Shown here: positions 1 through 64,000 of the stretch, piece by piece
How positions within the stretch are numbered: position 1 is the stretch's first letter
How the letters are laid out: each line of letters starts with the position of its first letter
NCBI GenBank assembly: GCA_002706065.1
Contig: PAJM01000020.1
Location: 16,033 to 80,032, forward strand
Direction: 5' to 3'
Length of the DNA stretch: 64,000 nucleotides
From: Methanobacteriota archaeon
Lineage (GTDB): Archaea > Thermoplasmatota > Poseidoniia > Poseidoniales > Poseidoniaceae
Notes under the pieces: model-generated
The model's input: the letters and a program-made list of their open reading frames with translations, nothing else
Database searches by the model: none
What the model was told of the DNA's origin: nothing
Program-made: the position numbers and the translations under genes

Positions 1-177
1 CTCGTATGCGACCCCTTTGGCGTTGTTTTCATCAGAAAGAGCCTCTCCAAAGGTCATTGAAAGGAACAGGAAGGCAATGCAGACTGCGATGGTCGCAGAT
101 AGTGAAATGTTGAGTTGCGTTTTATTCCGACTTGGTGACGATTTGATGATCTCTGCATCAACAATTTCGTCTGCCAT
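1..177 (-). CDS. 5' fragment of a membrane-anchored protein running off the left window edge
   Basis: Hand translation of the minus strand from ATG at 177 gives MADEIVDAEIIKSSPSRNKTQLNISLSATIAVCIAFLFLSMTFGEALSDENNAKGVAYE. The frame is open to position 1 and contains one hydrophobic helix. It lies 39 nt downstream of the co-oriented GT gene. At 59 codons it is too short for the ORF track. Confidence 0.3.
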   Translation of the reverse strand, partial: MADEIVDAEIIKSSPSRNKTQLNISLSATIAVCIAFLFLSMTFGEALSDENNAKGVAYE

Positions 178-216
178 GACTCTCCCAAACGTTGGATATA
201 GAAGAGGATGGCGATT

Positions 217-1104
217 CTACTGCAAACGATATGAGGTTGGAACCGTCTGATTCCATTCATAGGCAGCTTGAGCGTTGAGTCCAAGTTGATCAAAGATTTT
301 CGCTGTACTATGGACTCCGTCAACGCCTTTCATCACAGCGCGAGGTGCAAGGGTTGCCAATCGAATGAACCCTTTTTCCCAAAGTGCAAGAGCCGTAATG
401 GCATCTTGTCCTGTAGGAACGGTTCGTTTCAATCGCGGACCAAACGGTGGCGGATGTGGATGTTCTGCTTCCAGCAATGTCGTTCCTTGTCGAAGGGTTC
501 GAACCTTTGAATACCGGGGTTTCATGAACCGTTTTCGTATTGCTCTCCAATCTTTGTCCGCATATGCTACACCCTGCAAATAGGCATGCTCATACTCATA
601 GAGTGTGTGTTTTATCTCCTCCCAAACCTCAACGTCTATGCAGTAGGTGTAGAAGTGCTCATGGGTTGGAACGACGATGTCGAGATCATCTTCCGTGACC
701 GCCTGTTTCGGTAAATTCCAAACTTGGACCATCCCAACATCGTTGTACTGTTTCGCCCAATCGGCAAGTTGCAGCGTCGTTTTGATAAAATTTGGACCAG
801 GAATCAAGTCATCTTCAATGAGGATCACACGTTCATAATTCTGAACATCGAAAAGATCTCTCCTTGCGCCAATGAGGTTTCGTCCAACTCCGTAATTCTC
901 TTCACGAAGAACAATTGATGTGTACGGAACACCTGAGGTTTCGATTTTTTCTTTGATCTCCGACTGTTTCGCTTTCGGGCCACCATCCACAAAATGGAAG
1001 ACATCAATGCCATCGAGATCTTCCATATTTGCTGAAAGCCCTTGAAGCAATTCTTCCATTAAATCAGGACGATTGAAACTCACTGTGAACAACGCAGTTC
1101 TCAT
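217..1104 (-). CDS. glycosyltransferase, GT-A fold (family 2-like)
   Basis: 295-aa ORF. It has an N-terminal 'LFTVSFNRPDL' strand-loop and an acidic DxD-type motif 'VILIEDDL'. Only 1 nt separates it from the upstream GT gene, so they are likely an operon. Confidence 0.6.
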   Translation of the reverse strand: MRTALFTVSFNRPDLMEELLQGLSANMEDLDGIDVFHFVDGGPKAKQSEIKEKIETSGVPYTSIVLREENYGVGRNLIGARRDLFDVQNYERVILIEDDLIPGPNFIKTTLQLADWAKQYNDVGMVQVWNLPKQAVTEDDLDIVVPTHEHFYTYCIDVEVWEEIKHTLYEYEHAYLQGVAYADKDWRAIRKRFMKPRYSKVRTLRQGTTLLEAEHPHPPPFGPRLKRTVPTGQDAITALALWEKGFIRLATLAPRAVMKGVDGVHSTAKIFDQLGLNAQAAYEWNQTVPTSYRLQ

Positions 1105-1105
1105 T

Positions 1106-1858
1106 TCAGGTCCTCCTCAGTAGTTGTTGTTTGAAGTAATACAAACGCTCTTTGATGGAAGTGGGTGGGTGCCGAACGTTGATGGGTAGCATAACGATGT
1201 TGTCGTAGTTCATTGCCCGAAATACCTCACAGATAACGGTTGTATCGCAATCGATTTCACCGGTTCTCGGGTTGACACCTGCAAACCGAGCACCTTCTTG
1301 GAAGGCTTTTGCATCATAGACGCAAACGCCATTGAATGTCGACCAGACTTCCGTGTTCTCAGTGGGAATTCCATGATTCCACCATGTCTCTTCCGAAGTT
1401 TTCCGTGTGGCCCAAGCATCATAGAACTGACCCATAGCATTGGTTGTGAATCCTGAAACAATGTCTGCATCATGGTGTATGAGTTGCAATGCTTCGTGTG
1501 GATTGTAGACGACATCCGTTTCAACAAAGATGATTTTGTCGAACGCATTGATGTCAGATGCTTGTTCCATACAGGCGTTCCGTGCGTTGGCGATGTTTTT
1601 CACGCGCGCACCCTCTTGACCAACGAGGTGATCTGTACCAAGGTCGGTCGTTGTGAGTGTTGTCGTGCATCGTTTTGACAGGCGGTCTGCATATTTGCTG
1701 AGTCGCTGTTTGGTACCATCGTTCGAATCGTTTTCGTAGATTGAAAGTTCAACATCGTGTTGCTCAAGCAGGAGTGTTACGAAGGTGTTGATTTGATTGT
1801 ACCATGACTTGAGGCGCTTGGCGTTGTTCCTCGATATGGTGCAGAGAAGGAGTTTCAA
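1106..1858 (-). CDS. putative glycosyltransferase (GT-A, Anp1/CAP59-like mannosyltransferase-like)
   Basis: 250-aa ORF with 'LLLCTISRNNAKRL', 'IYENDSNDGT' and 'IIFVETDV' (DxD-like). The family assignment is from motif memory only. Confidence 0.4.
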   Translation of the reverse strand: MKLLLCTISRNNAKRLKSWYNQINTFVTLLLEQHDVELSIYENDSNDGTKQRLSKYADRLSKRCTTTLTTTDLGTDHLVGQEGARVKNIANARNACMEQASDINAFDKIIFVETDVVYNPHEALQLIHHDADIVSGFTTNAMGQFYDAWATRKTSEETWWNHGIPTENTEVWSTFNGVCVYDAKAFQEGARFAGVNPRTGEIDCDTTVICEVFRAMNYDNIVMLPINVRHPPTSIKERLYYFKQQLLRRT

Positions 1859-1871
1859 CGAGCTTCACCGA

Positions 1872-1910
1872 CCATAGGAAATCCATCAAAGTGGATGCAT
1901 TTCCCTATGG
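1872..1910. promoter_or_regulatory. imperfect inverted repeat in the divergent GT/fcl intergenic region (candidate operator)
   Basis: CCATAGGAAATCCATC-aaagtg-GATGCATTTCCCTATGG. The arms pair except for one inserted G and one mismatch. It lies immediately upstream of the TATA-like box at 1918. Confidence 0.3.
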
Positions 1911-1917
1911 ACATTCC

Positions 1918-1924
1918 TATTTAA
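1918..1924 (+). promoter_or_regulatory. TATA-like box for the fcl/colD pair (leaderless geometry)
   Basis: TATTTAA centred 26 nt upstream of the ATG at 1947. There is no Shine-Dalgarno motif in between. Confidence 0.4.
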
Positions 1925-1946
1925 GGCCGAGGTTGTGGCGTGACAC

Positions 1947-2867
1947 ATGGCCACTGTTCTCGTTACTGGGGCTTCAGGAATGCTGGGCCAGCACCTCGTT
2001 CCGATGCTTGAGAAGAGAGGACATCTTGTCCTTGCACCCTCACGAGAGGAGGTCGACCTCACGGATGCAGAAGCGACGTCAGCGTTCATTGCCTCCAATA
2101 CAATCGATTCAGTGATTCATTGCGCTGCCTATGTTGCAGGCATCGCTTCCAGTACGACAACAAAGCATCATTCGTTTGATGCAAACGTATCGATGGGAAT
2201 GAATCTCATTCGCTCGTGTTTAGAGCATGGAATTACGAACGTTCTCAATGTCGGAAGCGCTACGGTTTATCCCAATGATGCGCCCCAACCGCTCTCCGAA
2301 ACTTCTCTTGGGCAAGGTGCCTTTGAGGGCCCAATTGAGGGATATGCTCTTTCGAAATACGTTGTATATCGTGCGTGTGCTATGGCAAATGAACAACACA
2401 ACACTTCGTTCAAAACGATTCTACCGTGCAATTTGTTTGGCCCATACGACAATTTTTCACTTGAGACAGGTCACATGCTGCCAGCAATCCTACATCGAAT
2501 GCATCAAGCGAAAGAACTGGGAAACGCACCCATCACGATTTGGGGCGATGGTTCAGCACGGAGAGAATTCCTCTTCGCTTCAGACTTGGCGGATTTCATT
2601 TGCTTCTCACTCGATAACTTTGAATCGCTTCCAGAGGTCATGAATGTTGGTTCAGGTGTCGAAGTTAGCGTAAATGAGATGCATCAACATATGGCTAACA
2701 TTATTGGATATACAGGAGAATTACGTCATGATCTCGAGAAGCCCGTTGGCCGATTACGACGTTCGTTGGATTTGAACCATCAGAAGAAATTAGGGTGGTC
2801 TCCAAAAACGCCATTTGAAGAAGCATTAGCAATCACCTATGAATATCTGAGGGGGACATTGGAATGA
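1947..2867 (+). CDS. fcl: GDP-L-fucose synthase family epimerase/reductase (Fcl/WcaG; possibly ColC-like GDP-L-colitose synthase)
   Basis: 306 aa with Rossmann motif 'VLVTGASGMLGQHL', catalytic 'YALSK', 'NLFGPYDNF' and 'ITIWGDGSARREFLFASDLA'. It overlaps the ColD-like gene by 4 nt (ATGA). Confidence 0.8.
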   Translation: MATVLVTGASGMLGQHLVPMLEKRGHLVLAPSREEVDLTDAEATSAFIASNTIDSVIHCAAYVAGIASSTTTKHHSFDANVSMGMNLIRSCLEHGITNVLNVGSATVYPNDAPQPLSETSLGQGAFEGPIEGYALSKYVVYRACAMANEQHNTSFKTILPCNLFGPYDNFSLETGHMLPAILHRMHQAKELGNAPITIWGDGSARREFLFASDLADFICFSLDNFESLPEVMNVGSGVEVSVNEMHQHMANIIGYTGELRHDLEKPVGRLRRSLDLNHQKKLGWSPKTPFEEALAITYEYLRGTLE

Positions 2868-4051
2868 GTTTACCACTTGCAACAAGTACTTGGGACGATG
2901 AAGAATATGCTGCAATTCAGCGCGTTATTGACAGTGACCGTTTCAGCATGGGACCAGAGGTTCAGACATTTGAGAAACAATTTGCAGCATTCTTCGGTGC
3001 CAAGTACGCCATAATGTCCAACTCGGGATCATCTGCCAACCTTCTCGCAGTTGCGGGCATGATTTATTCAAAAGGCATTGACTTGAATCCTGGTGATGAG
3101 GTTCTTGTCCCAGCTGTTTCATGGTCAACAACCTACTTCCCTGTGCATCAGTATGGATTATCGATGCGCTTTGTTGACATCGATGAAGAAACACTCAACA
3201 TTGACATCGATGCCATCGAAGATGCAATCACCGAGAAAACGAAGATGATTTTTTGCGTCAATCTTCTCGGAAATTCGGTCGATTATCCACGACTGCTTGC
3301 TCTTGCAGAAAAGCATGGATTGTATGTAATCGAAGACAACTGTGAATCACTCGGAGCGACGATTGATGGAAAGCAGGCGGGGACATTTGGCCTCGCAGGC
3401 ACTTTCAGTTCGTTTTTCAGTCACCACATCTCAACTATGGAAGGCGGAGTCACAGTCACCGACAATGAGGAGTTGTACCACGTTATGCTCTCACTCCGAG
3501 CCCATGGATGGACCCGAAATTTGCCGAAGGAAAACCACGTCGTTGAGATTTCTGATGATCCGTTCATGGAATCATTCCGGTTTGTTCTCCCTGGTTACAA
3601 CCTTCGTCCGCTGGAAATGTCAGGAGCTATCGGCCAAGCTCAACTTGGGAAAGTCAACGCAATCATCGAGGGGCGACGAGCAAATGCAGCCATTTTCCAG
3701 CGCGTAATGCGTGACGTTCCAGAGATCTTGATTCAGAAGGAAATCGGGGCATCCTCTTGGTTCGGATTCTCCATCGTGTTGCCCGACTGGTGCGACCGAG
3801 GGCCTGTACTTGATGCATTACGAGATGCAGGCGTCGAGACGCGACCTATTGTTGCGGGTAATTTTACATTGAACCCAGTCATTGAGCATCTTGACCATTC
3901 CATCCACGGCGATTTGCCTGCAGCGAATCGAATTCACAATCAAGGCTTCTTTGTAGGCAATCATCATTACGATATTACAGACCAATTGAATGAATTCAAA
4001 TCAATTCTGATAAAGTGTCTCGATGAGCAACGCTCCTCGTCAAATGATTGA
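2864..4051 (+). CDS. colD: PLP-dependent GDP-4-keto-6-deoxy-D-mannose 3-dehydratase (ColD-like, DegT/DnrJ/EryC1 fold)
   Basis: 395 aa. 'LATSTWDDEEYAAIQRV', 'VPAVSWSTTYFP', 'EDNCESLGA', 'RAHGWTRNLP' and 'LPGYNLRPLEMSGAIG' track E. coli ColD as I recall it. The usual Schiff-base Lys is replaced: 'FSSFFSHHISTMEGG' has His at residue 188 (codon 3425-3427). Confidence 0.8.
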   Translation: MSLPLATSTWDDEEYAAIQRVIDSDRFSMGPEVQTFEKQFAAFFGAKYAIMSNSGSSANLLAVAGMIYSKGIDLNPGDEVLVPAVSWSTTYFPVHQYGLSMRFVDIDEETLNIDIDAIEDAITEKTKMIFCVNLLGNSVDYPRLLALAEKHGLYVIEDNCESLGATIDGKQAGTFGLAGTFSSFFSHHISTMEGGVTVTDNEELYHVMLSLRAHGWTRNLPKENHVVEISDDPFMESFRFVLPGYNLRPLEMSGAIGQAQLGKVNAIIEGRRANAAIFQRVMRDVPEILIQKEIGASSWFGFSIVLPDWCDRGPVLDALRDAGVETRPIVAGNFTLNPVIEHLDHSIHGDLPAANRIHNQGFFVGNHHYDITDQLNEFKSILIKCLDEQRSSSND

Positions 4052-4076
4052 TGAACAGGCACACAATCGTTCGGTT

Positions 4077-5045
4077 ATGGGCAACGCATCCAAGCAAAGG
4101 ACTCTGTTGTCCTTCCTTCTTGTGTTCCTTCTTCTTCCAACTTCCGTCACTGGCGAGGACGAACCAGCATGGAAGAGCAACGGAATTGACCCTGCAACGT
4201 GGTCCGATGGACCCGTTGTCGAAGACACACCCATGCAATATTCCTACTTTGGTGACCCAGTGTTTGCCATCGATGTCACATACACTCCGGGGCATTTCCA
4301 AAGCCAAGTAACGGGAACAATCATCATCGAATTGTTTCCTCAATGGGCTCCAATTACCGTTGACAACATGATTGAGCACATCGAAGAAGGTCTCTACGAT
4401 GGGATTTTCTTCCATCGAGTCATCAACGATTTCGTCACTCAGTCAGGGGATCCTGAGTGCAAAACAAACGGGGTATATGTCCCTGGATTGCCCGTACAAT
4501 GCGGTAGTGGAGGCACGGGCGAAACCATCCCTCTTGAGCACAACGAGAATCTCAGTCATGTTGACGGCGCATTAGGAATGGCTCGTGGAACAGAAGAGGA
4601 CTCAGCTGACTCGCAATGGTACATCGCTGAAACAGAAGCACATGGTCTCGACCCTGAAAACCGAGATGATGGTGGGTATGCGACCTTCGGAATCGTTCGT
4701 GATGGAATGAGTCATGTTCGTGCAATCGCTGAGGTTCCAACCTCCGATGACCCAACTGGAACCGATTTGGACAACCCATTTTCTACGGCTGGACGTCCAA
4801 TCTACGAAGCAAAAATAAGCAGCATTACGATGATTGGCGTCGCTGACCCTGAAGGACAACTTTCAGGGCAACTCTCTGTCGAGGAGTCGGATTCAAACGC
4901 TGGAACGACGTTCGTTTTCATTGTTCTGTTCGTCGTCGTGGCAGTGGGTCTCATCGTTCTTGCAAAGAGGAGCGGATCAAAACAAGAACTTCCCATTTAC
5001 GAAGCCGAATTAATCGAGGAAAATGATACGTCCAACACGACATGA
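4077..5045 (+). CDS. secreted, C-terminally membrane-anchored cyclophilin-type peptidyl-prolyl isomerase
   Basis: Cyclophilin core 'FFHRVINDFVTQSGDP' and 'IIELFPQWAPITVDNM'. From ATG 4077 there is a signal peptide 'MGNASKQRTLLSFLLVFLLLPTSVTG'. The ORF track start at 4023 would overlap the colD stop. C-terminal TM 'TFVFIVLFVVVAVGLIVLA' is followed by KRSGSK. Confidence 0.8.
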   Translation: MGNASKQRTLLSFLLVFLLLPTSVTGEDEPAWKSNGIDPATWSDGPVVEDTPMQYSYFGDPVFAIDVTYTPGHFQSQVTGTIIIELFPQWAPITVDNMIEHIEEGLYDGIFFHRVINDFVTQSGDPECKTNGVYVPGLPVQCGSGGTGETIPLEHNENLSHVDGALGMARGTEEDSADSQWYIAETEAHGLDPENRDDGGYATFGIVRDGMSHVRAIAEVPTSDDPTGTDLDNPFSTAGRPIYEAKISSITMIGVADPEGQLSGQLSVEESDSNAGTTFVFIVLFVVVAVGLIVLAKRSGSKQELPIYEAELIEENDTSNTT

Positions 5046-6103
5046 CGTATTCGTGGAGCATACCATTTCACCTTCTCAATCCGATGGTGGACGACGTACC
5101 ATTTACGGCCAATTTGTCTCGCAAAGTTCAAGCACGTTTCAATCGTTTCTTTGGACCAAGAATCAATTCGCTCCTCTTCCACATTCATGTGGATATGGAG
5201 TGTACCGCCAACGGGTTTCAACGCACCAATCGCCGGCCTCCATGTTGCTTCTGAGCTCGGTAAATAGCCAAGAAGAATTCGATCCGCATGCCCTTCAAGT
5301 CGTTCTAATGTGAATCGATTGTCACCTTCATGGATGGTAAGGTTCGAGTTGACACCATTTCGTTTTGCAGACCATTCCAGAGCTTTGATGCTGTTTGGAT
5401 TGATTTCACAGGCGTGGACATGCTCAACCTTCCCATGGACGAGTAATGGCATGGTGTAATATCCAATCCCTGCATACGCATCGATTACCACCTCGCCTTC
5501 TGCATGGAGTGAAGCCATACGGTGACGTTCCGTCACATTACCCGAGGAATACATCACCTTTGTCGCATCAAAACCATAGACAAGACCGTTGTCTTTGACT
5601 TCAACCCAACCATCATCACCGTGCAGCAATTCCACTCGAGCCGTACGCATTTGATCATCGGCAATGGGTTGTTGACGACCAACTCGTTGGGCGTTCAATG
5701 CCTTGGCGACATGCACAAAGAAGTCCTTCTGTTTGTCGATAACCTGTTTCCAAGCCTGACCTTGGAACGCATCCTTCGGAAACAAAATCAGGTCATCAAG
5801 TCGTTCCCATTTTTTGGGAATTGATTGAGTCAATTCGTTGGCCGCATCGACCATTGGAAGGATGGCATTCCTCAATCGGTCATGAGGGTTGATCGAAGGA
5901 GGAGAGGGCTTGAGTTCAACCGTGCCGATCGAACTTGGAAATTCAAATCCATTGCAATTGACTCGTTCTCGTATTGGCAATGCAAGGTCACCACCGATTT
6001 GTTGTGGCGCAAATGTATTGTCAAAAACATCCAGCCCAATCAACGCCTGACGTGCCAACTCTCCATGTGCAAGGGGCACAATGAGACACAGTTGTCTTGA
6101 CAT
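4997..6103 (-). CDS. Met-10+ family tRNA-modifying enzyme (Trm5 / Taw2-TYW2 family)
   Basis: 368 aa. SAM-binding 'VVIDAYAGIGYYTMPLL', 'ACEINPNSIKAL', and 'ILLGYLPSSE' resembling the TYW2 'LGLIPSSE' motif. Its 3' end overlaps the convergent PPIase gene by 49 nt. Confidence 0.75.
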   Translation of the reverse strand: MSRQLCLIVPLAHGELARQALIGLDVFDNTFAPQQIGGDLALPIRERVNCNGFEFPSSIGTVELKPSPPSINPHDRLRNAILPMVDAANELTQSIPKKWERLDDLILFPKDAFQGQAWKQVIDKQKDFFVHVAKALNAQRVGRQQPIADDQMRTARVELLHGDDGWVEVKDNGLVYGFDATKVMYSSGNVTERHRMASLHAEGEVVIDAYAGIGYYTMPLLVHGKVEHVHACEINPNSIKALEWSAKRNGVNSNLTIHEGDNRFTLERLEGHADRILLGYLPSSEATWRPAIGALKPVGGTLHIHMNVEEERIDSWSKETIETCLNFARQIGRKWYVVHHRIEKVKWYAPRIRHVVLDVSFSSINSAS

Positions 6104-6165
6104 AACGACGCCTACACATCCCCTAAGGGGAAGTCCTTTGAAGGTCTTCGGTCTGTTCCGACATC

Positions 6166-9100
6166 ATGGAAGACTCAATCAACTGGAAAAATCGCTTTCT
6201 GTCCTTGTGCTTGGTCTTGTTTTTCGCCACTCCGCTTCTTACTCCTCTGGCATCTGCAGATGGTATGACAACCTGCGATGGCGTTCCTGGATTCAGTGAT
6301 TGTGATGATTACGACTCAAACGATGATGGAACTCCATCCCAACAAGATTGGATTCGTGGAACGTATCAATTTGATTTGCAAAATACGTCAACAATCCATA
6401 TGACACTTAGCTGGGCGGTGCGAGAATTCGATCGTAGCAAGGTCGGCCTTGATGATTCTATAACACAAACTGCTCTTGAAAATGAGGGATTGGATGAAGA
6501 TGATGGAATCCCCGCTGATATGATTCGAACCTACTTTGCGTACGACGACGGTTCAGGAACGGTCGGTGACAAAATGTTGGATGAGGTCGAAGACACCATC
6601 AGCGAGCTCCTCTCAAGTGGGTTCGGAACTGTTGCTGCCATTAACACACAATACGACGGTGTCTACACTGAAGCAGGTACATCTGAAATCTGCACAACCG
6701 ATGCGACGCAAGATTCCGTTTATGATGGCACTGGAGTGACCGAAAACAACGTCTTTGAACCTCCGATTTGCTTTTCCGCAATTGCTGAGATTCAATTGTC
6801 TACGAGCACATTTAATCTGCTTGATAACTCGAACCTCGATCTCGAGCGAGCGTACCAAGGCCTCCTCATCATGGGTTCTGAGTTGACGACACAGTTCAGC
6901 GTCTTTGCAGAGCCGGGCCATTACTCAACATTCTCCATCAGTCCACCTGATTATGCAGCAGTGGTTGGCGTTGATGCCAACAGTTCGACCGATTTGGCAA
7001 CATGCCCACCAGCCGATTGTCTTGGTGAGTGGGCTGTCGACAATCTCAATCATCAACCAGTTCGGAAGGATCAAACCGTGAGTTTGACCATGGGCTACCG
7101 TAATACTTCGACAACTTCAATCGTCGAGTTGGACCCGAATGAAGAGGCTGTTTCATTGCATTTAAAGGTGGATTTATTCGATGAACAAGCCGTTCAAATT
7201 GATTTTGTTGCGGGTATAAATTATCTTGACACGGATACGATGGACAGTTGGGGAATCTCTCTCGTCGAACTATCCAACTTAGCAACAATTCCTCAGATAA
7301 CGTCTGATGGCGTCCGGTTGGCTTATGAAAATGGAATTGCTCCACTTGACGATTTCACCGATCAATTCCCAGTTGAATCGGTAGGTGATGCATTTTCAGA
7401 TTCAATCCCTGGTGGTCCTGATATTCAGATGGGTCAGTTGTCTTGGGTGAGTGATTCTGTTGCAGAAGGTATTGAAGGGCCTGCGGGTGGATTGAATTAC
7501 AGCCATTCCGTTGGATGTTCGGAGACCGTGACGCCACCGAATACAATCTCATATTGCATTCAAGGCTCAAGCGCTATGGGTTATGAGCACCCGATTTACT
7601 TGCGTTCGACAAGCAACACATTTGAACTTGGTCTTCTTGATATCATTCAAGAAAACATTCCTGAAAATGACTTTTCAGAATACTTTGAAGTGATTACCAA
7701 TGAAGATCTTCGTCGAGTGATGGATGCTGGTCTCTCTCTCGAAACGGTGCTTGATACCTCATTCCTTGAGAGCATGATACCATCCGATCTTCCGCCATCG
7801 AAGATAACACTTGAACTGATTTTGCCAAACTGGATTGAGACCATCGATGGAGAGGATCGAATCATTCTTGAGCACTCCGTAACTGGAGAAAACCGCAACG
7901 AAGTATCGATTGCGGGACCTTCCCCTTACACGTACAACCACCCGATTCTCGATGAAAACGATGAAACGATTTGTTTGCAGACACAGAAAACATGTGTCTC
8001 AACATCTCTCTCGATTGATTTTGATACCTTTGATATTAACGAATGGACCAAGTCTGTCTCCGTTGAATTCGGACTAGAAGCGAGTGCTGTTGTTCACAGG
8101 ATTGCTCTTCCGCAAGGATACTACGATATCAACGATGATACCACCGTACGAATGGAAGTCATTCCAAGTGATTTGGTTCGACTCATCGGCGACATCATGA
8201 GTCGTTCCGACAGTCCAATGAAAATTGAACGATGCCTTGAACCTGGAACCGAGTTTGCCGACTGCCCATCATCACGTCAACTCGTATTCAATCTCACATC
8301 CGATGGCTTGATGGAATTTGGATCGGATGTTGGAGAAATTCTCACCAATGAGATTCATCTTGCATCCGAAGAACTTGAAAATCTCGATGAAGGCCCTGAG
8401 TTCTCGGCTGTTGATATCAGCGATTTCTCAATTGAAACAAGTTTAGCGGGACTTGGTACCCCTGGGCCAATCGTATCCGATGAAGTCGGATTAAGCGTGA
8501 GTGTCAAGATTCCAAAGGTGCGCTTCACACTTGCAGTTTCAAGTCCATGGGGTGATTTGTTGAGTGGCGATCCTGATCTCATCACCCTCTCACTGTTGAC
8601 AGAAGATATCAACGGAGCATTCCGCTCTCCATTGCTTCAACCGATGGTAATGATGGTCGATGAGATTTCGTCGATCATGACAAGCAGCATCGTCTCATCA
8701 CAGGGTGTGACATTCCCTCCACTTGAAGAAGAAGCTCTTACCTTCCAAACCGGGTCATGGGATACAACCATTCACGAAGAAACAGAATTCGATCTCACTG
8801 GACCAGTGAGTTTCACACTTCCAAAGGGAATTATTGTCGAGGAAGGAACGTCTGCACAAGGAAACATGGTCATCACAGAAGACGGAGAAGGACGCCAAGT
8901 CATCACTTACACCATCCCGCCAGACGGTCTTGACGATGAAGTGACGCTCCGACTTCAAGTCACATGGATGTACTTGCTCGGCCAATTTTGGGCTTACCCG
9001 GCCGTCGTCATCATTTTGTTTATTCTCCTAATTCGACGCCGTCGAAAGAAGAAAAAGAAGAAGCGAGCCGCACGAGAAGCAAAGAATTCCTTGTACAAGG

Positions 9101-9225
9101 CGCAAAAGATGGGCCTGTCTGAATCCGATTTCGCTCAAATGGCAGGATTGGTCGATCGTCAAGTCGGAGGTTACGATGAGGGCATTGACCCCTTCGAAGC
9201 GATGCAAGAGCCGCCTCAATCTTAA
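6166..9225 (+). CDS. 1,019-aa acidic surface (glyco)protein, type I membrane anchored; S-layer candidate
   Basis: Signal peptide 'FLSLCLVLFFATPLLTPLASADG', an Asp/Glu/Ser/Thr-rich ectodomain with many N-x-S/T sequons, and C-terminal TM 'YPAVVIILFILLI' followed by 'RRRRKKKKKKR' and a 45-aa tail. I recognise no enzymatic motif. Confidence 0.6.
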   Translation: MEDSINWKNRFLSLCLVLFFATPLLTPLASADGMTTCDGVPGFSDCDDYDSNDDGTPSQQDWIRGTYQFDLQNTSTIHMTLSWAVREFDRSKVGLDDSITQTALENEGLDEDDGIPADMIRTYFAYDDGSGTVGDKMLDEVEDTISELLSSGFGTVAAINTQYDGVYTEAGTSEICTTDATQDSVYDGTGVTENNVFEPPICFSAIAEIQLSTSTFNLLDNSNLDLERAYQGLLIMGSELTTQFSVFAEPGHYSTFSISPPDYAAVVGVDANSSTDLATCPPADCLGEWAVDNLNHQPVRKDQTVSLTMGYRNTSTTSIVELDPNEEAVSLHLKVDLFDEQAVQIDFVAGINYLDTDTMDSWGISLVELSNLATIPQITSDGVRLAYENGIAPLDDFTDQFPVESVGDAFSDSIPGGPDIQMGQLSWVSDSVAEGIEGPAGGLNYSHSVGCSETVTPPNTISYCIQGSSAMGYEHPIYLRSTSNTFELGLLDIIQENIPENDFSEYFEVITNEDLRRVMDAGLSLETVLDTSFLESMIPSDLPPSKITLELILPNWIETIDGEDRIILEHSVTGENRNEVSIAGPSPYTYNHPILDENDETICLQTQKTCVSTSLSIDFDTFDINEWTKSVSVEFGLEASAVVHRIALPQGYYDINDDTTVRMEVIPSDLVRLIGDIMSRSDSPMKIERCLEPGTEFADCPSSRQLVFNLTSDGLMEFGSDVGEILTNEIHLASEELENLDEGPEFSAVDISDFSIETSLAGLGTPGPIVSDEVGLSVSVKIPKVRFTLAVSSPWGDLLSGDPDLITLSLLTEDINGAFRSPLLQPMVMMVDEISSIMTSSIVSSQGVTFPPLEEEALTFQTGSWDTTIHEETEFDLTGPVSFTLPKGIIVEEGTSAQGNMVITEDGEGRQVITYTIPPDGLDDEVTLRLQVTWMYLLGQFWAYPAVVIILFILLIRRRRKKKKKKRAAREAKNSLYKAQKMGLSESDFAQMAGLVDRQVGGYDEGIDPFEAMQEPPQS

Positions 9226-10949
9226 CGATGCAACGATTCGTGAATGCGCTCAGCGAGTGAAGAACCGATTCCAGGGACGGTTTTCAAATCCTCAATGCTT
9301 GCGTTGGTGATGCCTTGGCGACCACCAAAATGTCGGAGCAGTGATTGCAATTTTTTAGCACCCAACCCAAGGACGTTCTCAAGTGGATCACCCAAGCGAC
9401 TTTTCTTGCGACGCTTCCGATGAAATGCGTTCACGAAACGATGTGCTTCATCTCGAGCATGCACGAATACTCGTCCACGACGGTCCAGAACAATTGGTTC
9501 ATTCTCTTCCCTGTACAGTGTTTCTTCGCGCTTTGCAAGAGCTGCCAACTGGAATCGATCCTGAACACCGTGCTCAGTCAACATTGAGCGAATTGTATTC
9601 AAGTGCGTCTCACCTCCATCAAGAAGAAGTAAATCAGGCCATTCCTCTTGACGCTTTATCCATCGTTCAACGACCTCTTTCATCATGCGTAAATCATCCA
9701 TTGCATCGCCTTTGACGATGTAGGTACGATATTCCTTTTTTGCAGGGCGTCCATTGCGTAAAACAACACTCGCACCTACGCGCTCGTCACCTTGCAACTG
9801 TGCCATGTCGAAACAAACAACATGATTCATTTGCTCGACATCCAACAACAGCGCAGCTTCATCTGCAGCACGCTGCTCAAGTGAACCACTTGATTTATTG
9901 GCAATTCTGGAAACTTGAATCTCAGCGTTTTGGTCAGCAAGCGTACGCAATGTGACCATATCGCCACGCATGGGTGTGCGAACTTCGACGGTTGAACCGC
10001 GTCGTTCATCCAACCATTGCTGCAATCCATCAAGCAAAGGAGTCGGTGTTAGCAACAATCGTGGAGGGCGTCGATGAACGTAGTGTTCACTCACGAATCG
10101 ACTTACGGTTTCTCCAATGTCTCCTCGATGCACATAGGGCCAGACCTCTTGACCTTTGACAACGCCTTCATCAGCATGCAAAACGACCAATGCGGCGAGA
10201 TCACCTTGGTCGGCGAATCCAATGGCATCGCAGTCGCGATACAGTTTGCTCGAGACAACATGCTGACCAACTGTTGTTCGAACCGATCGAATCAAATCAC
10301 GATAATGTGCTGCTCTTTCAAATTGCATATTTGTTGAGCAATCATCCATCTTCGCTACCAATTCTTCGAGAAGTTCCGTGGCTTCACCATCGAGGATTCG
10401 TTTCACAGTGCGTACACGCTCAGGATAACCATCAGGGTCTACACAAGGTCCTCGACATAGTCCAATGTGTTGTGCGAGGCATCCCTGATCACCCCGACAA
10501 TCCTTATCGCGAATCCCGAAGTGTCTCCGTAGTAATTGCATGACTTGCTTCGCAGCTTTTGCATTTGGAAACGGGCCCCAACGGCTCGCCTTCTTTGGTG
10601 GATGTCGAGTGTACATGATGCGTGGAAATTCTTCGTTCGTGAGGACAAGATATGGATAGGATTTGTCGTCCTTCAACATTGAATTGAATCGAGGCTTGTG
10701 CTCCCGAATCAACTGGCGCTCAAGGATCAGTGCTTCTTGTGGCGTTGTTGTCACAATGCATTCAACGTCATCAGCACGAGCAACCAATTCTGGTATCATT
10801 TGTCGATCGGGATTGGTTGCGAAATACGACCGAATTCGTTCATTCAATCGAGTCGCTTTTCCGACATACAAGACGCGTCCTTCGCCTGTTTTGAAGAGGT
10901 AGACGCCAGGTGATGCAGGCAAATCGATGGATGCTGCATCAACCGCCAT
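9222..10949 (-). CDS. uvrC: excinuclease ABC subunit C
   Basis: GIY-YIG motif 'PGVYLFKTGEGRVLYVGKATRLNERIRSYF', UVR motif 'FERAAHYRDLIRSV', and C-terminal (HhH)2 'LGLGAKKLQSLLRHFG...VPGIGSSLAERI'. I place the start at Met100 of the track ORF (ATG 10949). The longer ORF would overlap the divergent gene at 11054, and a T-run box lies about 28 nt upstream of 10949. Confidence 0.85.
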   Translation of the reverse strand: MAVDAASIDLPASPGVYLFKTGEGRVLYVGKATRLNERIRSYFATNPDRQMIPELVARADDVECIVTTTPQEALILERQLIREHKPRFNSMLKDDKSYPYLVLTNEEFPRIMYTRHPPKKASRWGPFPNAKAAKQVMQLLRRHFGIRDKDCRGDQGCLAQHIGLCRGPCVDPDGYPERVRTVKRILDGEATELLEELVAKMDDCSTNMQFERAAHYRDLIRSVRTTVGQHVVSSKLYRDCDAIGFADQGDLAALVVLHADEGVVKGQEVWPYVHRGDIGETVSRFVSEHYVHRRPPRLLLTPTPLLDGLQQWLDERRGSTVEVRTPMRGDMVTLRTLADQNAEIQVSRIANKSSGSLEQRAADEAALLLDVEQMNHVVCFDMAQLQGDERVGASVVLRNGRPAKKEYRTYIVKGDAMDDLRMMKEVVERWIKRQEEWPDLLLLDGGETHLNTIRSMLTEHGVQDRFQLAALAKREETLYREENEPIVLDRRGRVFVHARDEAHRFVNAFHRKRRKKSRLGDPLENVLGLGAKKLQSLLRHFGGRQGITNASIEDLKTVPGIGSSLAERIHESLHR

Positions 10950-11053
10950 ATTGAATCCTTGCGTCCATAGGTCAAAAAAACCTGCATGGCTTCTGTCAGT
11001 CAAGAAGAGGACAACATCAAATGCAATGTTGTCAAGGTTGGGTATGAGTTCGG

Positions 11054-13237
11054 ATGTTGACACCGGCAATGCTGCGTATTTTGCGTTGGTTGGATGAGCA
11101 TCCAGCAACGCTTGAATCCGCATGGGACGTTCCTCGTAGTGTCTCGCTGGAGGGCATTGCTGATGGAATCGGAGTGGTTCGCTCAGCGCTTTTCCAGCCA
11201 ATGAGTACACTGGAGAACGAGGGTTTGATTCGAACGAGACAAGCACACGTCATCGGTTCTGGGCGAAGGAAACGAAAGGTCGTCCACATTACACCTGAAG
11301 GTCGGACAGAACTTGGAAAACGCTCAGAAGAAATTCCTACTCGGCCTTCCAAAGTATCGAACAAACTGCATGGTCAGATTCCAGAATACACTGCTCTCCA
11401 CGGGCGTCACTCCGAGATTGAATTGATTCAAGATGCGTTGAAGCGAAGCGTTCCGGTGCATTTACGTGGCATGCCGGGGATTGGAAAATCCACGCTTGTG
11501 CGTTCAATCGTTCAGGAACTTGCTGAGCAAGGGACACCGATTCACTGGGTCCAACTTGATGGGTATTGTGACGTCCATGAAGCGATGAAGCGAATGGAGT
11601 TTGAAATGCCTCACATCCTTGATGTGGAAGGGTATGCCTCGGCGATTAAGTCGGAAGAAACGCTTCTGGTGTTCGATGATGTTCATGCGATTGCAACCCG
11701 ACATCAATCGTCGTTTGAGAATCTCTTTCATGGGCTTCAGGATCACAACGTTTCCTTTCTCCTTGTCGGGCGAGATCGAGATACATTCTCGATCGAAGGA
11801 ACCTCTCTCGAGCTTGGCCCACTGGAGCAATCTCATGCAATAGAACTTCTCGATCCCGACATTGGAGACGAACGGGTTTCGATTGTTGATACCCTTGGAC
11901 GACATCCACTTGCAATCCTTCTCTACGATGCGTCCACTCCCCTCCCTGAAACAGATCAAGGCGTTCGGACGTATGTGGATCAGGTTGTACTCGGTGATGC
12001 ATCGATCGAAGTTCGTGATGCAATGTCCCCGTTTCTTGTTCTACCGTTCCCAGTGTCTGCAGAACGTATGCCAGACCCAGAACATGTGCCTCTTCTCGAT
12101 GAGCACACATTGTTGCGCTGGAGTGGAAGGGATATGGCGATGGAAATGCAACATTTGATTCGCAATGTCTGCAGGTCTTCATTGAACGATTCTGAACTTG
12201 ATGGATTGCATCAATCTGCGATTGCTCATTGGCAAAAACAAGACGATGCACTTGCTTCAATTCTTGAATTGCATCATCGGATTCAGAGAGGTGAGTCCGA
12301 AGTTTCAACCCATCTCTCAGTTCGCGCAAATCAGTTGATGAATGCCTATTCTGGAGCCTTTGCAACACTTTTGGATGAGGCACTTAGTAACGAAAGTGAG
12401 AACCTTGAGTTGATCGAACTTGCAGCACAGCATGCCTTAAACCGTGCAGAAGTTGATGTTGCAAAAGATTACATCGACGGTACTGATGATTCACGTTTAA
12501 CCAACATTCGGTTGCAAATCGCACAATTTGAAGGTAAGAAAGATGTCTTGGAGGAGCTTGCTTCACTGCTTGAGAGAGTTGATGACCCAAGTCAAAAGTT
12601 ACGTATCCAATTGTCGGTTCTTTCTCGCAGTATCGATGATGTTTCGCCAAATTCAAACGAAGAGGACCTTCATCGCATCAATCTGCTTATTGAACAGGTG
12701 GACCTTCCAGATGACGAGACTGAACGTCAAGTGGTTCTCACTACAATCGTTGTCATGCGTCATGCACTTGCTGTTGAGCGTGGGGACGAAAACGGTGCTC
12801 GATTCCTCCTTGATCAATTGAAAAAAATCGCATCAACACGAGATCCTTTGATTCAATTTCTCACAACAAAAACAGAATTGAAGGCCCTCAATCCTCGTTC
12901 TTCGGACGCCGCACTGACACTCAGGAATGCAGAACTTACCGCTTCACAGCTGCAACAGCCATTGTACAAGGCCTCACTTCTTCTCCTTCTTTGTGAACAA
13001 TTGGTTGAAACACAATTGCCTCGAGCGAAACTCATTCATGAGCAAGTTGACCTCCAGGCCCTCGAATCGATGGACGTCCCATCAGCGCGACGAATTCTTG
13101 CAAAATGGTGGGAGATGAAATCAATGCTCAATCAAAAAGACAGAGTCTTCGCTCTTCGAGAAGCAATTCTGCGTTATCGTTCCGTAGGATGTCCGAACCG
13201 GGCGCGTTCGTTATCGAAACGCCTTCACGATGTTTGA
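11054..13237 (+). CDS. winged-HTH + P-loop NTPase (STAND/archaeal-ATPase-like) + helical-repeat regulator
   Basis: 727 aa. N-terminal MarR/PadR-like wHTH 'LEGIADGIGVVRSALFQPMSTLENEGLIRTRQ...GRRKRKVVHITPEGR'. Walker A 'GMPGIGKST' (nt 11468-11494) and Walker B 'LLVFDDVH'. About 450 aa of Leu-rich helical (TPR-like) sequence follow. Confidence 0.6.
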   Translation: MLTPAMLRILRWLDEHPATLESAWDVPRSVSLEGIADGIGVVRSALFQPMSTLENEGLIRTRQAHVIGSGRRKRKVVHITPEGRTELGKRSEEIPTRPSKVSNKLHGQIPEYTALHGRHSEIELIQDALKRSVPVHLRGMPGIGKSTLVRSIVQELAEQGTPIHWVQLDGYCDVHEAMKRMEFEMPHILDVEGYASAIKSEETLLVFDDVHAIATRHQSSFENLFHGLQDHNVSFLLVGRDRDTFSIEGTSLELGPLEQSHAIELLDPDIGDERVSIVDTLGRHPLAILLYDASTPLPETDQGVRTYVDQVVLGDASIEVRDAMSPFLVLPFPVSAERMPDPEHVPLLDEHTLLRWSGRDMAMEMQHLIRNVCRSSLNDSELDGLHQSAIAHWQKQDDALASILELHHRIQRGESEVSTHLSVRANQLMNAYSGAFATLLDEALSNESENLELIELAAQHALNRAEVDVAKDYIDGTDDSRLTNIRLQIAQFEGKKDVLEELASLLERVDDPSQKLRIQLSVLSRSIDDVSPNSNEEDLHRINLLIEQVDLPDDETERQVVLTTIVVMRHALAVERGDENGARFLLDQLKKIASTRDPLIQFLTTKTELKALNPRSSDAALTLRNAELTASQLQQPLYKASLLLLLCEQLVETQLPRAKLIHEQVDLQALESMDVPSARRILAKWWEMKSMLNQKDRVFALREAILRYRSVGCPNRARSLSKRLHDV

Positions 13238-13238
13238 A

Positions 13239-13472
13239 TTACAATTCAGCACCGATCATGGTCTTTGTATCTTGAATACCTTTGAGCGGACGAATTTCTT
13301 CCACGATACATCGGGTTAGTGTGAATTCATCGTCAGCTTGGACGCGTGCAAGAATATCGAATTCGCCGAACAACATCCATCTGTCTGTCACATGTTCGAT
13401 GCCATCGAGTGCACTTCGAACATTCTTCTCTTCGCCAGGTTGGGTTGTGATCAATACAAATCCTATCGCCAT
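13239..13472 (-). CDS. stand-alone RAM (Lrp/AsnC ligand-binding) domain protein
   Basis: 77 aa, 'AIGFVLITTQPGEEKNVRSAL..IEHVTDRWMLFGEFDILARVQADD...IRPLKGIQDTKTMIGAE'. This matches the beta-alpha-beta-beta-alpha-beta AsnC C-terminal domain pattern, and there is no HTH. Confidence 0.7.
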   Translation of the reverse strand: MAIGFVLITTQPGEEKNVRSALDGIEHVTDRWMLFGEFDILARVQADDEFTLTRCIVEEIRPLKGIQDTKTMIGAEL

Positions 13473-13481
13473 TTGTTCACC

Positions 13482-13715
13482 TCAGTATTCCACTGCAATG
13501 AGTGTCTGTGTGTCTCGTATTCCTTCGATGGTTCTGAAATCTTTCATGAGGAGAGATGTGAGATTTTTTGCTGAATCACTACTCACATGTGCAAGCAGGT
13601 CGTACTCCCCGTAGAGGGCATGAACTTCTTTGACTGCATCGTGTGATGTCAAGGCGAGATAGACATCCCGCTCACAGGACGGTTCGGTCTTTACGAGGAC
13701 GAATGCTTCTGGCAC
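13482..13715 (-). CDS. stand-alone RAM (Lrp/AsnC ligand-binding) domain protein, tandem paralog
   Basis: 77 aa, 'AFVLVKTEPSCERDVYLAL..VKEVHALYGEYDLLAHVSSDS...FRTIEGIRDTQTLIAVE'. Same length and pattern as the neighbour, with a 9-nt gap between them. Confidence 0.7.
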   Translation of the reverse strand: MPEAFVLVKTEPSCERDVYLALTSHDAVKEVHALYGEYDLLAHVSSDSAKNLTSLLMKDFRTIEGIRDTQTLIAVEY

Positions 13716-13737
13716 GAGATGTGCTTGAGGAGAGGGG

Positions 13738-13743
13738 TTTTAT
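13738..13743 (-). promoter_or_regulatory. TATA-like box for the RAM-domain gene pair
   Basis: Minus-strand ATAAAA centred about 26 nt upstream of the ATG at 13715. Confidence 0.3.
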
Positions 13744-13815
13744 CGCTTCGGGTCTCATCCGTTCGATGAACAGGCAAAGGGTGCCTTCAAATGGTATCGC
13801 TTTGGACTGAATATT

Positions 13816-16800
13816 ATGGAGAGGCACAGAACACTCTATGCTCTCATCTTGTTGGCACTTCTTCTTTTCATGCCCATGGGACCGATGGTCCAATCCTTTG
13901 AGGAGGCAGGAAACGAAGGTTCAGCGGTTTCGAATCGCGCTACAACGACGTGGTCTGGTACAGTGACCCTGACGAATGATTATTTCGTCAACGTTCAGGA
14001 TGAGTTACTCATCACCTCCTGCACAAGTGTGGTGATGTCTCCAGGAATACGGATCTATGTCGATGGACGATTAACCGTTCAAGGAACCTCAACATGTCCA
14101 ATCGTACTCTCAAGTTCGTCGACCACCGGTGATCATGAAGGCATACAATTCAATTCATCATCCAACGGACGTGGAAGTACTGTCAATCACATGCACATCG
14201 AGGATGCAATTTATGGAATTACGATTTACGGTTCGAATCCAATCCTGAACAATGTGACCATGTTCAATCCAGACCGCGTTGGCATCGATATGTTTGGTAG
14301 TTCAAGTCCAGTTATTCGAGACTTGCACGTCGAACAAGCAGGGCGTTCTGTGGCGTTCCAAAACGATTGGAGATACGGTATTGGCTTGTCGGTTGGTGAT
14401 GGTTCAACGCCTATTGTGCAGGGTGCATACTTCACCGACCATCAACTCCGCGCAGTGAATCTATGGGGTGGCTCAGGTGGAATCTATCGAGACGTTGTGA
14501 TGGACAATATCTCAGGTTCTGTCCTTGGAGAAGCAGCAGGGGTATGGGTTGAGGATAGTGTGCCATTGTTTGAGGATCTGACCATCGACAAGAGCGATAC
14601 AGGAATCATTGTTCGGCATATCGACGATTCCGGATACACGCGAGGTGTGTTCAGGGATGTTGACATCTCCAATAGCATGTATCGTGGCGTCTACTTGGAC
14701 AAAAACAACCACACGAATTACACCAACTACGAATCAGCTGATTTCACCAACCTTACCGTGCGTGGAACTGGTTCTTCTGGTGCTACTTCACCTGGGATCG
14801 CCAAGGCTGCAATCGAAGTGAACGCAACAGGGGCATGGTTGGAGAACGTCCTCGTGGATGGAGCTTCATCCGTCGGAGTTCGTTTGTTCTTTGTCGATTC
14901 CAGTACAACGTTTCGCAACATGACCATACGGGATGCTGGTGAAGCGGGACAGGGTGCCCATTCTGCAGGATTGAGCATACAAACCTCCTATTTTGCGGCC
15001 CATCTCGAGGACCTTGAAGTGACTGGTTCTCCTGGCCCAGGAATCCATTCTTCGAGTGGAGGTTCCCTTCAAGGGCATGATTGGAATCTTCACAACAATT
15101 CCGAGCAGGGGTTGTTCATCGATTCCGCAACGGTTGTCGTAGATGGGCTCTCTACAGCTGACAATGGATACTCAGGAGTTCACGTGTTTGATGCTCGGTA
15201 CGTGACCGTCTCAAATCTAACATCCATCAACGATGGTTCGCTTGGCTCAAATGCGATGGAACAGTCTGGATTGTCGTATCAAAAATCCAACGATCTGGAG
15301 ACAGCATCAGGCGATGTGGTTTGTTTGAATTGTCGGGTTGAATCGCCGCAAGGACATGGTGTGTTCGTCATAGATTCTGTTGATCTTTGGCTTGATAATC
15401 TTTCGATTACAGACATTGACCCAACTCTCCCAGCAATGTATGTCGATAACGGTGGACTTACACTCGGAACCCAAGGAGGCCGATTCAATCTTCTGAATTC
15501 TGAAATTGAGCATGAATCGGCAACGCAGCATGCACTTTACATCGAACAAGCAGCAGGACATATCGATGGGTTGACGCTTAGTGGCAATCATAGCGGAATG
15601 TATTGGGATGCAAACCACAATGGAAATTTCCCCTCAACATTGAGTAATACCGAATTGATTGGGACCGAATGTCTCAAACTGGTCAATCACCCCGACCTTG
15701 GAGGGTACGGCAATACAATCGGGAACGGTTGCAGTGGGCGTGTTTGGATTGAAAATTCGGATGTAAATTTCTCGAATTTTGCTGATGCAACTGGCTTGCA
15801 CATTTTGGATTTGGATGCAACATCAGGGATGCATCTTCACCAACCGAGCAACATCGATTTAACACTTGCAAACATTCCATCTGGCGCAGTCGTTGATGTT
15901 GCACACGACGTCGTGGTATGGGTCGTCAACAATCAATCAAATGGTGTTCCTAATGCGTACGCGAATGTTAGTTTCAGCCAATTTGAACCGTCTGTTTCTG
16001 AGTTCACAAATGATCTCGGCCAAGTTCTCCTTCCGGATTTCGTCAATCAACGGTGGACAAATTCAGGCCCGTCTTCTCTCAACGAGATTACCGTTGATTG
16101 CGGATACGATAGTCAAAGCAATTCAACGACAACCGTTTTTGATGGAAATGAAATGATGTATTGTCGCCTCGAACTTGACAATCAACCTCCATTCTTGAAC
16201 TGGACTTCACCGACGGACGGGGAGGTGTTCCCTTCGCAGGGGCAAGTGTTGTTTGATGCTCAGCAGTCGTGGGATTTGGACGACGACCCTCTCACACTCA
16301 CATGGACTTCTTCTCTTGACGGCGTCATCTCATCAGGACAAGGGAATGCCCCATTTTCGGTTAACGATGGTGTGTCTGGTTTCACTCTGACCGATGGCAT
16401 TCACGACCTCACGCTGGAAGTCTGCGACAATGCTGGACACTGCGTCTCTGAGACAAGGAGCATAGAATTGACCAATCTTGCACCAGAAATCAACGTTTCA
16501 TTTTCCCCAACAGCCACGCAATGGAACGAACTAATCATGCCGCAAACCGGTACTGTCACCATCAATACGACAGGAACATTTGACCCTGAGGGTGATGACT
16601 TTGCTTGCATGATTACGTTTGGTGGTTACAACCGACAAGGTCCCGAATGGGACAACCAATGGGTCTGTCCAGAATTGTTGACCCACACCTTCGACCATTA
16701 CACGGATGACCCACCGGCATCGTTCTTCTTGAACGTCATTGCTTGGGATCAAGTAGGGAATTCAGATACCTACTCAGTTGAGGTCAAATTGTACAATGAG

Positions 16801-18525
16801 ATGCCAACTGCTGCTTTCACGCTTGAACGCAATGGAACGGCAAGTGAAGATGTGATTTTCTTCAATGGAAGCAGTTCAGCCGATCCCGAAAACAATCCAG
16901 TTTCTTTTGAATGGTGGTCGAATGTGGATGGATCGCTCATGGTTGGTCAAGGTCTTGAGAACATTTCTTGGAATGGTCATCTCTCTCGCGGTGTTCACCA
17001 AATTGAGTTACGAATCACCGATGATCGAATGGATCATGGCGGCCAGATGTCGGTTGTTTCTGAACTGATTACGATCGACAATTCTGTACCTCGAGCTGTT
17101 ATCGAAGAATTAGCCATGTTCGATGATCTCGATTCGTCCGTTCTAATTCCGTTCAGTGCCAATGGAAGTGGTGATTTCGATTCAGCGTGCTCCACATTCC
17201 CGAATGAAGGGACATGGCACTGCGCAGAGAATGAGCCTGCAGCAGGTTCTGAATTCCTGCAAATCGATTGGTCAAGTAACCTTGATGGACGATTGACACC
17301 AGGGGACGTGGATTGGTTGACCTTTGAAACGCGACTCTCCGCAGGTACGCATCAAATCACGCTCACACTCAACGATGGCATCAACGCTAACGCTTCCGTT
17401 TCAACGACACTTGAGGTTGCTGAATCAGCTCCTGTACTGGTGTTGGATTCGCCAGCGAATGGTAGCCAATTCGCTTCAAGCGATTTGATTGTCTTTGATT
17501 CACGGCAAAGTGTTGACTATGATGGTGATGCGTTTACGATGACAGTTCGGGCATTCAATGATCAAACCTCAGCATATCTTCCAATCCTGAGTGACGTTTC
17601 AACCTCAGAAATTCATGAATTACAACTTGATTCTGGACTGCGAGATCTTCAAATTGAATTGGTCGATGAGACTGGAAAGACTCGAATTGAATTCCTTCAA
17701 CTCTTGATTCTTCCGAGCGATCCTCAGGCGGTTATCGTCACGCCAACGAACCTTGATTCCATCGATCCTGGTAGGAACATTGTGTTTGAAGGCGCATCAA
17801 ACGATGCTGACAATGACCTTGTTACACGAGAGTGGCGCCTTCATCAACCGGATGCTCAGACCAGCGTTTTGAGCACACAATCAACCTTCACACAAATCTT
17901 TGCTCCTGGTTCCCATCATGTTTCGTTGTACGTACAAGATGCTCGTGGTGCCTCATCAGAACACCACATCAATTTCACCGTCCGATCCAGCCTTCCTGTA
18001 TTGGATCAAACCAGTTTGGAACTGTCTCAAGTCGAATTCGTTTCTGATGAGCGAGTCACGCTTGATGTCTCAGTGATACTGATCGATGCTGATGGTACGA
18101 CGGACGATGTTCGCGTCGATATTGTCCACAACATTCAGACATGGACCTTCAATCTCAGCGATGATGATGGGGATGGTATTTGGACAGGGTCGCTTGAATT
18201 CCAACCATCTGGTGTTGGACAACCAAGTTTCAAGGTCATCGCGACCGATGGTGAAGGCGATTCAGCAAGCGTGGATATTCTCTACACACCACTCAAGGTT
18301 GTTGAAGCAGAGCGGGGGGGTTTCATGTCCACTGGCGTTCTTGTTGGTGCAGTTTCCATCGCTATCCTCGTTGCACTCCTCATGACGCTTCAACGACGTA
18401 GAGCAACTGCTGAAGAAATGAAGATCATCGATTCGTGGGGCGTCTTTGGTGATGGGGACGTCGAAGACAAAGCATCCGATGAGGAATCCAATGAAGGTGA
18501 AAAGTTGGATTGGGATGCTGTATAG
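13816..18525 (+). CDS. 1,569-aa surface protein: right-handed beta-helix (PbH1/NosD-like) region + multiple PKD/Ig-like repeats + C-terminal TM
   Basis: Signal peptide 'LYALILLALLLFMPMGPMVQS'. The N-terminal ~600 aa have ~22-25-aa beta-helix periodicity ('IEDAIYGITIYGSNPILNNVTMFNPDRVGIDMFGSSSPVIRDLHVEQ'). Ig-like modules recur with the pattern 'W.S.LDG.L..G...LS.G.H.I.L...D' (e.g. 'WTSSLDGVISSG', 'WWSNVDGSLMVG', 'WSSNLDGRLTPG'). TM 'GVLVGAVSIAILVALLMTL' is followed by QRRR and an acidic tail. Confidence 0.7.
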   Translation: MERHRTLYALILLALLLFMPMGPMVQSFEEAGNEGSAVSNRATTTWSGTVTLTNDYFVNVQDELLITSCTSVVMSPGIRIYVDGRLTVQGTSTCPIVLSSSSTTGDHEGIQFNSSSNGRGSTVNHMHIEDAIYGITIYGSNPILNNVTMFNPDRVGIDMFGSSSPVIRDLHVEQAGRSVAFQNDWRYGIGLSVGDGSTPIVQGAYFTDHQLRAVNLWGGSGGIYRDVVMDNISGSVLGEAAGVWVEDSVPLFEDLTIDKSDTGIIVRHIDDSGYTRGVFRDVDISNSMYRGVYLDKNNHTNYTNYESADFTNLTVRGTGSSGATSPGIAKAAIEVNATGAWLENVLVDGASSVGVRLFFVDSSTTFRNMTIRDAGEAGQGAHSAGLSIQTSYFAAHLEDLEVTGSPGPGIHSSSGGSLQGHDWNLHNNSEQGLFIDSATVVVDGLSTADNGYSGVHVFDARYVTVSNLTSINDGSLGSNAMEQSGLSYQKSNDLETASGDVVCLNCRVESPQGHGVFVIDSVDLWLDNLSITDIDPTLPAMYVDNGGLTLGTQGGRFNLLNSEIEHESATQHALYIEQAAGHIDGLTLSGNHSGMYWDANHNGNFPSTLSNTELIGTECLKLVNHPDLGGYGNTIGNGCSGRVWIENSDVNFSNFADATGLHILDLDATSGMHLHQPSNIDLTLANIPSGAVVDVAHDVVVWVVNNQSNGVPNAYANVSFSQFEPSVSEFTNDLGQVLLPDFVNQRWTNSGPSSLNEITVDCGYDSQSNSTTTVFDGNEMMYCRLELDNQPPFLNWTSPTDGEVFPSQGQVLFDAQQSWDLDDDPLTLTWTSSLDGVISSGQGNAPFSVNDGVSGFTLTDGIHDLTLEVCDNAGHCVSETRSIELTNLAPEINVSFSPTATQWNELIMPQTGTVTINTTGTFDPEGDDFACMITFGGYNRQGPEWDNQWVCPELLTHTFDHYTDDPPASFFLNVIAWDQVGNSDTYSVEVKLYNEMPTAAFTLERNGTASEDVIFFNGSSSADPENNPVSFEWWSNVDGSLMVGQGLENISWNGHLSRGVHQIELRITDDRMDHGGQMSVVSELITIDNSVPRAVIEELAMFDDLDSSVLIPFSANGSGDFDSACSTFPNEGTWHCAENEPAAGSEFLQIDWSSNLDGRLTPGDVDWLTFETRLSAGTHQITLTLNDGINANASVSTTLEVAESAPVLVLDSPANGSQFASSDLIVFDSRQSVDYDGDAFTMTVRAFNDQTSAYLPILSDVSTSEIHELQLDSGLRDLQIELVDETGKTRIEFLQLLILPSDPQAVIVTPTNLDSIDPGRNIVFEGASNDADNDLVTREWRLHQPDAQTSVLSTQSTFTQIFAPGSHHVSLYVQDARGASSEHHINFTVRSSLPVLDQTSLELSQVEFVSDERVTLDVSVILIDADGTTDDVRVDIVHNIQTWTFNLSDDDGDGIWTGSLEFQPSGVGQPSFKVIATDGEGDSASVDILYTPLKVVEAERGGFMSTGVLVGAVSIAILVALLMTLQRRRATAEEMKIIDSWGVFGDGDVEDKASDEESNEGEKLDWDAV

Positions 18526-18550
18526 TCACAATAGTTGTTCGGCCATACAA

Positions 18551-18557
18551 TAATATA
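18551..18557 (+). promoter_or_regulatory. TATA-like box for the His/Asp-tract surface protein gene
   Basis: TAATATA within the AT-rich TAATATACAAATTATT, centred about 26 nt upstream of ATG 18580. Confidence 0.35.
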
Positions 18558-18579
18558 CAAATTATTCTTGTTGCAAGAT

Positions 18580-20904
18580 ATGAGAAAAGCACTTGCTCTT
18601 GTCCTCACTAGCCTTTTGATTGCAACAACCCTCCCAACAAGTGTTGCTGCAGATGAACCAGAACCTATTGCTTGGGGTATCGAATACGATTATTCAAACT
18701 TGAACACCGACATCGCTTCGATGATTGGAATTGACTTGCAAGAAGTCTTCCAAGAGGTTATGGCTGCTGGAGATGACTCGGGACTAGATCTTCTCATTGG
18801 AAGCGTAACCAGTGGTTCAACTACCATCGTCTTCGAACAATACGATGGCCCACTGACCACGTTGGATGTCGACGGGACACCAACCGATTTCTCAACCAAG
18901 ATGACAGAACTCACTGTACGTCACGGTCTGTTGGACGATTTTGCTGTCCACTCCGAATGGAGTGATTCATACGGTGGAATCGATCTCACAATTGGCTACG
19001 ATGCTGAGCAACTGTTCAATGCTGATGTCCTTTACACAGAGTACTTCGACTCCGCAATGGGTCTTCATGGAATGGATATGGAAATGGAAATTGAAGCAAT
19101 GATTGAGTACAATGTGGGTGTCACTGGAGAGATTTCTGGCGACGGAGAAACACTGCCATTCGATATTGATTTGACACTCGGCACCTCGTTTGACATCAAC
19201 AACGGACTGCTTGAGGTCCGCATGGATGAAGCATCGTCTATGTACAACGAGATGGCAGACCTCCAACCTGGAGAAAGCCTGCTCTGGTCTTGTGGAGATG
19301 ACCATGACGACCACGATGACCACGGCGACCATGATGACGACGGCAACCATGATGACCATGGCGACCATGATGACCATGATGACCACCATGGAGAGGTTGA
19401 ACTTACGGACCAATGTTCAGAGAGAAACATCCATTACGAAACAGAGACCTCTGTCTTGTTTGAATTAACAGGTATCCCAACAGAAGAGCTCGGTCTTCCT
19501 GCAGGCGACTTCGACTTCACAATTTCTGATACCGTCACCGACATGTACGATGGTGACGTCGAACTTTTCTTCATGGGAGGTGCGATGGAACTGCTCGATG
19601 AACCAACGCAGATGATCACCATCAATGATGGAAGCACCATCGAAGTTCACCAAGCGTATGCATCTCCGACTCCAATCGCCTTCCCTGCTATGTGGGCCAT
19701 GATGTGGGCCAACTCAGTCGTAGGTAGTGGTGATTACCCAGGTATTGTAGACGCTCTTCTCAGTGACGAAAACTTTGAGGAGATTTTTGGTGGTTTGACA
19801 GATGATTTTGGAGAGGATGATGAAGAAGACTACTTCATCTGTGCAAACCTCAATGAAATTCCATACGAGTATGTCGAGGACGGTTACGATGACTGTGGTG
19901 ACAACTCCGATGAAGAGTTCGTTTGCGATGATGGAGATATCATCCCCGGCGGCTGGGTAAATGATGGATGGGAGGATTGCACAAACGGTGAAGATGAAAC
20001 CAGTGATCAAGCAGAATCTGTTTATGTCTATGTTTACATGAACGGTGCAAGTGAATCAGAAATGAACTTTGATTACGAAGTGCAGGGCATGGAATACGAT
20101 GAGAATTACGAGATTTCTTGGACAGTCACCGATGATGAAGGAACCACATCCGATGCAGGTTCCACTGCCGTTACAGATGGATCGTACAGTTCTTACGACA
20201 GTGCTAACGCAGAAATCAATGGGTTTGGCGAGTACTGTGTCGACATCGAGGTCACCCGTTTGAGTGACAGTGAGGTTGTTGGCAACCAACAAGAGTGCGA
20301 CTCGGTTTCACAAGATATGGAGCCGAGTGAGCGACTCGTGACCATTGTCGAAGCACTTGCAGAATCGACATTGGATAACACCATGGAATCCTTTGGACAA
20401 AACCTCGAAAACCGTTTGTCCAACTTTGAGGATGATTATGACGTTGCATACGAGGATGGTATGGTGTACGCATTGTATGATGATTCTACCAACCGATTTG
20501 TTGGTTTCCAGTTGGTTGCTTCCCCCGGTGGCACACAGTGGTACACGCTTATTGGACCAGATAGCTCTGCTTACGGTACACCTTCGCGAGGTCTCTCTGT
20601 GACCTACTTCACTGGTATTGACGCAGTCGAGGAAGCCCAAGAAATCGAGGACCAAACCGATTTGACCGACCTCGTCGATGTAACGCAACACAACACCGAA
20701 GATGTTGAAGCAGTCAACGAAGGTATTGATCCTGCTACGCTCCCCGATCAGCCGATCAGTGAAGGAAACGACGAAGAGGCATCTGAAGAGACCTCCGAGG
20801 AAGATCTATCCAGCTTGCTTCCGTTCCTATCACCAGTAACCACTCTGGCCATGATTGCACTTGCAGGAATGTTTGTATCAATCCGTTCTAAGGACGAAGA
20901 ATGA
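18580..20904 (+). CDS. acidic secreted protein with (Asp/His)n tract and two 2-Cys LDL-receptor-A-like Ca-binding modules; C-terminal TM
   Basis: Start moved to 'MRKALALVLTSLLIATTLPTSVAADE' (signal peptide). HD tract 'DDHDDHDDHGDHDDDGNHDDHGDHDDHDDHH'. Modules 'FICANLNEIPYEYVEDGYDDCGDNSDE' and 'FVCDDGDIIPGGWVNDGWEDCTNGEDE' lie at nt ~19834-19995. C-terminal 'LPFLSPVTTLAMIALAGMFVSIRSK'. Confidence 0.7.
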   Translation: MRKALALVLTSLLIATTLPTSVAADEPEPIAWGIEYDYSNLNTDIASMIGIDLQEVFQEVMAAGDDSGLDLLIGSVTSGSTTIVFEQYDGPLTTLDVDGTPTDFSTKMTELTVRHGLLDDFAVHSEWSDSYGGIDLTIGYDAEQLFNADVLYTEYFDSAMGLHGMDMEMEIEAMIEYNVGVTGEISGDGETLPFDIDLTLGTSFDINNGLLEVRMDEASSMYNEMADLQPGESLLWSCGDDHDDHDDHGDHDDDGNHDDHGDHDDHDDHHGEVELTDQCSERNIHYETETSVLFELTGIPTEELGLPAGDFDFTISDTVTDMYDGDVELFFMGGAMELLDEPTQMITINDGSTIEVHQAYASPTPIAFPAMWAMMWANSVVGSGDYPGIVDALLSDENFEEIFGGLTDDFGEDDEEDYFICANLNEIPYEYVEDGYDDCGDNSDEEFVCDDGDIIPGGWVNDGWEDCTNGEDETSDQAESVYVYVYMNGASESEMNFDYEVQGMEYDENYEISWTVTDDEGTTSDAGSTAVTDGSYSSYDSANAEINGFGEYCVDIEVTRLSDSEVVGNQQECDSVSQDMEPSERLVTIVEALAESTLDNTMESFGQNLENRLSNFEDDYDVAYEDGMVYALYDDSTNRFVGFQLVASPGGTQWYTLIGPDSSAYGTPSRGLSVTYFTGIDAVEEAQEIEDQTDLTDLVDVTQHNTEDVEAVNEGIDPATLPDQPISEGNDEEASEETSEEDLSSLLPFLSPVTTLAMIALAGMFVSIRSKDEE
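19297..19389 (+). repeat. coding GAY/CAY low-complexity tract (31 codons of Asp/His/Gly)
   Basis: gatgaccatgacgaccacgatgaccacggcgaccatgatgac... read directly from the sequence; it is in frame within the 18580 CDS. Confidence 0.85.
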
Positions 20905-21839
20905 GCGACGACATAGGGTCACGACCGATCGCTCGCTGGCGCATTATCGCCTCGCTTGCCCTTGTTGCTCAGATTGCAATCTTGATTGCATTCAAGGCAG
21001 CACTTGAGGAAGGAAGCTGGTTTGTTGGATCGATATCTACTACGGTAGACGAAGGCCCGCTGATGCTTGAGGGAGTTGCTGCAAACGTTTCCATTGATAT
21101 GAAAAACGAACAGGATGATGTGCGTGTCGAATTCTTTGGATATCTCCGACTCACTCATTGGCAAGACGAGCGGGACGAACGTGCTACTCTTTCTGTAGAG
21201 GAAGCTGGGGATTACGAGGAGAACTTGGATGAGACGTTTTCAAGTCCAACGCCAAGTACAGTCAAATCAACAACGATGACGCTCCTTCATATCGGAATCG
21301 GATTTTCGTTCCTCCTCATTATATTGATTGGAATTGATTTGAAAAACCAATCGAGCAGTAGCCTTCTGACAACGTCCAGGCGATGCGTTTCACTCGCTTC
21401 AGTACTGAACACATTGGCGGTTCTCCTTCTGATTCTTCTTATCTTACCCGCATCTTGGTTCGGAACGGTTGTAGGTAATCCTCAGGACTTCTCAAATGGT
21501 CAGGAGAACGAGGCTTTCCTTGCTCATGCCCAATTTTCAGAAGAAACAAGCATTGGACTTGATGGCTTTGTCCTTGAATTTGAAGTGAGCGGATACGATA
21601 TTGGTATGATCCGTCCTGCAAATCGAAGTGCGGTTGAGGCTGAACCTCCTCTACCTGGGAGTCCAGATGCTGATTCGTTCATTTCAATGCGTGGTGACAT
21701 GAGGACTGAGACCCCAGAATACATCTCTGAATTTGTATTCTACTGGATCTTCCTTTGGGTCATTCTTCCGTTCGCACTGTTGATTCAGCAACGCGTTGCC
21801 ATCGATTCGCGTCTTCGTCCATTACACGTGCATGAATGA
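20901..21839 (+). CDS. polytopic (about 4 TM) membrane protein, translationally coupled to the HD-tract protein
   Basis: 312 aa with an ATGA start/stop overlap with the upstream gene. Hydrophobic segments: 'WRIIASLALVAQIAILIAF', 'LLHIGIGFSFLLIILIGI', 'LASVLNTLAVLLLILLILPASWF' and 'FVFYWIFLWVILPFALLI'. No recognisable family. Confidence 0.55.
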   Translation: MSDDIGSRPIARWRIIASLALVAQIAILIAFKAALEEGSWFVGSISTTVDEGPLMLEGVAANVSIDMKNEQDDVRVEFFGYLRLTHWQDERDERATLSVEEAGDYEENLDETFSSPTPSTVKSTTMTLLHIGIGFSFLLIILIGIDLKNQSSSSLLTTSRRCVSLASVLNTLAVLLLILLILPASWFGTVVGNPQDFSNGQENEAFLAHAQFSEETSIGLDGFVLEFEVSGYDIGMIRPANRSAVEAEPPLPGSPDADSFISMRGDMRTETPEYISEFVFYWIFLWVILPFALLIQQRVAIDSRLRPLHVHE

Positions 21840-22628
21840 TTATTGCTCAGGTAATGTTCCATTCAGACTGTCAGGATTGTCTTCAAGTGGACCCCAAACT
21901 GTCTTGGTTCGTGCAAGGCCGAAGCGTTTTGCATAGAGGAATCGTAGGTTTTTCCACCCATCTCCCCACGTGTGGATTTCTGCATCCCCAACACGTTCGC
22001 GATAGGGGACAGAGATTTCGATTGCTTTCTTCCTGCCAAGGTGCTTCCTTGCTAAAATTTTGATTTCCTCTGAGAGTGGCATTCCGTCGTTGGTTGGGCG
22101 CATCTTCGGGTTCTCAAAAATGGATTTCCTGAACACCCACATGCCCGACTGGGAATCTTTGATACCGTATCCAAAGAGAAGTCGAGCGTTGAACGATAGG
22201 ACCCAGTTTCCAAATCCATGGAGACCTGACATTGACCCATCTTCAGCCATGCTTAACCGATCACAGGTAATGAAGTCGAGATCATCATCCAAAAGGCGTT
22301 TTACCAGTTCAGGAACAAGTTCCGCAGGATAGGTACAGTCAGCATCCATTGTCACGATGATGTCGTTTGAGGCTACGGCAAAACCCGTACGATAAGCACG
22401 GCCGTAACCCTTGCGAGGTTCGAGGTGCACTCTGACATCTTTTTCCAACGCAATTTCTCGTGTTCGATCGGTCGATGAACCATCAACAATCATGATTTCC
22501 AGCGATTCACACCATCCACGTGGGATAGCATCGACGGTTGCTCCGAGTGCTTCCTCTTCATTCCGTGTGGGAAGAAGGACAGTAACAGAGACTGGTAAGA
22601 CTTCGTCCATGTTATGTCGAAAGGTCAT
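21840..22628 (-). CDS. GT2 glycosyltransferase, dolichyl-phosphate mannose/glucose synthase-like
   Basis: 'VSVTVLLPTRNEEEALGATVD', 'IMIVDGSSTDRTREIA', 'KGYGRAYRTGF' and 'IIVTMDADCTYP' (DxD). Confidence 0.8.
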   Translation of the reverse strand: MTFRHNMDEVLPVSVTVLLPTRNEEEALGATVDAIPRGWCESLEIMIVDGSSTDRTREIALEKDVRVHLEPRKGYGRAYRTGFAVASNDIIVTMDADCTYPAELVPELVKRLLDDDLDFITCDRLSMAEDGSMSGLHGFGNWVLSFNARLLFGYGIKDSQSGMWVFRKSIFENPKMRPTNDGMPLSEEIKILARKHLGRKKAIEISVPYRERVGDAEIHTWGDGWKNLRFLYAKRFGLARTKTVWGPLEDNPDSLNGTLPEQ

Positions 22629-22663
22629 GAGCGTTTGAATGCATTGCCTATACGGTCAAACGA

Positions 22664-23656
22664 TTATGACCATCGTGCTCGTAGGCGACGGATTGAGAGT
22701 TTGGCTGCGAGACGAATCTTTCTCCACTTGGATAGGCTTGGCCGTTTGCTGAAGACATCGCCAGAACGGCGTACAATCTCGTGGAAGATTGCATCGTATG
22801 CTTCACACATAAGTTGAGGTTGCAATCGAGACTTTGAGTCAAGGTATTCAAACAGATGCTGGGCAGATTCTTGATGTCTTCGAACGACTTCAATGTATTC
22901 TTTGACGAAGGATTTCCAACGGCGATTCGTACCAAAATCGGTGTTACCAAGTTCAGAAACTTCGATGTTGTATTCGCTTAGTACATTGACTGGAAGATAG
23001 ATTCGTCCGCTTCGATAATCTTCTGAAACATCACGCAAAATGTTGATCATTTGCAATTGAATACCCATGTCGATGGCATGAATTCTGGCTCCAGCATCTT
23101 CACAACCATAGATTTCAATCAAGACAAGACCTACAGCAGATGCAACCTTGTAACAGTAGGCTCGAACTTCGTCCCACGTCTTGTGACGAACTTCAAACAA
23201 ATCATCTTCCATGCCTTCAATGATGGTCTCAAAATCAGTGAGTCGGACTGGGAATTGCTTGAAGACCTCATTGATAGCAATGAAAATAGCTTCTCCTTGT
23301 GTTGCAGTCTCGTCGCCTTGGTACAGACGGGTAAGTCGCTCTTTAGCGTCAACCAACGCCATTAATCGATACCGATGTTCTTCGATGGAATTGTTCATCG
23401 AAGTCTGATGTATGCTTTGCAGGAGGTTGTCACGCTCGTCGACGAGGTTGTTGAGGGCTTCGGTTTCTTGAACAACCGGATGGGAGTCACCATCTGCAAT
23501 GTCGTCAAGATATCGGCACAAGGCATAGACTGCGTGGACAGCTCGCCGCTTTTGGTAGGACAGTGCAGAGAAACTGGCAAAGAACGTGGATGAGGATCGT
23601 CGACAGATTTCCTCGCATTCGAGAAATGCTTCTTCTATGGAATCTGCTTTGTTCAT
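22664..23656 (-). CDS. crtB: phytoene synthase
   Basis: Squalene/phytoene synthase signatures 'YALCRYLDDIADG' and 'GIQLQMINILRDVSEDYRSGRIYLP'. Confidence 0.85.
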   Translation of the reverse strand: MNKADSIEEAFLECEEICRRSSSTFFASFSALSYQKRRAVHAVYALCRYLDDIADGDSHPVVQETEALNNLVDERDNLLQSIHQTSMNNSIEEHRYRLMALVDAKERLTRLYQGDETATQGEAIFIAINEVFKQFPVRLTDFETIIEGMEDDLFEVRHKTWDEVRAYCYKVASAVGLVLIEIYGCEDAGARIHAIDMGIQLQMINILRDVSEDYRSGRIYLPVNVLSEYNIEVSELGNTDFGTNRRWKSFVKEYIEVVRRHQESAQHLFEYLDSKSRLQPQLMCEAYDAIFHEIVRRSGDVFSKRPSLSKWRKIRLAAKLSIRRLRARWS

Positions 23657-23679
23657 AAGTATACCTCCAATTCTTTCAG

Positions 23680-24138
23680 TTATGAATGCGTGTTGTTTTC
23701 CTTGTTCATTTGCATGGTGAGGAAGTGTATGGCCAATCCGACCGGCATCAACATGACGCCGAACAAGATAGCCACTTGTACGAGTGTTTTGTTGATTTCT
23801 GTCTCAACACTACGCTTCCAAATCCATCGAGTGACGATGATATCTCCGATAACAAAATGCGTCCAAGCCAACACAGCTCCCTCTTCCGTACCGAGGACAT
23901 TCGCAAGACCAGAGACGATTCCTTGAAGTGTTCTGTCAGCCATCATATCGTTTAATGCGCCCATATTCATGGCGAGGACGACAAGGTAAGCGATCAGTGG
24001 GCCAAGGACAAACCATGGTCCATTCATCCACTTTTTTGTTCGCTCAGCGTAGGGCTGAAGCAACATCAGCATCCAGAACGGTCCAACCCATAGCGAGGCG
24101 GTCAAGAATGCTACGAGAAGCATTGTCTCGACCATCAA
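23680..24138 (-). CDS. ABA4-like (DUF4281) small membrane protein
   Basis: 152 aa, 4 TM. The N-terminus 'LLVAFLTASLWVGPFWMLMLLQPYAERTKKWM' resembles the ABA4/DUF4281 opening motif as I recall it. It sits between crtB and crtI and overlaps the upstream gene by 4 nt. Confidence 0.45.
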   Translation of the reverse strand: MMVETMLLVAFLTASLWVGPFWMLMLLQPYAERTKKWMNGPWFVLGPLIAYLVVLAMNMGALNDMMADRTLQGIVSGLANVLGTEEGAVLAWTHFVIGDIIVTRWIWKRSVETEINKTLVQVAILFGVMLMPVGLAIHFLTMQMNKENNTHS

Positions 24139-24698
24139 ATCACCGTTTTGTAGGCGTTTTCGATTTCTTCTATCGAGTTTTCAGTTGGATAATAGGTGGT
24201 ACTCTCCCATCGTATTAGACCGTCTTGATCGATGAGAAACAGCTCAGGCGTTCCAGGTAGACCATAGTATTCGAAGATCGACTGGCTAAGATTGGTTTGA
24301 TCTTCAATCCGCTGAATCGAATCGTCTTCGGTTGGAAGAGCAATTGGCCATGGCGTGTAGTGGTTGCTTTCAGGTGAACCGAATTCTTCAGCAACGTCTT
24401 CTTTGGTTTCAAATCGTAGGTATCGTTCAACAGAAACGATCTGCAAGGGCGGATCCTGTGCCATCCAGTCCTCATGATGTTCTCGCAAGTCATCGGTCCA
24501 ATCTTTACATCCAATACAACCTACTCCGATGAAAAGTACCAGCACGGGTCCTTCGCTTAGGTTGTCTTTCATTGAGTACATTGGACCGGCGTCTTCGCTT
24601 CTATCGAGTGTTTCCACAGCAAAAACGCGACCGTCTTCAGCGGTCGGCTCTAGACATCCCGAAAGCATCAGGATGAGGACGAGAGCGACGAAACGCAC
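24135..24698 (-). CDS. TlpA/redoxin-like thioredoxin-fold lipoprotein
   Basis: Lipobox-like 'LILMLSGC', CxxC in 'VLVLFIGVGCIGCKDW', and 'GTPELFLIDQDGLIR' typical of TlpA/ResA-type redoxins. Confidence 0.6.
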   Translation of the reverse strand: MRFVALVLILMLSGCLEPTAEDGRVFAVETLDRSEDAGPMYSMKDNLSEGPVLVLFIGVGCIGCKDWTDDLREHHEDWMAQDPPLQIVSVERYLRFETKEDVAEEFGSPESNHYTPWPIALPTEDDSIQRIEDQTNLSQSIFEYYGLPGTPELFLIDQDGLIRWESTTYYPTENSIEEIENAYKTVI

Positions 24699-24707
24699 GT
24701 TGTTCCC

Positions 24708-26315
24708 TCAAGCGTTGGTTGGTGTGCCGGTTTCTTTTGCTGCCGTCACTCTTCGCTGAGCTTGTCGTCCACGAGGTGAACGTCGAATTCCTTCAAACCA
24801 GGTATCGACACCATTCCAATCAGGATCAATTCCAAGGTCATCAAGCACCAGTTTGCTGCTGATACGGGCGCTTTCAAAGATGGTAGGTAGGCCACTTCCA
24901 GGATGGGTTCCGCCTCCAACAATGTAGAGGTTGTTGGCTTCTTCAAACCGGTTGTGAGGGCGTCGCCATAGCATTTGTTTGAGATCGTGTGTGAGATTGA
25001 AGACAGCGCCACGATAGATGTCTGATGCACCCCAGTCATCTGGTGTAATGACGGTCTCTGAAACGATGTGGTCGCCGATATCATCGTAGCCAAGTTTTGC
25101 GAGTTGCTTGACGACAATTTCTCTGAAATCTCCTTTAATGTCATCCCAAACGATGCTTTCGTGTTGGTTTGGTACTGGGACGAGCACGTACACGGTTGAA
25201 TGTCCTTCAGGAGCGAGTGAGTCGTCAGTGATTGAAGCATTCTGGACGTAAACGGATGGATCCTCCCATGTCAAACGATGGTTTGTGATGTCCTTGAGGT
25301 TGTTTTCGTATTCTGAGGATGCGTAAATTTGGTGATGCGGCAAATCATATTGTTTGTCAACACCAAGATACAGCATGAAGGTCGAACAGGAATAGCCCTT
25401 CTTTTGCAATTTCTTGTCGGACCATTTCTTTCGCTTCTCGTTGGGAACGAGGGTCGTCATTGCGTGGGCAAAGTCAGCGTTGACAACCACCCTGTCAGCC
25501 ATCATTTCGCCATCATCGATACGGACACCTGTGACGGTTTTTCCTTCGTAGATGAGGGACTTAACAGGGGTGCTGAGTCGGATATCGACACCCATCTCTT
25601 CGGCAATCTCTCCCATTCGAGCCGTGATACTCCCCAAGCCACCTTTGGCGTGGAAGATTCCATGCTCGTATTCAAGGAAGGCGAGAATGGTGAACAGCGA
25701 TGGTGCGTGGAATGGACTCATTCCCAGATACTTCGTTTGGAATGACATAGCGAGTCTGATGCGTTCATCGTCGAAGTGTCTGCCAAGATCGCCAGCGACG
25801 CTGGCCCAAGGCTTGAGCACGGATGCCACTCGCAAGGCACGCTTGGAGAAAATGTCCAGTGGACTTCTCCACGGAGTTTGCAGGCATTTTTTGCTGAGAT
25901 CCAATTTCCTACGGTTTTGCTTCACGTAGTTTTTGAATCCGTCAGCATTCTTATCGCCAGCAAGTTCTCGGATTCGTTCTGTCATTTCTTCGAGATTACT
26001 TGTGGCATCGATGTGGCCACCAGCGCCAAAGACGAGACGATACATGGGGTCCAATGGCATCAATCCAAGTTCCTTGTGTGCGTCGCGACCTATGGCTTGA
26101 AAAATTTCTTCGATGACTTCAGGGTAATGGAAGAAGGTTGGTCCACGATCAAAGGTGTAACCGTCTTTCGTGAACAGCCTTGTGCGTCCACCGACAGCAT
26201 CGGCCTTCTCGAGTACAGTGACTTTTACCCCGGAGTGGGCGAGCAAAAGTGCAGAGGCAAGACCGCCAGGTCCTGAGCCAACGATGATGGCGGTTGGTGC
26301 GTTGTGGTTAGTCAT
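24708..26315 (-). CDS. crtI: phytoene desaturase
   Basis: FAD fold 'AIIVGSGPGGLASALLLAHSGVKVTVLEKADAVGGR'. C-terminal bacterial-type desaturase signature 'LYIVGGGTHPGSGLPTIFESARI'. Confidence 0.85.
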   Translation of the reverse strand: MTNHNAPTAIIVGSGPGGLASALLLAHSGVKVTVLEKADAVGGRTRLFTKDGYTFDRGPTFFHYPEVIEEIFQAIGRDAHKELGLMPLDPMYRLVFGAGGHIDATSNLEEMTERIRELAGDKNADGFKNYVKQNRRKLDLSKKCLQTPWRSPLDIFSKRALRVASVLKPWASVAGDLGRHFDDERIRLAMSFQTKYLGMSPFHAPSLFTILAFLEYEHGIFHAKGGLGSITARMGEIAEEMGVDIRLSTPVKSLIYEGKTVTGVRIDDGEMMADRVVVNADFAHAMTTLVPNEKRKKWSDKKLQKKGYSCSTFMLYLGVDKQYDLPHHQIYASSEYENNLKDITNHRLTWEDPSVYVQNASITDDSLAPEGHSTVYVLVPVPNQHESIVWDDIKGDFREIVVKQLAKLGYDDIGDHIVSETVITPDDWGASDIYRGAVFNLTHDLKQMLWRRPHNRFEEANNLYIVGGGTHPGSGLPTIFESARISSKLVLDDLGIDPDWNGVDTWFEGIRRSPRGRQAQRRVTAAKETGTPTNA

Positions 26316-26360
26316 AATTTGACCAACGAGATACGGCTTATAAAGCGACGTTTTGTTCCA

Positions 26361-27650
26361 CTAGTCAGTAGGCTTCAAATTCCCTTCCCAGAAGGCTGCC
26401 GTCGATGCTTTTTGTGAACCAGAATCTCCCGAGTAAGGCAGCTCCACGATCGATGCAAACTCATCAAGGTACGGACCCATTGACGAGATGAGGTCAACAT
26501 CAGGATGTCCTCGTAAAACCATACCATCCATGTACATCAATGACCTGATGATTGGGAAGGCCTCTTCACCGAATCGGCATCCGGCAAGAACCGCGATTCT
26601 GACCGTTTTCATCATCTGCTGGGTGAGGCTGACTTCGCTCACAGATTTACCAACAAAGCCGTCGTATATTTCATGCATTTCACGCATGTAGCGTGCCTTT
26701 GCTTCCCCAGTTGGAGGTGTATCAGCCATCGTAAGCATGGCTTCGAATGCCTCCTCAAGTTTCCCTTTTGCGAGGTAGTAGAAGAATCCAAACAGTGCTG
26801 ATCGAACGCTTTCGGGAGCATGAGAAATTGCTCCTGTGTCAATGAAGGTGAACATTCCATCATCATCGACCATTGCGTTGCCTGGATGAAGATCGCCATG
26901 GAAGGTTCCTATACCGAACATGTAGGCTCCATGAATGCGGAAGAGTTGCAACAAATCATCCCATGAGAGGTTGTTGTCCGACAGGCGTGATTCAAGCGTC
27001 GGTGCTTTGATGTGCTCCATAACTAGGACGTGACGGTTGGATAACTCCGGCCACACCTTGGGGAATCTCAACAAAGGCATCGGAAATTGATGCTCGACTT
27101 CTTTGGCTTTGGCTTGAAGCAGTTCAGCACCTTGGATTTCATTTCGAAGATCGAGTTCTCTCAATGTGTAATCTTCGACGTGTTGGAGCAAGCCGACAGG
27201 ATTTCCAACTTTCCGCAATCGAGGATTCAAGAAAAGACCGATTCGAAGCCATCGGCGCATTCGAGTAACGTCTTTCCTGAATGATTTTTCAAAGTCCGCC
27301 TTGATGAGTTTGACAACGACTTCGCTTCCGTCTTTGAGCACGCCTCGATGGACTTGGCCAATGCTCGCTGCTGCAAAGGGTTCTTCTTCAAACGACTCAA
27401 ATGCATCGAGGAATCCAGAAGGAGCTCGGTCTTGAAGTAACTTCATTGAATCTTCTCGTGGTATCGAGTTGGCCCGTTGATACAACGATTGGAGTTGATG
27501 GCATTTCTCTTCTGAAAGTAAATCAGGGCGTAAGGCGAAGATTTGAGTGAGTTTGACAGCAAGCAATCCCATGTTCTGAATTTTGTCAAGATCAGCTGGC
27601 CCATCTTTCGTAATCATACGAATAAAACGTGCAAACGTCAGAAGGCGCAT
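26361..27650 (-). CDS. ABC1/UbiB (AarF) atypical kinase family protein
   Basis: 'LGLLAVKLTQIFALRPDLL', 'AAASIGQVHRGVLKDGSEVVVKL' and 'HGDLHPGNAMV'. Confidence 0.8.
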   Translation of the reverse strand: MRLLTFARFIRMITKDGPADLDKIQNMGLLAVKLTQIFALRPDLLSEEKCHQLQSLYQRANSIPREDSMKLLQDRAPSGFLDAFESFEEEPFAAASIGQVHRGVLKDGSEVVVKLIKADFEKSFRKDVTRMRRWLRIGLFLNPRLRKVGNPVGLLQHVEDYTLRELDLRNEIQGAELLQAKAKEVEHQFPMPLLRFPKVWPELSNRHVLVMEHIKAPTLESRLSDNNLSWDDLLQLFRIHGAYMFGIGTFHGDLHPGNAMVDDDGMFTFIDTGAISHAPESVRSALFGFFYYLAKGKLEEAFEAMLTMADTPPTGEAKARYMREMHEIYDGFVGKSVSEVSLTQQMMKTVRIAVLAGCRFGEEAFPIIRSLMYMDGMVLRGHPDVDLISSMGPYLDEFASIVELPYSGDSGSQKASTAAFWEGNLKPTD

Positions 27651-27675
27651 AGTTAGAAAATCCCCCTTTCATTTA

Positions 27676-28494
27676 TCAATCGGCGTTTTTCTTCAAGAGT
27701 GCTTTGACTGGGTTAGCAAACAAAGCTGGGGTTGTTGAAACCCATTCTTGGAAACCCTCGCGTTCCTGCAAATCAACCTCTGACATCTTGACACCGCTAA
27801 CGTAGCGCAGCAGCAGGGTGAGAATGAACGGTCCGATGAGAACTGGAAGCGCTGCAGTGCCTCCAATCACGACAGCAAAACCACCAATTGACCACCACAA
27901 GATTGCCTCTCCCAAGTGGTTTGGGTGACGAGTGACTGAAAACATACCATCCGTTTTGAGGTGTCCAGGGCCGTGTTTAGCACGATATTTTTTCAATTCC
28001 ATGTCGGCTTTGTGTTCGAGGAGTAGACCAATAGTAAAGCCGATTAGACAAATGACAGAGAGGAGAATCGATGTCACATTCCATTCAATTGTCTCAGATT
28101 CTTCGGGAATCAGCGCAAAGATTGGAAGTGCAACGATGAGAAGAAGGGCGCCTTGAAGAACGAACACTTGGAGGAAACTGATCCACCACCAGTTGTCACC
28201 TGCACTTTCACGCATACGCACGTATCGGGGGTCTTCGCCACGGTTCTTGGTTCGCTGATGCAGTACAATACCGAGTCTGAGTCCCCATATGCTGACACAG
28301 GCAAGACAGAACAAAGCCGCAAGGTTGTATGAATCGGCGAGTAGGAATCGAGTCCATGATATGAAAACGAACCCCATCCCCCACAAAACATCCATGACAG
28401 TAACGTTGCCGGAAGAGACTGTTTTGAGCCAAGCAATCGTAACGTAACTGAAGACGACGAGTATTGTTATTGTGTTCAGACTGAGGTCCATCAT
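27676..28494 (-). CDS. DUF1295 / steroid 5-alpha-reductase-like polytopic membrane protein
   Basis: 272 aa, multi-TM, with 'GMFSVTRHPNHLGEAILWWS' matching the family's 'RHPNYFGE..W' motif. It overlaps the TrmB-family gene by 4 nt. Confidence 0.7.
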   Translation of the reverse strand: MMDLSLNTITILVVFSYVTIAWLKTVSSGNVTVMDVLWGMGFVFISWTRFLLADSYNLAALFCLACVSIWGLRLGIVLHQRTKNRGEDPRYVRMRESAGDNWWWISFLQVFVLQGALLLIVALPIFALIPEESETIEWNVTSILLSVICLIGFTIGLLLEHKADMELKKYRAKHGPGHLKTDGMFSVTRHPNHLGEAILWWSIGGFAVVIGGTAALPVLIGPFILTLLLRYVSGVKMSEVDLQEREGFQEWVSTTPALFANPVKALLKKNAD

Positions 28495-29888
28495 GCCGAT
28501 GGTTCCGCTGGTTGTTCTTCATTGTTCATGATGATATGGTAGCGCCAGAGGTCATCTGACTCCCCTGTACCATCGAACCGGCGAACGTTCACGTTCCCAT
28601 CTTTCGGGAAACGAGTCATGAGTGCTCCTTCAATAATTCCGTCATCAAGTTCCCACATTGGTAGAACATCTGGATCTTCGCTTGGAGGGTGATCGAGCCC
28701 GACCTGTACGTGGAATACCGGATCAATTCCGTATTCAAGACGGCCAAGTCCAGCAAATTCCCACCAATCCATCATCTCATCCAGGAATTCGACGTGATTT
28801 TCGATTGTTCTGAGTGAGAAAGCAAGTTCGTGTCCAACACGGTTCCCAACTTGACGCAGCATTCGAGCCAAGTCAATGCCGAGAATCTTCAGATTTGAGA
28901 GTCGGCCTTTGGTTAACTCCTGCCGCGCTTGGTTGACTTCAGTTCCAGCAGCGAGGAAAGCGTCAGGATCGAATGGTGTGTCATGTTCTGGCAGGTCGTC
29001 CACTCCAAGTGCCCCTACCAACGAGTCCAAGAATGAACCTTCGCCGATAGTGAGTCGGAGCGGGTCATGAATTCGACCCTTTGAAAATCGTGCTTCAGCA
29101 ACTTCAAACTGAACAGCATCTTCCCAAATCGTATCGATGAGGTTCTCTTGTGCCTTTGCAAACGGTTCGCTTTCGATAACCAGGGCGGCATCTTCCTTTC
29201 CACGACCAACAGGGTTTTCTTCGATGTTGAGGAATTGAACAACGTGGGTACAATCCTGAAGGAACCCTTGGGAATCAAGGTCGTCGGAATGCTTGATTTC
29301 GATCGAATCATGCAGTTTCTGGAAGAATCGTGTTGTCCGTCGGTCCAGTTGTGCAATGACTTGGACAACAACACCTTTCTCAGCGACAGAGTTAACGGTT
29401 TCAAGCGCTTCACTGCGGCAAAGATGGAGAATTCCATATCGTCCAAGCAAGAGAACAAGTCGTTCCTCTGTATCTTCAGCCATTCGCTCAAGACGACGAT
29501 AGATGTGACTTCGTTCCTTGAGTACAGCGAAGCGAGGCTCGTCTCTCTGTCGTCGGTTTGCTTCGTAGGAAGCGTTAGCTTCGGTGATGCCTTTGGACAG
29601 TTCATTGAATCCTTCTTCTAAATTGTCGAGTTGGCGTCGACGCATCTCGATGATGTGTTGCAATGCTTCATCGACTCGAAGGCTTGAGAACAGCATTGGT
29701 CGGTCGGCAGTGGCAGTAACAATGCCCATCTCTTGCAGACGAGAGAGGCTGTTGTATGCATCAAGACGAGTGGTTTGCAACTCTTTTGCTAGTTCGCTGG
29801 CACGCATGTTTGGGTTGTTACCCAACACCATGATTGAGCGGACCTCACGTTCAGTGAGACCAGCCTCGTTGAGAAGACTATCCCACAT
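28491..29888 (-). CDS. TrmB-family transcriptional regulator with extended C-terminal (possibly V4R-like) ligand domain
   Basis: N-terminal wHTH 'LTEREVRSIMVLGNNPNMRASELAKELQTTRLDAYNSLSRLQEMGIV'. The C-terminal 'WWEFAGLGRLEYGIDPVFHVQVGLDH...LPMWELDDGIIEGAL' resembles the V4R pattern (tentative). Confidence 0.7.
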   Translation of the reverse strand: MWDSLLNEAGLTEREVRSIMVLGNNPNMRASELAKELQTTRLDAYNSLSRLQEMGIVTATADRPMLFSSLRVDEALQHIIEMRRRQLDNLEEGFNELSKGITEANASYEANRRQRDEPRFAVLKERSHIYRRLERMAEDTEERLVLLLGRYGILHLCRSEALETVNSVAEKGVVVQVIAQLDRRTTRFFQKLHDSIEIKHSDDLDSQGFLQDCTHVVQFLNIEENPVGRGKEDAALVIESEPFAKAQENLIDTIWEDAVQFEVAEARFSKGRIHDPLRLTIGEGSFLDSLVGALGVDDLPEHDTPFDPDAFLAAGTEVNQARQELTKGRLSNLKILGIDLARMLRQVGNRVGHELAFSLRTIENHVEFLDEMMDWWEFAGLGRLEYGIDPVFHVQVGLDHPPSEDPDVLPMWELDDGIIEGALMTRFPKDGNVNVRRFDGTGESDDLWRYHIIMNNEEQPAEPSA

Positions 29889-30418
29889 CAGTTGGATCCC
29901 CCAGTAACAGATGAGAGACTCTTGAGAATTCGGGCAACGTGCCTTCGTGGTCTAAACAACCAGTCGTACACATGGTGGATTCGATTGTCCGGACCTATCA
30001 AGAAGCTGGACTTTGCCGGGAAAATTCCCAAATGGACAGGTACCAAAAACTTGTCAGCAACCTCACGCTCTGGGTCGGCCAACAATGGGAATGGAAGCCC
30101 ACCGATTTCCTTCTTGAACTTAGCGTGAGATTCACTCGTACCTTCGCCGATACCAACAACTTGACATCCGGCAGAAACAAACAAATCGTGTTGTTCCTTG
30201 AAGGTCAAACATCCACGCTTGCAGGTTGGTGAGCCGTCTTTGGCGTAGAAGAAGAGAATCCTCCACGATCCATCGAGTGTTTTGCTATCAAAAACGTTGC
30301 CTGCGTCGTCAGTTAGAGCAAAATCAGGGGCGATTTCGCCGATTAAATCCTTGCTCACTTTCTTCGCCTCTGCATGTGAGAGGCGCTCCGCTGTCAAAAT
30401 GACTTCTCCCATATGCAT
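29888..30418 (-). CDS. bcp: peroxiredoxin, Bcp/PrxQ type
   Basis: 'IAPDFALTDDAGNVF', 'ILFFYAKDGSPTCKRGC' (peroxidatic Cys) and 'FPLLADPEREVADKF'. I place the start at Met25 of the track ORF, 5 nt after the ribA stop. Its stop overlaps the trmB-family ATG by 1 nt. Confidence 0.8.
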   Translation of the reverse strand: MHMGEVILTAERLSHAEAKKVSKDLIGEIAPDFALTDDAGNVFDSKTLDGSWRILFFYAKDGSPTCKRGCLTFKEQHDLFVSAGCQVVGIGEGTSESHAKFKKEIGGLPFPLLADPEREVADKFLVPVHLGIFPAKSSFLIGPDNRIHHVYDWLFRPRRHVARILKSLSSVTGGSN

Positions 30419-30423
30419 CAACC

Positions 30424-31035
30424 TCAAATTGGCAAAATGTGGCGCATCCGCATGGCTTTCGTTCGCAAATAGTCCTTGTTTTCTGAACATATTCCCGCTT
30501 TGTGTTCAACGCGAGCTGCGACGGTAATACCGTGCTTTTCGAGTTGTTCGACTTTATCTGGGTTGTTGGTCATGAGACGAACAGTGTCGTACCCGATGTC
30601 CGTGAGGATGTGGGCTGCGATTTTGTAGTCACGACCATCAGCAGGTAAGTTGAGCGCCAGGTTTGCATCGAGGGTATCGAGACCTCGGTCTTGCAAGTTG
30701 TATGCTTGCATTTTGGCGAAGAGCCCGATGCCTCGTCCTTCCTGTCGGAGGTAGAGAACAATTCCTCGTCCTTCCTTTTGGATTGTTTTCAGGGCGTGTT
30801 GGAGTTGCGGCCCGCAGTCGCACCGTAGACTTCCGAGGGCATCACCGGTGAGGCATTCGGAGTGGACGCGGACGAGCGGGGGCGTTTGGTCGTTCATGTC
30901 ACCATAGTAGATGGCTGCGTGTTCCGATCCGTCGTTCGGGTCGACATAGGAACGTATGCGGAAGTCCCCGTATTTCGTGGGGAGCTTAGCATCTGCTGGG
31001 ACGGCAGTATATTCTTGGTCAGGTTGTACCTTCAT
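30424..31035 (-). CDS. ribA: GTP cyclohydrolase II
   Basis: 'VRVHSECLTGDALGSLRCDCGPQL' (Zn Cys triad), 'LYLRQEGRGIGL' and 'RDYKIAAHILTDIGYDTVRLMTNNPDK'. I place the start at 'MKVQPDQ' (ATG 31035), supported by the TATA box at 31060. Confidence 0.85.
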   Translation of the reverse strand: MKVQPDQEYTAVPADAKLPTKYGDFRIRSYVDPNDGSEHAAIYYGDMNDQTPPLVRVHSECLTGDALGSLRCDCGPQLQHALKTIQKEGRGIVLYLRQEGRGIGLFAKMQAYNLQDRGLDTLDANLALNLPADGRDYKIAAHILTDIGYDTVRLMTNNPDKVEQLEKHGITVAARVEHKAGICSENKDYLRTKAMRMRHILPI

Positions 31036-31059
31036 GCTACACCATAACGACGTTGTAGG

Positions 31060-31065
31060 TATAAA
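31060..31065 (-). promoter_or_regulatory. TATA box (TTTATA on minus strand) for the ribA-to-crtB co-directional gene array
   Basis: Plus strand ggTATAAAgg. On the minus strand TTTATA is centred 27 nt upstream of ATG 31035, and no SD lies in between. Confidence 0.4.
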
Positions 31066-31088
31066 GGACTGTTTCTTAACATTACACA

Positions 31089-31640
31089 TTGTGCTTTTTT
31101 TCTAAACGGTTCTTCAAATACTCGGTCTCTGCAAGATATAGCGTGACTGGAAGTTTTGACGTGGGTGTGGCTGCGGCAGTAGTCTCAGAATCCCAGATTC
31201 TCTTGGTTCAGGAGGCCAAGGGCCCCTATGCAGGATGCTGGGGTCTGCCCAAAGGCTACGTTGAACCCGATGAATCCATTGAACACGCAGTTCTGCGAGA
31301 GTTGCGAGAAGAAACCAACATCAGCGGTGATATCTCCGGATTCCTCGGCCTACGAACCACCAAAACGCAACGAGGCGTTGGTCTCTTCATCTGCTACAAA
31401 ATTGAACCAACCACATTGGACATCCTTCCACAAGAAGATGAAATAGCCAACGCACAGTTTTTTTCACCTCAGGCTTTTGATCAACTTGAGTGGGTATCTG
31501 CTGCTATGCGTGGATTCGCAGAAGTTGCACTAAAGAACACTCCCCTCCCTCTCATTGACCTCAGCTCAGAATCCAATCGTCCCTACCATCTTGTATTCAG
31601 CGACGGACGTGAGACCCTCTCGGATGAGGTGGTACTGTGA
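31089..31640 (+). CDS. Nudix hydrolase
   Basis: Canonical Nudix box 'GYVEPDESIEHAVLRELREETNI'. The start is uncertain: TTG at 31089 in the track, or an in-frame GTG at 31143 giving 'VTGSFDVGVAAAV'. Its stop overlaps the photolyase GTG (GTGA). Confidence 0.7.
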   Translation: MCFFSKRFFKYSVSARYSVTGSFDVGVAAAVVSESQILLVQEAKGPYAGCWGLPKGYVEPDESIEHAVLRELREETNISGDISGFLGLRTTKTQRGVGLFICYKIEPTTLDILPQEDEIANAQFFSPQAFDQLEWVSAAMRGFAEVALKNTPLPLIDLSSESNRPYHLVFSDGRETLSDEVVL

Positions 31641-33127
31641 TCGACGTTCGCCGAATTGACGCAAACGACAAACCATTGAATCCTGACGGCACGCACGTCG
31701 TCTATTGGATGACCAGTTCACGTAGGGCACGCTGGAATCACGCACTTGATCATGCCATTGAACTTGCTAACGAACACAACGCACCACTGATCGTTGTCGA
31801 ATGCCTGGCATTGGGACATCGATGGGCGAACGATCGTATCCACACCTTCGTCCTTCAAGGCATGATGGACAATCGAAATTTGTTTGAATCAAGTGCAGTC
31901 ACGTACGTACCTTACGTTGAAACCAAAAAAGCACAGGCTGGAGGTTTGTTGAAATCGTTCTCAACAAACGCCATCGCTGTTGTCATCGACGATTTCCCAA
32001 CCTACATGCCTCGTGACGTCGCAAAACGGGCTAAGAAACTGGTTGAATGCTCCGTTCGATCCATCGACAGCAACGGTATTATTCCGTTGCGAGCCCCAGA
32101 ACGCTCTTTCTCAACAGCACACTCGTTCCGTAGATACATCCACCAAAACGTATTGAACTTCATTTCAGACCCTCCGCAATCTGAACCACTGAAGCATTTG
32201 AACGATGTACCAAATGGCAATCACATCGTCGCCCAGTGTTTCGACAGTGTTGATGTACCTCTTACGCCTTTGGAATTCATTTGGAGAGTCTCTGAAGCAT
32301 CACGAGAAGGACGAGAAGCACTTGAAGTTCTCGACATCGACCACGACGTTCCTCCTGTCGACAATCGCCGAGGGGGTTCTGTAACCGCTCGAACGGAATT
32401 GAAGAAATTTATCGAACAGAGACTCGAATCATACCATATTGATCGCAACCATCCTGAACGCCATGGGGGGAGCGGTCTTTCACCATGGCTTCACTATGGT
32501 CACATCTCCTCATACGAGGTTGTGCACGAAGTCTTGGAATCACAACGATGGAACCCAATGAAAATTACACCGCCACACAACGGCCGACGTGCTGGCTGGT
32601 GGGGCATGAGCGAAGGTGCTGAAGCCTTCCTCGACCAAGTAATCACATGGCGAGAACTTGGGTTCATCTACTGTTACGAACATCCCAGCCACACCTCGTA
32701 TCAAACGCTCCCCGAATGGGCCAAGAACACCCTTGAAGAACACTCGAACGATGAGCGTCCATACATCTATACCTTTGAGCAATTGGAAGAAGCCCAAACC
32801 CACGACCCGCTTTGGAATGCAGCACAAATGCAACTCAGAAAAGAAGGAATCATTCACAACTACCTGCGAATGCTATGGGGCAAGAAAGTCCTCGAGTGGT
32901 GCCCTGACCCAGAGACTGCTTGTGAGTGGCTCATCCAACTTAACGATCGATGGGCTCTTGATGGTCGCGATCCAAACTCCTACACAGGAATCTTCTGGAT
33001 TTTCGGTCGATTCGACCGAGGTTGGTTCGAACGATCTGTCTTCGGCAAGGTCCGGTACATGACCTCCGCTTCGACACAACGCAAGTTCAAAACTGAGGAT
33101 TATATACGAAAATACGCAGATTCCTAA
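31637..33127 (+). CDS. phr: class II CPD deoxyribodipyrimidine photolyase
   Basis: 'HDPLWNAAQMQLRKEGIIHNYLRMLWGKKVLEW', 'LNDRWALDGRDPNSYTGIFWIFGRFDRGW' and 'GKVRYMTSASTQRKF' are class II C-terminal signatures. Confidence 0.85.
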   Translation: MIDVRRIDANDKPLNPDGTHVVYWMTSSRRARWNHALDHAIELANEHNAPLIVVECLALGHRWANDRIHTFVLQGMMDNRNLFESSAVTYVPYVETKKAQAGGLLKSFSTNAIAVVIDDFPTYMPRDVAKRAKKLVECSVRSIDSNGIIPLRAPERSFSTAHSFRRYIHQNVLNFISDPPQSEPLKHLNDVPNGNHIVAQCFDSVDVPLTPLEFIWRVSEASREGREALEVLDIDHDVPPVDNRRGGSVTARTELKKFIEQRLESYHIDRNHPERHGGSGLSPWLHYGHISSYEVVHEVLESQRWNPMKITPPHNGRRAGWWGMSEGAEAFLDQVITWRELGFIYCYEHPSHTSYQTLPEWAKNTLEEHSNDERPYIYTFEQLEEAQTHDPLWNAAQMQLRKEGIIHNYLRMLWGKKVLEWCPDPETACEWLIQLNDRWALDGRDPNSYTGIFWIFGRFDRGWFERSVFGKVRYMTSASTQRKFKTEDYIRKYADS

Positions 33128-33132
33128 CAAAA

Positions 33133-34533
33133 GTGACGCGTATGCCAATCTACGAACACACTGCAACCTTCCCATTCTCACGCGAAACTGTATGGAACTG
33201 GCATGCCCGACCCGGCGCTGTGCGTCGAATCATGCCTGATTGGGAAGGAATCCGACCTGTTGAGGTGGGCGGCATTAAGGACGGCGCAGTCACATCGTTC
33301 AGAATGTCGATAGGAATTGTCCCTCAGAAGTGGGTTGCAAAACATCACAGTTATATCGAGGGTGAACAATTTTGCGATAACATGGTGAAAGGTCCTTTTG
33401 GTCGTTGGAACCACACGCACAAGTTCATCGAAGGTGGTGATACGGAAATGCAGATTGAAGATCGTATCGATTGGAAACTTCCGTTCCACTTTTTCACCCG
33501 AATCGGTGCCCCAGTTATGGTCATGCCTCGCGTACGACAGATGTTCAAACATCGTTCACGTCGAATCCTCGCAGACCTTAACCGACAACAGATGTTCAAA
33601 GAAGCACCGCGTAAGCGTATTCTCATCAGCGGTTCAACGGGCTTGATTGGAACCCAACTTGGTGCCTTCCTCGAAACGGATGGCCATGATGTTCACCGAT
33701 TGATTCGTCCAACGACACGTCTTCATGCTGACCAAGACCCTACAAAGGTTGTCAAATGGGACGATAGAACCGGTGAACTTCTCGAGGGTTCATTCGAAAA
33801 CTTTGATGTCATCATCCACTTAGCAGGGGCTGGAATTGGCGACAAGCGTTGGAGTAAGAAACGAAAGAAGCTCATTGCTGAGAGTCGCGAAATCCCGACA
33901 CGTCATCTCGCCAATACGTTGGCCAGTTTGGAGCATCCACCTTCGCTGTTCATGTGTTCTTCAGCTGTTGGATTTTACGACAATCGCGGTGACGAGGAAC
34001 TTGATGAAAACAGCAGCATCGGTGACGGATTTCTTGCAACAATCTGCAAGAAATGGGAGGATGCAACCCAACCAGCAACAGATGCTGGAATACGGACGAT
34101 TCGAATGCGAACTGGAATTGTTACGACGGCTGCAGGCGGTATGCTTCAGCAAATTCTCTTACCTGCAAAACTCGGCGCAATGGGCCCGATAGGAGGCGGA
34201 CGTCAGTGGCAATCGTGGATTTCATTGGACGATCAAATCTATGCCATCCATTACCTGATGAATCATGATGATGCGAGTGGCGTGGTCAACCTTACTGCAC
34301 CCAATCCGGTGACACAGAAACAATTTGCAAAGACGCTCGGGAAGGTTTTGCGACGGCCTGCTTTTGCTCCTGCTCCAGGCTTTGTGATGAAGATCCTCTT
34401 TGGAGAGATGGGTAAATCGCTCATTCTTGATGGGCAGAAAGTTCACCCTCAGCGATTGTTAGATTTTGGCTACAAATTTGAGCATGAAACCCTTGAATCA
34501 GCGCTTCGCGACGCTTTGGGTCGGTTCAACTAA
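33133..34533 (+). CDS. SRPBCC domain fused to TIGR01777/YfcH-type atypical SDR (epimerase-like, DUF1731)
   Basis: The N-terminal ~150 aa are START/SRPBCC-like ('WNWHARPGAVRRIMPDW'). 'ILISGSTGLIGTQLGAFL' and 'GGGRQWQSWISLDDQIYAIHYLM' follow. The track start is GTG; an alternative ATG lies at 33142. Confidence 0.75.
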   Translation: MTRMPIYEHTATFPFSRETVWNWHARPGAVRRIMPDWEGIRPVEVGGIKDGAVTSFRMSIGIVPQKWVAKHHSYIEGEQFCDNMVKGPFGRWNHTHKFIEGGDTEMQIEDRIDWKLPFHFFTRIGAPVMVMPRVRQMFKHRSRRILADLNRQQMFKEAPRKRILISGSTGLIGTQLGAFLETDGHDVHRLIRPTTRLHADQDPTKVVKWDDRTGELLEGSFENFDVIIHLAGAGIGDKRWSKKRKKLIAESREIPTRHLANTLASLEHPPSLFMCSSAVGFYDNRGDEELDENSSIGDGFLATICKKWEDATQPATDAGIRTIRMRTGIVTTAAGGMLQQILLPAKLGAMGPIGGGRQWQSWISLDDQIYAIHYLMNHDDASGVVNLTAPNPVTQKQFAKTLGKVLRRPAFAPAPGFVMKILFGEMGKSLILDGQKVHPQRLLDFGYKFEHETLESALRDALGRFN

Positions 34534-34573
34534 TCGTCGCTTTATTCTTAACCAGTATGTGTCATGGACAAAC

Positions 34574-37111
34574 ATGCTCGGGCGTAGCATTGCTATTGGC
34601 ATGTTTGCCCTGATGCTGCTTTCAATGGCCCCAGCAGTGCAAGCCGACGATTCGCAGTCCGCATCCAATCTGCTTACAGACGGCGTTTCATCGAACGGGT
34701 ATGTCTGCGATCCTGATGGGTGCTCTCCGAATGATGGGACCGATTGGTGGCGAATTAATGCATACAAGGGTGACATCGTCAGCATCACCTTCTCGGGTTC
34801 AATGAGTAATGCGGCTTGGTGGTGTCCTGGAGATGGCTGGGAAGGCGACTACTCAATGCACGATGAATCAGGTTCTCAAATCGCAACGATGGGCCGAAGC
34901 GATGACAACCCCTCGGGCACACTTTCCAAAACAATGTCACAAGCAGGCTCTGTCTATGTCAAAATCAAAGCAAAGAACTCATGGTGCAACGATGGATTTG
35001 ACTACACATTGTTGGCAGCCATCGACAAAACCGATCGAGATACCGACGAGGACGGCTTTGTGGATTCTGATGATGATTGCGATCTTATCGTTGGAACATC
35101 AACCAATGACCGTAAGGGTTGCATCGATTCGGATTCAGATGGTTGGTCCGATACCGATTCTGGGTGGGACGTCCAAAACGGAGCGGATGCGTTTGAGTCC
35201 GATTCCACACAATGGCGTGACCGAGACTTTGATGGCTACGGCGATAACATTCTCGGCAACCAGCCAGACCACTGCCCAGATAGTCGAGGATACAGTACTT
35301 CAGATCGATATGGTTGCATCGATTCGGATGGAGATTCCTACTCCGATGCAGACCCAGGAGGATTGAATGGGCTGGAGCCTTGGTTTGCCCATCCAGACGG
35401 TTTGGCAGATGCTTTTCCATTCGAAGTGACCCAATGGCAGGATACCGATGGTGACGGCTACGGTGACAACTGGGATGACCCCATGTGGAATCAATCGCAC
35501 GTTGAGTGGGGAATAGGGCAATGGCTCGATGTGGCCTACCAACCAGATGCTTGTCCATTTATTCTTGGCAATTCATTCGCAGACCGATACGGTTGTCCTG
35601 ATGCCGATGGTGATGCGTGGTCAGACCCTGGCGAAAACTGGTCCTCTGCTGAAGGTGCTGACGCATTCCCGTTTGAGCCAACACAGTGGCGAGACCGAGA
35701 TTTTGATGGGTATGGAGACAATCAATCTGAAGGAGCACGCCTCATCGATGATTTCCCAGACAACCCTACCCAATTCAGAGATACGGATGCGGACGGTTGG
35801 GGCGATAACCAAACCTATGGAGCGACTCAGGTCGATGACTTCCCGATTGTTCCAAGCCAATATCGTGATACTGATGGAGACGGTTATGGAGACAATCTCA
35901 GTGGCTTTGAAGGAGACGTTTGTGTTGATTCAAACGCCGAAGAGGTCGAAAGCGGTTGGATTTCAAGATTTGACCGACTTGGTTGCCGAGACGTTGACAA
36001 AGATGGATACTCTGACCCAAGCGACGATTGGATTTCTCATCCACAAGGATTTGCAGATGCTTTCCCGAATGATCCGTCCCAGTGGTACGATACAGACAAC
36101 GACGGATTCGGCGATAATACGGAATATTTCGATGGTCTTGCTTGGCGCCTTGCCTTTAGGGGTGATGGTTGTCGAACAACGTACGGAATGTCGACCTTTG
36201 ACCGATGGGGTTGTCCAGATTCGGATGAAGACGGCTGGTCTGATCCAACACCGTACTGGCTTGCGAGTCCGGGTGGTACGGGCGATGCATGGCCACAAGA
36301 CCCAACTCAATGGCACGATCGAGACGGTGATGGACGAGGAGACAACCCGTCTGGAACCACGGCTGATGTTTGCCCTTCACAGCCGGGGACCTCTGTAGGG
36401 CCAAGTTCAGGAGGGGATCGTTGGGGCTGTCCTGATACCGACGGTGATGGATGGTCGAATCTCGGAGATGCGTTTATTCATGAACCAACCCAATGGCGTG
36501 ATACTGACGGTGATGGATATGGAGACGAAGCGGATGGGAATGAGGCAGATGCATGTCCAACCATTCGTGGAACATCCATTCTTGATCGACTTGGCTGTCG
36601 AGATACCGACGGTGATGGATGGTCGGATCCGACCGATGATTGGGACGCCCATCCCTATGGTTTGGGTGACGCATTCCCTACCGAAGCGTTGCAGTGGAAA
36701 GACAGCGATGGAGATGGATTTGGAGATGTTCCACTTGGAGCACTTCGTGATGATTGCCCCGAGCTTTTTGGTACCTCACTTCGAGACCTGCAAGGTTGTG
36801 AAGACAACAATGGAGATGGGTGGTCCAATGAATATGGAGAATGGAATGCAGCCCTCGCAATCATGGGAGAAGATCCTGCTGCGTCATGGCTGACGTACCT
36901 CATCGTGGGAATTTCGTTCATTCTTGGGGCTTCACTCGCCCTTGTCGCCAGGATGATGCGTCCGGAAGACGAGAAGATGCTCACAGAGGAACTCTTGGGT
37001 ATGGGTGGCGCAGAAAACATTCCTGCAATTCTGCCTGACCCGAATGTCGTAGCATTGCCTGACTTGGCGATACCTCTTCCACCGCCGCCAGGAGGTGACC
37101 AGGATGCGTAA
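34574..37111 (+). CDS. secreted thrombospondin-type-3-repeat (Ca-binding) protein, type I membrane anchored
   Basis: Start moved to 'MLGRSIAIGMFALMLLSMAPAVQADD' (signal peptide); the track start would overlap the previous gene. About 18 DxDxDGxxD loops alternate between 'QW(R/Y/H)DxDxDG(Y/F)GDN' and 'GCxDxDxDGWSDP' types. TM 'LTYLIVGISFILGASLALVA' is followed by RMMR and a Pro-rich tail. Confidence 0.75.
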   Translation: MLGRSIAIGMFALMLLSMAPAVQADDSQSASNLLTDGVSSNGYVCDPDGCSPNDGTDWWRINAYKGDIVSITFSGSMSNAAWWCPGDGWEGDYSMHDESGSQIATMGRSDDNPSGTLSKTMSQAGSVYVKIKAKNSWCNDGFDYTLLAAIDKTDRDTDEDGFVDSDDDCDLIVGTSTNDRKGCIDSDSDGWSDTDSGWDVQNGADAFESDSTQWRDRDFDGYGDNILGNQPDHCPDSRGYSTSDRYGCIDSDGDSYSDADPGGLNGLEPWFAHPDGLADAFPFEVTQWQDTDGDGYGDNWDDPMWNQSHVEWGIGQWLDVAYQPDACPFILGNSFADRYGCPDADGDAWSDPGENWSSAEGADAFPFEPTQWRDRDFDGYGDNQSEGARLIDDFPDNPTQFRDTDADGWGDNQTYGATQVDDFPIVPSQYRDTDGDGYGDNLSGFEGDVCVDSNAEEVESGWISRFDRLGCRDVDKDGYSDPSDDWISHPQGFADAFPNDPSQWYDTDNDGFGDNTEYFDGLAWRLAFRGDGCRTTYGMSTFDRWGCPDSDEDGWSDPTPYWLASPGGTGDAWPQDPTQWHDRDGDGRGDNPSGTTADVCPSQPGTSVGPSSGGDRWGCPDTDGDGWSNLGDAFIHEPTQWRDTDGDGYGDEADGNEADACPTIRGTSILDRLGCRDTDGDGWSDPTDDWDAHPYGLGDAFPTEALQWKDSDGDGFGDVPLGALRDDCPELFGTSLRDLQGCEDNNGDGWSNEYGEWNAALAIMGEDPAASWLTYLIVGISFILGASLALVARMMRPEDEKMLTEELLGMGGAENIPAILPDPNVVALPDLAIPLPPPPGGDQDA

Positions 37112-38390
37112 GCGAACATTCTTCCTTGCTCTCCTCTTCGTCCTCCCTCTTCTTGGAGCGATGAACGTCAGTGCTGAATCGGATATTGGTTTGGAAGAGG
37201 CTGGAATTACGATGGTTGCTCTTCGAAACGATACGCTCGATCTCAACCAAGATGGTGATGTCGATGCAGTTCGCGTAGTGGTCATCCTCAATTCCACAAT
37301 CGAGTCAACCATTGTTGATGTGCGCTTAATCGCGACACACAATGATCGAGAGGTGGTCGAATCGACGACAATTGAAATCGTTGGACAAACCAATGCAAGT
37401 CTGACCTACGATGCATGGTCGCGAGGCTCCCATGATCTCGTACTCGGATTTTATGACATGAATGGTGCTGAAATTTCATCAATCACGTTGCTGACGTACG
37501 AAATGGTTCCTGCCTTGCAAACACCGATGCTATCGCTTCAATTCATTGGTCAAAACAATCTACAAACCGGTTCAAATTGTGAAATAAACCGTATGTTTGC
37601 AGATGAGACAGGTCCTCGTTACGGGGCGTTGGGTACGCTTACGTTTACCGGCGCACCGTTCATCGTATTGGACAACGCCACCAATATTGATTGTTCAGGT
37701 TGGCCAGCAGGAGAATATTCGCTACGTGAGACCTATCGCAACGAACTTGGACAGACTGCTGAAACATCGTTGAATCTCACCATCGAAAATCGACCTGCTC
37801 CGACCTTCGAGTTGGTTGTCAATGGAGATGGACAAACAACCGATCGGTCCTGCTTAATTGCAATTCAGCCGACCAATCCGAATGAAGACTTTGCGCCATA
37901 CACGAAAGAATGGGATGTCTCGACCACCTCTACGATTACTGAGGGAGCGGTCTACGATTGTTCCAGCCTTCCTGCAGGTGTTCACCTCGTCGTGCTCAAA
38001 GTAACCAATTTGGAGAACATTGCGAGTACGCAAGCGGTCAACATCGTTCGATTACCAGCCGCCGAGTTGTCCGCAGAAGAACAAGAAGCACTCCCAAGTC
38101 AATCCTTTGGCGAAGAAACTGAAACAGAAGCTGTAGGCTGGTACACCATTTCTGTTCTGGGGTTGATCGTTGGCATCGTTGCGTTCGTTCTTTTGGTTCG
38201 AATCCGTGAGGACGACGAACTTCTGACGTTACCGGAACTCGGACCAGCACCACAGATTCTCAACGATGGTTCACCCGATTCTGAAGGATTACCGACGATT
38301 GTTGATGATGAAGGCCAATTGTGGCGTAAGCATCCTGACGGTTCGCTTGACTGGTGGGATACGACCTACAACATTTGGCAACGATGGTGA
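37104..38390 (+). CDS. type I membrane glycoprotein-like protein, SD-coupled to the TSP3-repeat gene
   Basis: GGAGGTGA lies 5 nt upstream of ATG 37104, and there is an 8-nt overlap with the upstream stop. Signal peptide 'FFLALLFVLPLLGAMNVSAES', many N-x-S/T sequons, TM 'WYTISVLGLIVGIVAFVLLV', and a Trp-rich tail 'LWRKHPDGSLDWWDTTYNIWQRW'. Confidence 0.55.
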   Translation: MRKRTFFLALLFVLPLLGAMNVSAESDIGLEEAGITMVALRNDTLDLNQDGDVDAVRVVVILNSTIESTIVDVRLIATHNDREVVESTTIEIVGQTNASLTYDAWSRGSHDLVLGFYDMNGAEISSITLLTYEMVPALQTPMLSLQFIGQNNLQTGSNCEINRMFADETGPRYGALGTLTFTGAPFIVLDNATNIDCSGWPAGEYSLRETYRNELGQTAETSLNLTIENRPAPTFELVVNGDGQTTDRSCLIAIQPTNPNEDFAPYTKEWDVSTTSTITEGAVYDCSSLPAGVHLVVLKVTNLENIASTQAVNIVRLPAAELSAEEQEALPSQSFGEETETEAVGWYTISVLGLIVGIVAFVLLVRIREDDELLTLPELGPAPQILNDGSPDSEGLPTIVDDEGQLWRKHPDGSLDWWDTTYNIWQRW

Positions 38391-39268
38391 ATGCGATGCC
38401 TGATTGGATGTTGTACGTACTTCTCGCACTGGCTGGAATCCTTGTTCTGTTGGTTCTCAATGGGATATGGATCTGGTGGACTCGAGTTCGCCCACGGCAG
38501 CCGAAGTTGCATGCAGATTGGGCTGCGGACTGTGAGCATACGCCGTCCGCCGTGTTCAATGACTCACTCATCACCTTCCGAAACGTTCGAGATTTCCACT
38601 GGCGTACGACGAAAGATCGAGATGAGAAATGGGCTGATGAAGTCAAGGTTGATTCATCCAAAGTTAAGCACATTTGGTTTATTGTGGACCAATTCCATTC
38701 CTTCAGGGGGATGTCACATACGTACCTCACGTTCGAATTTTCAGATGGAACATGTCTCTCATTCTCTTTTGAAACTCGACGTGAGCGGGGAAAAAGATAC
38801 CATCCATGGACGGGCTTATGGCGGTCGTATGAGATGTATTTGCTCGTAGGTTTCGAGCGAGATGTGACCCAGTTACGAACGCATGCACGAAACAACATTG
38901 TCTCGATGTATCGTGTAATCACACCTCCAGATAAAGAACGGCAAATGATCGTTCAAATGGCCCATCGTTTGAACCAATTAGCCGACCGTCCTGAATTCTA
39001 TCACACTCTCTTCAAGACCTGCAACACGTCAATTGTAAAGGCAGTCAACACAGTTACGCCAGGAAGAATCCCATTCCTTTGGCGTAATTTCCTACCCGGT
39101 TATACGCCCAAGGCAGCATTGAAATTGAATTTGATTGAGAATTGGGGTGGGTTGGATGCAACCATGGAGCGCGCTCGAATTGATATACATGCAAAAGAAT
39201 GGGATGGAGAGAGTGATTATAGTGCATTCATCCGGTCTGGGTTACCCCCCTCACCCTTGGACGAGTAA
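38384..39268 (+). CDS. DUF4105-like membrane-anchored protein (conserved His/Cys)
   Basis: ATGGTGA overlap with the upstream stop. N-terminal TM 'WMLYVLLALAGILVLLVLNGIWIWW'. 'GMSHTYLTFEFSDG' and 'FYHTLFKTCNTSIV' resemble the conserved His and NC(T) motifs of DUF4105. This is from memory and tentative. Confidence 0.45.
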   Translation: MVNAMPDWMLYVLLALAGILVLLVLNGIWIWWTRVRPRQPKLHADWAADCEHTPSAVFNDSLITFRNVRDFHWRTTKDRDEKWADEVKVDSSKVKHIWFIVDQFHSFRGMSHTYLTFEFSDGTCLSFSFETRRERGKRYHPWTGLWRSYEMYLLVGFERDVTQLRTHARNNIVSMYRVITPPDKERQMIVQMAHRLNQLADRPEFYHTLFKTCNTSIVKAVNTVTPGRIPFLWRNFLPGYTPKAALKLNLIENWGGLDATMERARIDIHAKEWDGESDYSAFIRSGLPPSPLDE

Positions 39269-39874
39269 CAATAAATCTCCAGATTCAACTGAAACGGTAA
39301 TGACCGAATCAACAGCTTCGTTTGATACGCCACGCGTTCCTGATGACAACGACTCATGGTTGAGTGGATATTTGCATCCATTAAGATGAACACCTGAAGC
39401 AGTACCAAATGGAATTAAACTGACAAGTTTGCCTGGTTGAATCTCAATCTCTCGTGGAGTCGATTCAACCCGTTGTGCCTTCCAACCATCGAGAAGGATG
39501 ACGGCAGAACTTTTGCATTCAAACAAGGCAGAATAGGCTGCTAAATGGTGGTCATACCGCCCAATTTCAACTCCGACGACCGAAGAGTGTGAATCAGGAT
39601 AATGTTGCTTTACCCAACCGAGTCCTTTGGAGATGTCGCTTAGTTCCTGATTTGAATCATGAACAATTTGAGTTCCGTTCATGTTGCACTGTTCCAATAC
39701 GTCTGGATGAATACTGTCGAGATCTCCGATGACAACATCTGGAATAATATTCAACTCAATCAATCGGTTTGTGGCACCATCGAGAGCGACAAGAACCGAG
39801 AATTGTGAGATGTTTTCCTCAACATCAAACGATTGTGGCCACTCTCCATTTGCAACGATAAGAACACGAGCCAT
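39251..39874 (-). CDS. thiamine pyrophosphokinase
   Basis: 'VLIVANGEW', 'VLVALDGATNRLIELNIIPDVVIGDLDSI' (GDLDS motif), and a C-terminal beta-sandwich region ending 'SGDLLLL'. It overlaps the upstream gene convergently by 18 nt. Confidence 0.7.
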   Translation of the reverse strand: MARVLIVANGEWPQSFDVEENISQFSVLVALDGATNRLIELNIIPDVVIGDLDSIHPDVLEQCNMNGTQIVHDSNQELSDISKGLGWVKQHYPDSHSSVVGVEIGRYDHHLAAYSALFECKSSAVILLDGWKAQRVESTPREIEIQPGKLVSLIPFGTASGVHLNGCKYPLNHESLSSGTRGVSNEAVDSVITVSVESGDLLLLVQG

Positions 39875-39953
39875 GTACGCTCCATAGAGGGCTAATTCTT
39901 GACATCATGGGTTGTCTCGAATCGATCAGAAAGAACTCAGAGGCTGACAATGG

Positions 39954-39959
39954 TTTAGA
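39954..39959 (+). promoter_or_regulatory. TATA-like box (TTTAGA) for the giant FG-GAP/TSP3 gene, embedded in a 7-bp inverted repeat
   Basis: TTTAGA is centred about 26 nt upstream of ATG 39983. TTAGAAC(39955-61)-gttgagt-GTTCTAA(39969-75) is a perfect palindrome overlapping it. Confidence 0.35.
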
Positions 39960-39982
39960 ACGTTGAGTGTTCTAAGAAGTTC

Positions 39983-42900
39983 ATGCGCGGGCGGCGGATG
40001 CTTTTCAAATCGGTTCTCGCAACCGGACTTGTTCTGCTTATGCTGGTCCAATTGATGGCTCCAATTGCCTCTCAATCGATGACCAGTACACCTGTTTTGG
40101 CGGATGAATCGGTCATCGAATACACACTTCCAACCAATCTTGAGCACGGTCATGACCTCGCAGGTCAAACCATCGACATTGAAGGAATGACCGAACTGCT
40201 CGTACGGCCAGATTCCTCCATTGACATGTGGATGAGTGAGGTGCTTGTTTCTGGTACAGCTGGTGAGTTGAGCCCACCGAGTGTTTATGTTGCAGAGAAT
40301 GGCTCAAGTTACGTTTGTTGGATGAATGCGCAAGGTGAGGTTCGAATGGGAACTTACACATCAACAGGAGTCTTCTCCGAATCGATCATCGATACTGTCG
40401 ATACTTCGTTGGGAATCATTGGTTGTTCCGTAGTCGTCGATTCGTCCTATCGTCCGCTGGCGATTTATGGAGATGGAGCAAATTTGTCAATGGCTCGATT
40501 TGCGTTCCAAGGACAGGTCTACTCATCAGATACATGGTTGAAACGAACCATCATCGAGGATTTCTATCCGGATTCAATGGTTGTTCGATTGACCGATACT
40601 GGGAACGAATTTGCTGTAGTTAGGACGACTTCAGGAGAATTGTGGCAGGTCAACAACAGCGGATTACGTTGGGACAGCAGTTTACTTGACAGCGGGCCTG
40701 TGGGACAAGAGGTTGAACTGAAAATGGATGCAAATGGTGTTGCAAACATTGCTTACACACGAACCGGTGAAGCCGTCCGTTTGCAAGTTGATGGAAGTCA
40801 AATCACTGAACAAATACTTGCCCGAGAAGCATCTCTCCATACCGCAATTGGTCTTGATTTGGACATCAACGGACTTGCGCAAGTAGCAACAACATCATTT
40901 GCCGATGATCAAACAGGACTTTCAATCTTCAAGAGTTTGGAAGATCAATCCACAGGTCGCCTCTCCAGTCAAGCAATGAGCACCTACGAGCTCTATCCTG
41001 ATGTAGCAGAAGGTTCCGCTTCCTACGGTGATTTGAATTCTGATGGGTTTGACGATGTTGTCTTCACACAACCCGCAGCCTCAGATAGCGGATTGAACAA
41101 CAACGGGCGAGTAGTAGTGCTTTTCGGAGGCGCTGACGGTCTTGCATCATCGACTCCTGTTGTGCTCAGTGGATCACAAACGGCAGAACGCTACGGTCAA
41201 GGCATTGCAATTGGTGAGTTTTTGTCGAATGGAAACATGCAATTGCTCTTGTCTTCGCCCGGTTATGACAACACGAGCAGAGTGGATGAATTCAACCACG
41301 GTCTTCTATCATTGTACGAATGGAATCAAACTCAGTTTGATTTGATCTGGAGCATGATTGGGAACAACGAAGAGATGCTGGGTGAGGATGTTTCACTCAT
41401 CGATGATATGAACGGAGATGGATTCGATGACCTCGTTGCCTTACAAGGCAACTGGACCGATGGTGCATTGAACGGGCGCCTTTCTGTATTCCAAGGTTCG
41501 ACCGACGGTTTGACTTGGTCACACAACATCACTGCTTCGACCTCTGGACCGTTCTATGGTCGGGCAATGTCAAGTGGGGGCGATCTCAACGGAGATGGAT
41601 ATGGAGACTTTGTTGTCTCAAACTCTGGTGATGAAGACTCACCTGTCGGTTTCTCTGCAATCGAACTGTTCTATGGATCATCGAACGGTTTCTCTTTGAC
41701 ACCCGATCAAAGCATTCAACGGCTTGGACAAGGGACTCTACTTGGAAACGTTGTTGAGATCGTTGATGACATCAACAACGATGGTATGGACGAACTTCTG
41801 GTACAGGAATTCTCAGCACCAAATTCTCCACTGTACAGTGGTACAGTCCATCTTTTCATGGGCAATACGTCTGAAAACTTCAGTGAGACTCCAGATTGGA
41901 CGAGTCAAGGGACTGGAAATCAACGATTCGGATGGATGTTTGCGACTGCTGGAGACGTGAACGATGATGGCTACATGGATACATTCATTGGTTCTGGAAT
42001 GGCATACACTCCTTCAGGCCAAATCGATCTATACCTCGGTTCACAGAACGGATTCGTTCCAGCGGTTGAAACCATTCGCACAGGTGCACCTACTGTTCAC
42101 CTCGGTCTCGTCACTGTTGGTGGATTCGATTCGAATGCTGATGGAGCAATCGAGTTTGTCTATTCAACCAGAAACGCCACTCGAGGTACGTCCTACGGCA
42201 TTGACATGGTCACGGTAAGCAAGCAAGATTTCGATACGAGTCAATTTACCTTCGATGGGAAAATGTCGGGATTGAAACTGACGACATCGGATCGTGGTGA
42301 GACTGCAATGATGTTCTCACTCAACGCCTCTGCATCACATTCACTTGTTCATCTTGAACATGTCGAGGACGGTTCACCAGGTGGTTCATGGGTCGCCGAT
42401 ACCTTGGCTACATCACCCTCTCCATTCCAATTCCAGTTCGACGTGACACCTTCTGGTCAACCCGAGCTGGTTGTCTTGGAAGAGGGAACAGGTTACGTTC
42501 ACCATTCCACAACCTCTTGGACTTCGCTGCATCAGGAGATTCGTACGTTCAATGACTTTGGAACATATCCCGCCTCAGCAATCGATTCGAATGGTGATTT
42601 ACACATCATCTATTCGCACAACACGATTGAGAAGTTGTACTATTCGACCGAGGATTCGAGTGGCTCAGGCGGATGGGATACCAATGAAATCCTGTCCAAT
42701 TCAAATCTGACATCATCCCCAACCGTTTGGTTCGAAGGTGCAGACATGCACGTGCTCTATCGCGATGCGAATCTCGACAAGATTGAACATCTGATCAAAT
42801 CCGGAAGCAGTTGGTCTACGGCCACTGAGCTGGATTCAGGGCTTGCTGTCGGAAAGGAACACGTTGCGCTCCAACTTTCGAACGGTACGACCTTGGTTGC

Positions 42901-45900
42901 AACAACCGTCAACAACTCTGGTATTCATGAATTGCAGATTGTGGACATTGACCACGATGTTTCAACACCATTGAGGAACCTCAGTGATGGAACAGCTGAA
43001 TTGTCGATGTGCATGGATTCAAGCAATACAATTGTTCTGCTCTCTCTTGATTCCAATGGTATTCTCGTGACACACGAACGAAACGCTACAACGGAATTGT
43101 GGACGAACGTTTCAATGCAGCAACTTGGTCTAACCAACGGTCAGACCGATGGTTATGATTTGGCCTGTACTCAGCACGGCTCGTCGCTGATCTTTGCTGT
43201 GCAAGCATCGGTGAATGCGTTGCATGAGCGCAACAGTACGGGCGCGTGGTCATCGTTTGGTGGCCATCCGACGTCCTCTGAAGGCGGTGCTTGGCAACTT
43301 GTTTCCAACGGTCCAGGAGTCATACTGATGACGACAACACCTGGGACTGACACACTCAACATCAATACGATGCATCTCGACGGTCGGTCCGAAGACCGCT
43401 CAGTCTGGTCGTCGCATGAAATGAAGAATGTCTATACAAACGCCAATTTCTCGGCAAATCTCGACTCCAACGGAACGATTGTCATCGGATATTTTGATTC
43501 TCAAGACTTGGATGTTGAAATGCTTCGACTCTACTCAGACTCCGATCGCGATCTCATCTTCGATCGCCTCGATGCCATGCCGAACGTTGGAGAGCAATGG
43601 GCCGACACCGACTTGGACGGGTTCGGCGATAATCCGACAGGACCATTATCGGACGATTGCCCCGCAGATTCAGGAATTTCTTACTTCTTCATTCAAGGTT
43701 GTGACGATTATGAACACGATGGTTTTGCAGACACAATCGATGCCTGCGATACCTATGACGGACGTTCGGTGTTCGATCGATATGGCTGTCCAGATTTCGA
43801 TGAGGATGGCTGGTCGAACAACGATGGTAATTGGATTCATGGAGACCGATTCCAGCAAAACTGGAAGCAGTCGAAAGACAGTGATGGCGACGGAGTCGGT
43901 GACAACTATGGTGTTGATTGCTGCAATGCAATGTTTGGCTTATCAGGGGCCTATGAGTACAGTCCTGGTGACAAATTCCCCAACAATCCACGTCAGTTCA
44001 AGGATTTCGATGATGACGGATACGGTGACAATGAATCGGATTTGTTGACCGGAGATTTTTGTCCATGGGATTATGGAACCTCATATCGTGACCGAAACGG
44101 TTGTCTTGACTCAGATGGTGATGGTGCGAGCGACCCTTCCAGCATTGGTGGCATCAATTGGGGTGTTCAGCAAGGGGCTGACATGTGGCCGAATGACCCC
44201 ACGCAATGGGCTGATACGGACGGTGACGGGTACGGTGACAACGGAACCATTGGTGCAACAAACCCAGATTTCTTCCCCTACAACATTGCAGCAGCTGATG
44301 ACAACGACAGCGATGGTTATCCTGATCGCTGGACTTCATCGTACAACGGTAGCAATGGCCAGGGTCTCATTCTCGATGGATGTCCTAGCGTGTACGGAAC
44401 CTCAATCAATCCGTTACCGGGTTGCCCCGATAGCGATGGTGATGGATGGGCCAATACGGACGATGACTTCCCACTCGACCCAACACAATTCCTCGACAAT
44501 GATGGTGATGGGTTTGGCGATAATGCTGATGGTAACAACCCTGATGAATGTCCGTTCCAGTTCGGTGTTGAAAATGGAACGGACGGCAACGGTTGCCCGC
44601 TCGTGAATACCGACGATACCGACGGCGATGGCGTTTACGATGAAGTGGATGTGTGTCCAAACTCCCCTTCCTTTGCAACTGTGGATGCAGATGGTTGTGC
44701 TGATTCACAACTTGACGACGATGCCGATGGAGTTTCCAACGCCGAAGATGCGTGTCCCGAAACACAAGCCTCAGCAGAGGTCGATTCGAGTGGGTGCAGC
44801 GATGAACAACTCGTCCAAGACAGCGATGGTGATGGCGTCGTCGACATTGACGACCTTTGCCCAGAATCATCCTTGACTGTCGATGCAAACGGCTGTGATG
44901 AAAACCAACGCGACTCCGATGGTGATGGCGTTGTGGACGGTGCACCTGATTTGTGTCCGAACACCGAGGCAGGCTTCCCCGTTGATTCAACTGGTTGTGT
45001 TGATGAGAGTGCTCTTGACCAAGATCTCGATGGCGATGGTTATCTTGGTGAGTATACCTTTGATATCGACAGTGAAACGGGATTGAGGATCAATGAGGCT
45101 GGAGATGCCTTCCCTCTCGATGGCACGCAATGGTACGATCAAGACGGTGACGGCTTCGGTGATAACCCGATGGGTAACAATGCTGACTTTTGCCCCGAGG
45201 AAACTGGGACATCCTACCTTGATGCCATAGAAATTGGGTGCGAAGATGACGGTGACGGTTGGGCTGATAATTGGGGTAGGGATAAATTCCCTGGCGATGC
45301 CACACAATGGAATGATTCAGATGGAGATGGCTACGGAGACAATTGGGGTGATGAGGCTTGGAATGAATCAAGAGATTCTACATGGCCAGGAGATTTCGTC
45401 GTGGGTGCGTCAACTCCCGATAAGTGTCCAAACTCACCTACAACCAACGTTGACGATGAAGGTTGCTCGAAGAGCGAGCGAGATACGGACGAAGACGGTG
45501 TCAACGACTTATTGGACAACTGTCCAGAACAACCGAAGGGTCCTGATGGATTCGATGATGGTTGTCCATTACCGAAATCCGAAACCGATGATGAAGGAAC
45601 TATGATTCTGGGTATGACCCTTCCTGTATTTGGTGGCGTACTTGCAGGTGGAATCGTAGCATTGCTGGTGCTAGTAATCGTGATTGGCCGACTCCGAAAT
45701 CGAGGCTATGACTTTGATGATGACGATGACGATGAGGATTTCTTTGATGATGATGACGATGAAGATGACTTCTTCTCCTCATTCCAGAGCAAACCGATGC
45801 CTTCGCGTTCGACTCCATTACCGTCGGCTGGACCTTCAGGTGGCCCTCCGGGTGGTTCACCGTCGCGTGGACCATCAGGTCCGAAACGTGGCCCTCCTGG

Positions 45901-46219
45901 CCGTGGTCCACCAGGTGGGTCAATGCCGCCTCGTTCTAGTCCTGCCTCACCGAGGGCGCCTGTTGAACAATCTGTCAAGTCTGACGACGCTGATCAACCA
46001 TCTCCACAAAAGAAGGTCCGTCGTGCACGGATTGAAGTCGACCTTTCACTGTTTGAAGACTGGCAAAACGAAGATCGAGATGCTGCAGTTGACTGGGTCG
46101 TAGGTGAACTTTCCGATGGTGGACAAGAACGTACACTGCTCATGCAGTTGCAAGGAACTGGTTGGTCTGCCCAGCAATCAAGAGCGATTTATGACATGGC
46201 TCGTAACCAACAATCGTAG
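39983..46219 (+). CDS. 2,078-aa type I membrane protein: N-terminal beta-rich region, 7 FG-GAP (integrin-alpha-like) repeats, second propeller-like region, ~19 thrombospondin type-3 repeats, TM, 176-aa cytoplasmic tail
   Basis: Signal peptide 'LFKSVLATGLVLLMLVQLMAPIAS'. FG-GAP loops: 'YGDLNSDGFDDVV', 'IDDMNGDGFDDLV', 'GGDLNGDGYGDFVV', 'VDDINNDGMDELLV', 'AGDVNDDGYMDTFI' and 'GGFDSNADGAIEFV' (aa ~340-740, nt ~41000-42200). TSP3 loops such as 'DSDGDGVVDIDDLCP' span aa ~1185-1865 (nt ~43535-45577). TM 'GGVLAGGIVALLVLVIVIG' (nt ~45605-45688) is followed by RLRNR. Confidence 0.8.
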   Translation: MRGRRMLFKSVLATGLVLLMLVQLMAPIASQSMTSTPVLADESVIEYTLPTNLEHGHDLAGQTIDIEGMTELLVRPDSSIDMWMSEVLVSGTAGELSPPSVYVAENGSSYVCWMNAQGEVRMGTYTSTGVFSESIIDTVDTSLGIIGCSVVVDSSYRPLAIYGDGANLSMARFAFQGQVYSSDTWLKRTIIEDFYPDSMVVRLTDTGNEFAVVRTTSGELWQVNNSGLRWDSSLLDSGPVGQEVELKMDANGVANIAYTRTGEAVRLQVDGSQITEQILAREASLHTAIGLDLDINGLAQVATTSFADDQTGLSIFKSLEDQSTGRLSSQAMSTYELYPDVAEGSASYGDLNSDGFDDVVFTQPAASDSGLNNNGRVVVLFGGADGLASSTPVVLSGSQTAERYGQGIAIGEFLSNGNMQLLLSSPGYDNTSRVDEFNHGLLSLYEWNQTQFDLIWSMIGNNEEMLGEDVSLIDDMNGDGFDDLVALQGNWTDGALNGRLSVFQGSTDGLTWSHNITASTSGPFYGRAMSSGGDLNGDGYGDFVVSNSGDEDSPVGFSAIELFYGSSNGFSLTPDQSIQRLGQGTLLGNVVEIVDDINNDGMDELLVQEFSAPNSPLYSGTVHLFMGNTSENFSETPDWTSQGTGNQRFGWMFATAGDVNDDGYMDTFIGSGMAYTPSGQIDLYLGSQNGFVPAVETIRTGAPTVHLGLVTVGGFDSNADGAIEFVYSTRNATRGTSYGIDMVTVSKQDFDTSQFTFDGKMSGLKLTTSDRGETAMMFSLNASASHSLVHLEHVEDGSPGGSWVADTLATSPSPFQFQFDVTPSGQPELVVLEEGTGYVHHSTTSWTSLHQEIRTFNDFGTYPASAIDSNGDLHIIYSHNTIEKLYYSTEDSSGSGGWDTNEILSNSNLTSSPTVWFEGADMHVLYRDANLDKIEHLIKSGSSWSTATELDSGLAVGKEHVALQLSNGTTLVATTVNNSGIHELQIVDIDHDVSTPLRNLSDGTAELSMCMDSSNTIVLLSLDSNGILVTHERNATTELWTNVSMQQLGLTNGQTDGYDLACTQHGSSLIFAVQASVNALHERNSTGAWSSFGGHPTSSEGGAWQLVSNGPGVILMTTTPGTDTLNINTMHLDGRSEDRSVWSSHEMKNVYTNANFSANLDSNGTIVIGYFDSQDLDVEMLRLYSDSDRDLIFDRLDAMPNVGEQWADTDLDGFGDNPTGPLSDDCPADSGISYFFIQGCDDYEHDGFADTIDACDTYDGRSVFDRYGCPDFDEDGWSNNDGNWIHGDRFQQNWKQSKDSDGDGVGDNYGVDCCNAMFGLSGAYEYSPGDKFPNNPRQFKDFDDDGYGDNESDLLTGDFCPWDYGTSYRDRNGCLDSDGDGASDPSSIGGINWGVQQGADMWPNDPTQWADTDGDGYGDNGTIGATNPDFFPYNIAAADDNDSDGYPDRWTSSYNGSNGQGLILDGCPSVYGTSINPLPGCPDSDGDGWANTDDDFPLDPTQFLDNDGDGFGDNADGNNPDECPFQFGVENGTDGNGCPLVNTDDTDGDGVYDEVDVCPNSPSFATVDADGCADSQLDDDADGVSNAEDACPETQASAEVDSSGCSDEQLVQDSDGDGVVDIDDLCPESSLTVDANGCDENQRDSDGDGVVDGAPDLCPNTEAGFPVDSTGCVDESALDQDLDGDGYLGEYTFDIDSETGLRINEAGDAFPLDGTQWYDQDGDGFGDNPMGNNADFCPEETGTSYLDAIEIGCEDDGDGWADNWGRDKFPGDATQWNDSDGDGYGDNWGDEAWNESRDSTWPGDFVVGASTPDKCPNSPTTNVDDEGCSKSERDTDEDGVNDLLDNCPEQPKGPDGFDDGCPLPKSETDDEGTMILGMTLPVFGGVLAGGIVALLVLVIVIGRLRNRGYDFDDDDDDEDFFDDDDDEDDFFSSFQSKPMPSRSTPLPSAGPSGGPPGGSPSRGPSGPKRGPPGRGPPGGSMPPRSSPASPRAPVEQSVKSDDADQPSPQKKVRRARIEVDLSLFEDWQNEDRDAAVDWVVGELSDGGQERTLLMQLQGTGWSAQQSRAIYDMARNQQS

Positions 46220-46275
46220 AGCACAACAGTAACCTCAAAAATAACACTCAATTGGCGAAGATAGGAGGGAGAAAA

Positions 46276-47841
46276 ATGTCGGATGGCGTACCAGAAGGAG
46301 CAACACTTCCCGAGGGTATAGAGGTCGATGACGCAGCGGCATATTTTGGTGCAGTTGACTCTTCTGACGTCCTTCAACAAATGATGTCAATGGAGCCGAA
46401 ACTGGCGCTTTCAAAAGCCCTTGAACACCTTGCCGACATCATCCTACGACCTGGTGAGTTCGACTTCGAAGCAGCAAGCGAACGATTGCAGTGCGAAGGT
46501 GGAGAGATTTACTTCCTCATCTTTGGACATCTAAACCTGATGGCTCTGCCCGATCCATTGTTGCAATTTGCTGGTCAATCAGACTCGACTGGGGCAGCTA
46601 ACACTGCGCATCCACTCGCGACTGCCGAAGTCATACAAGCGCTAACTCCGCTGTTTGACCCAATGCAATTTCTGAAAATCTTAGCCATTGCATATGCAAC
46701 CGGAGGCAACACGGAGGTCGATCAATATCTTCAGTCAATTGAGGATGTAATGTCAAATCCTTCGGGCAATCTTGAGAAGATGCAGTCGATGGCTGAGGAA
46801 CTCAACAGTTCGCTTGATGTAGCTGGTCATGCTCTTCCGATGCCCCTATTTGCAAGTGAACAAGCCCAACCTGCGGAAATCGAGATGGGCGCGGTTATCG
46901 AGCGAAAAGAACCCGAACCGACTCCTGTACCCGAGCCTGTTCTCCAATCTCCTACGCCTGAACCAGAGGTTGAGTCAGTACCGCTACCAACCGAATCAGT
47001 ACCATTACCAACCGAATCAGCTTCAATTCCAAACGAATCCGTCCCTCTCCCTGCCACAGACTCTGTCCCACTCCCAAATCAAGGTGAACCCATCGAGGAA
47101 GTCGGATTCAAGAATGAAGTCGAAGTTGATCACGCGGCTCAAGATGCATTCGCTGGCGCTTTCGGCTCTCAATTGGTTCCAGAACCTCAAATTGCTCCAG
47201 AACCAGTCGAAGATGTTGAGGAAGCAATTCCTGAGCCAACCCCCGAACCACCCGAACAGATTCAGGAACCAGTCGAAGAAACGGTTCCCGAACCCATACC
47301 ACCGACTGTGGACCTACCTGAAGAAGAGTGGGTAAGTGATGCCGAACGGTTCATTGCAGCCGATGTTGATGATTCAGGTAGCCTCTCTGTCGAAGAATTA
47401 GCAGTTGCTGCGAATGTATCCATGGAAGAAGCCGAAGAACTTCACAATGCTGCGGATACTGATGGCGACGGTGAAGTCTCGCTCTCAGAATTTGTTTCCT
47501 CAGAAGCTGCACAAAAGATGTCCACATTGCCGCGTCCTGTCGCTCCTATTCGCAAACCAATACAATCACAACCACCACCTCAACAACCCCAGCAGCCGCG
47601 TCAACAACCAACTTCTCCTGGTGTTGCAGCCCCACAGATGGGTTGGCAGCAACAACCACAACAACAGCCAATACAGCAGCAACCAGTGATGCGACAACAG
47701 CCAATGCCACAACAACCAACAATGAACATCCAGCCAACAATCCGTTCCGGTATTCACTGTCGTGGATGTGGAATTGGCCTCGACCCAAATTGGCGTTACT
47801 GTCCAGTGTGCGGAAACATGAACATGAGCGCACATCGCTAA
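46276..47841 (+). CDS. cytoplasmic EF-hand pair / Pro-Glu-rich / Gln-Pro-rich protein with C-terminal zinc ribbon
   Basis: GGAGGG (46264-46269) lies 6 nt upstream of ATG 46276, and there is no signal peptide. EF loops 'DVDDSGSLSVEE' and 'DTDGDGEVSLSE'. 'QSQPPPQQPQQPRQQP...QQQPQQQPIQQQPVMRQQPMPQQP'. CxxC-x10-CxxC 'CRGCGIGLDPNWRYCPVCG'. Confidence 0.6.
   Translation: MSDGVPEGATLPEGIEVDDAAAYFGAVDSSDVLQQMMSMEPKLALSKALEHLADIILRPGEFDFEAASERLQCEGGEIYFLIFGHLNLMALPDPLLQFAGQSDSTGAANTAHPLATAEVIQALTPLFDPMQFLKILAIAYATGGNTEVDQYLQSIEDVMSNPSGNLEKMQSMAEELNSSLDVAGHALPMPLFASEQAQPAEIEMGAVIERKEPEPTPVPEPVLQSPTPEPEVESVPLPTESVPLPTESASIPNESVPLPATDSVPLPNQGEPIEEVGFKNEVEVDHAAQDAFAGAFGSQLVPEPQIAPEPVEDVEEAIPEPTPEPPEQIQEPVEETVPEPIPPTVDLPEEEWVSDAERFIAADVDDSGSLSVEELAVAANVSMEEAEELHNAADTDGDGEVSLSEFVSSEAAQKMSTLPRPVAPIRKPIQSQPPPQQPQQPRQQPTSPGVAAPQMGWQQQPQQQPIQQQPVMRQQPMPQQPTMNIQPTIRSGIHCRGCGIGLDPNWRYCPVCGNMNMSAHR
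46972..47079 (+). repeat. five degenerate tandem 21-bp (one 24-bp) coding repeats (E/D-S-V-P-L-P-x)
   Basis: gagtcagtaccgctaccaacc / gaatcagtaccattaccaacc / gaatcagcttcaattccaaac / gaatccgtccctctccctgccaca / gactctgtcccactcccaaat. Confidence 0.75.
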
Positions 47842-48986
47842 CTTTCACTTGCCATGAATTGGCCTGCTTCGGTTAGACATGTATCATCCAGCCAAACTGT
47901 GGGCTCTGCAAGAACTCCTGAAACGTGGATCCCAGCGTGCGAACTGCCTCCAAGTCGAGAATTATCTCCAATTGAGAAATAGCAACTTCCCATCCGCTTC
48001 TCATCTTCAAGAACGTTCCCAACAAGTCGAGCACTGGGATTCATTCCAAATCCAAACTCTGCAACGGTCCAGACACTTTCTCGATCCTTGGTTTTCAGTT
48101 TCTTTGCAACCTCTCCATAGGATTGACGAATGGTGGCTGCAAGTCCTCCTCCTTTGACATCGATTACGGTTCCATCTTCAACAATAAACTCAACAGGTTC
48201 CTCAATAAGTGTTGAATCCCAAGACCCGTCGATGACAATGGTGCCATTCATGGTTCCCTCTTTGGGTAGGATAAACACCTTCCCAGCAGGAAGATTGGTT
48301 AACATTCTTGGACGATTACAAATTCCATTGTCGTCAAGTTTCCACTCACGCCAATTGACTTCAAAAGTGATGTCCGTTCCTGTTTCGGACTTGACATTGA
48401 TGATTCTTCTTCGTCGAAGGAAATTCGCAATGTTCGATATTCGTCGCTTCACTTCTTGGAAGTCAGCAGTCATTCCACCTTCGGTATACAACTCAAAGGT
48501 CATGCCCGGCATCGTCGCAACTCGAGCACCATCTTTGAGTGCTTGACGAACCGCTTTGGTGTGTGTGAGGGAATATTTTGTAGCGGCAATAACGACCTGC
48601 TGTTGTCGCATCAAAGCTGCGACAGGCGTGGGCGGTTCTTCTCCGTGATGACGTGATTTGGGCATAACGATCAGGAGTACACGGTCCGAACGTTTCTGAG
48701 TAGCAATGTGAAGGGATTGACCAATCTCAGCGGTTGTTGGGTCGCATACGATGAGTACGTTTTCACCTCGCCGAATGTCCATACACGTTTGTACGACCAT
48801 ATCGGAGATGGCGTGCAAGCGTTCTTCATCCGTCGTTGGTTCGGGAGGACGTTCTTTTGTGTGTATGCCATTTTCCGAGTTCGAATCGAGAAGAGCATTG
48901 ATGTCCTCATCCACATCGTTAACCATTGGTTCCCTATCCTTGTCTTTTCGACGGAAAGGATGGACCATGATTTCCCATACACTCAT
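47838..48986 (-). CDS. aminopeptidase, M29 (AmpS/PepS, COG2309)-like
   Basis: 'GENVLIVCDPTTAEIGQSL', 'NLPAGKVFILP', 'NGTIVIDGS' and 'AEFGFGMNPSARLVGNVLEDEKRMGSCYFSIGDN'. I place the start at an internal Met (ATG 48986; 48968 or 48926 are also possible). The 486-aa track ORF would overlap the divergent carboxypeptidase gene. Confidence 0.65.
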   Translation of the reverse strand: MSVWEIMVHPFRRKDKDREPMVNDVDEDINALLDSNSENGIHTKERPPEPTTDEERLHAISDMVVQTCMDIRRGENVLIVCDPTTAEIGQSLHIATQKRSDRVLLIVMPKSRHHGEEPPTPVAALMRQQQVVIAATKYSLTHTKAVRQALKDGARVATMPGMTFELYTEGGMTADFQEVKRRISNIANFLRRRRIINVKSETGTDITFEVNWREWKLDDNGICNRPRMLTNLPAGKVFILPKEGTMNGTIVIDGSWDSTLIEEPVEFIVEDGTVIDVKGGGLAATIRQSYGEVAKKLKTKDRESVWTVAEFGFGMNPSARLVGNVLEDEKRMGSCYFSIGDNSRLGGSSHAGIHVSGVLAEPTVWLDDTCLTEAGQFMASES

Positions 48987-49064
48987 CCATCTTGAATGTG
49001 TGGATATTTTTGAGCAAATCGTTCGATACGAGTCTTGATGAAGAACCGATGTTGAGACGACACC

Positions 49065-50561
49065 ATGAGCGACAAAGCAGCATTCCTGAATCGGGTTCAA
49101 GACATTCATCGAATCGGTAGCATACAAGGACATTTGGGATGGGACCAAGAAACACTGATGCCAGAAAAAGGAGCACAATCTCGCGGGGAGATTATGGCTT
49201 GGCTTGCTGCGCTCTCTCACGAGAAAGTCGTTGATCCTGCAATGGGTGAACTTCTCGAACGTCTTGAATCGAGAAACGACCTTGACGAGAGTGAACATGC
49301 GAACGTACGTGAGTTTCGCAAACGTTATGACAAAGCAACCAAGCTCTCAGCAGAGTTCGTCTCGACCTTTGCACAAGCCCGCAGTGAAGCGTTGGTTGCG
49401 TGGCAGAATGCAAGGAAGGATGCTGATTTTACAGCATTCTTGCCACACCTGCAAAGACTCGTTGAATTAACACGAAAGAAAATCGAAGCTTACGGATACG
49501 ATAAAACTCCATACGATGCTCTTCTTGACGAATACGAATCAGGTATGACTGTGGATGATTACGATCCATTGTTTGAAGGATTACGAGAGCGACTCGTCCC
49601 CCTACTCAAGAATATACTCGAGGCAAAAAAGTCGAATCCTGACCCAACTCTCCCTGAAGGGTTGAGATTCCCAGTCGCAATGCAAGAAGCGTTCTGTACC
49701 AAGGTAAGCCAACGCATGGGCTTCGACTTTGCAGCAGGTCGAATGGATGCATCAACTCACCCCTTCTCAGCAGGCATATGGCCTGGAGATACCCGGTTTA
49801 CAACACGTTATGACGAACTCGATCCGTTCTCTTGTCTCTATGCAGTAATGCACGAGACAGGACATGCTCTCTACGAACAAGGTCTTGATGAGAATCACCG
49901 ATACACCCCACGAGGTGATGCAGTTTCGCTTGGCGTGCATGAATCACAATCACGGTTGTGGGAGAATCAAATCGGACGCACACCTGAGTTTTGGAACGTC
50001 GTGATGGACGAATTCAAGGAATCGTTCCCAGAAGCACCTTTGTGGGATTCTTCGACTCTCAACCGGATTGCAAATTCCGTTGAACCCGGTTTCATTCGTG
50101 TCGAAGCGGATGAAGTGACGTACAATCTTCATGTCATGCTTCGTTACGAGATTGAAAAGAAAATCTTCAATGAAAATTATCCACTTGAACAATTGCCAGA
50201 ACTGTGGAATTCCATGATTTCTGACTGGTTTGGTTTGAATGTCCCGTCGGACGATTTGGGTTGTTTACAAGACATCCATTGGTCCATGGCAGCTTTCGGC
50301 TACTTCCCAACATATACGCTTGGAAATTTGTACGCTGCTCAGTTATTGGAAGCAATGAGTAAGGATCTGGGTTCGATACAGGATTCGATTTCGTCAGGAG
50401 ATTGGTCGACCATGCTGAGTTGGCTTCGTGAACGAGTACACAAGCGAGGTAGTGCATTACTCCCATCCGATCTCATTGAAGAAGCGACAGGCTCGCCTCC
50501 ATCAAGTGAACCGTTTCTTCGTTATGTCGAGGAAAAGTACGGAGCGATTTACTCACTCTGA
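49065..50561 (+). CDS. carboxypeptidase Taq-type metallopeptidase (family M32)
   Basis: All M32 hallmarks are present: 'HETGHALYEQG' (HExxH), 'HESQSRLWEN', 'IRVEADEVTYNLH', 'LQDIHWS' and 'GYFPTYTLGN'. Confidence 0.9.
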   Translation: MSDKAAFLNRVQDIHRIGSIQGHLGWDQETLMPEKGAQSRGEIMAWLAALSHEKVVDPAMGELLERLESRNDLDESEHANVREFRKRYDKATKLSAEFVSTFAQARSEALVAWQNARKDADFTAFLPHLQRLVELTRKKIEAYGYDKTPYDALLDEYESGMTVDDYDPLFEGLRERLVPLLKNILEAKKSNPDPTLPEGLRFPVAMQEAFCTKVSQRMGFDFAAGRMDASTHPFSAGIWPGDTRFTTRYDELDPFSCLYAVMHETGHALYEQGLDENHRYTPRGDAVSLGVHESQSRLWENQIGRTPEFWNVVMDEFKESFPEAPLWDSSTLNRIANSVEPGFIRVEADEVTYNLHVMLRYEIEKKIFNENYPLEQLPELWNSMISDWFGLNVPSDDLGCLQDIHWSMAAFGYFPTYTLGNLYAAQLLEAMSKDLGSIQDSISSGDWSTMLSWLRERVHKRGSALLPSDLIEEATGSPPSSEPFLRYVEEKYGAIYSL

Positions 50562-50855
50562 TTCATCTGATGAATCGTCCGATGCACCAACGAGTCGGTT
50601 GATGCGATCGGTCAGTTCGATAATCGCATCGCCTAAATCGTTGCTTCGATCATCTTCATGATCAGTTCCAAAGGTTGTACCGAGTAACGTTATCATAGCT
50701 CCAGATAGCATCATGACCGCTGGCCAATAGATGTCTTCGGCAACCATTCCGTCGGTAGCGACCATTCCGCCCCAAATTGCACCCGCAATAAAAATGATCA
50801 AACCGATCATCATTTGTTGGTATCCTTTTCCTAATTGTTCTTCCATGTTGCTCAT
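50553..50855 (-). CDS. small 2-TM membrane protein with acidic C-terminal tail
   Basis: 100 aa with 'MMIGLIIFIAGAIWGGMVA' and 'YWPAVMMLSGAMITLLGTTFG'. No recognisable family. It overlaps the M32 gene convergently by 9 nt. Confidence 0.4.
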   Translation of the reverse strand: MSNMEEQLGKGYQQMMIGLIIFIAGAIWGGMVATDGMVAEDIYWPAVMMLSGAMITLLGTTFGTDHEDDRSNDLGDAIIELTDRINRLVGASDDSSDESE

Positions 50856-50919
50856 GTTCCCCAGAGCGAATTTATCAATCCACTACATAAGCATGATTGA
50901 ACATCAGATGGCTCATGTC

Positions 50920-52326
50920 TTAATTCCAAGGGGTCATGATAAGCGGCGAACCTGTTTCACCCTCATCGACTAAAATCGAGCCCTTTGGTCCTGTTTCCTC
51001 TGTACGCTCGAACACTGGTACTCCACCAACAACCGTGAGTGTTGGCCATCCGACGAGTTTCTCTCCATGAAACGGACTCCAGCCCACCGTACTCCACGTA
51101 TTGGCATCATCAACCATACGTTCAGTGGTCATGTCGACAAGAGTGATGTCTCCATCGTACCCTTCCTCAAGTCGGCCCTTTCCAATCATCCCATAGCATT
51201 CCGCAACATTGTATGACATCCACTTCACAACTTGCTCAATCGTGCATGCACCTTTTGAGGCGTGTGTGAGCATTACAGGAAGAGATGTTTCAACACCTGG
51301 CATTCCACTCGGTGCTGCTGGGAATCCTTTCGCTTTCGTTTCGAGTGTGTGTGGAGCATGGTCGGTTGCAATGCATGTGATGGTTCCATCATGCAGCCGC
51401 TTCCACAAGGTCTGCTTGTCCTTCTGGTAGCGTATGGGTGGGTTCATTTTCAATCGCGTCCCAAGCCGTTCAACATCTCGCTCATCGTATGTCAAATGCT
51501 GCGGGAGTGCTTCGGTCGTGACGTGTGCCTCACCTTCTTGACCATACATTGAGGTGATTCCATTCAACCAATCGGCTTCAACTCCAGAGGTGAGGTGGAG
51601 GATGTGAAGGCGATGTCCAGTTGCTTGGGCATAGGTGACCGCACGTTTTGTGGCGATCAATGCGGTTTCATCATCGCGCCATTCCGCATGAGCAGCCATA
51701 TCGGTACGGCCTTCAATCATCTTCTCTCGTTCAATCATTCGGTCTTCGTCTTCAGCATGGACTGCAATCAAGCCAGCAGTGTTGGTGAATATGACCTCCA
51801 GAGCATCGGAATCATTGACGAGAAGCGTACCTGTGGACGAACCCATGAAGATTTTAATTCCACAAATTCCGGGTATTGCGATTGGGGCGTCTGGAGTTCC
51901 CACTGCCTTTTGTAATTCCTCTACGTTGGTTTCCGTTGCCCCAATAAAAAATCCGAAGTTGGTGACACATCGATGATTCGCAGTCGCAATCTTCTCATGC
52001 ATTGATTGCAGTGTCGTCTGACTTGGGACGTTGTTCGGCATATCGAGAAATGACGTCACCCCCCCGCTTGCAGCTGCACATGACCCAGTGTAGAGGTCCT
52101 CTTTTTCTGGTTGCCCCGGATCTCGGAAGTGGACTTGAGGGTCAATCATTCCTGGAAGAAGGTGAAGTCCAGTCGCATCAACGGTCTGAACATGTTCTTC
52201 CGCAACGATACCTCCGCCAGGCTGAATGCTCGAGATTTGCCCATCTGCAATGAGCAAATCACCGACAACGGTGGTGTGAGGTAGTACCATGGTTGCATTT
52301 TGGATGAGTAGGTCAGACATCTTCAA
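50920..52326 (-). CDS. pyrC: dihydroorotase (cyclic amidohydrolase superfamily)
   Basis: 'LLPGMIDPQVHFRDPGQPEKEDLYTGSCAAASGGVTSFLDMPN', 'GIKIFMGSSTG', 'AVHAEDE' and 'CIATDHAPH'. Confidence 0.8.
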   Translation of the reverse strand: MKMSDLLIQNATMVLPHTTVVGDLLIADGQISSIQPGGGIVAEEHVQTVDATGLHLLPGMIDPQVHFRDPGQPEKEDLYTGSCAAASGGVTSFLDMPNNVPSQTTLQSMHEKIATANHRCVTNFGFFIGATETNVEELQKAVGTPDAPIAIPGICGIKIFMGSSTGTLLVNDSDALEVIFTNTAGLIAVHAEDEDRMIEREKMIEGRTDMAAHAEWRDDETALIATKRAVTYAQATGHRLHILHLTSGVEADWLNGITSMYGQEGEAHVTTEALPQHLTYDERDVERLGTRLKMNPPIRYQKDKQTLWKRLHDGTITCIATDHAPHTLETKAKGFPAAPSGMPGVETSLPVMLTHASKGACTIEQVVKWMSYNVAECYGMIGKGRLEEGYDGDITLVDMTTERMVDDANTWSTVGWSPFHGEKLVGWPTLTVVGGVPVFERTEETGPKGSILVDEGETGSPLIMTPWN

Positions 52327-52363
52327 TCAGACACACCCACGGGTATCAGGTCAATGAATGCTC

Positions 52364-52948
52364 TTATCGACGCCTTGCGTTTTTTGGACGGAATGCATCG
52401 CAGACCGTTTCATTGCAATCAAGGTACGGTCCTTCAATCAGATCAACACAGTAAGGTACGGCTTTCCAAATCTCGTCAATGGTTTCCCGTATTGATTTTG
52501 GGCGGCCTGGTAAATTGAAAATAAGGCATGAGCCACGAATACCTGCTGTTTGTCTCGACAAGATTGCAGTCGGCGTATATTGGAGTGAAATGGCACGCAT
52601 CTGTTCGCCAAAGCCTGGCATGATTCGGTCAACAACTTGTTCGGTTGCTTCGGGAGTAACATCGCTTGTTGCTGGCCCAGTTCCACCTGTTGTGACGATT
52701 ACGTGACAGCCAATGTCGTCAGCAAGTTCAATCATTGTTGCTTCAAGAAGTGACTGCTCATCAGGAATGCATCGGTAATGAACTTCCAAAGGGGACAACG
52801 TCGCCTCGATAAGAAACTGCAGAATTGCAGGACCTCCTTCATCTTCATATTCGTTTGAAGAGGCACGGTCGGATGCGACAACAATCCCAATCGTTGCTTT
52901 ATCTCCAACGTTACCAGGATGTCCTTGTATCGAGGTGATGGTTTCCAT
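52364..52948 (-). CDS. mogA: molybdopterin adenylyltransferase MogA
   Basis: 'VIVTTGGTGPATSDVTPEAT', 'MPGFGEQMRAISLQYTPTAILSRQ', 'NLPGRPKSIRETI', 'VPYCVDLIEGPY' and 'FRPKNARR'. These are near-collinear with E. coli MogA as I recall it. Confidence 0.8.
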   Translation of the reverse strand: METITSIQGHPGNVGDKATIGIVVASDRASSNEYEDEGGPAILQFLIEATLSPLEVHYRCIPDEQSLLEATMIELADDIGCHVIVTTGGTGPATSDVTPEATEQVVDRIMPGFGEQMRAISLQYTPTAILSRQTAGIRGSCLIFNLPGRPKSIRETIDEIWKAVPYCVDLIEGPYLDCNETVCDAFRPKNARRR

Positions 52949-52957
52949 GGTCAGGCC

Positions 52958-55039
52958 TCATGAACCATACTTCTCTTTGATATCGTTGTGGAAATTGTCG
53001 AGAAGCGTATCTTCAAACAATTCGGTTTGTCGACGTATTTTTGTGGAACGGATGTGCAACATCGCTCCAAGAATAAATACAATAATCATGATTGGAATGA
53101 CAGCTTCCAGTTTGTACTTGTGCATGATTTTGATGATTCCTTCTGCCGTATACGCCCATGTGATGGAGGCAATGAATCCGCCAATCATCGTCGCAAGTAG
53201 TACACGCATGAATTTCATTCGAGAGAGGAGCCCAAGCATAGCACCAACAAGAACACCTGAAGCCATAAATGGAATCCAAACGAAGACAATGAGCCCCCAG
53301 AATCCCCATTTGTTGATCATTTCCCGCTTTTCATTGGCAGTGTACTCGACTGTGGAGAGAATGTCTCCGAGCAGTTTAGTCTGCAACATCCGTCCTCCAA
53401 ACCCGTCTTGACGGGCAACTGCAGCAATACGCTCATCCTTGTCGCCCTTGCTTTCCACACGCCCTGCACCAGAACGATCGGAGAGTGTTGACACTTGATT
53501 CCGTGCTTTGACAATCAGTTCTTGGGATGTGAGGATGTCTTGGTTTCGTTCGGAGATGTAATTCCGTAGTTCGTCCTCAACCTCAGATGCTTGCCGCTTA
53601 AACCGGAAGAACGCAAGTCGTGTGGTTGGTTTGAAAATGACGGAAACGAATACGATTCGATCATCGCTCGTAATTACTGCATTTTGCAGTTCAAGCGTCT
53701 TGTCTCGAACGAAGAAGAGATCGAGTGAGTCACGAACTTCATCTTCAATTCTCGACAGTGAATGAAGTTCTTCGAAGAAGGACGCGTAGTTCTCCGGGGG
53801 CGATTCATCATCACGATCACCGACTCCAACTCCAACGCCGGAGTCAAAGTCAATTGCTTGACCAGAACCAATCGTTCGAACGGTGAGCTGAACAGGCTTG
53901 AATACTCGGAACAATGCAAATTCTTCGAGCACTTCTTTGAGAATTTCATCACGTATGCTCTTGCTGTCTGTCAAGGTATTTTCTGTGTTCTTGTAAGGGA
54001 CCATGATGTCGATTGATAGATCCCTTGGTTCTATTTTCGCAAGATCGTTATCAACGACAATCCCAAGTCGGCGCTCACAACGAGTGATGATGTCTTCCAC
54101 CAATCGTATGATGTGATTTCGTGACAAAATGTCGTCCGCTTCTTGGTGGTAGACTTTGTACATCAGGGGATAAGCAATCAAGAGGGAAAATACGGAGAGT
54201 GACAATGAATTGAATGCCATCCACCAAGCAGGAATACCGGCTGCCCCTCCTGCAAGCATTGCAGTCTCTCTTCCGCCACCAAGTTCGGCAACGAGGAGGA
54301 TGTAGCCCCAGTTACCCAACTCTTGGACGGACCAGCACGACCGTGCTCCAGAATCGGTAATTCGCACTTCACGATGCTCTTCCCCACCAATGAACGGAAG
54401 AATCCCACCCTTCGTTCCAATGTCGAGTTCAAACTCAAGCGAATTTGATAGAAGAATGGTAATGTTTGCGTTGTTATCTGCATCATCTGAATTGTTGTAC
54501 AGAACAACGGTCAGAGTGATATCGTAAGTGCCTTCATCAAGAGTGCTGTAGTCTGCTTTCACAGACGCTCGGTTGACCTCATCATCCAGTACACGTTTGA
54601 CTTGCGTTGGAGGTGAATGCTCGGACGTGCCTTGCTCTTCAATGTTGTATTCCAGAATAGCGACCCCTGCAGGGAGGTTGTACGCATTCAACGAAAATTG
54701 CTCTTCATCATCGTTCGGGAAAATGAGAATCCATGGCTCATCATCGATTTCTTCACATTCGTCTCCGATATCCAAGAAGGTGGTTGATGCAGAATGATCC
54801 AGTGAGGTTGACTGGCCAAACAATCCGGAAGACATCGAAAGAATGAGTGCGCCGTACAAAATTCCGTAAGCCACGCCCATCAACAGAACAGGATTTTCCT
54901 TCTTGGTGAACATACTTTGCCGTTCGCCATCGGTTCGCCTCCTTCGAATTTCGTTCAATTCTTTGAGCAGAGAGTCACTCTTTGACTCGGATTCGAACTG
55001 TTCTTTGGGTAGTTCATCCCCAACTACAGCCTCGCCCAT
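52958..55039 (-). CDS. 693-aa membrane protein; C-terminal domain resembles 'small multidrug export' (COG2426) family
   Basis: N-terminal TM 'VLLMGVAYGILYGALILSM', a ~200-aa acidic external region, TM segments near 'IPAWWMAFNSLSLSVFSLLIAYPLM', and a ~280-aa soluble region. The C-terminal 'INKWGFWGLIVFVWIPFMASGVLVGAMLGLLSRM...LATMIGGFIASITWAY' is COG2426-like. Confidence 0.55.
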   Translation of the reverse strand: MGEAVVGDELPKEQFESESKSDSLLKELNEIRRRRTDGERQSMFTKKENPVLLMGVAYGILYGALILSMSSGLFGQSTSLDHSASTTFLDIGDECEEIDDEPWILIFPNDDEEQFSLNAYNLPAGVAILEYNIEEQGTSEHSPPTQVKRVLDDEVNRASVKADYSTLDEGTYDITLTVVLYNNSDDADNNANITILLSNSLEFELDIGTKGGILPFIGGEEHREVRITDSGARSCWSVQELGNWGYILLVAELGGGRETAMLAGGAAGIPAWWMAFNSLSLSVFSLLIAYPLMYKVYHQEADDILSRNHIIRLVEDIITRCERRLGIVVDNDLAKIEPRDLSIDIMVPYKNTENTLTDSKSIRDEILKEVLEEFALFRVFKPVQLTVRTIGSGQAIDFDSGVGVGVGDRDDESPPENYASFFEELHSLSRIEDEVRDSLDLFFVRDKTLELQNAVITSDDRIVFVSVIFKPTTRLAFFRFKRQASEVEDELRNYISERNQDILTSQELIVKARNQVSTLSDRSGAGRVESKGDKDERIAAVARQDGFGGRMLQTKLLGDILSTVEYTANEKREMINKWGFWGLIVFVWIPFMASGVLVGAMLGLLSRMKFMRVLLATMIGGFIASITWAYTAEGIIKIMHKYKLEAVIPIMIIVFILGAMLHIRSTKIRRQTELFEDTLLDNFHNDIKEKYGS

Positions 55040-55085
55040 GAGCGGTCTACATGTGCGGTAGCAAATGAACCCATTGATAATTGCA

Positions 55086-55161
55086 TGGTGGGTTAGGCCG
55101 GACTTGAACCGGCGACCTCGGCATCTTCAGTGCCGCGCTCTCCCAACTAAGCTACCAACCC
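55086..55161 (-). tRNA. tRNA-Phe: tRNA-Phe (anticodon GAA), CCA encoded
   Basis: The reverse complement is GGGTTGGTAGCTTAGTTGGGAGAGCGCGGCACTGAAGATGCCGAGGTCGCCGGTTCAAGTCCGGCCTAACCCACCA (76 nt). It folds with a 7-bp acceptor stem (one G-U) and D stem GCTT/GAGC. The anticodon stem is CGGCA/TGCCG with loop CTGAAGA. The T stem is GCCGG/CCGGC with loop TTCAAGT. Confidence 0.9.
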
Positions 55162-55204
55162 TTGCGTCCCTGCGACGACACTCAAGATTTCAAGGCTTCG
55201 TTGA

Positions 55205-56029
55205 TTATTCTTGACCATGAAGAACGGTTTTCTGCATCTCAAAGAGTGACGTGAAACCAAGATCTGCCATGTCAAGAAGAGCATCAAGCTCCTCCCGTTT
55301 GTACGTCGACTCCTCGCCAGTTCCTTGAACCTCAACAAATTCACCATTACTGACCTTGACCACATTCATGTCCACGTCTGCATTCGAATCAAGATTGTAA
55401 TCGAGGTCAAGATAGGACTTTCCATCAATAAGTCCTACGGAGATTGCAGCAACATCGTGCGCCATCACTCGCATTTCATGAGCCATTCGTTCGTCTTCTG
55501 ATAGGACAGGTGCACTCCAACCGGAACGTCGCTGTTCCTCTGTTGGACGCATGTTCTTTGGCAGACAAACCCCTTTTGCAATCAACCGGCGAACACCAAG
55601 ACGCAACGCCAGATTTGCGGCAGTAATTGAAGCACATCGAGTTCCACCATCGGCATTTAGAATGTCACAATCAACATTCAACGCGATAGGACCAAGTTCC
55701 TCAAGATCGACAGCAGCCCGAAGTGATCGAGCAACAAGACGCTCAATTTCTTGTGTTCGTCCTTTGGCTCCACGGCGTTCACGACGAAACCGTGAGTCAG
55801 TTGAACCTGGAAGAAGCGAATACTCGGCATGGACCCAACCCTTGCTTGAATCCCGTGGAAACCATCCTGGCAGTCGCGCCTCTTTCGTGCAACAAGCAAG
55901 GACAACGGTTTCTCCTTGCCGATAGAGAATCGAGGCTAATGCGTTGCTCGTGAAATCGATTTCGACTTCCACACCTCTCATTTCGTCAGCATTCCTTGTC
56001 GTGTTCAATTCGGTCTTGAATTTGGCCAT
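55205..56029 (-). CDS. rph: ribonuclease PH (bacterial type)
   Basis: 'RNADEMRGVEVEIDF', 'GWVHAEYSLLPGSTDSRFRRERRGAKGRTQEIERLVARSLRA' and 'VDCDILNADGGTRCASITAANLAL'. It is longer than the typical ~240 aa because of an internal insertion. Confidence 0.85.
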   Translation of the reverse strand: MAKFKTELNTTRNADEMRGVEVEIDFTSNALASILYRQGETVVLACCTKEARLPGWFPRDSSKGWVHAEYSLLPGSTDSRFRRERRGAKGRTQEIERLVARSLRAAVDLEELGPIALNVDCDILNADGGTRCASITAANLALRLGVRRLIAKGVCLPKNMRPTEEQRRSGWSAPVLSEDERMAHEMRVMAHDVAAISVGLIDGKSYLDLDYNLDSNADVDMNVVKVSNGEFVEVQGTGEESTYKREELDALLDMADLGFTSLFEMQKTVLHGQE

Positions 56030-56121
56030 GGTGTCCGCACGTGGTTGAGTTCATCAACCCTTTTGTTTGCCTGAAAGCGGAGCATGCGTATGTTCAAGAG
56101 GACATGTCCTATGCACTCAAC

Positions 56122-57312
56122 ATGGCAAATCAGAAGGCTGTCATTTGTGGTGTTGCTCGAACGCCGATCGGCCGATTTATGGGCTCGCTTTCATCGCTTT
56201 CTCCCATTGACCTCGGTGTTGCAACTGTAAAGGAATTGTGCCAGCGTGTCGGATTTGAACCATCCTCAGGCATTGTCGATGAAGTTCTGATGGGCCAAGT
56301 TTTGCAGGCCGGTGTCGGACAAGCACCGGCGAGACAAGTTGCTCTCGGTGCAGGATTACCGGTCTCGACTTCATGTGTAACCATCAACATGGTCTGTGGC
56401 TCGTCACTGCGAGCAGTGATGCAAGCAGCAACGAGTGTTCGCATGGGGGAACACAATGTCGTCATCGCAGGGGGCATGGAGAGCATGTCCAATGCGCCTC
56501 AACTGCTGATGGGTCAGCGATCTGGACAAAAAATGGGTGATTCAACACTCGTTGATTCAATGATTCATGATGGGCTTTGGGACGTGTACAACAACATGCA
56601 CATGGGCAATACGGGTGAAGTTGTAGCGAAAGAGTGCTCCATCAACCGTCAGCAAGCTGATGAATTTGCTGCACAAAGCCACATCAAGGCTGCAAGAGCA
56701 TGGGATGAAGGTTGGTTTGAATGGGAAACCTTCCCCCTCACAATTCCACAGAGAAGTGGAGATCCCCGAGTTCTCAATCGCGATGAGGGTGTTCGTTCCG
56801 ATTCGACCGCAGAGGGTCTTTCAAAACTACGGACTGTGTTCGATAAGGAAGGCATTGTAACGGCAGGTAACGCAAGCACGCTTAACGACGGAGCGAGTGC
56901 AGTGCTTGTCACATCTGAATCCTTTGCGAAGGAACAGGGTTGGGAAATCCTTGCAACAATCGAAGATTATTGCACTGCAGGCGTTGAACCTGAACGTGTG
57001 ATGAGCGCTCCAATTCCTGCGGTGAACGATCTCCTACGTCGAAATAATCTCGATGTTCTTGATGTCGATGTCTACGAACACAATGAGGCGTTTGCATCGG
57101 CTTCATGTGCAGTTGCCCAAGAGGTTGGAATTCCTCATGACCGCTTCAATTTGCACGGAGGTGCAGTAAGCATAGGCCACCCACTCGGATCGAGTGGATC
57201 TCGTTGTCTGATTACAATGCTTGGTGTCATGCGTCGCCTCGATGCGAAATCAGGAATTGTGACACTTTGCCTCGGAGGCGGAAATGCCGTTGCAATGTAT
57301 GTAACTCGTTAA
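56122..57312 (+). CDS. acetyl-CoA C-acetyltransferase (thiolase II)
   Basis: 'KAVICGVARTPIGRFMGSL', active-site 'NMVCGSSLRAV', 'NEAFASA', 'GGAVSIGHPLGSSGSR' and 'CLGGGNAVAM'. Start moved to 'MANQKAV' (ATG 56122). Confidence 0.85.
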   Translation: MANQKAVICGVARTPIGRFMGSLSSLSPIDLGVATVKELCQRVGFEPSSGIVDEVLMGQVLQAGVGQAPARQVALGAGLPVSTSCVTINMVCGSSLRAVMQAATSVRMGEHNVVIAGGMESMSNAPQLLMGQRSGQKMGDSTLVDSMIHDGLWDVYNNMHMGNTGEVVAKECSINRQQADEFAAQSHIKAARAWDEGWFEWETFPLTIPQRSGDPRVLNRDEGVRSDSTAEGLSKLRTVFDKEGIVTAGNASTLNDGASAVLVTSESFAKEQGWEILATIEDYCTAGVEPERVMSAPIPAVNDLLRRNNLDVLDVDVYEHNEAFASASCAVAQEVGIPHDRFNLHGGAVSIGHPLGSSGSRCLITMLGVMRRLDAKSGIVTLCLGGGNAVAMYVTR

Positions 57313-57320
57313 GACAACAA

Positions 57321-59399
57321 TCATTCCTCTTCAGAAGATGTGTACGGGCTAAAAACGCCAATGTCTTCCATGATATCAGACGAACCAGGCAAAACCGAGA
57401 GAACATCATCCGTGCGCAGACCGGTTGCTTTGTAGATTCGATTTGCAAGCTGTTCCTTCTTTGTCTGCCCAGGCGCAAGAACCGCGTATCGCTGGCAACG
57501 CTCTTTGATGGTTGAAACAGTCCCTCCCATCAGTAATGGGACGCCGTTGATTGCGACGAAACCGATTCCCATCTGAACATCCATGTCCTTGAACCACTGT
57601 CGCTGTCCACGAACGATGAAAGCACCTCTTCCAACGTATTCTCCTGTTTGTGCGGACTTGGAAACTTGGGCTGGTTTCACAGCGAAAACGGTACCGTGAG
57701 CTCCTCCTCCATTCCATGCACGACTCCAACAAAGAGCGAGGGTTGCAGCCTCTTCCAACTTGGAATCCGTGATTCGTTCATCTCCAAGTTTGTCGACGAG
57801 TTTGTACGACGGAACGCCGGGTGGTAGTTGCCCGTACGGTTCCTCGACCAAGGCAAATCCTTGCGCCGCTCGGAGACTGCAACTCGGAGCGCCATGAATA
57901 TCAGCGTGCAAGTACATGTCGCTACCTGAGAGGTGCTTCTTGACAATCGAATCGTTGCCTTTCGCATCCCGTCCACCAACGAGGAGATGCCCTCCAGAAA
58001 TCATACTCCACCTGTGTTGTTCAAACCAGAGGCGCTTTGATCTTCGAACGGTTTGCATTCGACCACTTGCTTTCTGTTTGTCTTCTTTCTTCTGAGCACG
58101 CTTGAAGGCAGTTTTCGTATCTGCAAGAGCAGATGTTGCTCCTGCAGTTTTGTCTTTCTGCTTGCGGGCGGCTTCAAAGTAGCGTTGCGCATTTTGATGA
58201 ACTGAATCATCGAGATGAAGTGTGAACACTTGTCCTGGTTGCCCCTCATCATCAGGGAGTCGAACCATCATCGTTCGTTCAGCCGCATTCCCAGAATCGA
58301 CCCACGGGTTGTCCTTGAGGCCCTTCAAGACAGGCTTCCATCCTTGCTTTTGAACAGCATCTCGTGCTTGTTGCAAGATGGTTTCAACATGTGTCCAATG
58401 TTTTTGGATCGCGTGTCCGAGAGCCTGTTGCTTTTCGATTTTCTTGGCAAATCCTTCCAACGCCAGTTCTTGTTGCTTGAGTCTTCGTTCCAACTTCTCG
58501 ACTTCGGTTGAGTGCCCACGTCCAGGTGCGGCAGCATCCAATTTCTCCTGCTCCCTTCGGGCAAGAGCATTCGAATCATGATGCCCTTTCCATGCATCGA
58601 TGGCTGCGCAAAGGGTCGGGAACTGATACGAAATTGCATTCGAATGCGACGGGAGGAGAAGAGGAGTGGCTTCCTTGGCAGTCTCACGCAAAGCGGTGCT
58701 TGCTTTGGCATCAAGCGTGCCCATTTTCCCAATTGCCTCTAGGGCATTTGAATCGTATTCTGACGTCGGGCTGAGGATGAGATGTCCCGATCGACTTGAA
58801 TTCAGCTTCTCCAAGAAAGAGGTCAGCGATTCGAGGACACGTGATGCGTCAGCATCTTCAGTAGAACTGTTTGGTTCCAAACCAGCGTGTTCACACACCG
58901 CATTGGCATAGACACCACCCAGGTTAATTTTCCCGCCAAGCGTTGAAACAAGGTCGCGCTCAGATTCATCGAACGCTGTTTTCAGTGATTCAAGGGTGAG
59001 CGTATGTGGATCAATTGCTGCAGGAGGGGGGACATAGCGTTCGCCTTTCTTTATCGTCCGACCAGAATAACTCGCATGTGTCAATGGTTGGATAATGATA
59101 TCATGTTCATCCATCAGAATGACGTTTCCATTTCTGAACAATTCAACGCTTAGGGAACGTTGCCCATTTTTGGTATCAAATCGGATCATGAGGACGCGGT
59201 CAAAACCAAGTTGTTCCACTTTCGTCATTCTCGCATTTTTCAGATGTTTTCTCAAGACCATTGCAAACGAAGGAGGCGTCATCGGCATCGGTCGATCTCG
59301 TTTCGAGGTATAGACGCGTTGCCCGCGGACAATGACCAAATCAAATTGTTCCGAATCTTTGGGATTTATTCGAAGAACAATTTGTTCATAGTGCGGCAT
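57321..59399 (-). CDS. NFACT-family protein (FbpA / RqcH-Rqc2 homolog)
   Basis: NFACT-N 'SFAMVLRKHLKNARMTKVEQLGFDRVLMIRF', a central coiled coil, and NFACT-R/DUF814-like 'DMYLHADIHGAPSCSLRA'. I place the start at ATG 59399 rather than the TTG at 59429. Confidence 0.7.
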   Translation of the reverse strand: MPHYEQIVLRINPKDSEQFDLVIVRGQRVYTSKRDRPMPMTPPSFAMVLRKHLKNARMTKVEQLGFDRVLMIRFDTKNGQRSLSVELFRNGNVILMDEHDIIIQPLTHASYSGRTIKKGERYVPPPAAIDPHTLTLESLKTAFDESERDLVSTLGGKINLGGVYANAVCEHAGLEPNSSTEDADASRVLESLTSFLEKLNSSRSGHLILSPTSEYDSNALEAIGKMGTLDAKASTALRETAKEATPLLLPSHSNAISYQFPTLCAAIDAWKGHHDSNALARREQEKLDAAAPGRGHSTEVEKLERRLKQQELALEGFAKKIEKQQALGHAIQKHWTHVETILQQARDAVQKQGWKPVLKGLKDNPWVDSGNAAERTMMVRLPDDEGQPGQVFTLHLDDSVHQNAQRYFEAARKQKDKTAGATSALADTKTAFKRAQKKEDKQKASGRMQTVRRSKRLWFEQHRWSMISGGHLLVGGRDAKGNDSIVKKHLSGSDMYLHADIHGAPSCSLRAAQGFALVEEPYGQLPPGVPSYKLVDKLGDERITDSKLEEAATLALCWSRAWNGGGAHGTVFAVKPAQVSKSAQTGEYVGRGAFIVRGQRQWFKDMDVQMGIGFVAINGVPLLMGGTVSTIKERCQRYAVLAPGQTKKEQLANRIYKATGLRTDDVLSVLPGSSDIMEDIGVFSPYTSSEEE

Positions 59400-59496
59400 G
59401 TAGGCCTTTTGACATAAGCTCCGGACCAAGCATCCAATTCGAGCGACACAGCGCGAACATCGAAACCGGTCATTGAGTCCTTCATGCTATCATCGC

Positions 59497-60519
59497 CTAT
59501 TCGACAAATTTCAACAGTACTTTACCAATGTTCTTGCCATCATGAATGTGCTGATGCGCTACTGCAACATCTTTCGCGTCATAGATTGAATCGATGATTG
59601 GCGTAAGTGCACCTTCCTTGATGCCTCGGAGAATGTTTTCCATCTGCTCTTGCATGACCTCTTCGTTGCTCCACGTACCCATGTGAACACCAAAGACACC
59701 TTGATTTCTCGACATCATTAGCATCGGATCGAATCTCGGACGGCTTCTCAATGCCTTGAATGCCTTCAGCAGTGAGCGTTTTGAAGACGGTGCTGCTGAA
59801 GACATGCCATATGTGTACAATTTTCCACCTTGAGCAAGAACCGATAAACTGCGTTTGAGGTGTCCTCCTCCGATTGGGTCGAGGATATGATCAACACCTG
59901 CACCGTTGGTCGCAGATTTGATGATTTCAACAAAATCCTCTTGGTGGCGATTTATCGCAGTCGCTCCGTACGACTGAATGATTTCCGCTTTTCCAGCTGA
60001 AGCCGTTGACCAGACCTTGGAGACACCTGCCCATTGACAGAGTTGCAACGCTGCTGTTCCGACCCCACCCCCTCCTCCATGAATGAGAACAGAATCTGTT
60101 GATTTGAGATTTCCGAGGTGATGCAGCATATGGTGTGCTGTGATGTAGGTCACTGGCATGGATGCAGCCGCTTCGAGTGAGATGTCATCTGGGAGAGGTA
60201 GCGTTCGTGATGCATCTGCAACGATGTGACTTGCTTGGCCTCCGTTTCGCATCAAGCCGACAACCCGCTGCCCAACTTCAACATGCTCAACATCACTTCC
60301 AATCGAGTGAACAAGTCCACTGACCTCGTAGCCTGGTGTGAACGGAAATGGAGGGCGGGGTTGATAGAAGCCGAGTCGCATCAACGTATCTGCAAAATTA
60401 ATTCCAGCATAATGAACGGCAATGCACACTTCATTCGGTCCAGGATGAGGAATCGGAATCTCCTGAATGTCGAGCACATTCGGCCCTCCCGGTTTGGTAA
60501 TTACAACTCGATATGCCAT
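59497..60519 (-). CDS. zinc-type alcohol dehydrogenase-like quinone oxidoreductase (MDR family, Qor/VAT-1-like)
   Basis: 'NEVCIAVHYAGINFADTLMRLGFY', 'FTPGYEVSGLV' and 'VLIHGGGGGVGTAALQL'. Confidence 0.8.
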   Translation of the reverse strand: MAYRVVITKPGGPNVLDIQEIPIPHPGPNEVCIAVHYAGINFADTLMRLGFYQPRPPFPFTPGYEVSGLVHSIGSDVEHVEVGQRVVGLMRNGGQASHIVADASRTLPLPDDISLEAAASMPVTYITAHHMLHHLGNLKSTDSVLIHGGGGGVGTAALQLCQWAGVSKVWSTASAGKAEIIQSYGATAINRHQEDFVEIIKSATNGAGVDHILDPIGGGHLKRSLSVLAQGGKLYTYGMSSAAPSSKRSLLKAFKALRSRPRFDPMLMMSRNQGVFGVHMGTWSNEEVMQEQMENILRGIKEGALTPIIDSIYDAKDVAVAHQHIHDGKNIGKVLLKFVE

Positions 60520-62025
60520 TCATTCATCTCCTGAAATCCATTGATTGTTTGTCTGTTTTACCCGTTGCGCACGTTCATGCGACAAAAGATGAGCGAGTGT
60601 TTGATCTTGGGCAAGTCCAGGGTGCGCATTCGGTGTGTTTTCGTAGGCCTTGATGGAGATTTCAGAGAGTGTTCGAAATCCATCATTTACTGCATCGAGG
60701 ACGCGCTGATGCCGTTCCATTCGATGCTTGATATAGTATCCAAGCGTTTTCTCTGGAAGAGGGATGACAGGTCCATGACTCGGAAACATGAGGTGTGGTC
60801 GTAAATTCAGCAACCGTTGAAGCTGTTCGATGTAGACATCCATATCACCCGTTTCTGGGGGAACAAGAATTGTACCAATCCCTGCTACCATATCTCCAGC
60901 GACAAGACCAGCTTCAGAAAGGAGGCAAATGTGACCGGGATGATGGCCTGGAGTGATGAGAACCGTCCATTCTTGGTTCCCAAGGTTGAGAACTTCGCCA
61001 TCGGACAGAATTCGATTGCAATGGACGGATTTTGAGGTATATTCACTTCCCCAAACCGGAACATCAAACGCCTCTCGAAGCAAATCCATATCGCCGATAT
61101 GATCTCCATGAGAATGTGTGAAAAGAATGGCGATCAATTCTCCACGATGTCGATCGACCGCTTCAGCAAGTTCTTCCATTCCCTCACGCATTCGGCAGGC
61201 AGGATCGACGAGAATAAATTCGCCCTCCGGATCACCGACGAGATAGGCATTGGTGTGATCAGCTGGAGGGAGTGTTGCAGTCTTGACTGGAAGGACCTCA
61301 ACACCATGGGCAAACAGGATTGAGCGTCGGCCAGGCTGACGTTCTTGCAAATCTTCGGCGGTTTGAATCATGTTTCCATTGAAATGATTCAGAGTTCGAT
61401 CAACCTCCATCAATAAGGTGACGACAGGTGGAGCCACACGGATTTCGTGTCGCTTCCATCGTTCGATCATCTCCGATGGTTTCATCCATTCCAAAGCAGT
61501 AAACTCTGTTTGCAAATCTGTAGAAGGATTGAACACTTGATCTCCAATGTGCAGGTGAAAGAATGTGTTCTCAAATTGAATCGGTCCAAACGGAGGGGTC
61601 GTTCGACTTGATATGTGACGTAATTCCGAGGTATCCAAGGTCATCTTTCCATCGTTCAGAGCCTCAATGAACGTACCTTTGTCCACAAGGATGCGTTTAC
61701 GAAGGTCAACATCAATCGTGGCAACGGCTTCACCGTTTGGAACAACACCCAACTCTTCTGTCATCTCACGAACAACAGCGACAACAGAAGAAGTCGAGCC
61801 ACTCGTCGCATTCTGAACAAATGTCTCGCCTTCATGATCTGTCCTCGATACCCCGCCCCCCGGAAACGCCCAGTAGCCAGGAAATGCCCGCATGGTTTCT
61901 GCACGCCGTCCTAAGAGAACTTCAACACCGTTTTGCCCATCACGAGTGAGCGTCAACGTTACCGTAGGTCGTGGGGGCTTCCTCGCAAATGCGGGAAGGT
62001 TCACACCCTCGGGTACTTCGCTCAT
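60520..62025 (-). CDS. Nudix-like domain fused to MBL-fold metallo-hydrolase
   Basis: The N-terminal 'GYWAFPGGGVSRTD...VVREMTEELGV' is a Nudix box with an insertion. The C-terminal part has 'FTHSHGDHIGD' (HxHxDH) and 'ITPGHHPGHICL'. There is no gap to the downstream Qor gene. Confidence 0.7.
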   Translation of the reverse strand: MSEVPEGVNLPAFARKPPRPTVTLTLTRDGQNGVEVLLGRRAETMRAFPGYWAFPGGGVSRTDHEGETFVQNATSGSTSSVVAVVREMTEELGVVPNGEAVATIDVDLRKRILVDKGTFIEALNDGKMTLDTSELRHISSRTTPPFGPIQFENTFFHLHIGDQVFNPSTDLQTEFTALEWMKPSEMIERWKRHEIRVAPPVVTLLMEVDRTLNHFNGNMIQTAEDLQERQPGRRSILFAHGVEVLPVKTATLPPADHTNAYLVGDPEGEFILVDPACRMREGMEELAEAVDRHRGELIAILFTHSHGDHIGDMDLLREAFDVPVWGSEYTSKSVHCNRILSDGEVLNLGNQEWTVLITPGHHPGHICLLSEAGLVAGDMVAGIGTILVPPETGDMDVYIEQLQRLLNLRPHLMFPSHGPVIPLPEKTLGYYIKHRMERHQRVLDAVNDGFRTLSEISIKAYENTPNAHPGLAQDQTLAHLLSHERAQRVKQTNNQWISGDE

Positions 62026-62065
62026 GTTCCACCCTAAGGGTGGACCGCTTCAAGCCTTTGCGGCT

Positions 62066-64000
62066 TCATTCGTTTCGTCGAATGAATGCAGCTCCGAGGA
62101 GTGCAAGCATTCCAACGATTCCAGTGAACCCTGGTGCATCATGCATTGGGTTTTCATCGCTGTAGGCATCTGCGGAGATGGAGTACAAACGAACTTCGTC
62201 CCAATCAACATCGGTTTCACCAATGTGAATCATGTCACCTGCGGAGATTGTTCCTGAACTGTCAGCATCGTGGAACATGAGAGTGGAATCCATTTCAGCA
62301 TCTGCGATTGTGATGGACATTTGGGACGTGCACGTCTTGGTTTCTTCACCAGTGTCCATGTCATAGTCGTAATCGCATGATGCGAGTTCAATCTTGTAGT
62401 CGGACATATCTCCTTCGACGAAGTCTAATTCAGATTCGATGTAAAATACCATCTCGTCTGAATCTTCTCCATGTTCTTCACCATGGTCGTGGTCATCATG
62501 GTCGTCTCCATGGTCGTCGTGGTCATCATGATCGTCTCCATGGTCGTCGTGGTCATCATGATCGTCTCCATGGTCGTCGTGATCACCATGATCGTCTCCA
62601 TGATCGTCGTGATCATCATGGTCATCACCGTGGTCATGGTCATCATCCATGTCTAGCATTTCATCGTCGCCATCAGGACAATCTTCAGCCCCATCATTGA
62701 CTTGTGAAATCCATACTTGACTTCCATCCATGCAGTCAAACCAGTTGATTTCATTGCCATCACTGTCGTATTGCTGCTCATCAGCACCATCTGCACAGTC
62801 AGATTCGCCGTCGTTGACGTAATCGAATGGAATTTCTGTTCCATCGCCACAAATGAATGTAATTTCTACTAGATCATCTCCTCTCGAAATACATTCCCAG
62901 CCAGTATTGTCTGATAACTCAGTACAATCCTCGATTTCATAACCATCACTCATCATTATTTCGCCGTCAGAATCCAACCAATCATTCATCCAACATTCCA
63001 AGGGACTGTCATCTGGATCGCTGCTTTCTGTACAGCCATCATAGAATATCATGTCTTCATAATCATCATCACTCAATCCTGAAAGAACGAGATAGATGTA
63101 ATCAAATTCATCTTCTGAGAGATTTTCATCCACATCGTCATCCGCAAAATCAAACAAATCTTGCAAACCGATGTCGTCAACATCCATGTCATAGCCATCG
63201 TTGGCGAGGTCCATCTCTACACAATACAGAAGTTCATCGTAGTCGATGAGCATATTTCCATCTGTGTCACATTCTGTAAATTCTCGGTAGAATGTCCACA
63301 TCTCGTCGTCATCCATGCCGTCTTCGTCCTCTCCGTTGGTACAGTCTTCAACACCATCGTTGACCCAGTCCATTGGAATTGTGAAACCATCATCGCAGGT
63401 AAATTCATCTTCACCCATCGAGTCTTCGTCTTCTCCACCTGAACAGTCTTCCATTCCATCATTTACCCAATCCATTGGGATAGATTCGCCATCGTCGCAG
63501 ATGAATTGGTCATCGGAGCCCCATGGATCGAGTTCGTCAGAAACCGTGAACGGAAGAGCAACAACTTCACCAGCATCAACGCCTGTGAAAAGTGAGTTAA
63601 CCCTGTCATCAGTGAGAACGTACATTTTCATTACAGTAAGTTCCTCTCCCATTTCGTCCATTGCCATTTCGAAATATTCGATTTCACCAGCATTGTTGAA
63701 TGCAATCTTCATTGCCGGCATTTCATCAACATCGCCGTCGTCGTGATCATCATCGTCACCATGGTCGTCGTCATGCCCATAATATTCGTCAACAGCCTCA
63801 ATAAATGCTCCGAGTTCGTCAACAGTGAGTTCACCATCAGCATCAGCGTCAGCATCGTCAAAGGCTGTTTGCATAGCAGTCATTGAATCTTGTTCGGTGT
63901 CATCAACAGTCATGAATTCTTCAAATGAAACGCCTCCGCTGCCATCAATATCGGCAACACACAAAGCCATTTCCGGGGATGGAGCATCATCGTTCATACC
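62066..64000 (-). CDS. acidic surface protein (paralog of 18580-20904): EF-hand-like loops, four 2-Cys LDLa-like modules, expanded (Asp/His)n tract, PGF-CTERM; 5' end probably beyond the window
   Basis: Modules: 'FICDDGESIPMDWVNDGMEDCSGGEDE', 'FTCDDGFTIPMDWVNDGVEDCTNGEDE', 'FICGDGTEIPFDYVNDGESDCADGADE' and 'FDCMDGSQVWISQVNDGAEDCPDGDDE'. The HD tract is 61 aa (nt 62465-62647). EF loops 'DIDGSGGVSFEE' and 'DADADGELTVDE'. The C-terminus is 'PGFTGIVGMLALLGAAFIRRNE'. No signal peptide follows the first in-window Met, and the frame is open to nt 64000. Confidence 0.7.
   Translation of the reverse strand, partial: GMNDDAPSPEMALCVADIDGSGGVSFEEFMTVDDTEQDSMTAMQTAFDDADADADGELTVDELGAFIEAVDEYYGHDDDHGDDDDHDDGDVDEMPAMKIAFNNAGEIEYFEMAMDEMGEELTVMKMYVLTDDRVNSLFTGVDAGEVVALPFTVSDELDPWGSDDQFICDDGESIPMDWVNDGMEDCSGGEDEDSMGEDEFTCDDGFTIPMDWVNDGVEDCTNGEDEDGMDDDEMWTFYREFTECDTDGNMLIDYDELLYCVEMDLANDGYDMDVDDIGLQDLFDFADDDVDENLSEDEFDYIYLVLSGLSDDDYEDMIFYDGCTESSDPDDSPLECWMNDWLDSDGEIMMSDGYEIEDCTELSDNTGWECISRGDDLVEITFICGDGTEIPFDYVNDGESDCADGADEQQYDSDGNEINWFDCMDGSQVWISQVNDGAEDCPDGDDEMLDMDDDHDHGDDHDDHDDHGDDHGDHDDHGDDHDDHDDHGDDHDDHDDHGDDHDDHDHGEEHGEDSDEMVFYIESELDFVEGDMSDYKIELASCDYDYDMDTGEETKTCTSQMSITIADAEMDSTLMFHDADSSGTISAGDMIHIGETDVDWDEVRLYSISADAYSDENPMHDAPGFTGIVGMLALLGAAFIRRNE
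62481..62640 (-). repeat. tandem 30-bp coding repeat (at least 4 near-identical units, encodes HDDHDDHGDD)
   Basis: Plus-strand units are (a/g)tcgtctccatggtcgtcgtggtcatcatg at 62501, 62531 and 62561, and a unit at 62591 with 2-3 substitutions. Degenerate copies flank them. Confidence 0.85.

Follow-up and report, generated by a model that had tools for sequence, protein, structure and literature searches.

The LDL-receptor class A (LDLa) module, a calcium module with three canonical disulfides (I-III, II-V and IV-VI), is usually regarded as an animal invention. LDLa-like subdomains are also present in the G2B part of glucosidase II beta, a eukaryotic protein of the ER lumen, where they are part of a domain on which the catalytic subunit docks; their motif V-N-D-G has Asn in the place of Cys IV of LDLR. 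In archaea, adjacent and co-oriented genes that encode an exposed protein together with a partner embedded in the membrane are exemplified by SlaA/SlaB of the Sulfolobales, and surface proteins with a PGF-CTERM tail processed by ArtA by those of Haloferax. Few archaea of the surface ocean are as abundant as the Poseidoniales (Marine Group II), which are uncultured, and to our knowledge next to nothing has been described of their cell surface. The window analysed here, a stretch of 64,000 nucleotides from a member of the Poseidoniaceae, contains two genes, A and B, that form a single-copy, order-wide pair encoding an exposed protein and its putative membrane partner, both without relatives of known structure. 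Studies of the envelope, of adhesion or of virus receptors would thus have a concrete target in this pair.

Gene A (18580..20904, +) starts with the ATG at 18580, ends with the stop codon at 20904 and encodes a hyper-acidic type I surface protein of 774 aa (D+E 23.8%, K+R 1.7%). An upstream TTG at 18535 was ruled out as start because all orthologs begin at the same signal peptide, MRKAL or MKRTI. This Sec-type signal peptide (MRKALALVLTSLLIATTLPTSVAA; 18580..18654, +; hydrophobic residues 4-24) is kept in all orthologs, and its predicted cleavage site lies directly before DE. It is followed by an N-terminal domain (~residues 26-365; 18655..19674, +) consisting of two helices and then antiparallel beta-strands of 25-30 residues, which AF2 models with a pLDDT of ~80-86 and which is 82-89% identical between orthologs. 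A C-terminal alpha/beta domain (residues 582-720; 20323..20739, +), delimited by the AF2 model and by comparison of orthologs, is kept order-wide. Located upstream of it, an Ig-like beta-sandwich (residues 482-576 with Cys553 and Cys573; 20023..20307, +; pLDDT ~80) is a genus-specific insert that is missing in distant homologs of A. The eight Cys residues of A form four local pairs along the sequence. Orthologs of A are 68-96% identical genus-wide and 25-31% identical in other families of the order.

When the full A model was compared with PDB and BFVD by Foldseek, the Ig-like domain was the sole part matched (Ig-like domains of GH2 enzymes, E 2e-4). The N-terminal domain had no credible match among solved folds in this comparison and no homolog in a sequence search of the PDB, and a profile search of A against PDB sequences returned LDLa matches only. 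Class II fusion proteins, pore-former-like folds and LolA/TULIP-like lipid-binding folds had been considered for this long-stranded domain and were dropped for want of a credible Foldseek match; probabilities for perforin, pneumolysin and the S-layer protein 7ptp were all at most 0.15.

An earlier note on this DNA had described A as a surface protein. This location, and anchoring in the membrane, are supported by the signal peptide and by a C-terminal TM helix (residues 743-768 by hydropathy) with a short charged tail (LLPFLSPVTTLAMIALAGMFVSIRSKDEE; 20806..20904, +); hydropathy and AF2 concur on the topology of A and of B. An ArtA homolog is encoded in the genome (91.7 bits) and distant A homologs have PGF-like tails, a likeness to the Haloferax proteins that we take as an analogy only. 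A itself differs from them in that its tail gave no match to the PGF-CTERM model (TIGR04126) up to E 10, and in that its 774 aa contain no N-glycosylation sequon, a departure from typical archaeal envelope glycoproteins. With no sequons and a lone S-layer structure match (7ptp, probability 0.14), A was not assigned to the S-layer glycoproteins.

Gene B (20901..21839, +) encodes a 312-aa protein with hydrophobic segments at residues 10-37, 123-149, 160-194 and 274-301, which AF2 models as four TM helices; both termini are predicted inside, and two ectodomains of ~80-90 aa outside. Sequence and profile searches found no relatives of B in Pfam, NCBIfam or the PDB and no resemblance to known transporter families. 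Foldseek gave no significant structural match, and BLAST of the two halves of B revealed no signal of an internal duplication (E 1.2). The best structural neighbour was a chain of an AMPA-receptor complex containing TARP gamma-5 (Foldseek probability 0.8), a match that is not significant (E 0.17, TM-score 0.28) and does not place B among the claudin/TARP proteins. B resembles these in having four TM helices and beta-strands from both extracellular loops, but its ectodomains are much larger and there is no common sequence motif.

The stop codon of A and the start codon of B overlap in the sequence ATGA (20901..20904, +), as read directly in the DNA. The same overlap was found in nine of ten junctions read in orthologs of the genus, with TAATG in the tenth, and gaps of 3-16 nt separate the two genes outside the genus. 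Hence, of what the earlier note had said about the junction, the overlap stands, while stoichiometric co-expression can only be presumed because the overlap is confined to the genus. That A has a conserved partner in the 4-TM gene was supported, with B lying directly downstream of A at all 22 of 22 loci across the order. Cross-reference of the module and B searches added at least 11 genomes in which an ORF with PF00057 adjoins B. B is a single-copy gene restricted to the order and was found in 69 of the 151 genomes of the class. In one genome of the same genus, an A of 29% identity and a diverged B occupy the same locus, beside a GT2 gene that is 95% identical. These comparisons indicate that A and B are a conserved, order-wide, fast-evolving two-gene unit; physical contact of the two proteins would be predicted from gene order alone. 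In pairing an exposed protein with a partner in the membrane, encoded side by side in one orientation, A-B is reminiscent of SlaA/SlaB. This is again an analogy only: there is no similarity in sequence or fold, B has four TM helices instead of a coiled-coil stalk, and A has a TM helix of its own.

The reading that we favour, with a probability of roughly 0.55, is that A and B form an exposed, Ca2+-stiffened cell-surface complex under putative diversifying selection. A would be exported via its Sec signal peptide and retained by its single C-terminal TM helix, and B, with its four TM helices and two acidic ectodomains, would most likely be its membrane-embedded partner (base or co-receptor). 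The beta-rich N-terminal domain and the C-terminal alpha/beta domain would constitute the conserved core of A, which may carry three interchangeable inserts, namely a disulfide-closed hypervariable acidic loop, LDLa modules and, restricted to this genus, the Ig-like domain. Zero to two single-disulfide LDLa modules would occupy the hinge that connects the N-terminal and C-terminal domains. In seawater (~10 mM Ca2+) these modules would be permanently Ca-loaded, with a Cys II-Cys V-type disulfide and the Ca cage standing in for the three disulfides of animal LDLa. The hinge would thereby become stiff and acidic, and its Trp/Asp pocket could receive a Lys or Arg side chain from a ligand in the manner of LDLR-family receptors. 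Binding of a ligand by A is putative, as is the selective agent, for which viruses or grazers are candidates.

The hypervariable loop of A is located between Cys238 and Cys279 (19291..19416, +), both of which are nearly invariant and probably form a disulfide. Identity between orthologs is 44% within the loop vs >80% in its flanks, and its length ranges from 8 to 46 aa in 121 ortholog clusters and from 3 to 38 aa in distant homologs. In this genome the loop contains the 31-residue His/Asp tract DDHDDHDDHGDHDDDGNHDDHGDHDDHDDHH (residues 240-270; 19297..19389, +), which lies between two Cys residues exactly as the earlier note had stated. The tract is encoded by a tandem repeat of GATGACCAT / GATGACCATGGCGACCAT, described either by a period of 9 (GATGACCAT) in 9.9 copies or by a period of 18 in 4.6 copies (87% matches, score 122), and is disordered in the AF2 model (pLDDT ~30). 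The additional claim of the note, a plausible high-capacity metal site, did not survive as a conserved feature in the comparison of orthologs, where absence or high variability of the tract had been named in the note itself as refuting. About ten of the 121 clusters have the tract, i.e. it is missing in ~90% of them, and at least six gains or losses map to the tree. Judged by these patterns, the tract is a repeat expansion in a hypervariable loop, with an accessory rather than a core function. It would have been generated by slippage of a 9/18-nt coding repeat that expanded inside the loop in a few lineages. Binding of divalent metal is chemically plausible, and the tract probably binds divalent cations without this being the function of A.

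A more austere explanation holds that the tract is a neutral low-complexity expansion without function, and the A-B pair a structural envelope component without a ligand. It accounts for the tandem-repeat DNA, for the patchy distribution of the tract and its variable length of 28 to 46 aa, and for the predicted disorder. Moreover, as all orthologs have an acidic loop, GAT/GAC-rich DNA would always be available for slippage. However, the independent state changes on the tree converge on one composition, and His/Asp tracts elsewhere in the same genomes co-occur with it; repeated gain in the same loop could mean selection rather than neutrality. With respect to the pair, the modules of A retain the aromatic and acidic residues by which LDLa docks ligands, which argues against a purely structural role. 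On balance we consider this explanation rather unlikely.

Trace-metal scavenging by A, which the earlier note had found attractive, is kept here as a minority possibility. In some species the tract would then be a surface patch for Zn, Ni, Co or Cu that, together with tracts of ZnuA and of an EF-hand/LDLa lipoprotein, concentrates metal for uptake. The ZnuA-family binding protein of this genome indeed has giant loops of the same repeat (DDHDDHGDD), at what we take to be the site of the His-rich loop in studied ZnuA proteins. Like that loop, the tract of A is a flexible, disordered His/Asp-rich stretch on an extracytoplasmic protein, and it was gained repeatedly in one exposed loop. The pattern coding for DDHDDHGD has 22 forward matches in this genome and 12 in genome G022; no other genome among the 16 of the genus has a His/Asp loop in A, and the pattern has 0-6 matches in those others and none for the reversed control in 41 genomes. 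Yet this correlation rests on two genomes, the tract DNA is prone to slippage, and A, B and the modules are conserved although most orthologs lack the tract. A has neither the ZnuA fold nor a detectable link to a transporter, and B is unlike any known transporter. Models of ZrgA (PF10986; 11 bits, cut-off 27.4) and of ZnuA-type proteins (NF047873; 18 bits, cut-off 185) covered the tract alone, with scores far under the cut-offs that are compositional only and do not make A a member of either family. We therefore think it doubtful that A serves as such an antenna; corrected in this way, the case for a metal site comes down to chemical plausibility and co-occurrence with the expansions in the ZnuA loop. 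Short His/Asp tracts also occur in proteins that, judged by eye, resemble NuoL, subunit I of the V-ATPase and a subunit of cytochrome oxidase, which would suggest a compositional or mutational habit.

A wider proposal, speculative and in our view improbable, joins the parallel DDH/DHG repeat expansions in the ZnuA loop, the EF-hand/LDLa lipoprotein and the loop of A, in a few Poseidoniaceae species, into a surface network for the capture of zinc or another trace metal that feeds ZnuABC; independently, A-B would be the conserved core of the Poseidoniales envelope and the main virus receptor. If true, the capture network would mean that metal scavenging in oligotrophic seawater can be driven by repeats and can evolve rapidly.

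In the favoured reading of A and B as a Ca2+-stiffened complex, stiffness is attributed to the LDLa-like modules. Module 1 (FICANLNEIPYEYVEDGYDDCGDNSDEE; residues 419-446; 19834..19917, +) and module 2 (FVCDDGDIIPGGWVNDGWEDCTNGEDE; residues 447-473; 19918..19998, +) each have exactly two Cys residues, Cys421/Cys439 and Cys449/Cys467, respectively. The hmmscan with Pfam Ldl_recept_a (PF00057) that the earlier note had proposed detected two stretches in A (E 6.5e-5, 23.5 bits), close to the gathering cut-off of 24.1 bits. A six-frame search of the genome with the same model scored 23.8 bits at gene A, or 28.3 bits with both modules summed. The family as a whole passes the cut-off, with A alone being borderline, and many A orthologs already bear a precomputed PF00057 label. 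LDLa-like modules are common in the Poseidoniales: matches above the cut-off were obtained in 49 of 301 genomes of the phylum, all belonging to one class, and in none of 14 control genomes. The assertion that this minimal form belongs to no described family was therefore only partly right, in that PF00057 captures the modules, while a literature search for LDLa in Marine Group II, Poseidoniales or archaea returned no relevant paper.

A profile of 13 archaeal modules found relatives well outside this genome, as the earlier note had anticipated. Searched against the PDB, it matched LDLa chains at E 1e-23 to 1e-113 and retrieved LRP2 (2e-113), LDLR (3e-23), VLDLR and, in two stretches, glucosidase II beta (3e-12; 5f0e_B, 5hjo_B and 7kbj_B). 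Over the 13 aligned modules C6, D19, G20, D23, C24, D29 and E30 are invariant, and position 16 is W or Y in 11 modules and L or Q in the remaining two. The Ca-cage positions, which we take from LDLR repeat 5 (aromatic 0; Asp +3, +7 and +13; Glu +14), are occupied in register in both modules of A, and all of them are kept in the archaeal modules. The pattern F-x-C-x2-G-x2-I-P-x2-W-x-x-D-G-x2-D-C-x2-G-x-D-E is likewise shared with LDLa of LDLR, VLDLR and LRP2, as is the occurrence of tandem modules in extracellular proteins. In contrast to the six Cys residues and three disulfides of LDLa, each of the 13 modules has two Cys residues; Cys I, III, IV and VI are missing, with Asn in place of Cys IV. 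The archaeal modules further differ from LDLa in their host and in being optional inserts (zero, one or two in distant A homologs) in a protein otherwise unrelated to the LDLR family, and from the glucosidase II beta subdomains in their Cys pattern.

These profile matches exceed chance, bear out the earlier description of LDLa-like modules with two Cys residues, in which the Ca cage is complete, and show that the modules are true relatives of LDLa with a single, predicted disulfide; Ca binding is likewise predicted. In the Poseidoniales, LDLa would accordingly exist in a one-disulfide minimal form, presumably Ca-dependent, that serves as an interchangeable insert. It is highly improbable that the likeness arose by convergence from an acidic Ca-loop (TSP3 or EF-hand-like DxDxDG), as might be supposed for a short (~27 aa), acidic module with two of six Cys residues and a non-confident AF2 fold (pLDDT 43-56 over residues 420-480, predicted without ions), given that the match spans nearly the whole Pfam profile (positions 5-8 to 34-36 of 37) with F-x-C, I-P, W, D-G-x-x-D-C and S-D-E in exact register, that both retained Cys residues align with Cys II and Cys V in profile alignments to LRP2, and that the profile of archaeal modules alone ranks LDLa-bearing chains nearly throughout, with one weak exception among the 60 matches listed.

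Six module copies had been counted in the window, and all were found, two in A and four in an ORF at 62066..64000 (-). The 5' end of this ORF is outside the window; in the genome it encodes a paralogous surface protein of 868 aa with EF-hands, which scores 54.8 bits with PF00057. Its downstream neighbour is not a 4-TM gene and encodes a 501-aa soluble protein, by eye a putative fusion of Nudix and metallo-beta-lactamase domains. The expected linkage of a 4-TM gene to paralogs was hence observed at A orthologs but not at the paralog in the window, and the 4-TM partner would belong to the protein family of A and not to the module. The paralog carries two His/Asp tracts and ends in a PGF-CTERM-like tail, which reaches 19.8 bits with the PGF-CTERM model at a cut-off of 24.5.

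The earlier note had described a stretch at positions 18580-21839 with a His/Asp tract, LDL-receptor class A-like (LDLa) modules and a coupled gene for a protein with four transmembrane (TM) segments. This observation was confirmed, including the coordinates, the ATGA overlap of the two genes and the four hydrophobic segments in the second product. Gene A (P0001; 18580-20904, + strand) was called as an ORF of 774 aa. Its start is the ATG at 18580 and not an upstream TTG, since a shared Met-Arg/Lys-Lys signal peptide opens every ortholog. An AT-rich, TATA-like element, caATAATATAcaaa, is located in 18540-18579, approximately 25-30 nt 5' of this ATG, a position that would be consistent with a transcript whose leader is short or missing. 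Protein A is extremely acidic (Asp+Glu 23.8%, Lys+Arg 1.7%). Hydropathy placed an N-terminal signal segment at residues 4-24 and a single C-terminal TM segment at residues 743-768. The His/Asp tract (residues 240-270; nt 19297-19389) lies between Cys238 and Cys279, and the two LDLa-like modules occupy residues 419-446 and 447-473. Eight cysteines are present, as four local pairs (238/279, 421/439, 449/467 and 553/573).

An AF2 model of A, based on 46 sequences (mean pLDDT 67), confidently predicted the N-domain as two helices and strands of 25-30 residues. A loop and a linker came out disordered; an Ig-like sandwich occupies residues 482-576, and an alpha/beta C-domain residues 582-720. Comparison with solved and viral predicted structures gave no match outside the Ig-like domain, and a search of PDB sequences found relatives for the modules only. 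As distant homologs lack the Ig-like domain and carry zero, one or two modules, the conserved core of A consists of N-domain, C-domain and TM helix.

The modules proved to be LDLa-like, as the earlier note had proposed. Pfam model PF00057 (Ldl_recept_a) scored A in two stretches with 23.5 bits (E 6.5e-5; Pfam cut-off 24.1), and a six-frame genome search gave 28.3 bits for both modules summed; a paralog at the window end scored 54.8 bits. A profile of 13 modules, taken from the window's own genome (G000) and from distant homologs and including no animal sequence, recovered from the PDB LRP2 (2e-113), VLDLR (1.5e-30), LDLR (2.9e-23) and glucosidase II beta (2.8e-12) as well as factor I and CD320. 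In the alignment underlying this profile C6, D19, G20, D23, C24, D29 and E30 are invariant, and F4, G9, I12 and N18 nearly so. LDLa modules such as LDLR repeat 5 contain the disulfides I-III, II-V and IV-VI, and bind calcium via two carbonyls (Trp(0) and residue +5) together with Asp+3, Asp+7, Asp+13 and Glu+14. According to the profile alignments, the two archaeal cysteines correspond to Cys II and Cys V, whereas Cys IV is replaced by Asn and the Cys III position, preceding I-P, by a non-Cys residue. The ligand spacing of LDLR repeat 5 is exact in both modules of A. It thus seems that two whole disulfides were lost and one native pair was kept along with the full calcium cage. At the sequence level, the archaeal modules are homologs of LDLa rather than an acidic motif that arose by chance. 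Their AF2 confidence was low (pLDDT 43-56), and the LDLa fold is therefore predicted from sequence. The one-disulfide module is real, yet it is already known to databases, as many A orthologs carry a precomputed PF00057 label. A search for literature on LDLa in Poseidoniales found no paper.

Of 301 genomes sampled from the phylum, 49 gave a PF00057 score above cut-off, and these all belong to the class of the window; the 228 unlisted genomes of this sample were without a match, and none of 14 control genomes scored. Some genomes contain 13 matches, many of them within one ORF of 1,597 aa. The pattern N-D-G-x2-D-C-x2-G-x-D-E occurred on at least 120 contigs of GTDB genomes and, among the matches listed, overwhelmingly in MAGs of Poseidoniales, Poseidoniaceae and Thalassarchaeaceae. 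A few bacterial matches look genuine and show another cysteine pattern: marine Flavobacteriales, Crocinitomicaceae and a Bacteroidetes single-cell genome (loci L035, L043 and L065) encode N-D-G-x2-D-C-x-D-G-S-D-E modules whose cysteines are arranged e.g. as C-x7-C-x14-C-V-P, which suggests that LDLa-like modules are present in marine Bacteroidota too. Short contigs assigned to Yoonia (L080) and Synechococcus (L083) MAGs encode sequence resembling the A family of Poseidoniales, and one from an Acidimicrobiaceae MAG (L064) encodes sequence close to the window-end paralog; all three are probably mis-binned archaeal contigs. A contig of a Gammaproteobacteria MAG (L112; GC 0.63) encodes VNDGVCDCCDGSDE, which we take to be a glucosidase II beta-type motif, so that it may represent eukaryotic contamination or a bacterial homolog.

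Gene B (P0002; + strand) starts within the ATGA at 20901-20904 which also contains the stop of A, and encodes 312 aa with four hydrophobic segments. Basic residues are found at the N-terminus, in the TM2-TM3 loop and at the C-terminus, a placement that predicts two acidic loops of approximately 80-90 aa each outside the cell. AF2 (pLDDT 64) modelled B with four TM helices and a pair of beta/alpha ectodomains. Searches by structure and by sequence gave no significant neighbour, and homologs of B are annotated only as 'hypothetical protein [Candidatus Poseidoniaceae archaeon]'.

The pairing of genes A and B held when profiles of both were run on every fetched locus: B is located directly 3' of A in 22 of the 22 loci that include the 3' end of A. 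These comprise 13 full-length and two partial genus orthologs and seven loci with divergent A (25-31% identical), six from other families of the order and one from the same genus. Within the genus, nine of ten junctions read are ATGA and the tenth is TAATG; elsewhere gaps of 3-16 nt occur. B is single-copy; of 151 genomes examined from the class, 69 carry it, all of them inside the order. Beyond the 22 loci, its coordinates, cross-referenced with the PF00057 search, place it beside a module-bearing ORF of 580-1,124 aa in at least 11 more genomes. The genus neighbourhood is fixed: a giant beta-helix/PKD protein, A, B, and a convergent GT2 glycosyltransferase gene (21840-22628 in the window). 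A, whose neighbour but one is this glycosyltransferase gene, has no N-glycosylation sequon (N-x-S/T) in 774 residues; B has three, two of them in the ectodomains. In another genome of the genus (L029, G017:C133:1-3702) an A that is 29% identical and devoid of modules and a diverged B occupy the corresponding position beside a 95%-identical GT2 gene; A and B appear to have been replaced together there, as a whole cassette. In a Thalassarchaeaceae genome (L030, G037:C1:315842-322857) the A homolog is split into four consecutive ORFs next to an intact B, owing either to pseudogene formation or to indel errors in the assembly.

The tract had also been proposed as a metal-binding site, and as a conserved feature this did not hold, judged by the condition that the earlier note itself had set. 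Its DNA consists of tandem copies of GATGACCAT (x9.9) or, counted in units of 18 nt, x4.6. Across 121 A ortholog clusters (68-96% identity), the two conserved cysteines enclose 8 to 46 residues, and only ten of these clusters have a His-rich loop (28-46 residues); in the others the loop is acidic but has no sequence relationship. In distant homologs, 3 to 38 residues stand at this place. With the loop masked for tree building, at least six changes of the His/Asp state are required, and all six are forced by well-supported branches. A lineage-wide mutational or compositional habit is suggested by short His/Asp tracts in three membrane-protein ORFs of G000 (C11:11403-13676 (+), C3:58241-60289 (-) and C40:25052-26506 (-)), which by eye resemble NuoL, V-ATPase subunit I and a cytochrome oxidase subunit; His/Asp low complexity in this genome thus extends beyond surface proteins. 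Matches to the DDHDDHGD-coding pattern number 22 in G000, 12 in G022 and 0-6 in the others (reversed control, 0); of 16 genus genomes, precisely G000 and G022 have a His/Asp loop in A. In a ZnuA-family solute-binding protein of G000, giant loops of the tract's repeat (DDHDDHGDD) extend over several hundred residues, presumably inserted where studied ZnuA proteins have their His-rich loop; an EF-hand-like segment is inserted along with these loops. Its halves lie at two contig ends (C1:1-1271 (-) and C14:2-1279 (+); PF01297, 67 and 131 bits) of this 1.89-Mb MAG (45 contigs, 83% complete), where the repeat probably interrupted the assembly. The ZnuA loops and the co-occurrence in G000 and G022 make a metal role of the tract possible, but a correlation cannot be drawn from two genomes. 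At most, the tract would be an accessory cation-binding patch.

The find thus amounts to a one-disulfide LDLa module in a protein pair that is specific to the order and uncharacterised. A and its membrane partner B are most economically explained as an exposed surface complex; what goes beyond anatomy, conservation and homology in this account we infer. The A-B core is conserved throughout the order, and the exposed parts change fast, via gain and loss of inserts, repeat slippage and apparent whole-allele replacement, a pattern typical of surface proteins that are pressed by viruses or grazers. The LDLa modules would act as a calcium-rigidified acidic hinge in calcium-rich seawater, and basic ligands could possibly dock on them.

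Of the six modules that the window contains, as the earlier note had rightly counted, four are encoded outside gene A, in the 5'-truncated ORF at 62066-64000 (-), which continues to approximately 64700 beyond the window (G000:C20:78098-80734). The full paralog is a hyper-acidic protein of 868 aa with EF-hands, the four LDLa-like modules and two His/Asp tracts, one of approximately 60 aa. Its downstream neighbour encodes a soluble protein of 501 aa, by eye a fusion of Nudix and metallo-beta-lactamase domains; as no B is found beside the paralog, B goes with the A family and not with the module. The paralog may be anchored at both ends, given its lipobox-like N-terminus (LLLAGC) and a PGF-CTERM-like tail (19.8 bits; cut-off 24.5). 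An archaeosortase A homolog is encoded in the same genome (G000:C17:92413-93264 (-); TIGR04125, 91.7 bits; cut-off 75), and PGF-CTERM processing is thus likely to be available to the organism.

Follow-up and report, generated by a model that had tools for sequence, protein, structure and literature searches.

A conserved multi-propeller, calcium-loop surface protein with its own cytoplasmic domain in Poseidoniales archaea

The Poseidoniales (Marine Group II archaea) are uncultured and abundant in the sea. A 64,000-nt stretch of DNA from one of them, analysed here as the window, contains an ORF at 39983..46219 on the + strand that starts with ATG and encodes a product of 2,078 aa. A first-pass annotation had read this product as an integrin-like propeller fused to thrombospondin type-3 (TSP3) repeats and as the best candidate for the core of an undescribed adhesion or particle-attachment system. 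All motifs quoted in that annotation were found in the translation. A hydrophobicity scan revealed just two strongly hydrophobic stretches, at aa 6–30 (the h-region of a signal peptide) and aa ~1874–1906, and AlphaFold placed a helix at aa 1880–1905, in agreement with the proposed type I topology, in which a single TM helix precedes a tail of ~176 aa. The protein is a real membrane-anchored type I surface protein with a Sec-type signal peptide, followed by three beta-propeller modules, a Ca-loop stalk, the TM helix and a cytoplasmic tail. These features and two neighbouring genes lie at the following positions:

39983..40072, + strand: signal peptide, aa 1–30, with a basic n-region (MRGRR), a hydrophobic core and 'APIASQS' (hydrophobicity scan)
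40100..40987, + strand: N-terminal propeller-type module, aa 40–335, all-beta in AlphaFold (~20–21 strands, pLDDT mostly 80–90)
40988..42226, + strand: central FG-GAP (integrin-alpha-type) beta-propeller, aa 336–748 (Pfam, PDB profile, AlphaFold, Foldseek)
42227..43537, + strand: third propeller-type module, aa 749–1185, all-beta in AlphaFold (~35 strands)
43538..45592, + strand: Ca-loop stalk, aa 1186–1870 (685 aa; loop list, composition, Cys conservation)
44615..45037, + strand: canonical prokaryotic TSP3 repeat core in the stalk, aa ~1545–1685, 'DxDGDGVxDxxDxCPxTxxGxxVDxxGC' (Pfam, NCBIfam, PDB, Foldseek)
45614..45688, + strand: single TM helix, aa ~1878–1902 (hydrophobicity scan, AlphaFold)
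45710..45775, + strand: juxtamembrane acidic patch, aa 1910–1931, 'DFDDDDDDEDFFDDDDDEDDFF' (translation), conserved in all orthologue tails shown
45776..46009, + strand: Pro/Gly/Ser/Arg-rich linker with 'PSRGPPG'-type repeats, many indels in the tail alignment, pLDDT 26–36
46010..46219, + strand: C-terminal cytoplasmic domain, aa 2010–2078 plus stop codon, 'KKVRxA..FEDWQ..AVDWV..ERxxLMQLQxxGWxAxQSRAI' (AlphaFold, alignment, HMM)
46276..47841, + strand: downstream gene for a 521-aa cytoplasmic protein (Pfam EF-hand_7, synteny)
34466..37111, + strand: upstream stalk paralogue, an 881-aa type I protein (BLASTP to aa 1196–1853 of the target, E 1e-53)

An assembly chimera or frame artefact that fuses unrelated genes had been named in the annotation as something that would refute its reading, and nothing was found in favour of it. 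GC content was uniform along the whole gene, and we found 43 full-length orthologue cluster representatives (37–99% identity, 2,048–2,203 aa) in independent assemblies. The same module order, length and neighbours recurred in ~50–55 species-level Poseidoniales genomes. The family showed a single architecture (2,048–2,237 aa stop-to-stop), and each examined orthologous locus of sufficient length contained it. On these grounds we rejected the artefact, which we regard as having practically no chance of being correct. The signal peptide was conserved among the orthologues, its pLDDT below 50 being expected of a cleaved leader, and the TM helix occupied a matching relative position in ~50 orthologous loci. 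The ectodomain was acidic (pI ~4.05) and contained 27 N-x-S/T sequons, compared with 18.7 ± 3.9 in shuffled sequences; 16 of the 27 were kept at ≥80% among orthologues.

The most clearly assignable part of the head was the central propeller. Pfam matched FG-GAP_3 with 38.2 bits (cut-off 26.9) and FG-GAP with 24.1 bits (cut-off 22.1), and a family profile searched against the PDB matched the propellers of integrins alpha5, alphaV and alphaIIb with E-values of 4e-17 to 1e-13. The AlphaFold model of the head (m64e457007aac; mean pLDDT 80.2) gave 28 DSSP strands for this module, corresponding to seven blades. All seven FG-GAP loops quoted in the annotation could be located, at aa 350, 413, 475, 534, 596, 658 and 716 with a spacing of 58–63 aa; the DxNxDGxxD motif was intact in six blades and degenerate in blade 2 (aa 413), and the loop residues did not vary across 35 sequences. 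In Foldseek, the best matches of the head model were the triple-propeller proteins DDB1, CPSF160 and SF3B3 and the integrin alpha5 headpiece, the FG-GAP propeller aligning to the latter (9ckv_A) with a TM-score of 0.69, an rmsd of 5.3 Å and 17% identity. Both sequence models and structure comparison thus bore out an integrin-alpha-type, seven-bladed propeller.

The modules on either side are less familiar. A second propeller had been proposed at ~750–1180, and the G-x-W strands on which this was based recur there with a blade periodicity of ~46 aa in a region modelled as all-beta; a self-alignment at a 46-aa shift reached a probability of 75%. The suggested BNR assignment, by contrast, received no HMM support, and aa 749–1185 matched neither Pfam nor the PDB by sequence. 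This module is also the most divergent region of the protein, with 18–34% identity to distant orthologues. The N-terminal module (aa 40–335), which the annotation did not mention, had no Pfam match and no PDB sequence match at E≤10. Comparing the two with hhalign gave a probability of 82.6% (E 1e-5) which, with the models, marks them as related propeller-type modules, and the head therefore comprises three propellers.

A regular-expression search of the stalk counted 17 Dx[DN]x[DNE][GA] loops between aa 1208 and 1834, and two near matches, D-Y-E-H-D-G (aa ~1242) and E-D-D-G-D-G (aa ~1754), brought the total to ~19. Asp makes up 20.7% of the stalk, and its 12 C-x12-15-C pairs and one vicinal CC were 95–100% conserved in the 43 orthologues. 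It was the best-conserved region overall, at 47–59% identity where the propellers were at 18–38%, part of which is due to its biased D/G composition. The ~19 loops with paired Cys described as thrombospondin type-3 were therefore present, but the class assignment applied to a minority of them: Pfam TSP_3 matched four stretches with 23.7 bits, below its 25-bit cut-off, and no Pfam model matched the initial 350 aa of the loop region. About 4–6 loops are canonical TSP_3, whereas the others follow a 'QWxDxDGDGxGDN' variant common to other Poseidoniales surface proteins, in full 'P-x-x-x-T-Q-W-x-D-x-D-G-D-G-x-G-D-N', which Pfam TSP_3 misses. AlphaFold modelled the stalk as coil without regular secondary structure, and only the canonical core with confidence (pLDDT 70–82). 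This core matched the TSP3 region of Capnocytophaga gingivalis OmpA (PDB 5wtl; profile E 3e-9; Foldseek E 4.7e-5, 33% identity), the sole significant structural match for the C-terminal half of the protein. NCBIfam returned partial matches of the core to MtsC, TraB and PA1041, the nearest of which, MtsC and TraB, serve in cell–cell cohesion and exchange in myxobacteria.

Following the TM helix and the acidic patch, the tail continues through the linker, whose length varies among orthologues, into a C-terminal domain that is predicted to form a three-helix bundle (AlphaFold helices at aa 2026–2044, 2049–2059 and 2063–2077; pLDDT 67–85). Its alignment contained 23 invariant columns and it had no Pfam match. 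An exhaustive HMM search of 1.84 billion representatives retrieved 56 matches; those of ~2,000–2,130 aa and the six fragments that we read were C-termini of this same protein family, so that by sequence the domain appears family-specific. The downstream ATG (46276) lies 56 nt past the stop codon, with a Shine–Dalgarno-like GGAGG 8 nt before it, and the two genes are probably co-transcribed. The 521-aa product comprises an N-terminal domain, a P/E-rich linker, an EF-hand pair (EF-hand_7, 3.6e-8), a Q/P-rich region and a C-terminal zinc ribbon, for which matches were weak; its named homologues are exclusively from Poseidoniales or Thermoplasmatota. Of 61 orthologous loci, 53 had a homologue directly after the gene, and most of the remaining ones stopped short of that point. 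Synteny in the order is generally high, extending to unrelated housekeeping neighbours (e.g. TPK and the M32 peptidase), and this adjacency is therefore weak evidence of a functional link.

How far do the known systems account for this protein? With integrin alpha headpieces (alpha5, alphaV; PDB 9ckv, 4wjk, 1jv2) it shares the seven-bladed FG-GAP propeller, the DxNxDGxxD Ca hairpins and the type I topology. Here, however, Ca sites are present in six of seven blades, the pattern of bacterial FG-GAP propellers, against three or four in integrins; the propeller is internal, between two other propeller modules; thigh and calf domains and the GFFKR motif are missing; and the window contains no integrin beta-subunit/VWA gene. 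Like the archaeal stalk, metazoan thrombospondin/COMP strings Dx[DN]xDG Ca loops together in a long contiguous run that lacks regular secondary structure and has disulfides dispersed along it, but the archaeal protein lacks EGF repeats and the C-terminal L-lectin-like domain, its Cys pairs are intra-repeat (C-x12-15-C) and TSP_3 stays below its gathering threshold. We therefore rejected an identity as integrin or thrombospondin; the mimicry of metazoan adhesion receptors extends to shared domain superfamilies and not to the hallmarks of either protein. LINKIN/ITFG1 (PMC4275582), a type I adhesion protein of metazoans whose seven FG-GAP repeats are atypical, is likewise single-pass with an FG-GAP propeller ectodomain, no integrin beta partner and a proposed adhesion role, but is much smaller, without extra propellers or a Ca-loop stalk and with an apparently unrelated tail. 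The closest sequence relatives of aa ~315–750 outside Poseidoniales are bacterial FG-GAP/VCBS propeller proteins, which likewise have seven repeats, almost all of them with a Ca motif (Chouhan et al. 2011, PMC3192720; VCBS superfamily, PMC8023676). The examples of Chouhan et al. have no TM helix, and many such proteins (e.g. L069) are long near-identical repeat arrays, in contrast to one differentiated propeller in a fixed multidomain receptor. Finally, the repeats at aa ~1545–1685 and ~1834 are shared with prokaryotic TSP3 proteins (C. gingivalis OmpA, Myxococcus TraB/MtsC, PA1041-type anchors) from a cell-envelope or cell–cell cohesion context; those have a handful of repeats beside OmpA/MYXO-CTERM modules in Gram-negative envelopes, compared with ~19 loops in a 685-aa membrane-proximal stalk.

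We consider the protein a constitutive Poseidoniales type I surface glycoprotein, most likely a calcium-dependent binding receptor or adhesin, a reading to which we give an even chance. Seawater contains ~10 mM Ca2+, and the loops would be metal-loaded there, yielding a stalk that would be stiff, protease-resistant and highly acidic and would hold the head off the membrane. The propeller faces, its fastest-evolving parts, could then bind an external ligand such as particle or phytoplankton polymers, neighbouring cells or other envelope proteins, while the conserved tail domain might dock a cytoplasmic partner, for which the adjacent EF-hand/zinc-ribbon protein is the obvious candidate. Judged from sequence, the protein may act in adhesion or particle attachment. 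Against the receptor/adhesin reading, the family is invariant in architecture and length, whereas classical adhesins vary in repeat number and have a patchy distribution; an architecture fixed throughout the order is at least as compatible with a core envelope or receptor component as with a classical adhesin of the variable kind.

The main rival, which we find doubtful but worth weighing, is a structural cell-envelope protein (S-layer subunit, S-layer anchor or 'canopy' protein), in which the propellers would touch laterally in a lattice, the Ca stalk would provide a periplasm-like spacing and the coat would be fixed to the cell interior by the tail. Its order-wide presence, invariant domain order and length and near absence of indels would suit such a role, as would an acidic, sequon-rich, TM-anchored build like that of Haloferax-type archaeal S-layer glycoproteins and the presence in the window of genes for glycosylation and for many further surface proteins; Ca-dependent assembly, too, is common among S-layers. 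S-layer proteins, however, do not typically have a cytoplasmic tail of 176 aa that carries a folded, conserved domain, no known S-layer family was matched in Pfam, NCBIfam or PDB profile searches, and the window encodes other large candidates, e.g. a 1,569-aa beta-helix/PKD protein. That tail domain, conserved as much as the ectodomain and unique to the family, together with the conserved acidic patch and the operon-like, co-conserved EF-hand gene, could instead point to integrin-like bidirectional signalling: the TM helix would relay ligand binding at the head to the three-helix domain, which would engage the EF-hand/zinc-ribbon protein for Ca2+-modulated outside-in or inside-out coupling. 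Given the missing integrin-specific features and an adjacency argument weakened by general synteny, we think this improbable. Some propellers are glycosidases or lyases, and an enzyme with one catalytic propeller is the reading that follows the name 'Alpha-agarase' given to an 80%-identical orthologue, P0004, in one public record; an agarase-like gene in MGIIb is also mentioned in a review (PMC4602124). Neither Pfam nor NCBIfam matched a glycoside hydrolase or lyase family, the two unassigned modules had no PDB sequence matches, and the agarase-type resemblance was limited to the TSP3 array, a non-catalytic Ca-binding module. We therefore rejected the alpha-agarase identity, and a carbohydrate-active enzyme of any kind seems very improbable.

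As for novelty, widespread 'thrombospondin genes' in Poseidoniales had already been cited as evidence of adhesion by Rinke et al. 2019 (PMC6461757), which qualifies the label 'undescribed', although the 2,078-aa protein itself is not described there. Its domain parts are familiar; the combination and the conserved cytoplasmic end are uncharacterised, and what is new is the order-wide fixed architecture, the family-specific three-helix cytoplasmic domain and the always-adjacent EF-hand/zinc-ribbon gene. Calling the layout non-standard for archaea was an overstatement: a signal peptide with a C-terminal TM anchor is common among archaeal surface proteins and occurs in six other ORFs of the window, one of which has the same Ca-loop stalk. 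This 881-aa paralogue (34466–37111; true start likely near 34574) and the Poseidoniales proteins P0044, P0045 and P0048 have other heads (including PPC-like or unknown domains) and short tails without the three-helix domain, but share the array of 'QWxDxDGDGYGDN' and TSP3 loops followed by a TM helix. In the paralogue, 17 Ca loops form a two-loop super-repeat, and its gene is syntenic in most orthologous loci.

The open reading frame at 39983..46219 (+) was found by ORF listing and translation to be unbroken and ATG-started, with a product of 2,078 aa and an even GC content along its length. All peptides that the first-pass annotation had quoted from this protein were present in the translation where it had placed them. 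A hydrophobicity scan revealed just two strongly hydrophobic stretches, at aa 6–30 and aa ∼1874–1906. MRGRR stands before the former and 'APIASQS' after it, and we therefore assigned this hydrophobic core and its flanks to a signal peptide, while the latter corresponds to a helix at aa 1880–1905 in the AlphaFold model. From these two stretches it follows that the product is a type I membrane protein with ∼1,840 aa in the ectodomain and ∼176 aa in the tail. We rejected a Tat signal ('RRMLFK'), as the sequence after the RR varies among orthologues, and for the same reason assumed a Sec-type leader. The ectodomain is acidic (pI about 4.05) and modestly enriched in sequons (27, compared with 18.7 ± 3.9 in shuffled sequences), 16 of which are conserved. 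The protein is not a PGF-CTERM archaeosortase substrate, given the 176 residues beyond the TM helix and the lack of a PGF_CTERM match in NCBIfam. Its topology had been thought unusual for archaea, a view that did not hold within the window, where six other ORFs likewise have both a signal peptide and, at the C-terminus, a TM anchor.

The central propeller (aa 336–748) is real and of the integrin-alpha type, as had been proposed. Pfam FG-GAP_3 matched the protein in five stretches with 38.2 bits (cut-off 26.9), and Pfam FG-GAP in four stretches with 24.1 bits (cut-off 22.1). A family profile of the window protein and 34 orthologues retrieved the propellers of integrin alpha5, alphaV, alpha6 and alphaIIb from the PDB (E 4e-17 to 1e-13). 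In an AlphaFold model of aa 35–1195 built on the family alignment (mean pLDDT 80.2), DSSP counted exactly 28 strands in aa 333–747, implying seven four-stranded blades, and Foldseek aligned the model with the integrin alpha5 headpiece at a target-normalised TM of 0.69 (rmsd 5.3 Å, 17% identity). By Pfam score and predicted blade number, the region belongs to the FG-GAP/VCBS beta-propeller superfamily. Intact DxNxDGxxD hairpins, their residues invariant family-wide, occur in six of the seven blades, and every member has a degenerate blade 2. A Ca site in almost all FG-GAP blades is the bacterial pattern (Chouhan et al. 2011, PMC3192720), and it is this pattern, not the metazoan one, that the protein follows. 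When one genome per GTDB species was scanned, the FG-GAP part alone found relatives outside Poseidoniales, in diverse bacteria.

The structural model further indicates that the head consists of three propeller modules, not two. Between aa 78 and aa 1186 it is all-beta, and the best Foldseek matches of the whole head were the triple-propeller proteins DDB1, CPSF160 and SF3B3 together with the multi-propeller LRP2 (E ∼1e-15), at a low global TM, as expected where inter-domain angles differ. Profile–profile comparison related the first module (aa 40–335) to the third (aa 749–1185; probability 82.6%, E 1e-5), detected a self-repeat of the third at a 46-aa shift (probability 75%), and related neither of them to the FG-GAP blades. 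The modelled strands number ∼20–21 in the first module, 28 in the central one and ∼35 in the third, about 83–84 in sum or ∼21 blades, which would fit either 5+7+9 or a DDB1-like 7+7+7 arrangement into which the FG-GAP propeller is inserted. Searched at E ≤10, aa 40–335, aa 749–1185, aa 1186–1536 and the tail gave no match to any Pfam model, BNR included, and profiles of the N-terminal and third modules (A5 and A4) gave none to PDB sequences. Against an index of 5.8 billion proteins, A4 returned just six fragments and no outside relatives. Judged by identity to the query or by bit score, all six are apparently pieces of the same family, one of them being named a Thermoplasmatota VCBS repeat protein. 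A BNR-type propeller, suggested earlier for aa 750–1180, thus found no backing, with BNR unmatched on the whole protein (E ≤1) and on aa 749–1185 (E ≤10), and with no PDB match for A4. The only recurring motif of aa 749–1185 is a loose 'G-x-W', and Pfam BNR detected no S-x-D-x-G-x-T-W Asp-boxes.

Between the head and the membrane lies a Ca-loop stalk (aa 1186–1870). A motif scan located 17 Dx[DN]x[DNE][GA] loops in aa 1208–1834, to which two near-matches can be added (∼19). Aspartate makes up 20.7% of the stalk, which also holds 26 of the protein's 30 cysteines, arranged as 12 C-x12-15-C pairs and one vicinal CC and 95–100% conserved among 43 orthologues. The proposal of ∼19 thrombospondin type-3 (TSP3) repeats was therefore borne out for the Ca loops and their paired cysteines, but canonical repeats ('DxDGDGVxDxxDxCPxTxxGxxVDxxGC') are confined to aa ∼1545–1685 and ∼1834, and Pfam TSP_3 (PF02412) scored 23.7 bits, below its cut-off of 25 (E 3.8e-5, four stretches). 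The other loops follow a 'P..TQWxDxDGDGxGDN ... C-x12-15-C' variant that Pfam misses; aa 1186–1536 searched alone matched neither TSP_3 nor any other Pfam model, and PF02412 is precomputed in 5 of the 43 orthologues. Partial matches in NCBIfam, all far below threshold, fell on the TSP3 regions of the myxobacterial proteins TraB and MtsC and on PA1041-type anchors. Among solved structures, the sole relative is PDB 5wtl, the TSP3 part of OmpA from C. gingivalis (profile E 3e-9, Foldseek E 4.7e-5, 33% identity), which was also the only significant Foldseek match of the C-terminal half. In the AlphaFold model, the canonical repeats are the only part of the stalk modelled with confidence, and the stalk is essentially without regular secondary structure; metal-wrapped TSP3 wires look like this in the absence of their ions. 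Stalk and TM helix also occur on Poseidoniales surface proteins with other heads (ORF 34466–37111, E 1e-53, and the database proteins P0044, P0045 and P0048), which marks the stalk as a lineage-typical membrane-proximal module.

Four elements recur in the cytoplasmic tails of the orthologues: a stop-transfer segment of basic character, the acidic patch 'DFDDDDDDEDFFDDDDDEDDFF', a length-variable linker rich in P, G, S and R, and an end domain of 70 aa with 23 invariant columns, predicted by AlphaFold to form three helices (pLDDT 67–85). When 1.84 billion representative proteins were searched exhaustively with an HMM of this domain, just 56 matched. It sits at the extreme C-terminus of all matches of ∼2,000–2,130 aa, and six short matches that we read were tails or C-terminal halves of the same family; the remaining short ones, judged by match position, have it at or near their own C-terminus. 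These matches argue that the domain is specific to the family and not a module common to other surface proteins, the one exception being an unrelated protein, P0118. Foldseek with the C-terminal half found no match for this domain, whose small size precludes one. A UBA-like reading of its helices ('LMQLQxxGWSxxQSRAI') was dropped, as UBA/HTH-type matches, weak and sub-threshold, fell on P0118 only and none on the tail. P0118 itself is a 311-aa membrane protein with three tandem helical motifs ('WV..L..G.S.EEI..QL.E.GYT..Q') loosely resembling the tail domain, a likeness that hints at a wider, undescribed family of small helical repeats.

A protein search recovered 43 full-length cluster representatives (37–99% identity, 2,048–2,203 aa), the named ones being Candidatus Poseidoniaceae or 'Euryarchaeota archaeon UBA443'. 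A survey of one genome per GTDB species gave ∼60 loci with a relative at 26–76% identity, mostly across the whole three-propeller head. All but one of the locus titles are archaeal (Poseidoniales, Poseidonia, or generic Methanobacteriota, Thermoplasmatota or Euryarchaeota), and one of the loci, CM001443, bears the title of an isolate MG-II chromosome; we take it to be the assembly of Iverson et al. 2012. Two loci that seemed to carry relatives outside Poseidoniales (L068 and L072) proved to be truncated orthologues. The possibility of a chimeric assembly was ruled out, since the same architecture recurs in these representatives and loci throughout Poseidoniales. From stop to stop, the orthologous ORFs at the loci span 2,048–2,237 aa, with 21–28 loops and ∼30 cysteines; in complete loci the TM helix lies 157–224 aa from the end, with two exceptions, and nearly all of them matched the tail HMM. 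Among the most distant orthologues, identity is 47–59% in the stalk, 28–38% in the FG-GAP propeller and 14–35% in the other two modules, with region lengths nearly constant.

Gene order around the gene is kept down to 26–37% identity. Upstream, it comprises the 881-aa stalk paralogue, the 431-aa TM protein, Lnb_N, thiamine pyrophosphokinase (opposite strand) and the gene itself; downstream follow a ∼520-aa EF-hand/zinc-ribbon protein, an M29-like peptidase (opposite strand) and an M32 peptidase. The neighbours concerned are as follows.

34466–37111, + strand: stalk paralogue, 881 aa, 17 Ca loops in a two-loop, one-disulfide super-repeat
37095–38390, + strand: single-pass protein, 431 aa, no Pfam match
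38354–39268, + strand: Lnb_N (PF13387) membrane protein
46276–47841, + strand: EF-hand/zinc-ribbon gene, cytoplasmic product of ∼520 aa

The first three overlap on the same strand just upstream, are syntenic in most of the order and may form a surface-protein operon. The fourth starts with an ATG at 46276, 56 nt past the stop codon of the 2,078-aa protein, with GGAGG 8 nt ahead. Its product has no TM helix. A ∼200-aa N-terminal domain without a Pfam match leads into a long P/E-rich linker with 'SVPLPTES' repeats, beyond which lie two paired EF-hands, a segment rich in Q and P and, at the C-terminus, a zinc ribbon. The 521 homologue clusters of this protein include records labelled both Poseidoniaceae and Thalassarchaeaceae, and those named are all Poseidoniales or Thermoplasmatota. 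In the nucleotides preceding the 2,078-aa protein (39950–39982), a TATA-like 'TTTAGA' stands ∼25 nt before the ATG and no Shine–Dalgarno motif is visible, suggesting that the transcript which opens with this gene and continues into the EF-hand gene is leaderless or short-leadered.

Three known protein types were compared with this architecture and set aside. Integrin alpha subunits combine an N-terminal propeller with Ig-like thigh, calf-1 and calf-2 domains, a GFFKR motif and an obligate partner, the beta subunit, with its VWA-type betaI domain. Here, the propeller is internal and followed by another propeller module and the Ca-loop stalk, with no thigh, calf-1 or calf-2; the tail opens 'RLRNRGYDFDDDDDD' and contains neither GFFKR nor KxGFFxR, and none of the ∼42 ORFs of the window encodes a VWA or integrin-beta domain. 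Consistently, the best-fitting integrin matches in Foldseek (TMt 0.67–0.70) were propeller-only alpha5 chains of ∼440–450 residues, whereas whole-ectodomain chains aligned over more columns but only at an rmsd of 20–34 Å. Thrombospondin and COMP arrange EGF-like repeats, a TSP3 wire and a C-terminal L-lectin-like domain, while our protein matched neither EGF nor TSP_C and its stalk runs straight into the TM helix. Finally, the 80% identical orthologue P0004 is named 'Alpha-agarase' in NCBI/nr. Domain-family searches of our protein ruled this identity out, as no glycoside hydrolase family matched in Pfam or NCBIfam and the likeness is confined to the TSP3-type loops. Alpha-agarases (AgaA) also carry TSP3 repeats, which most simply explain the name. 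An 'agarase-like gene' in MGIIb is also mentioned in a review (PMC4602124). Judging from the domain content, such labels, which appear to rest on Ca-binding repeats without catalytic-domain support, are likely repeat-driven misannotations; they feed metabolic inference and could mislead it.

As to function, we give an even chance to a constitutive Ca-dependent surface receptor or adhesin. The stalk would be Ca-loaded and rigid in seawater, holding the head off the membrane. An external partner would be bound by the propellers, which evolve faster, and a cytoplasmic one would dock at the tail. Such a role agrees with Rinke et al. 2019 (PMC6461757), who read 'thrombospondin genes' in Poseidoniales as adhesion factors. 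The main rival, which we hold to be rather unlikely, is a structural envelope or S-layer-type protein: conservation is order-wide, length-invariant and indel-poor, unlike that of classical adhesins, but a long folded cytoplasmic tail does not suit a structural component. An enzymatic role, to which the agarase name would point, is highly improbable, as no catalytic family matched in Pfam or NCBIfam.

There is a slim possibility that the protein signals in an integrin-like manner, coupled to its EF-hand neighbour. The EF-hand gene lies directly downstream in 53 of the 61 loci, most of the others stopping short of that point; adjacency alone is nevertheless weak evidence for a functional link, because unrelated housekeeping genes are just as syntenic. 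In the fuller version of this idea, a transmembrane coupling device in Poseidoniales that is analogous to integrins and homologous to them no further than the propeller, a triple-propeller receptor stiffened by Ca would recruit the co-encoded EF-hand/zinc-ribbon protein through its three-helix domain and acidic juxtamembrane patch, and binding at the surface, whether to algae, other cells or particles, would thereby feed into a Ca2+-sensitive response inside the cell. We consider this quite doubtful. If the link between tail and EF-hand protein is true, it would constitute a new type of archaeal transmembrane coupling, and only then would the protein be really surprising. If it is false, what is left is a modular surface glycoprotein of an ordinary sort, unusual in its degree of conservation, whose domains are of kinds familiar from prokaryotes.

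FG-GAP propellers and TSP3 loops are already known from prokaryotic surface proteins, and adhesion of Marine Group II (MGII, the Poseidoniales) by TSP3-type proteins has been proposed. The searchable literature on MGII surface proteins contained generic mentions only and no description of this architecture, nor any account of the two unmatched propeller modules, the family-specific cytoplasmic domain or the co-conserved EF-hand/zinc-ribbon neighbour. MGII are among the most abundant planktonic archaea; to our knowledge, no member has been brought into culture and the cell envelope of the group has not been described. An order-wide, length-invariant surface protein of ∼2,100 aa with a highly conserved stalk thus offers an experimental handle on them, useful both as a core surface marker of an uncultured lineage and for correcting annotations. 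Antibodies against it, or affinity reagents, could be used to sort and image MGII cells, cryo-ET densities could be interpreted with its help, and it could aid tests of whether MGII attach to particles and phytoplankton, as has long been supposed.

Several other genes of the window also drew attention:

217–4051 and 21840–22628: glycosylation-type genes (GT2-like, CAP59-type mannosyltransferase, NAD-dependent epimerase, DegT-type aminotransferase, another GT2)
6166–9225, + strand: type I protein, 1,019 aa, no Pfam or NCBIfam match
13816–18525, + strand: type I surface protein, 1,569 aa, right-handed beta-helix and PKD domains
18535–20904, + strand: type I protein, 789 aa, 23.4% D+E
22664–26315, − strand: carotenoid-type genes (phytoene/squalene synthase, ABA4-like membrane protein, amine-oxidase-type desaturase)
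31637–33127: photolyase-like gene
62066–63997, − strand: LDL-receptor class A protein, 643 aa, 33.7% D+E, three repeats (Pfam E 1.9e-15)

ORF 62066–63997 also contains an EF-hand and ends in a PGF-CTERM-like 'PGFTGIVGMLALLGAAFIRRNE', for which TIGR04126 scored 17.2 bits (cut-off 24.5); these features suggest an archaeosortase substrate with 'metazoan-type' Ca/Cys modules. Its LDL-receptor-class-A-like Cys repeats are shared by ORF 18535–20904 (BLASTP E 6e-13), on which Pfam Ldl_recept_a scored 23.4 bits, slightly below the cut-off. ORF 13816–18525 is a candidate for another major envelope protein, and has a 1,591-aa counterpart upstream in the distant orthologous locus L001. In ORF 6166–9225, a poly-Lys stop-transfer sequence ('RRRRKKKKKKR') precedes a tail of ∼65 aa. 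The many surface proteins nearby that are rich in sequons may draw their glycans from the glycosylation-type cluster, and the carotenoid-type and photolyase-like genes fit a light-exposed, rhodopsin-using lifestyle.

Follow-up and report, generated by a model that had tools for sequence, protein, structure and literature searches.

The 64,000-nucleotide (nt) stretch of a Poseidoniales contig analyzed here, referred to as the window, contains a gene for a giant surface protein with a long cytoplasmic tail, followed directly by a gene for a soluble protein with EF-hands and a zinc ribbon, which we call EFZn. This arrangement raises the question of whether EFZn is an intracellular partner of the giant protein or merely its neighbor on the chromosome. 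All positions given below are those of the window.

The tail of the giant protein ends in a conserved helical domain

The giant gene and its product comprise the following features.

39983-46219, plus strand: gene of the giant type-I membrane protein (open reading frame and translation, 2078 aa)
aa 6-33: N-terminal hydrophobic, signal-like segment (Kyte-Doolittle scan)
45599-45700, plus strand: C-terminal transmembrane (TM) segment, aa 1873-1906 (Kyte-Doolittle maximum of 2.87 at aa 1883)
45710-45775, plus strand: duplicated acidic/aromatic block DFDDDDDDEDFFDDDDDEDDFF (DFDDDDDDEDFF-DDDDDEDDFF), aa 1910-1931 (translation)
45830-45931, plus strand: Pro/Gly/Ser/Arg-rich repeat region, aa 1950-1983 (disordered, pLDDT of ~50)
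46010-46216, plus strand: basic stretch KKVRRARIEVD and three-helix bundle (AlphaFold2, conservation)
46043-46210, plus strand: C-terminal segment of the tail, aa 2021-2076

The translation contains many DxDxDGxxDxxD units, which represent Asp-rich repeats of the thrombospondin type 3-like kind, and it scored above the Pfam cut-offs for FG-GAP_3 (38.2 versus 26.9 bits) and FG-GAP (24.1 versus 22.1 bits) and slightly under that for TSP_3 (PF02412; 23.7 versus 25 bits). The giant protein is described here as a surface protein that is predicted to bind Ca, is probably glycosylated, and contains FG-GAP repeats as well as repeats like those of thrombospondin type 3.

Directly after the TM segment lies a basic stretch, RLRNRG, and the 172 residues behind the segment are predicted to be cytoplasmic. 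A preliminary description of the locus had portrayed this tail as modular and ending in a small helical domain, and all of these parts were found in place: after the acidic/aromatic block come the Pro/Gly/Arg repeat, which varies among homologues, then a basic stretch, and finally a three-helix bundle. In an AlphaFold2 model, which was built from a 28-sequence alignment and was limited to the tail, the bundle was formed by the final ~60 aa (helices at tail residues 124-142, 147-156, and 161-175; pLDDT of 92 to 95), and the remainder of the tail was disordered (pLDDT of ~50). The basic stretch and the bundle are more strongly conserved than any other part of the protein, with 51 to 90% identity versus 36 to 82% in the ectodomain and with invariant F, L-Q, G-W, Q-S, and I residues in 23 diverse sequences of the bundle region. 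That the end of the tail is more conserved than the ectodomain argues for a conserved cytoplasmic function. Searches of Pfam, NCBIfam, and PDB returned no match to this terminal domain. The Asp/Glu runs interrupted by F, W, or Y persist in all lineages examined, even in the short-tailed protein of the L135-type lineage discussed below. The Pro/Gly stretch, initially read as a polyproline-like ligand motif, proved to be a repeat of variable length, with entire units gained or lost among homologues, and not a conserved motif.

EFZn combines a new helical domain with EF-hands and a zinc-ribbon-like motif

The downstream gene encodes the following features.

46276-47841, plus strand: EFZn gene, soluble protein of 521 aa (open reading frame and translation)
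46276-46890, plus strand: N-terminal all-helical domain (N-domain), aa ~1-205 (pLDDT of ~90, nine helices)
46969-47079, plus strand: repeated SVPLP short motifs in a Pro/Glu-rich disordered linker (pLDDT of <50)
47143-47163, plus strand: conserved DAFAGAF (FxxxF) island in the disordered linker
47326-47535, plus strand: EF-hand pair with loops at 47362-47397 and 47455-47490 (Pfam, profiles, AlphaFold2, Foldseek)
47527-47559, plus strand: conserved basic/proline motif LPRPVAPIRKP
47560-47742, plus strand: Gln/Pro-rich disordered linker (pLDDT of ~40)
47743-47838, plus strand: C-terminal zinc-ribbon-like region, CxxC-x10-CxxC at 47758-47814 (pLDDT of ~75, short strands modelled)

More than 500 homologues of EFZn were retrieved from Poseidoniales, all of them unnamed or annotated as "hypothetical" or "EF-hand domain-containing." The ATG start at 46276 is backed by N-terminal conservation, and a TTG at 46252 is the alternative picked by some gene callers. 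As none of the 19-residue windows of the protein reaches a hydrophobicity of 1.6, EFZn has no TM or signal-like segment, in agreement with the earlier claim that it lacks a signal peptide. The N-domain exhibited 16 invariant columns in 26 sequences with identity down to 33%, and it was unmatched in Pfam, NCBIfam, PDB sequences, and Foldseek. According to the predicted structure and its conservation, this region of ~190 to 205 aa is a new helical domain and the family-defining part of EFZn.

The linkers have the compositions first ascribed to them, PE rich at aa 206 to 350 (23% Pro, 20% Glu) and Q/P rich at aa 421 to 489 (33% Gln, 26% Pro). Residues P236, P238, V264, L266, and P267 of the SVPLP segment are invariant or nearly so, and A291, F292, G294, A295, and F296 of the DAFAGAF island are invariant in 42 sequences. 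Among complete homologues with an upstream tail domain, 130 of 139 contain the aromatic-xxx-aromatic motif, compared with none of the four L135-type proteins. Within the basic/proline motif, L418, P419, P421, P424, R426, and P428 are invariant, and divergent members carry related motifs.

The two EF-hand loops, DVDDSGSLSVEE at aa 363 to 374 and DTDGDGEVSLSE at aa 394 to 405, are both canonical, as had been proposed: each has 12 residues with D at position 1, D/N/S at 3, D/S/N at 5, G at 6, and E at 12. The modelled helices that flank them span residues 355-362/372-378 and 383-393/403-407 (pLDDT of the pair, ~85). EFZn scored above the cut-offs of EF-hand_7 (PF13499; 34.1 versus 30 bits), EF-hand_5 (31.7 versus 25.9 bits), and EF-hand_1 (25.8 versus 25.4 bits), and profile matches to calmodulin and calcineurin B were obtained at E values of 1e-8 to 1e-10. 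The top Foldseek matches were EF-hand pairs with an rmsd of 1.3 to 1.4 Å, a superposition that extends to the lobes of calmodulin. EFZn nevertheless differs from calmodulin-like EF-hand pair proteins in that it carries a single pair and not four hands, and this pair accounts for ~13% of its 521 aa and is dispensable within the family. While the pair occurs in Poseidoniales and some divergent relatives, EF-hands are missing from several divergent family members that otherwise have the same protein. Ca sensing, which the preliminary description had ascribed to EFZn, is therefore not an obligatory property of the family.

The terminal cysteine pattern C495-x2-C498-x10-C509-x2-C512 is invariant in 42 diverse homologues, and the four Cys residues are kept even in the most divergent members. 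The zinc-ribbon models PF13240 and PF12773 (DZR) gave 16.6 bits for EFZn versus cut-offs of 25 and 27.3, and at most 21 bits for its homologues, also below the Pfam cut-offs. By its pattern, the C terminus of EFZn is a zinc-ribbon-like motif and not a scored Pfam member. Because each of the features of EFZn and the tail is conserved in hundreds of homologues, they did not arise by chance. One homologue, P0231, bears the JGI label MinC, which was rejected, as Pfam shows only EF-hand and zinc-ribbon models in it.

The gene pair is conserved and its two cytoplasmic domains show modest codivergence

The giant gene and EFZn constitute a previously undescribed conserved gene pair of Poseidoniales and related lineages. 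In 153 of 157 testable loci, the N-domain gene is immediately preceded by the tail domain, which is encoded on the same strand and ends <250 nt before it. These loci come from both families of Poseidoniales as well as from divergent lineages whose identity is only 29 to 40%. Adjacency in relatives, which had been named beforehand as a check on the proposed pairing, was thus confirmed; it is not, however, specific to the pair, as the M29 gene follows EFZn in 112 of 112 loci and TPK lies ahead of the giant gene in 83 of 88. Since the entire six-gene block LnbN-TPK-giant-EFZn-M29-M32 is as collinear as the pair itself, adjacency alone is weak evidence. A giant-protein orthologue was found in all loci with sufficient flank except in the L135-type lineage (L135, L140, L154, and L156). 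This lineage retains EFZn beside TPK and M29, but the tail domain was not found within 4 to 10 kb upstream of EFZn, and its thrombospondin-type protein has just a short acidic tail.

It is possible, if somewhat doubtful, that the giant gene and EFZn are functionally unrelated neighbors in a collinear core-genome block, with EFZn transcribed from its own promoter and serving another cytoplasmic role, for example, scaffolding or the binding of nucleic acids or proteins via the zinc ribbon. Such a reading accommodates other, apparently unrelated adjoining genes that are as syntenic or more so, the EFZn of the L135-type lineage without an upstream tail domain, the absence of homology between the tail and EFZn, and the promoter-like box within the spacer described below. 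It does not readily explain the pattern of divergence. In partial Mantel tests with M29 and M32 controlled, divergence of the tail domain followed that of the N-domain (r = 0.28, p = 0.001) and not that of M29 (r = 0.01) or M32 (r = 0.10; neither significant), although the signal is modest because the N-domain also covaries with M29 and M32 after controls. Furthermore, in the divergent lineages L081 to L107, HMM scores fall jointly from ~330 to ~155 for the N-domain and from ~130 to ~30 for the tail domain, and the neighboring M29 is still 56 to 62% identical. Finally, a conserved domain at the end of the tail needs some cytoplasmic ligand, and EFZn is the sole soluble protein of the two-gene unit.

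The spacer carries a conserved promoter-like box

The region between the two genes contains the following elements.

46220-46275, plus strand: spacer of 56 nt between the giant gene (stop codon TAG at 46217-46219) and EFZn
46233-46244, plus strand: TATA-like box CCTCAAAAATAA, candidate EFZn promoter, ~37 nt before the ATG
46251-46257, plus strand: ATTGGCG, second nearly invariant block
46264-46269, plus strand: GGAGGG, Shine-Dalgarno (SD)-like element, 6 nt before the ATG at 46276

Among 19 related species, the mean pairwise identity of the spacer was 78.5% versus 44 to 46% at flanking four-fold degenerate sites; by this comparison, the spacer is under strong purifying selection. It has no Rfam match. 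The TATA-like box is almost invariant within the clade of the window, and 107 of 153 spacers have a box matching C[TC][TC]AA[AG]A[ATC] or CTTAAAT that begins 40 to 47 nt ahead of the ATG. Leaderless first genes carry similar boxes, yet the score of this one with a crude window-derived PWM is just 2.8 bits. The EFZn gene of L135 follows a divergent gene and is consequently a first gene; there, CCTCAATAAGG lies 36 nt before the ATG. As the same box is found at the same distance where EFZn stands alone, cotranscription is not needed, and EFZn seems to have its own promoter. The location of ATTGGCG would fit a promoter-proximal element.

These observations bear on two expectations of the preliminary description. 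The 56-nt spacer and its GGAGGG element were both confirmed, but the argument that EFZn is probably cotranscribed because it is SD led is weakened by the conserved box. Moreover, a separate promoter in the spacer, which had been set beforehand as evidence against the pairing, is present at 46233-46244 as far as can be read from the DNA. The SD-like element itself is widespread: 67 of 78 species-level loci have a G-rich run among the 20 nt that precede the start (at 8 to 19 nt, mostly 11 to 14, by the script's measure), and internal genes of the window use elements similar to GGAGGG.

A true operon, in which a bicistronic mRNA would yield an SD-translated EFZn acting as a Ca2+-sensing adaptor obligatorily paired with the adhesin tail, is unlikely. 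The shared strand, the short spacer (median length of 72 nt), the SD-like element, and the canonical EF-hand loops would suit it, and so would the lack of a terminator: the spacer contains neither a T5 run nor a hairpin (folding z = +1.1), and T5 runs occur in just 4 of 153 spacers. Read-through from the giant gene is possible in the absence of an oligo-T terminator, and since the pair is flanked on both sides by opposite-strand genes, any shared transcript would be limited to the giant gene and EFZn. However, an operon should have no promoter between its genes, whereas a conserved box is found here and is kept where EFZn stands alone; spacers of divergent lineages extend to 100 to 200 nt with T-rich runs and promoter-like boxes; and several lineages either lost the EF-hands or never acquired them.

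A tentative EFZn-tail partnership and its relation to known systems

We consider a partnership between EFZn and the tail plausible, albeit tentative, on the strength of the sequence comparisons. EFZn would act as a soluble, scaffold-like protein on the cytoplasmic side of the giant protein and be produced from its own conserved promoter-like box with a short SD-bearing leader. It may dock on the terminal helical domain of the tail or on its charged blocks and thereby link the giant surface protein to other cytoplasmic components. Where EF-hands are present, Ca2+ might modulate the link without being required for it. A more far-reaching proposal, which we regard as speculative and rather improbable, is that of an outside-in adhesion or envelope signalling module in the archaea of marine group II (Poseidoniales), in which the tail bundle docks EFZn, perhaps via FxxxF, and EF-hands, motifs, and zinc ribbon recruit further components in a Ca2+-modulated manner. 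If true, it would represent an archaeal analogue of integrin-adaptor coupling assembled from unrelated domains.

In animal cell adhesion, the integrin alpha subunit is paired with CIB1, an EF-hand protein that binds its tail, or with talin, and the integrin family proper is characterized by a seven-bladed propeller with thigh and calf domains, a beta-subunit partner, and GFFKR in the tail. The FG-GAP ectodomain, the Ca-binding sites, the single TM segment, the cytoplasmic tail, and a soluble EF-hand protein as proposed partner are all reminiscent of this system. Nevertheless, the giant protein has no beta subunit and no GFFKR in its tail sequence, and its tail of ~170 aa has its own folded three-helix domain, whereas the integrin tail is a short peptide. 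EFZn, unlike CIB1, has one EF-hand pair with an unrelated helical domain on one side and a zinc ribbon on the other. Homology is limited to the generic domain level, and the pairing here is a proposed one.

The FxxxF island also recalls the N-terminal domain of PEX14, which binds WxxxF/Y and, as a small three-helix bundle, was the best but nonsignificant structural neighbor of the tail domain; with a Foldseek E value of ~7 and a probability of 0.15, it is no match but a mere lead for docking.

Little credence is given to the alternative that the giant protein is the main S-layer-like envelope protein and not an accessory adhesin, with EFZn aiding its assembly or anchoring from inside. Its gene is single copy and syntenic in essentially every examined Poseidoniales locus, and the signal-like N terminus, the C-terminal TM anchor, and 27 N-x-S/T sequons would be in keeping with such a role, but the sequon enrichment is merely ~2 SD (18.8 ± 3.9 in shuffled sequences), Pfam and NCBIfam profile searches revealed no homology to known S-layer proteins, and the thrombospondin-type genes of marine group II have been treated as adhesion genes in published work (PMC6461757). 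Like the giant protein, archaeal S-layer glycoproteins have a signal peptide and a C-terminal TM segment, and their ectodomain is very large and rich in sequons; they differ in having few cytoplasmic residues at most, compared with the 172-aa modular tail, and no sequence similarity to them was detected.

Bacterial thrombospondin-type-3 proteins (Myxococcus MtsC and TraB; PA1041-type anchors) are anchored by MYXO-CTERM or OmpA and lack both a cytoplasmic tail and a partner gene. The giant protein resembles these surface proteins, which are implicated in cell-cell contact, in its Asp-rich DxDxDG Ca-binding repeats, and its NCBIfam scores of 32 to 38 bits versus cut-offs of 250 to 700 indicate that it is the repeat type alone that they share.

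The giant protein ends in a conserved three-helix domain

The preliminary description proposed that the cytoplasmic tail of the giant membrane protein acts with the product of the next gene as an adaptor or signalling pair. All of the strings that it quoted (tail blocks, GGAGGG, EF loops and CxxC-x10-CxxC) were recovered at the places indicated, and the features are as follows.

Features of the giant gene, the spacer and the downstream gene
39983-46219 (+): giant protein, 2078 aa, from ORF translation
aa 1910-1931 of the giant protein: quoted acidic/aromatic block of the tail
aa 1950-1983 of the giant protein: quoted Pro/Gly stretch of the tail
aa 2021-2076 of the giant protein: quoted C-terminal segment
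46264-46269 (+): GGAGGG, Shine-Dalgarno (SD)-like element, from sequence
46276-47841 (+): downstream protein, 521 aa, 56 nt 3′ of the giant gene
aa ~30-200 of the downstream protein: N-domain, all-helical, pLDDT ~90 (AlphaFold2)
aa 206-350: Pro/Glu linker, disordered (AlphaFold2)
aa 351-420: EF-hand pair, pLDDT ~85 (AlphaFold2)
aa 363-374 and 394-405: EF loops of 12 residues each, located in the translation
aa 423-489: Gln/Pro linker, disordered (AlphaFold2)
C-terminus: small ribbon, pLDDT ~75 (AlphaFold2)
C495-x2-C498-x10-C509-x2-C512: zinc-ribbon cysteines

A hydrophobicity scan of the giant protein revealed a signal-like segment and a single transmembrane (TM) segment (aa 1873-1906). Its FG-GAP repeats exceeded the curated Pfam cut-offs, and the thrombospondin type 3 model stayed under threshold (23.7 versus a cut-off of 25). 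The small helical domain guessed at the end of the tail was borne out, as AlphaFold2, run with a 28-sequence alignment, yielded a three-helix bundle with a pLDDT of 92-95, preceded by about 110 disordered tail residues. This cytoplasmic end domain is the most conserved part of the entire protein. Foldseek and a PDB profile search returned no significant structural or sequence neighbour of the bundle, and the domain had no match in Pfam or NCBIfam. DUF6724 was rejected, as its match (20.5 bits) fell below the cut-off and spanned the TM segment and the acidic region. A helix-turn-helix (HTH) reading of the tail motif GWSAxQSRAI was dropped because Foldseek retrieved no HTH structure.

The same tail plan, comprising the TM segment, acidic/aromatic block, Pro/Gly/Arg repeats, basic stretch and three-helix domain, is kept in divergent lineages. 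The Pro/Gly part, previously likened to polyproline ligand motifs, differs in length between homologues by whole repeat units and therefore looks like a flexible spacer, not a conserved set of ligand motifs.

Across the order, the giant protein occurs universally, as a single copy and in synteny, and its role may be that of a core envelope component instead of an accessory adhesin. It contains 27 N-x-S/T sequons versus 18.8 ± 3.9 in shuffles. At least four more large proteins of the window combine a signal-like N-terminus with a C-terminal TM segment and a short tail (6166-9225, 13816-18525, 18535-20904 and 34466-37111, the last with DxDxDG repeats), and these four lack the long tail and the three-helix domain. 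Another TM-anchored protein (37095-38390, +) carries a conserved C-terminal cytoplasmic motif, GLPT..D.EG.LWR.HPDG..DWW, which is not found in Pfam and is shared with a 457-aa protein of a divergent lineage (L135:7860-9233).

The downstream protein defines a Poseidoniales family

The hydrophobicity scan detected neither a signal-like segment nor a TM segment in the downstream protein. The EF-hand pair scored above the curated Pfam cut-off, and zinc-ribbon models remained below it (16.6 versus 25). With the full AlphaFold2 model, built from a 42-sequence alignment, the EF-hand lobes were the sole Foldseek matches in the PDB. The N-domain was unmatched in Pfam, NCBIfam, Foldseek and the PDB profile search, apart from a TAL effector (E = 1e-4) that we rejected as a chance helix-GG-helix resemblance summed from 16 individually insignificant repeat matches. 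The linkers contain three conserved islands (repeated SVPLP, DAFAGAF and LPRPVAPVRKP), the pattern that would be expected of a scaffold with short docking motifs.

More than 500 close homologues were found, every one of them in marine group II (both families of Poseidoniales) and without an informative name; an exhaustive profile search gave 432 representatives at E ≤ 0.001. The label "septum formation inhibitor MinC" on one homologue (P0231) is unsupported, since EF-hand and zinc-ribbon models are all that Pfam detects in it. At least one recognisable EF loop occurs in all complete proteins from 80 species-level Poseidoniales loci. Several divergent lineages lack EF-hands, and some of their full-length members consist of the N-domain, an extended low-complexity linker and the ribbon at the C-terminus; the family core is thus N-domain, disordered linker and zinc ribbon. 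The presence of EF-hands showed no correlation with tail features. Obligate Ca sensing and obligate co-transcription are the least supported parts of the original proposal.

An in-frame TTG at 46252, 24 nt 5′ of the ATG, would give a 529-aa ORF and is chosen by some gene callers; homologues starting M-AKIGG... reflect its use, and several close relatives have TTG itself at the codon aligned to the ATG at 46276. In three database proteins (P0369, P0341 and P0414) the giant tail is joined to the start of the downstream protein or is read out of frame; these predictions seem to stem from frameshifts or misassembly, not from true fusions.

The pair is adjacent in nearly all loci, as are its neighbours

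To examine adjacency in relatives, we searched 80 genome loci at species level and 80 from metagenomes with one HMM per domain (tail domain, N-domain). In 153 of the 157 loci that could be tested, the end of the tail domain and the N-domain gene behind it share a strand and are less than 250 nt apart; these include lineages in which both proteins are just 29-40% identical to those of the window. The gene order is constant across Poseidoniales loci: Lnb_N (+), thiamin pyrophosphokinase (-), giant gene (+), EF-hand gene (+), M29-like peptidase (-) and M32 carboxypeptidase (+). The flanking genes are just as fixed (M29 3′ of the EF-hand gene in 112/112 loci, the kinase 5′ of the giant gene in 83/88), which limits the synteny argument for the pair.

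The pair is broken in four loci of one low-GC lineage (L135, L140, L154 and L156). Here, the kinase gene, in divergent orientation, is directly followed by an N-domain/zinc-ribbon gene without EF-hands. The thrombospondin-type protein of the locus (841 aa) has a short acidic tail only (…EGSDDEEIKEVDFFE), and the tail domain was not found within 4-10 kb upstream. The FxxxF island, present in 130 of 139 other complete homologues, is also absent from this lineage. Because this represents a single evolutionary event, the joint absence is a lead, not a test.

The 56-nt spacer contains a conserved promoter-like box

The downstream gene had been described as SD-coupled to, and probably co-transcribed with, the giant gene. 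The SD-like element itself is genuine, recurs at this spacer in 67 of 78 species and resembles those of internal genes in the window, but the spacer also holds a conserved promoter-like box, which would make co-transcription unnecessary. In the window's first genes, a TATA-like box is centred about 27 nt 5′ of the start codon, which implies leaderless mRNAs. Such boxes lie within 1859-1946 and upstream of 6166, 13816, 26315 (-), 31089 and 39983 (e.g., CCTTAAATAGG, CCTTCAAATGG, CTTTATAAGC and GTTTAGAACG); the one between 1858 and 1947 might be shared by the two genes that diverge from it. Across 19 related species, the spacer is 78.5% identical pairwise versus 44-46% at flanking four-fold degenerate sites, with near-invariant blocks AACCTCAAAAA, ATTGGCG and AGGAG. 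Of 153 spacers, 107 have a box of the window's type starting 40-47 nt 5′ of the start codon (e.g., CCTCAAGAAC and GGGCTTAAATGGGG), a count that covers groups whose spacers are otherwise unalignable. In L135, whose copy of the gene cannot share a transcript with the divergent gene before it, the box is retained as CCTCAATAAGG 36 nt before the ATG (38 nt in the window).

The simplest reading is that the spacer harbours a dedicated promoter of the downstream gene. Transcription would then begin about 10-12 nt 5′ of the start codon, and the short leader would open with the SD. The spacer box scored poorly with a crude PWM from 40 upstream regions of the window; this PWM is too weak to judge it, so the case for a promoter is made from the box's conservation and location. 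Transcription may also continue from the giant gene into the downstream one: the window's spacer forms no hairpin, and T5 runs occur in just 4 of 153 spacers. A scan for sigma-70 promoters and intrinsic terminators is uninformative for an archaeon. The spacer folded no better than shuffles and matched no Rfam family, which argues against an RNA element.

A functional link between the two proteins is plausible

Pairwise divergences were compared among 66 non-redundant loci. With the divergence of both peptidase genes, M29 and M32, partialled out, the tail domain and the N-domain still diverged in parallel (partial Mantel r = 0.28, p = 0.001); under equivalent controls, the tail domain showed no correlation with either peptidase (M29, r = 0.01; M32, r = 0.10). 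As N-domain divergence still tracked both peptidases after controls, the signal appears modest and is no proof of contact. Profile-profile comparison found the tail and the downstream protein unrelated.

We tentatively favour a functional link between the tail and the downstream protein, because the giant protein's best-conserved domain would need a cytoplasmic ligand and because the scaffold-like downstream protein is the sole soluble product of the two-gene unit and co-diverges. That the two genes are unrelated neighbours within a collinear block, in which the flanking genes are equally fixed, is almost as likely. For a linked pair, the closest functional analogue would be integrin alpha with CIB1 or talin, by analogy only, and its domains are different ones.

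What is solid is that this undescribed gene pair is nearly universal in an abundant uncultured archaeal order and carries two domains new to current libraries (Pfam, NCBIfam and PDB). Among planktonic archaea of ocean surface waters, marine group II is reported to be the most abundant, and it is still uncultured (PMC6461757). Rinke et al. found thrombospondin genes, as adhesion candidates, to be widespread in Poseidoniales (PMC6461757), and Méheust et al. described Poseidoniales-specific families with calcium-binding domains (PMC9258230). Beyond such general mentions, full-text literature searches retrieved no description of the pair or of an archaeal transmembrane adhesion-to-cytoplasm link. 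Binding of the two proteins, testable with recombinant fragments and no culture, would establish such a link; failing that, the locus still defines two new families of conserved domains and exemplifies a putative promoter inside a short same-strand spacer resembling an operon junction. The locus is a concrete, nearly universal candidate for particle or algal attachment and envelope-cytoplasm communication in marine group II archaea.

The M29-like neighbour is probably over-extended

The stop codons of the EF-hand gene and of the M29-like gene, which converges on it, overlap (47838-47841); this makes an intergenic terminator impossible there, and the convergent junction is preserved in 112/112 loci. 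The M29-like ORF (-, 486 aa) also overlaps the start of the M32 gene (+) by 234 nt (49065-49298). Only residues 276-383 are matched by Pfam, and in distant orthologues, whose alignment begins at about residue 110-160, there is no overlap with M32. The ORF is thus probably over-extended at its 5′ end, where its apparent conservation is borrowed from M32.
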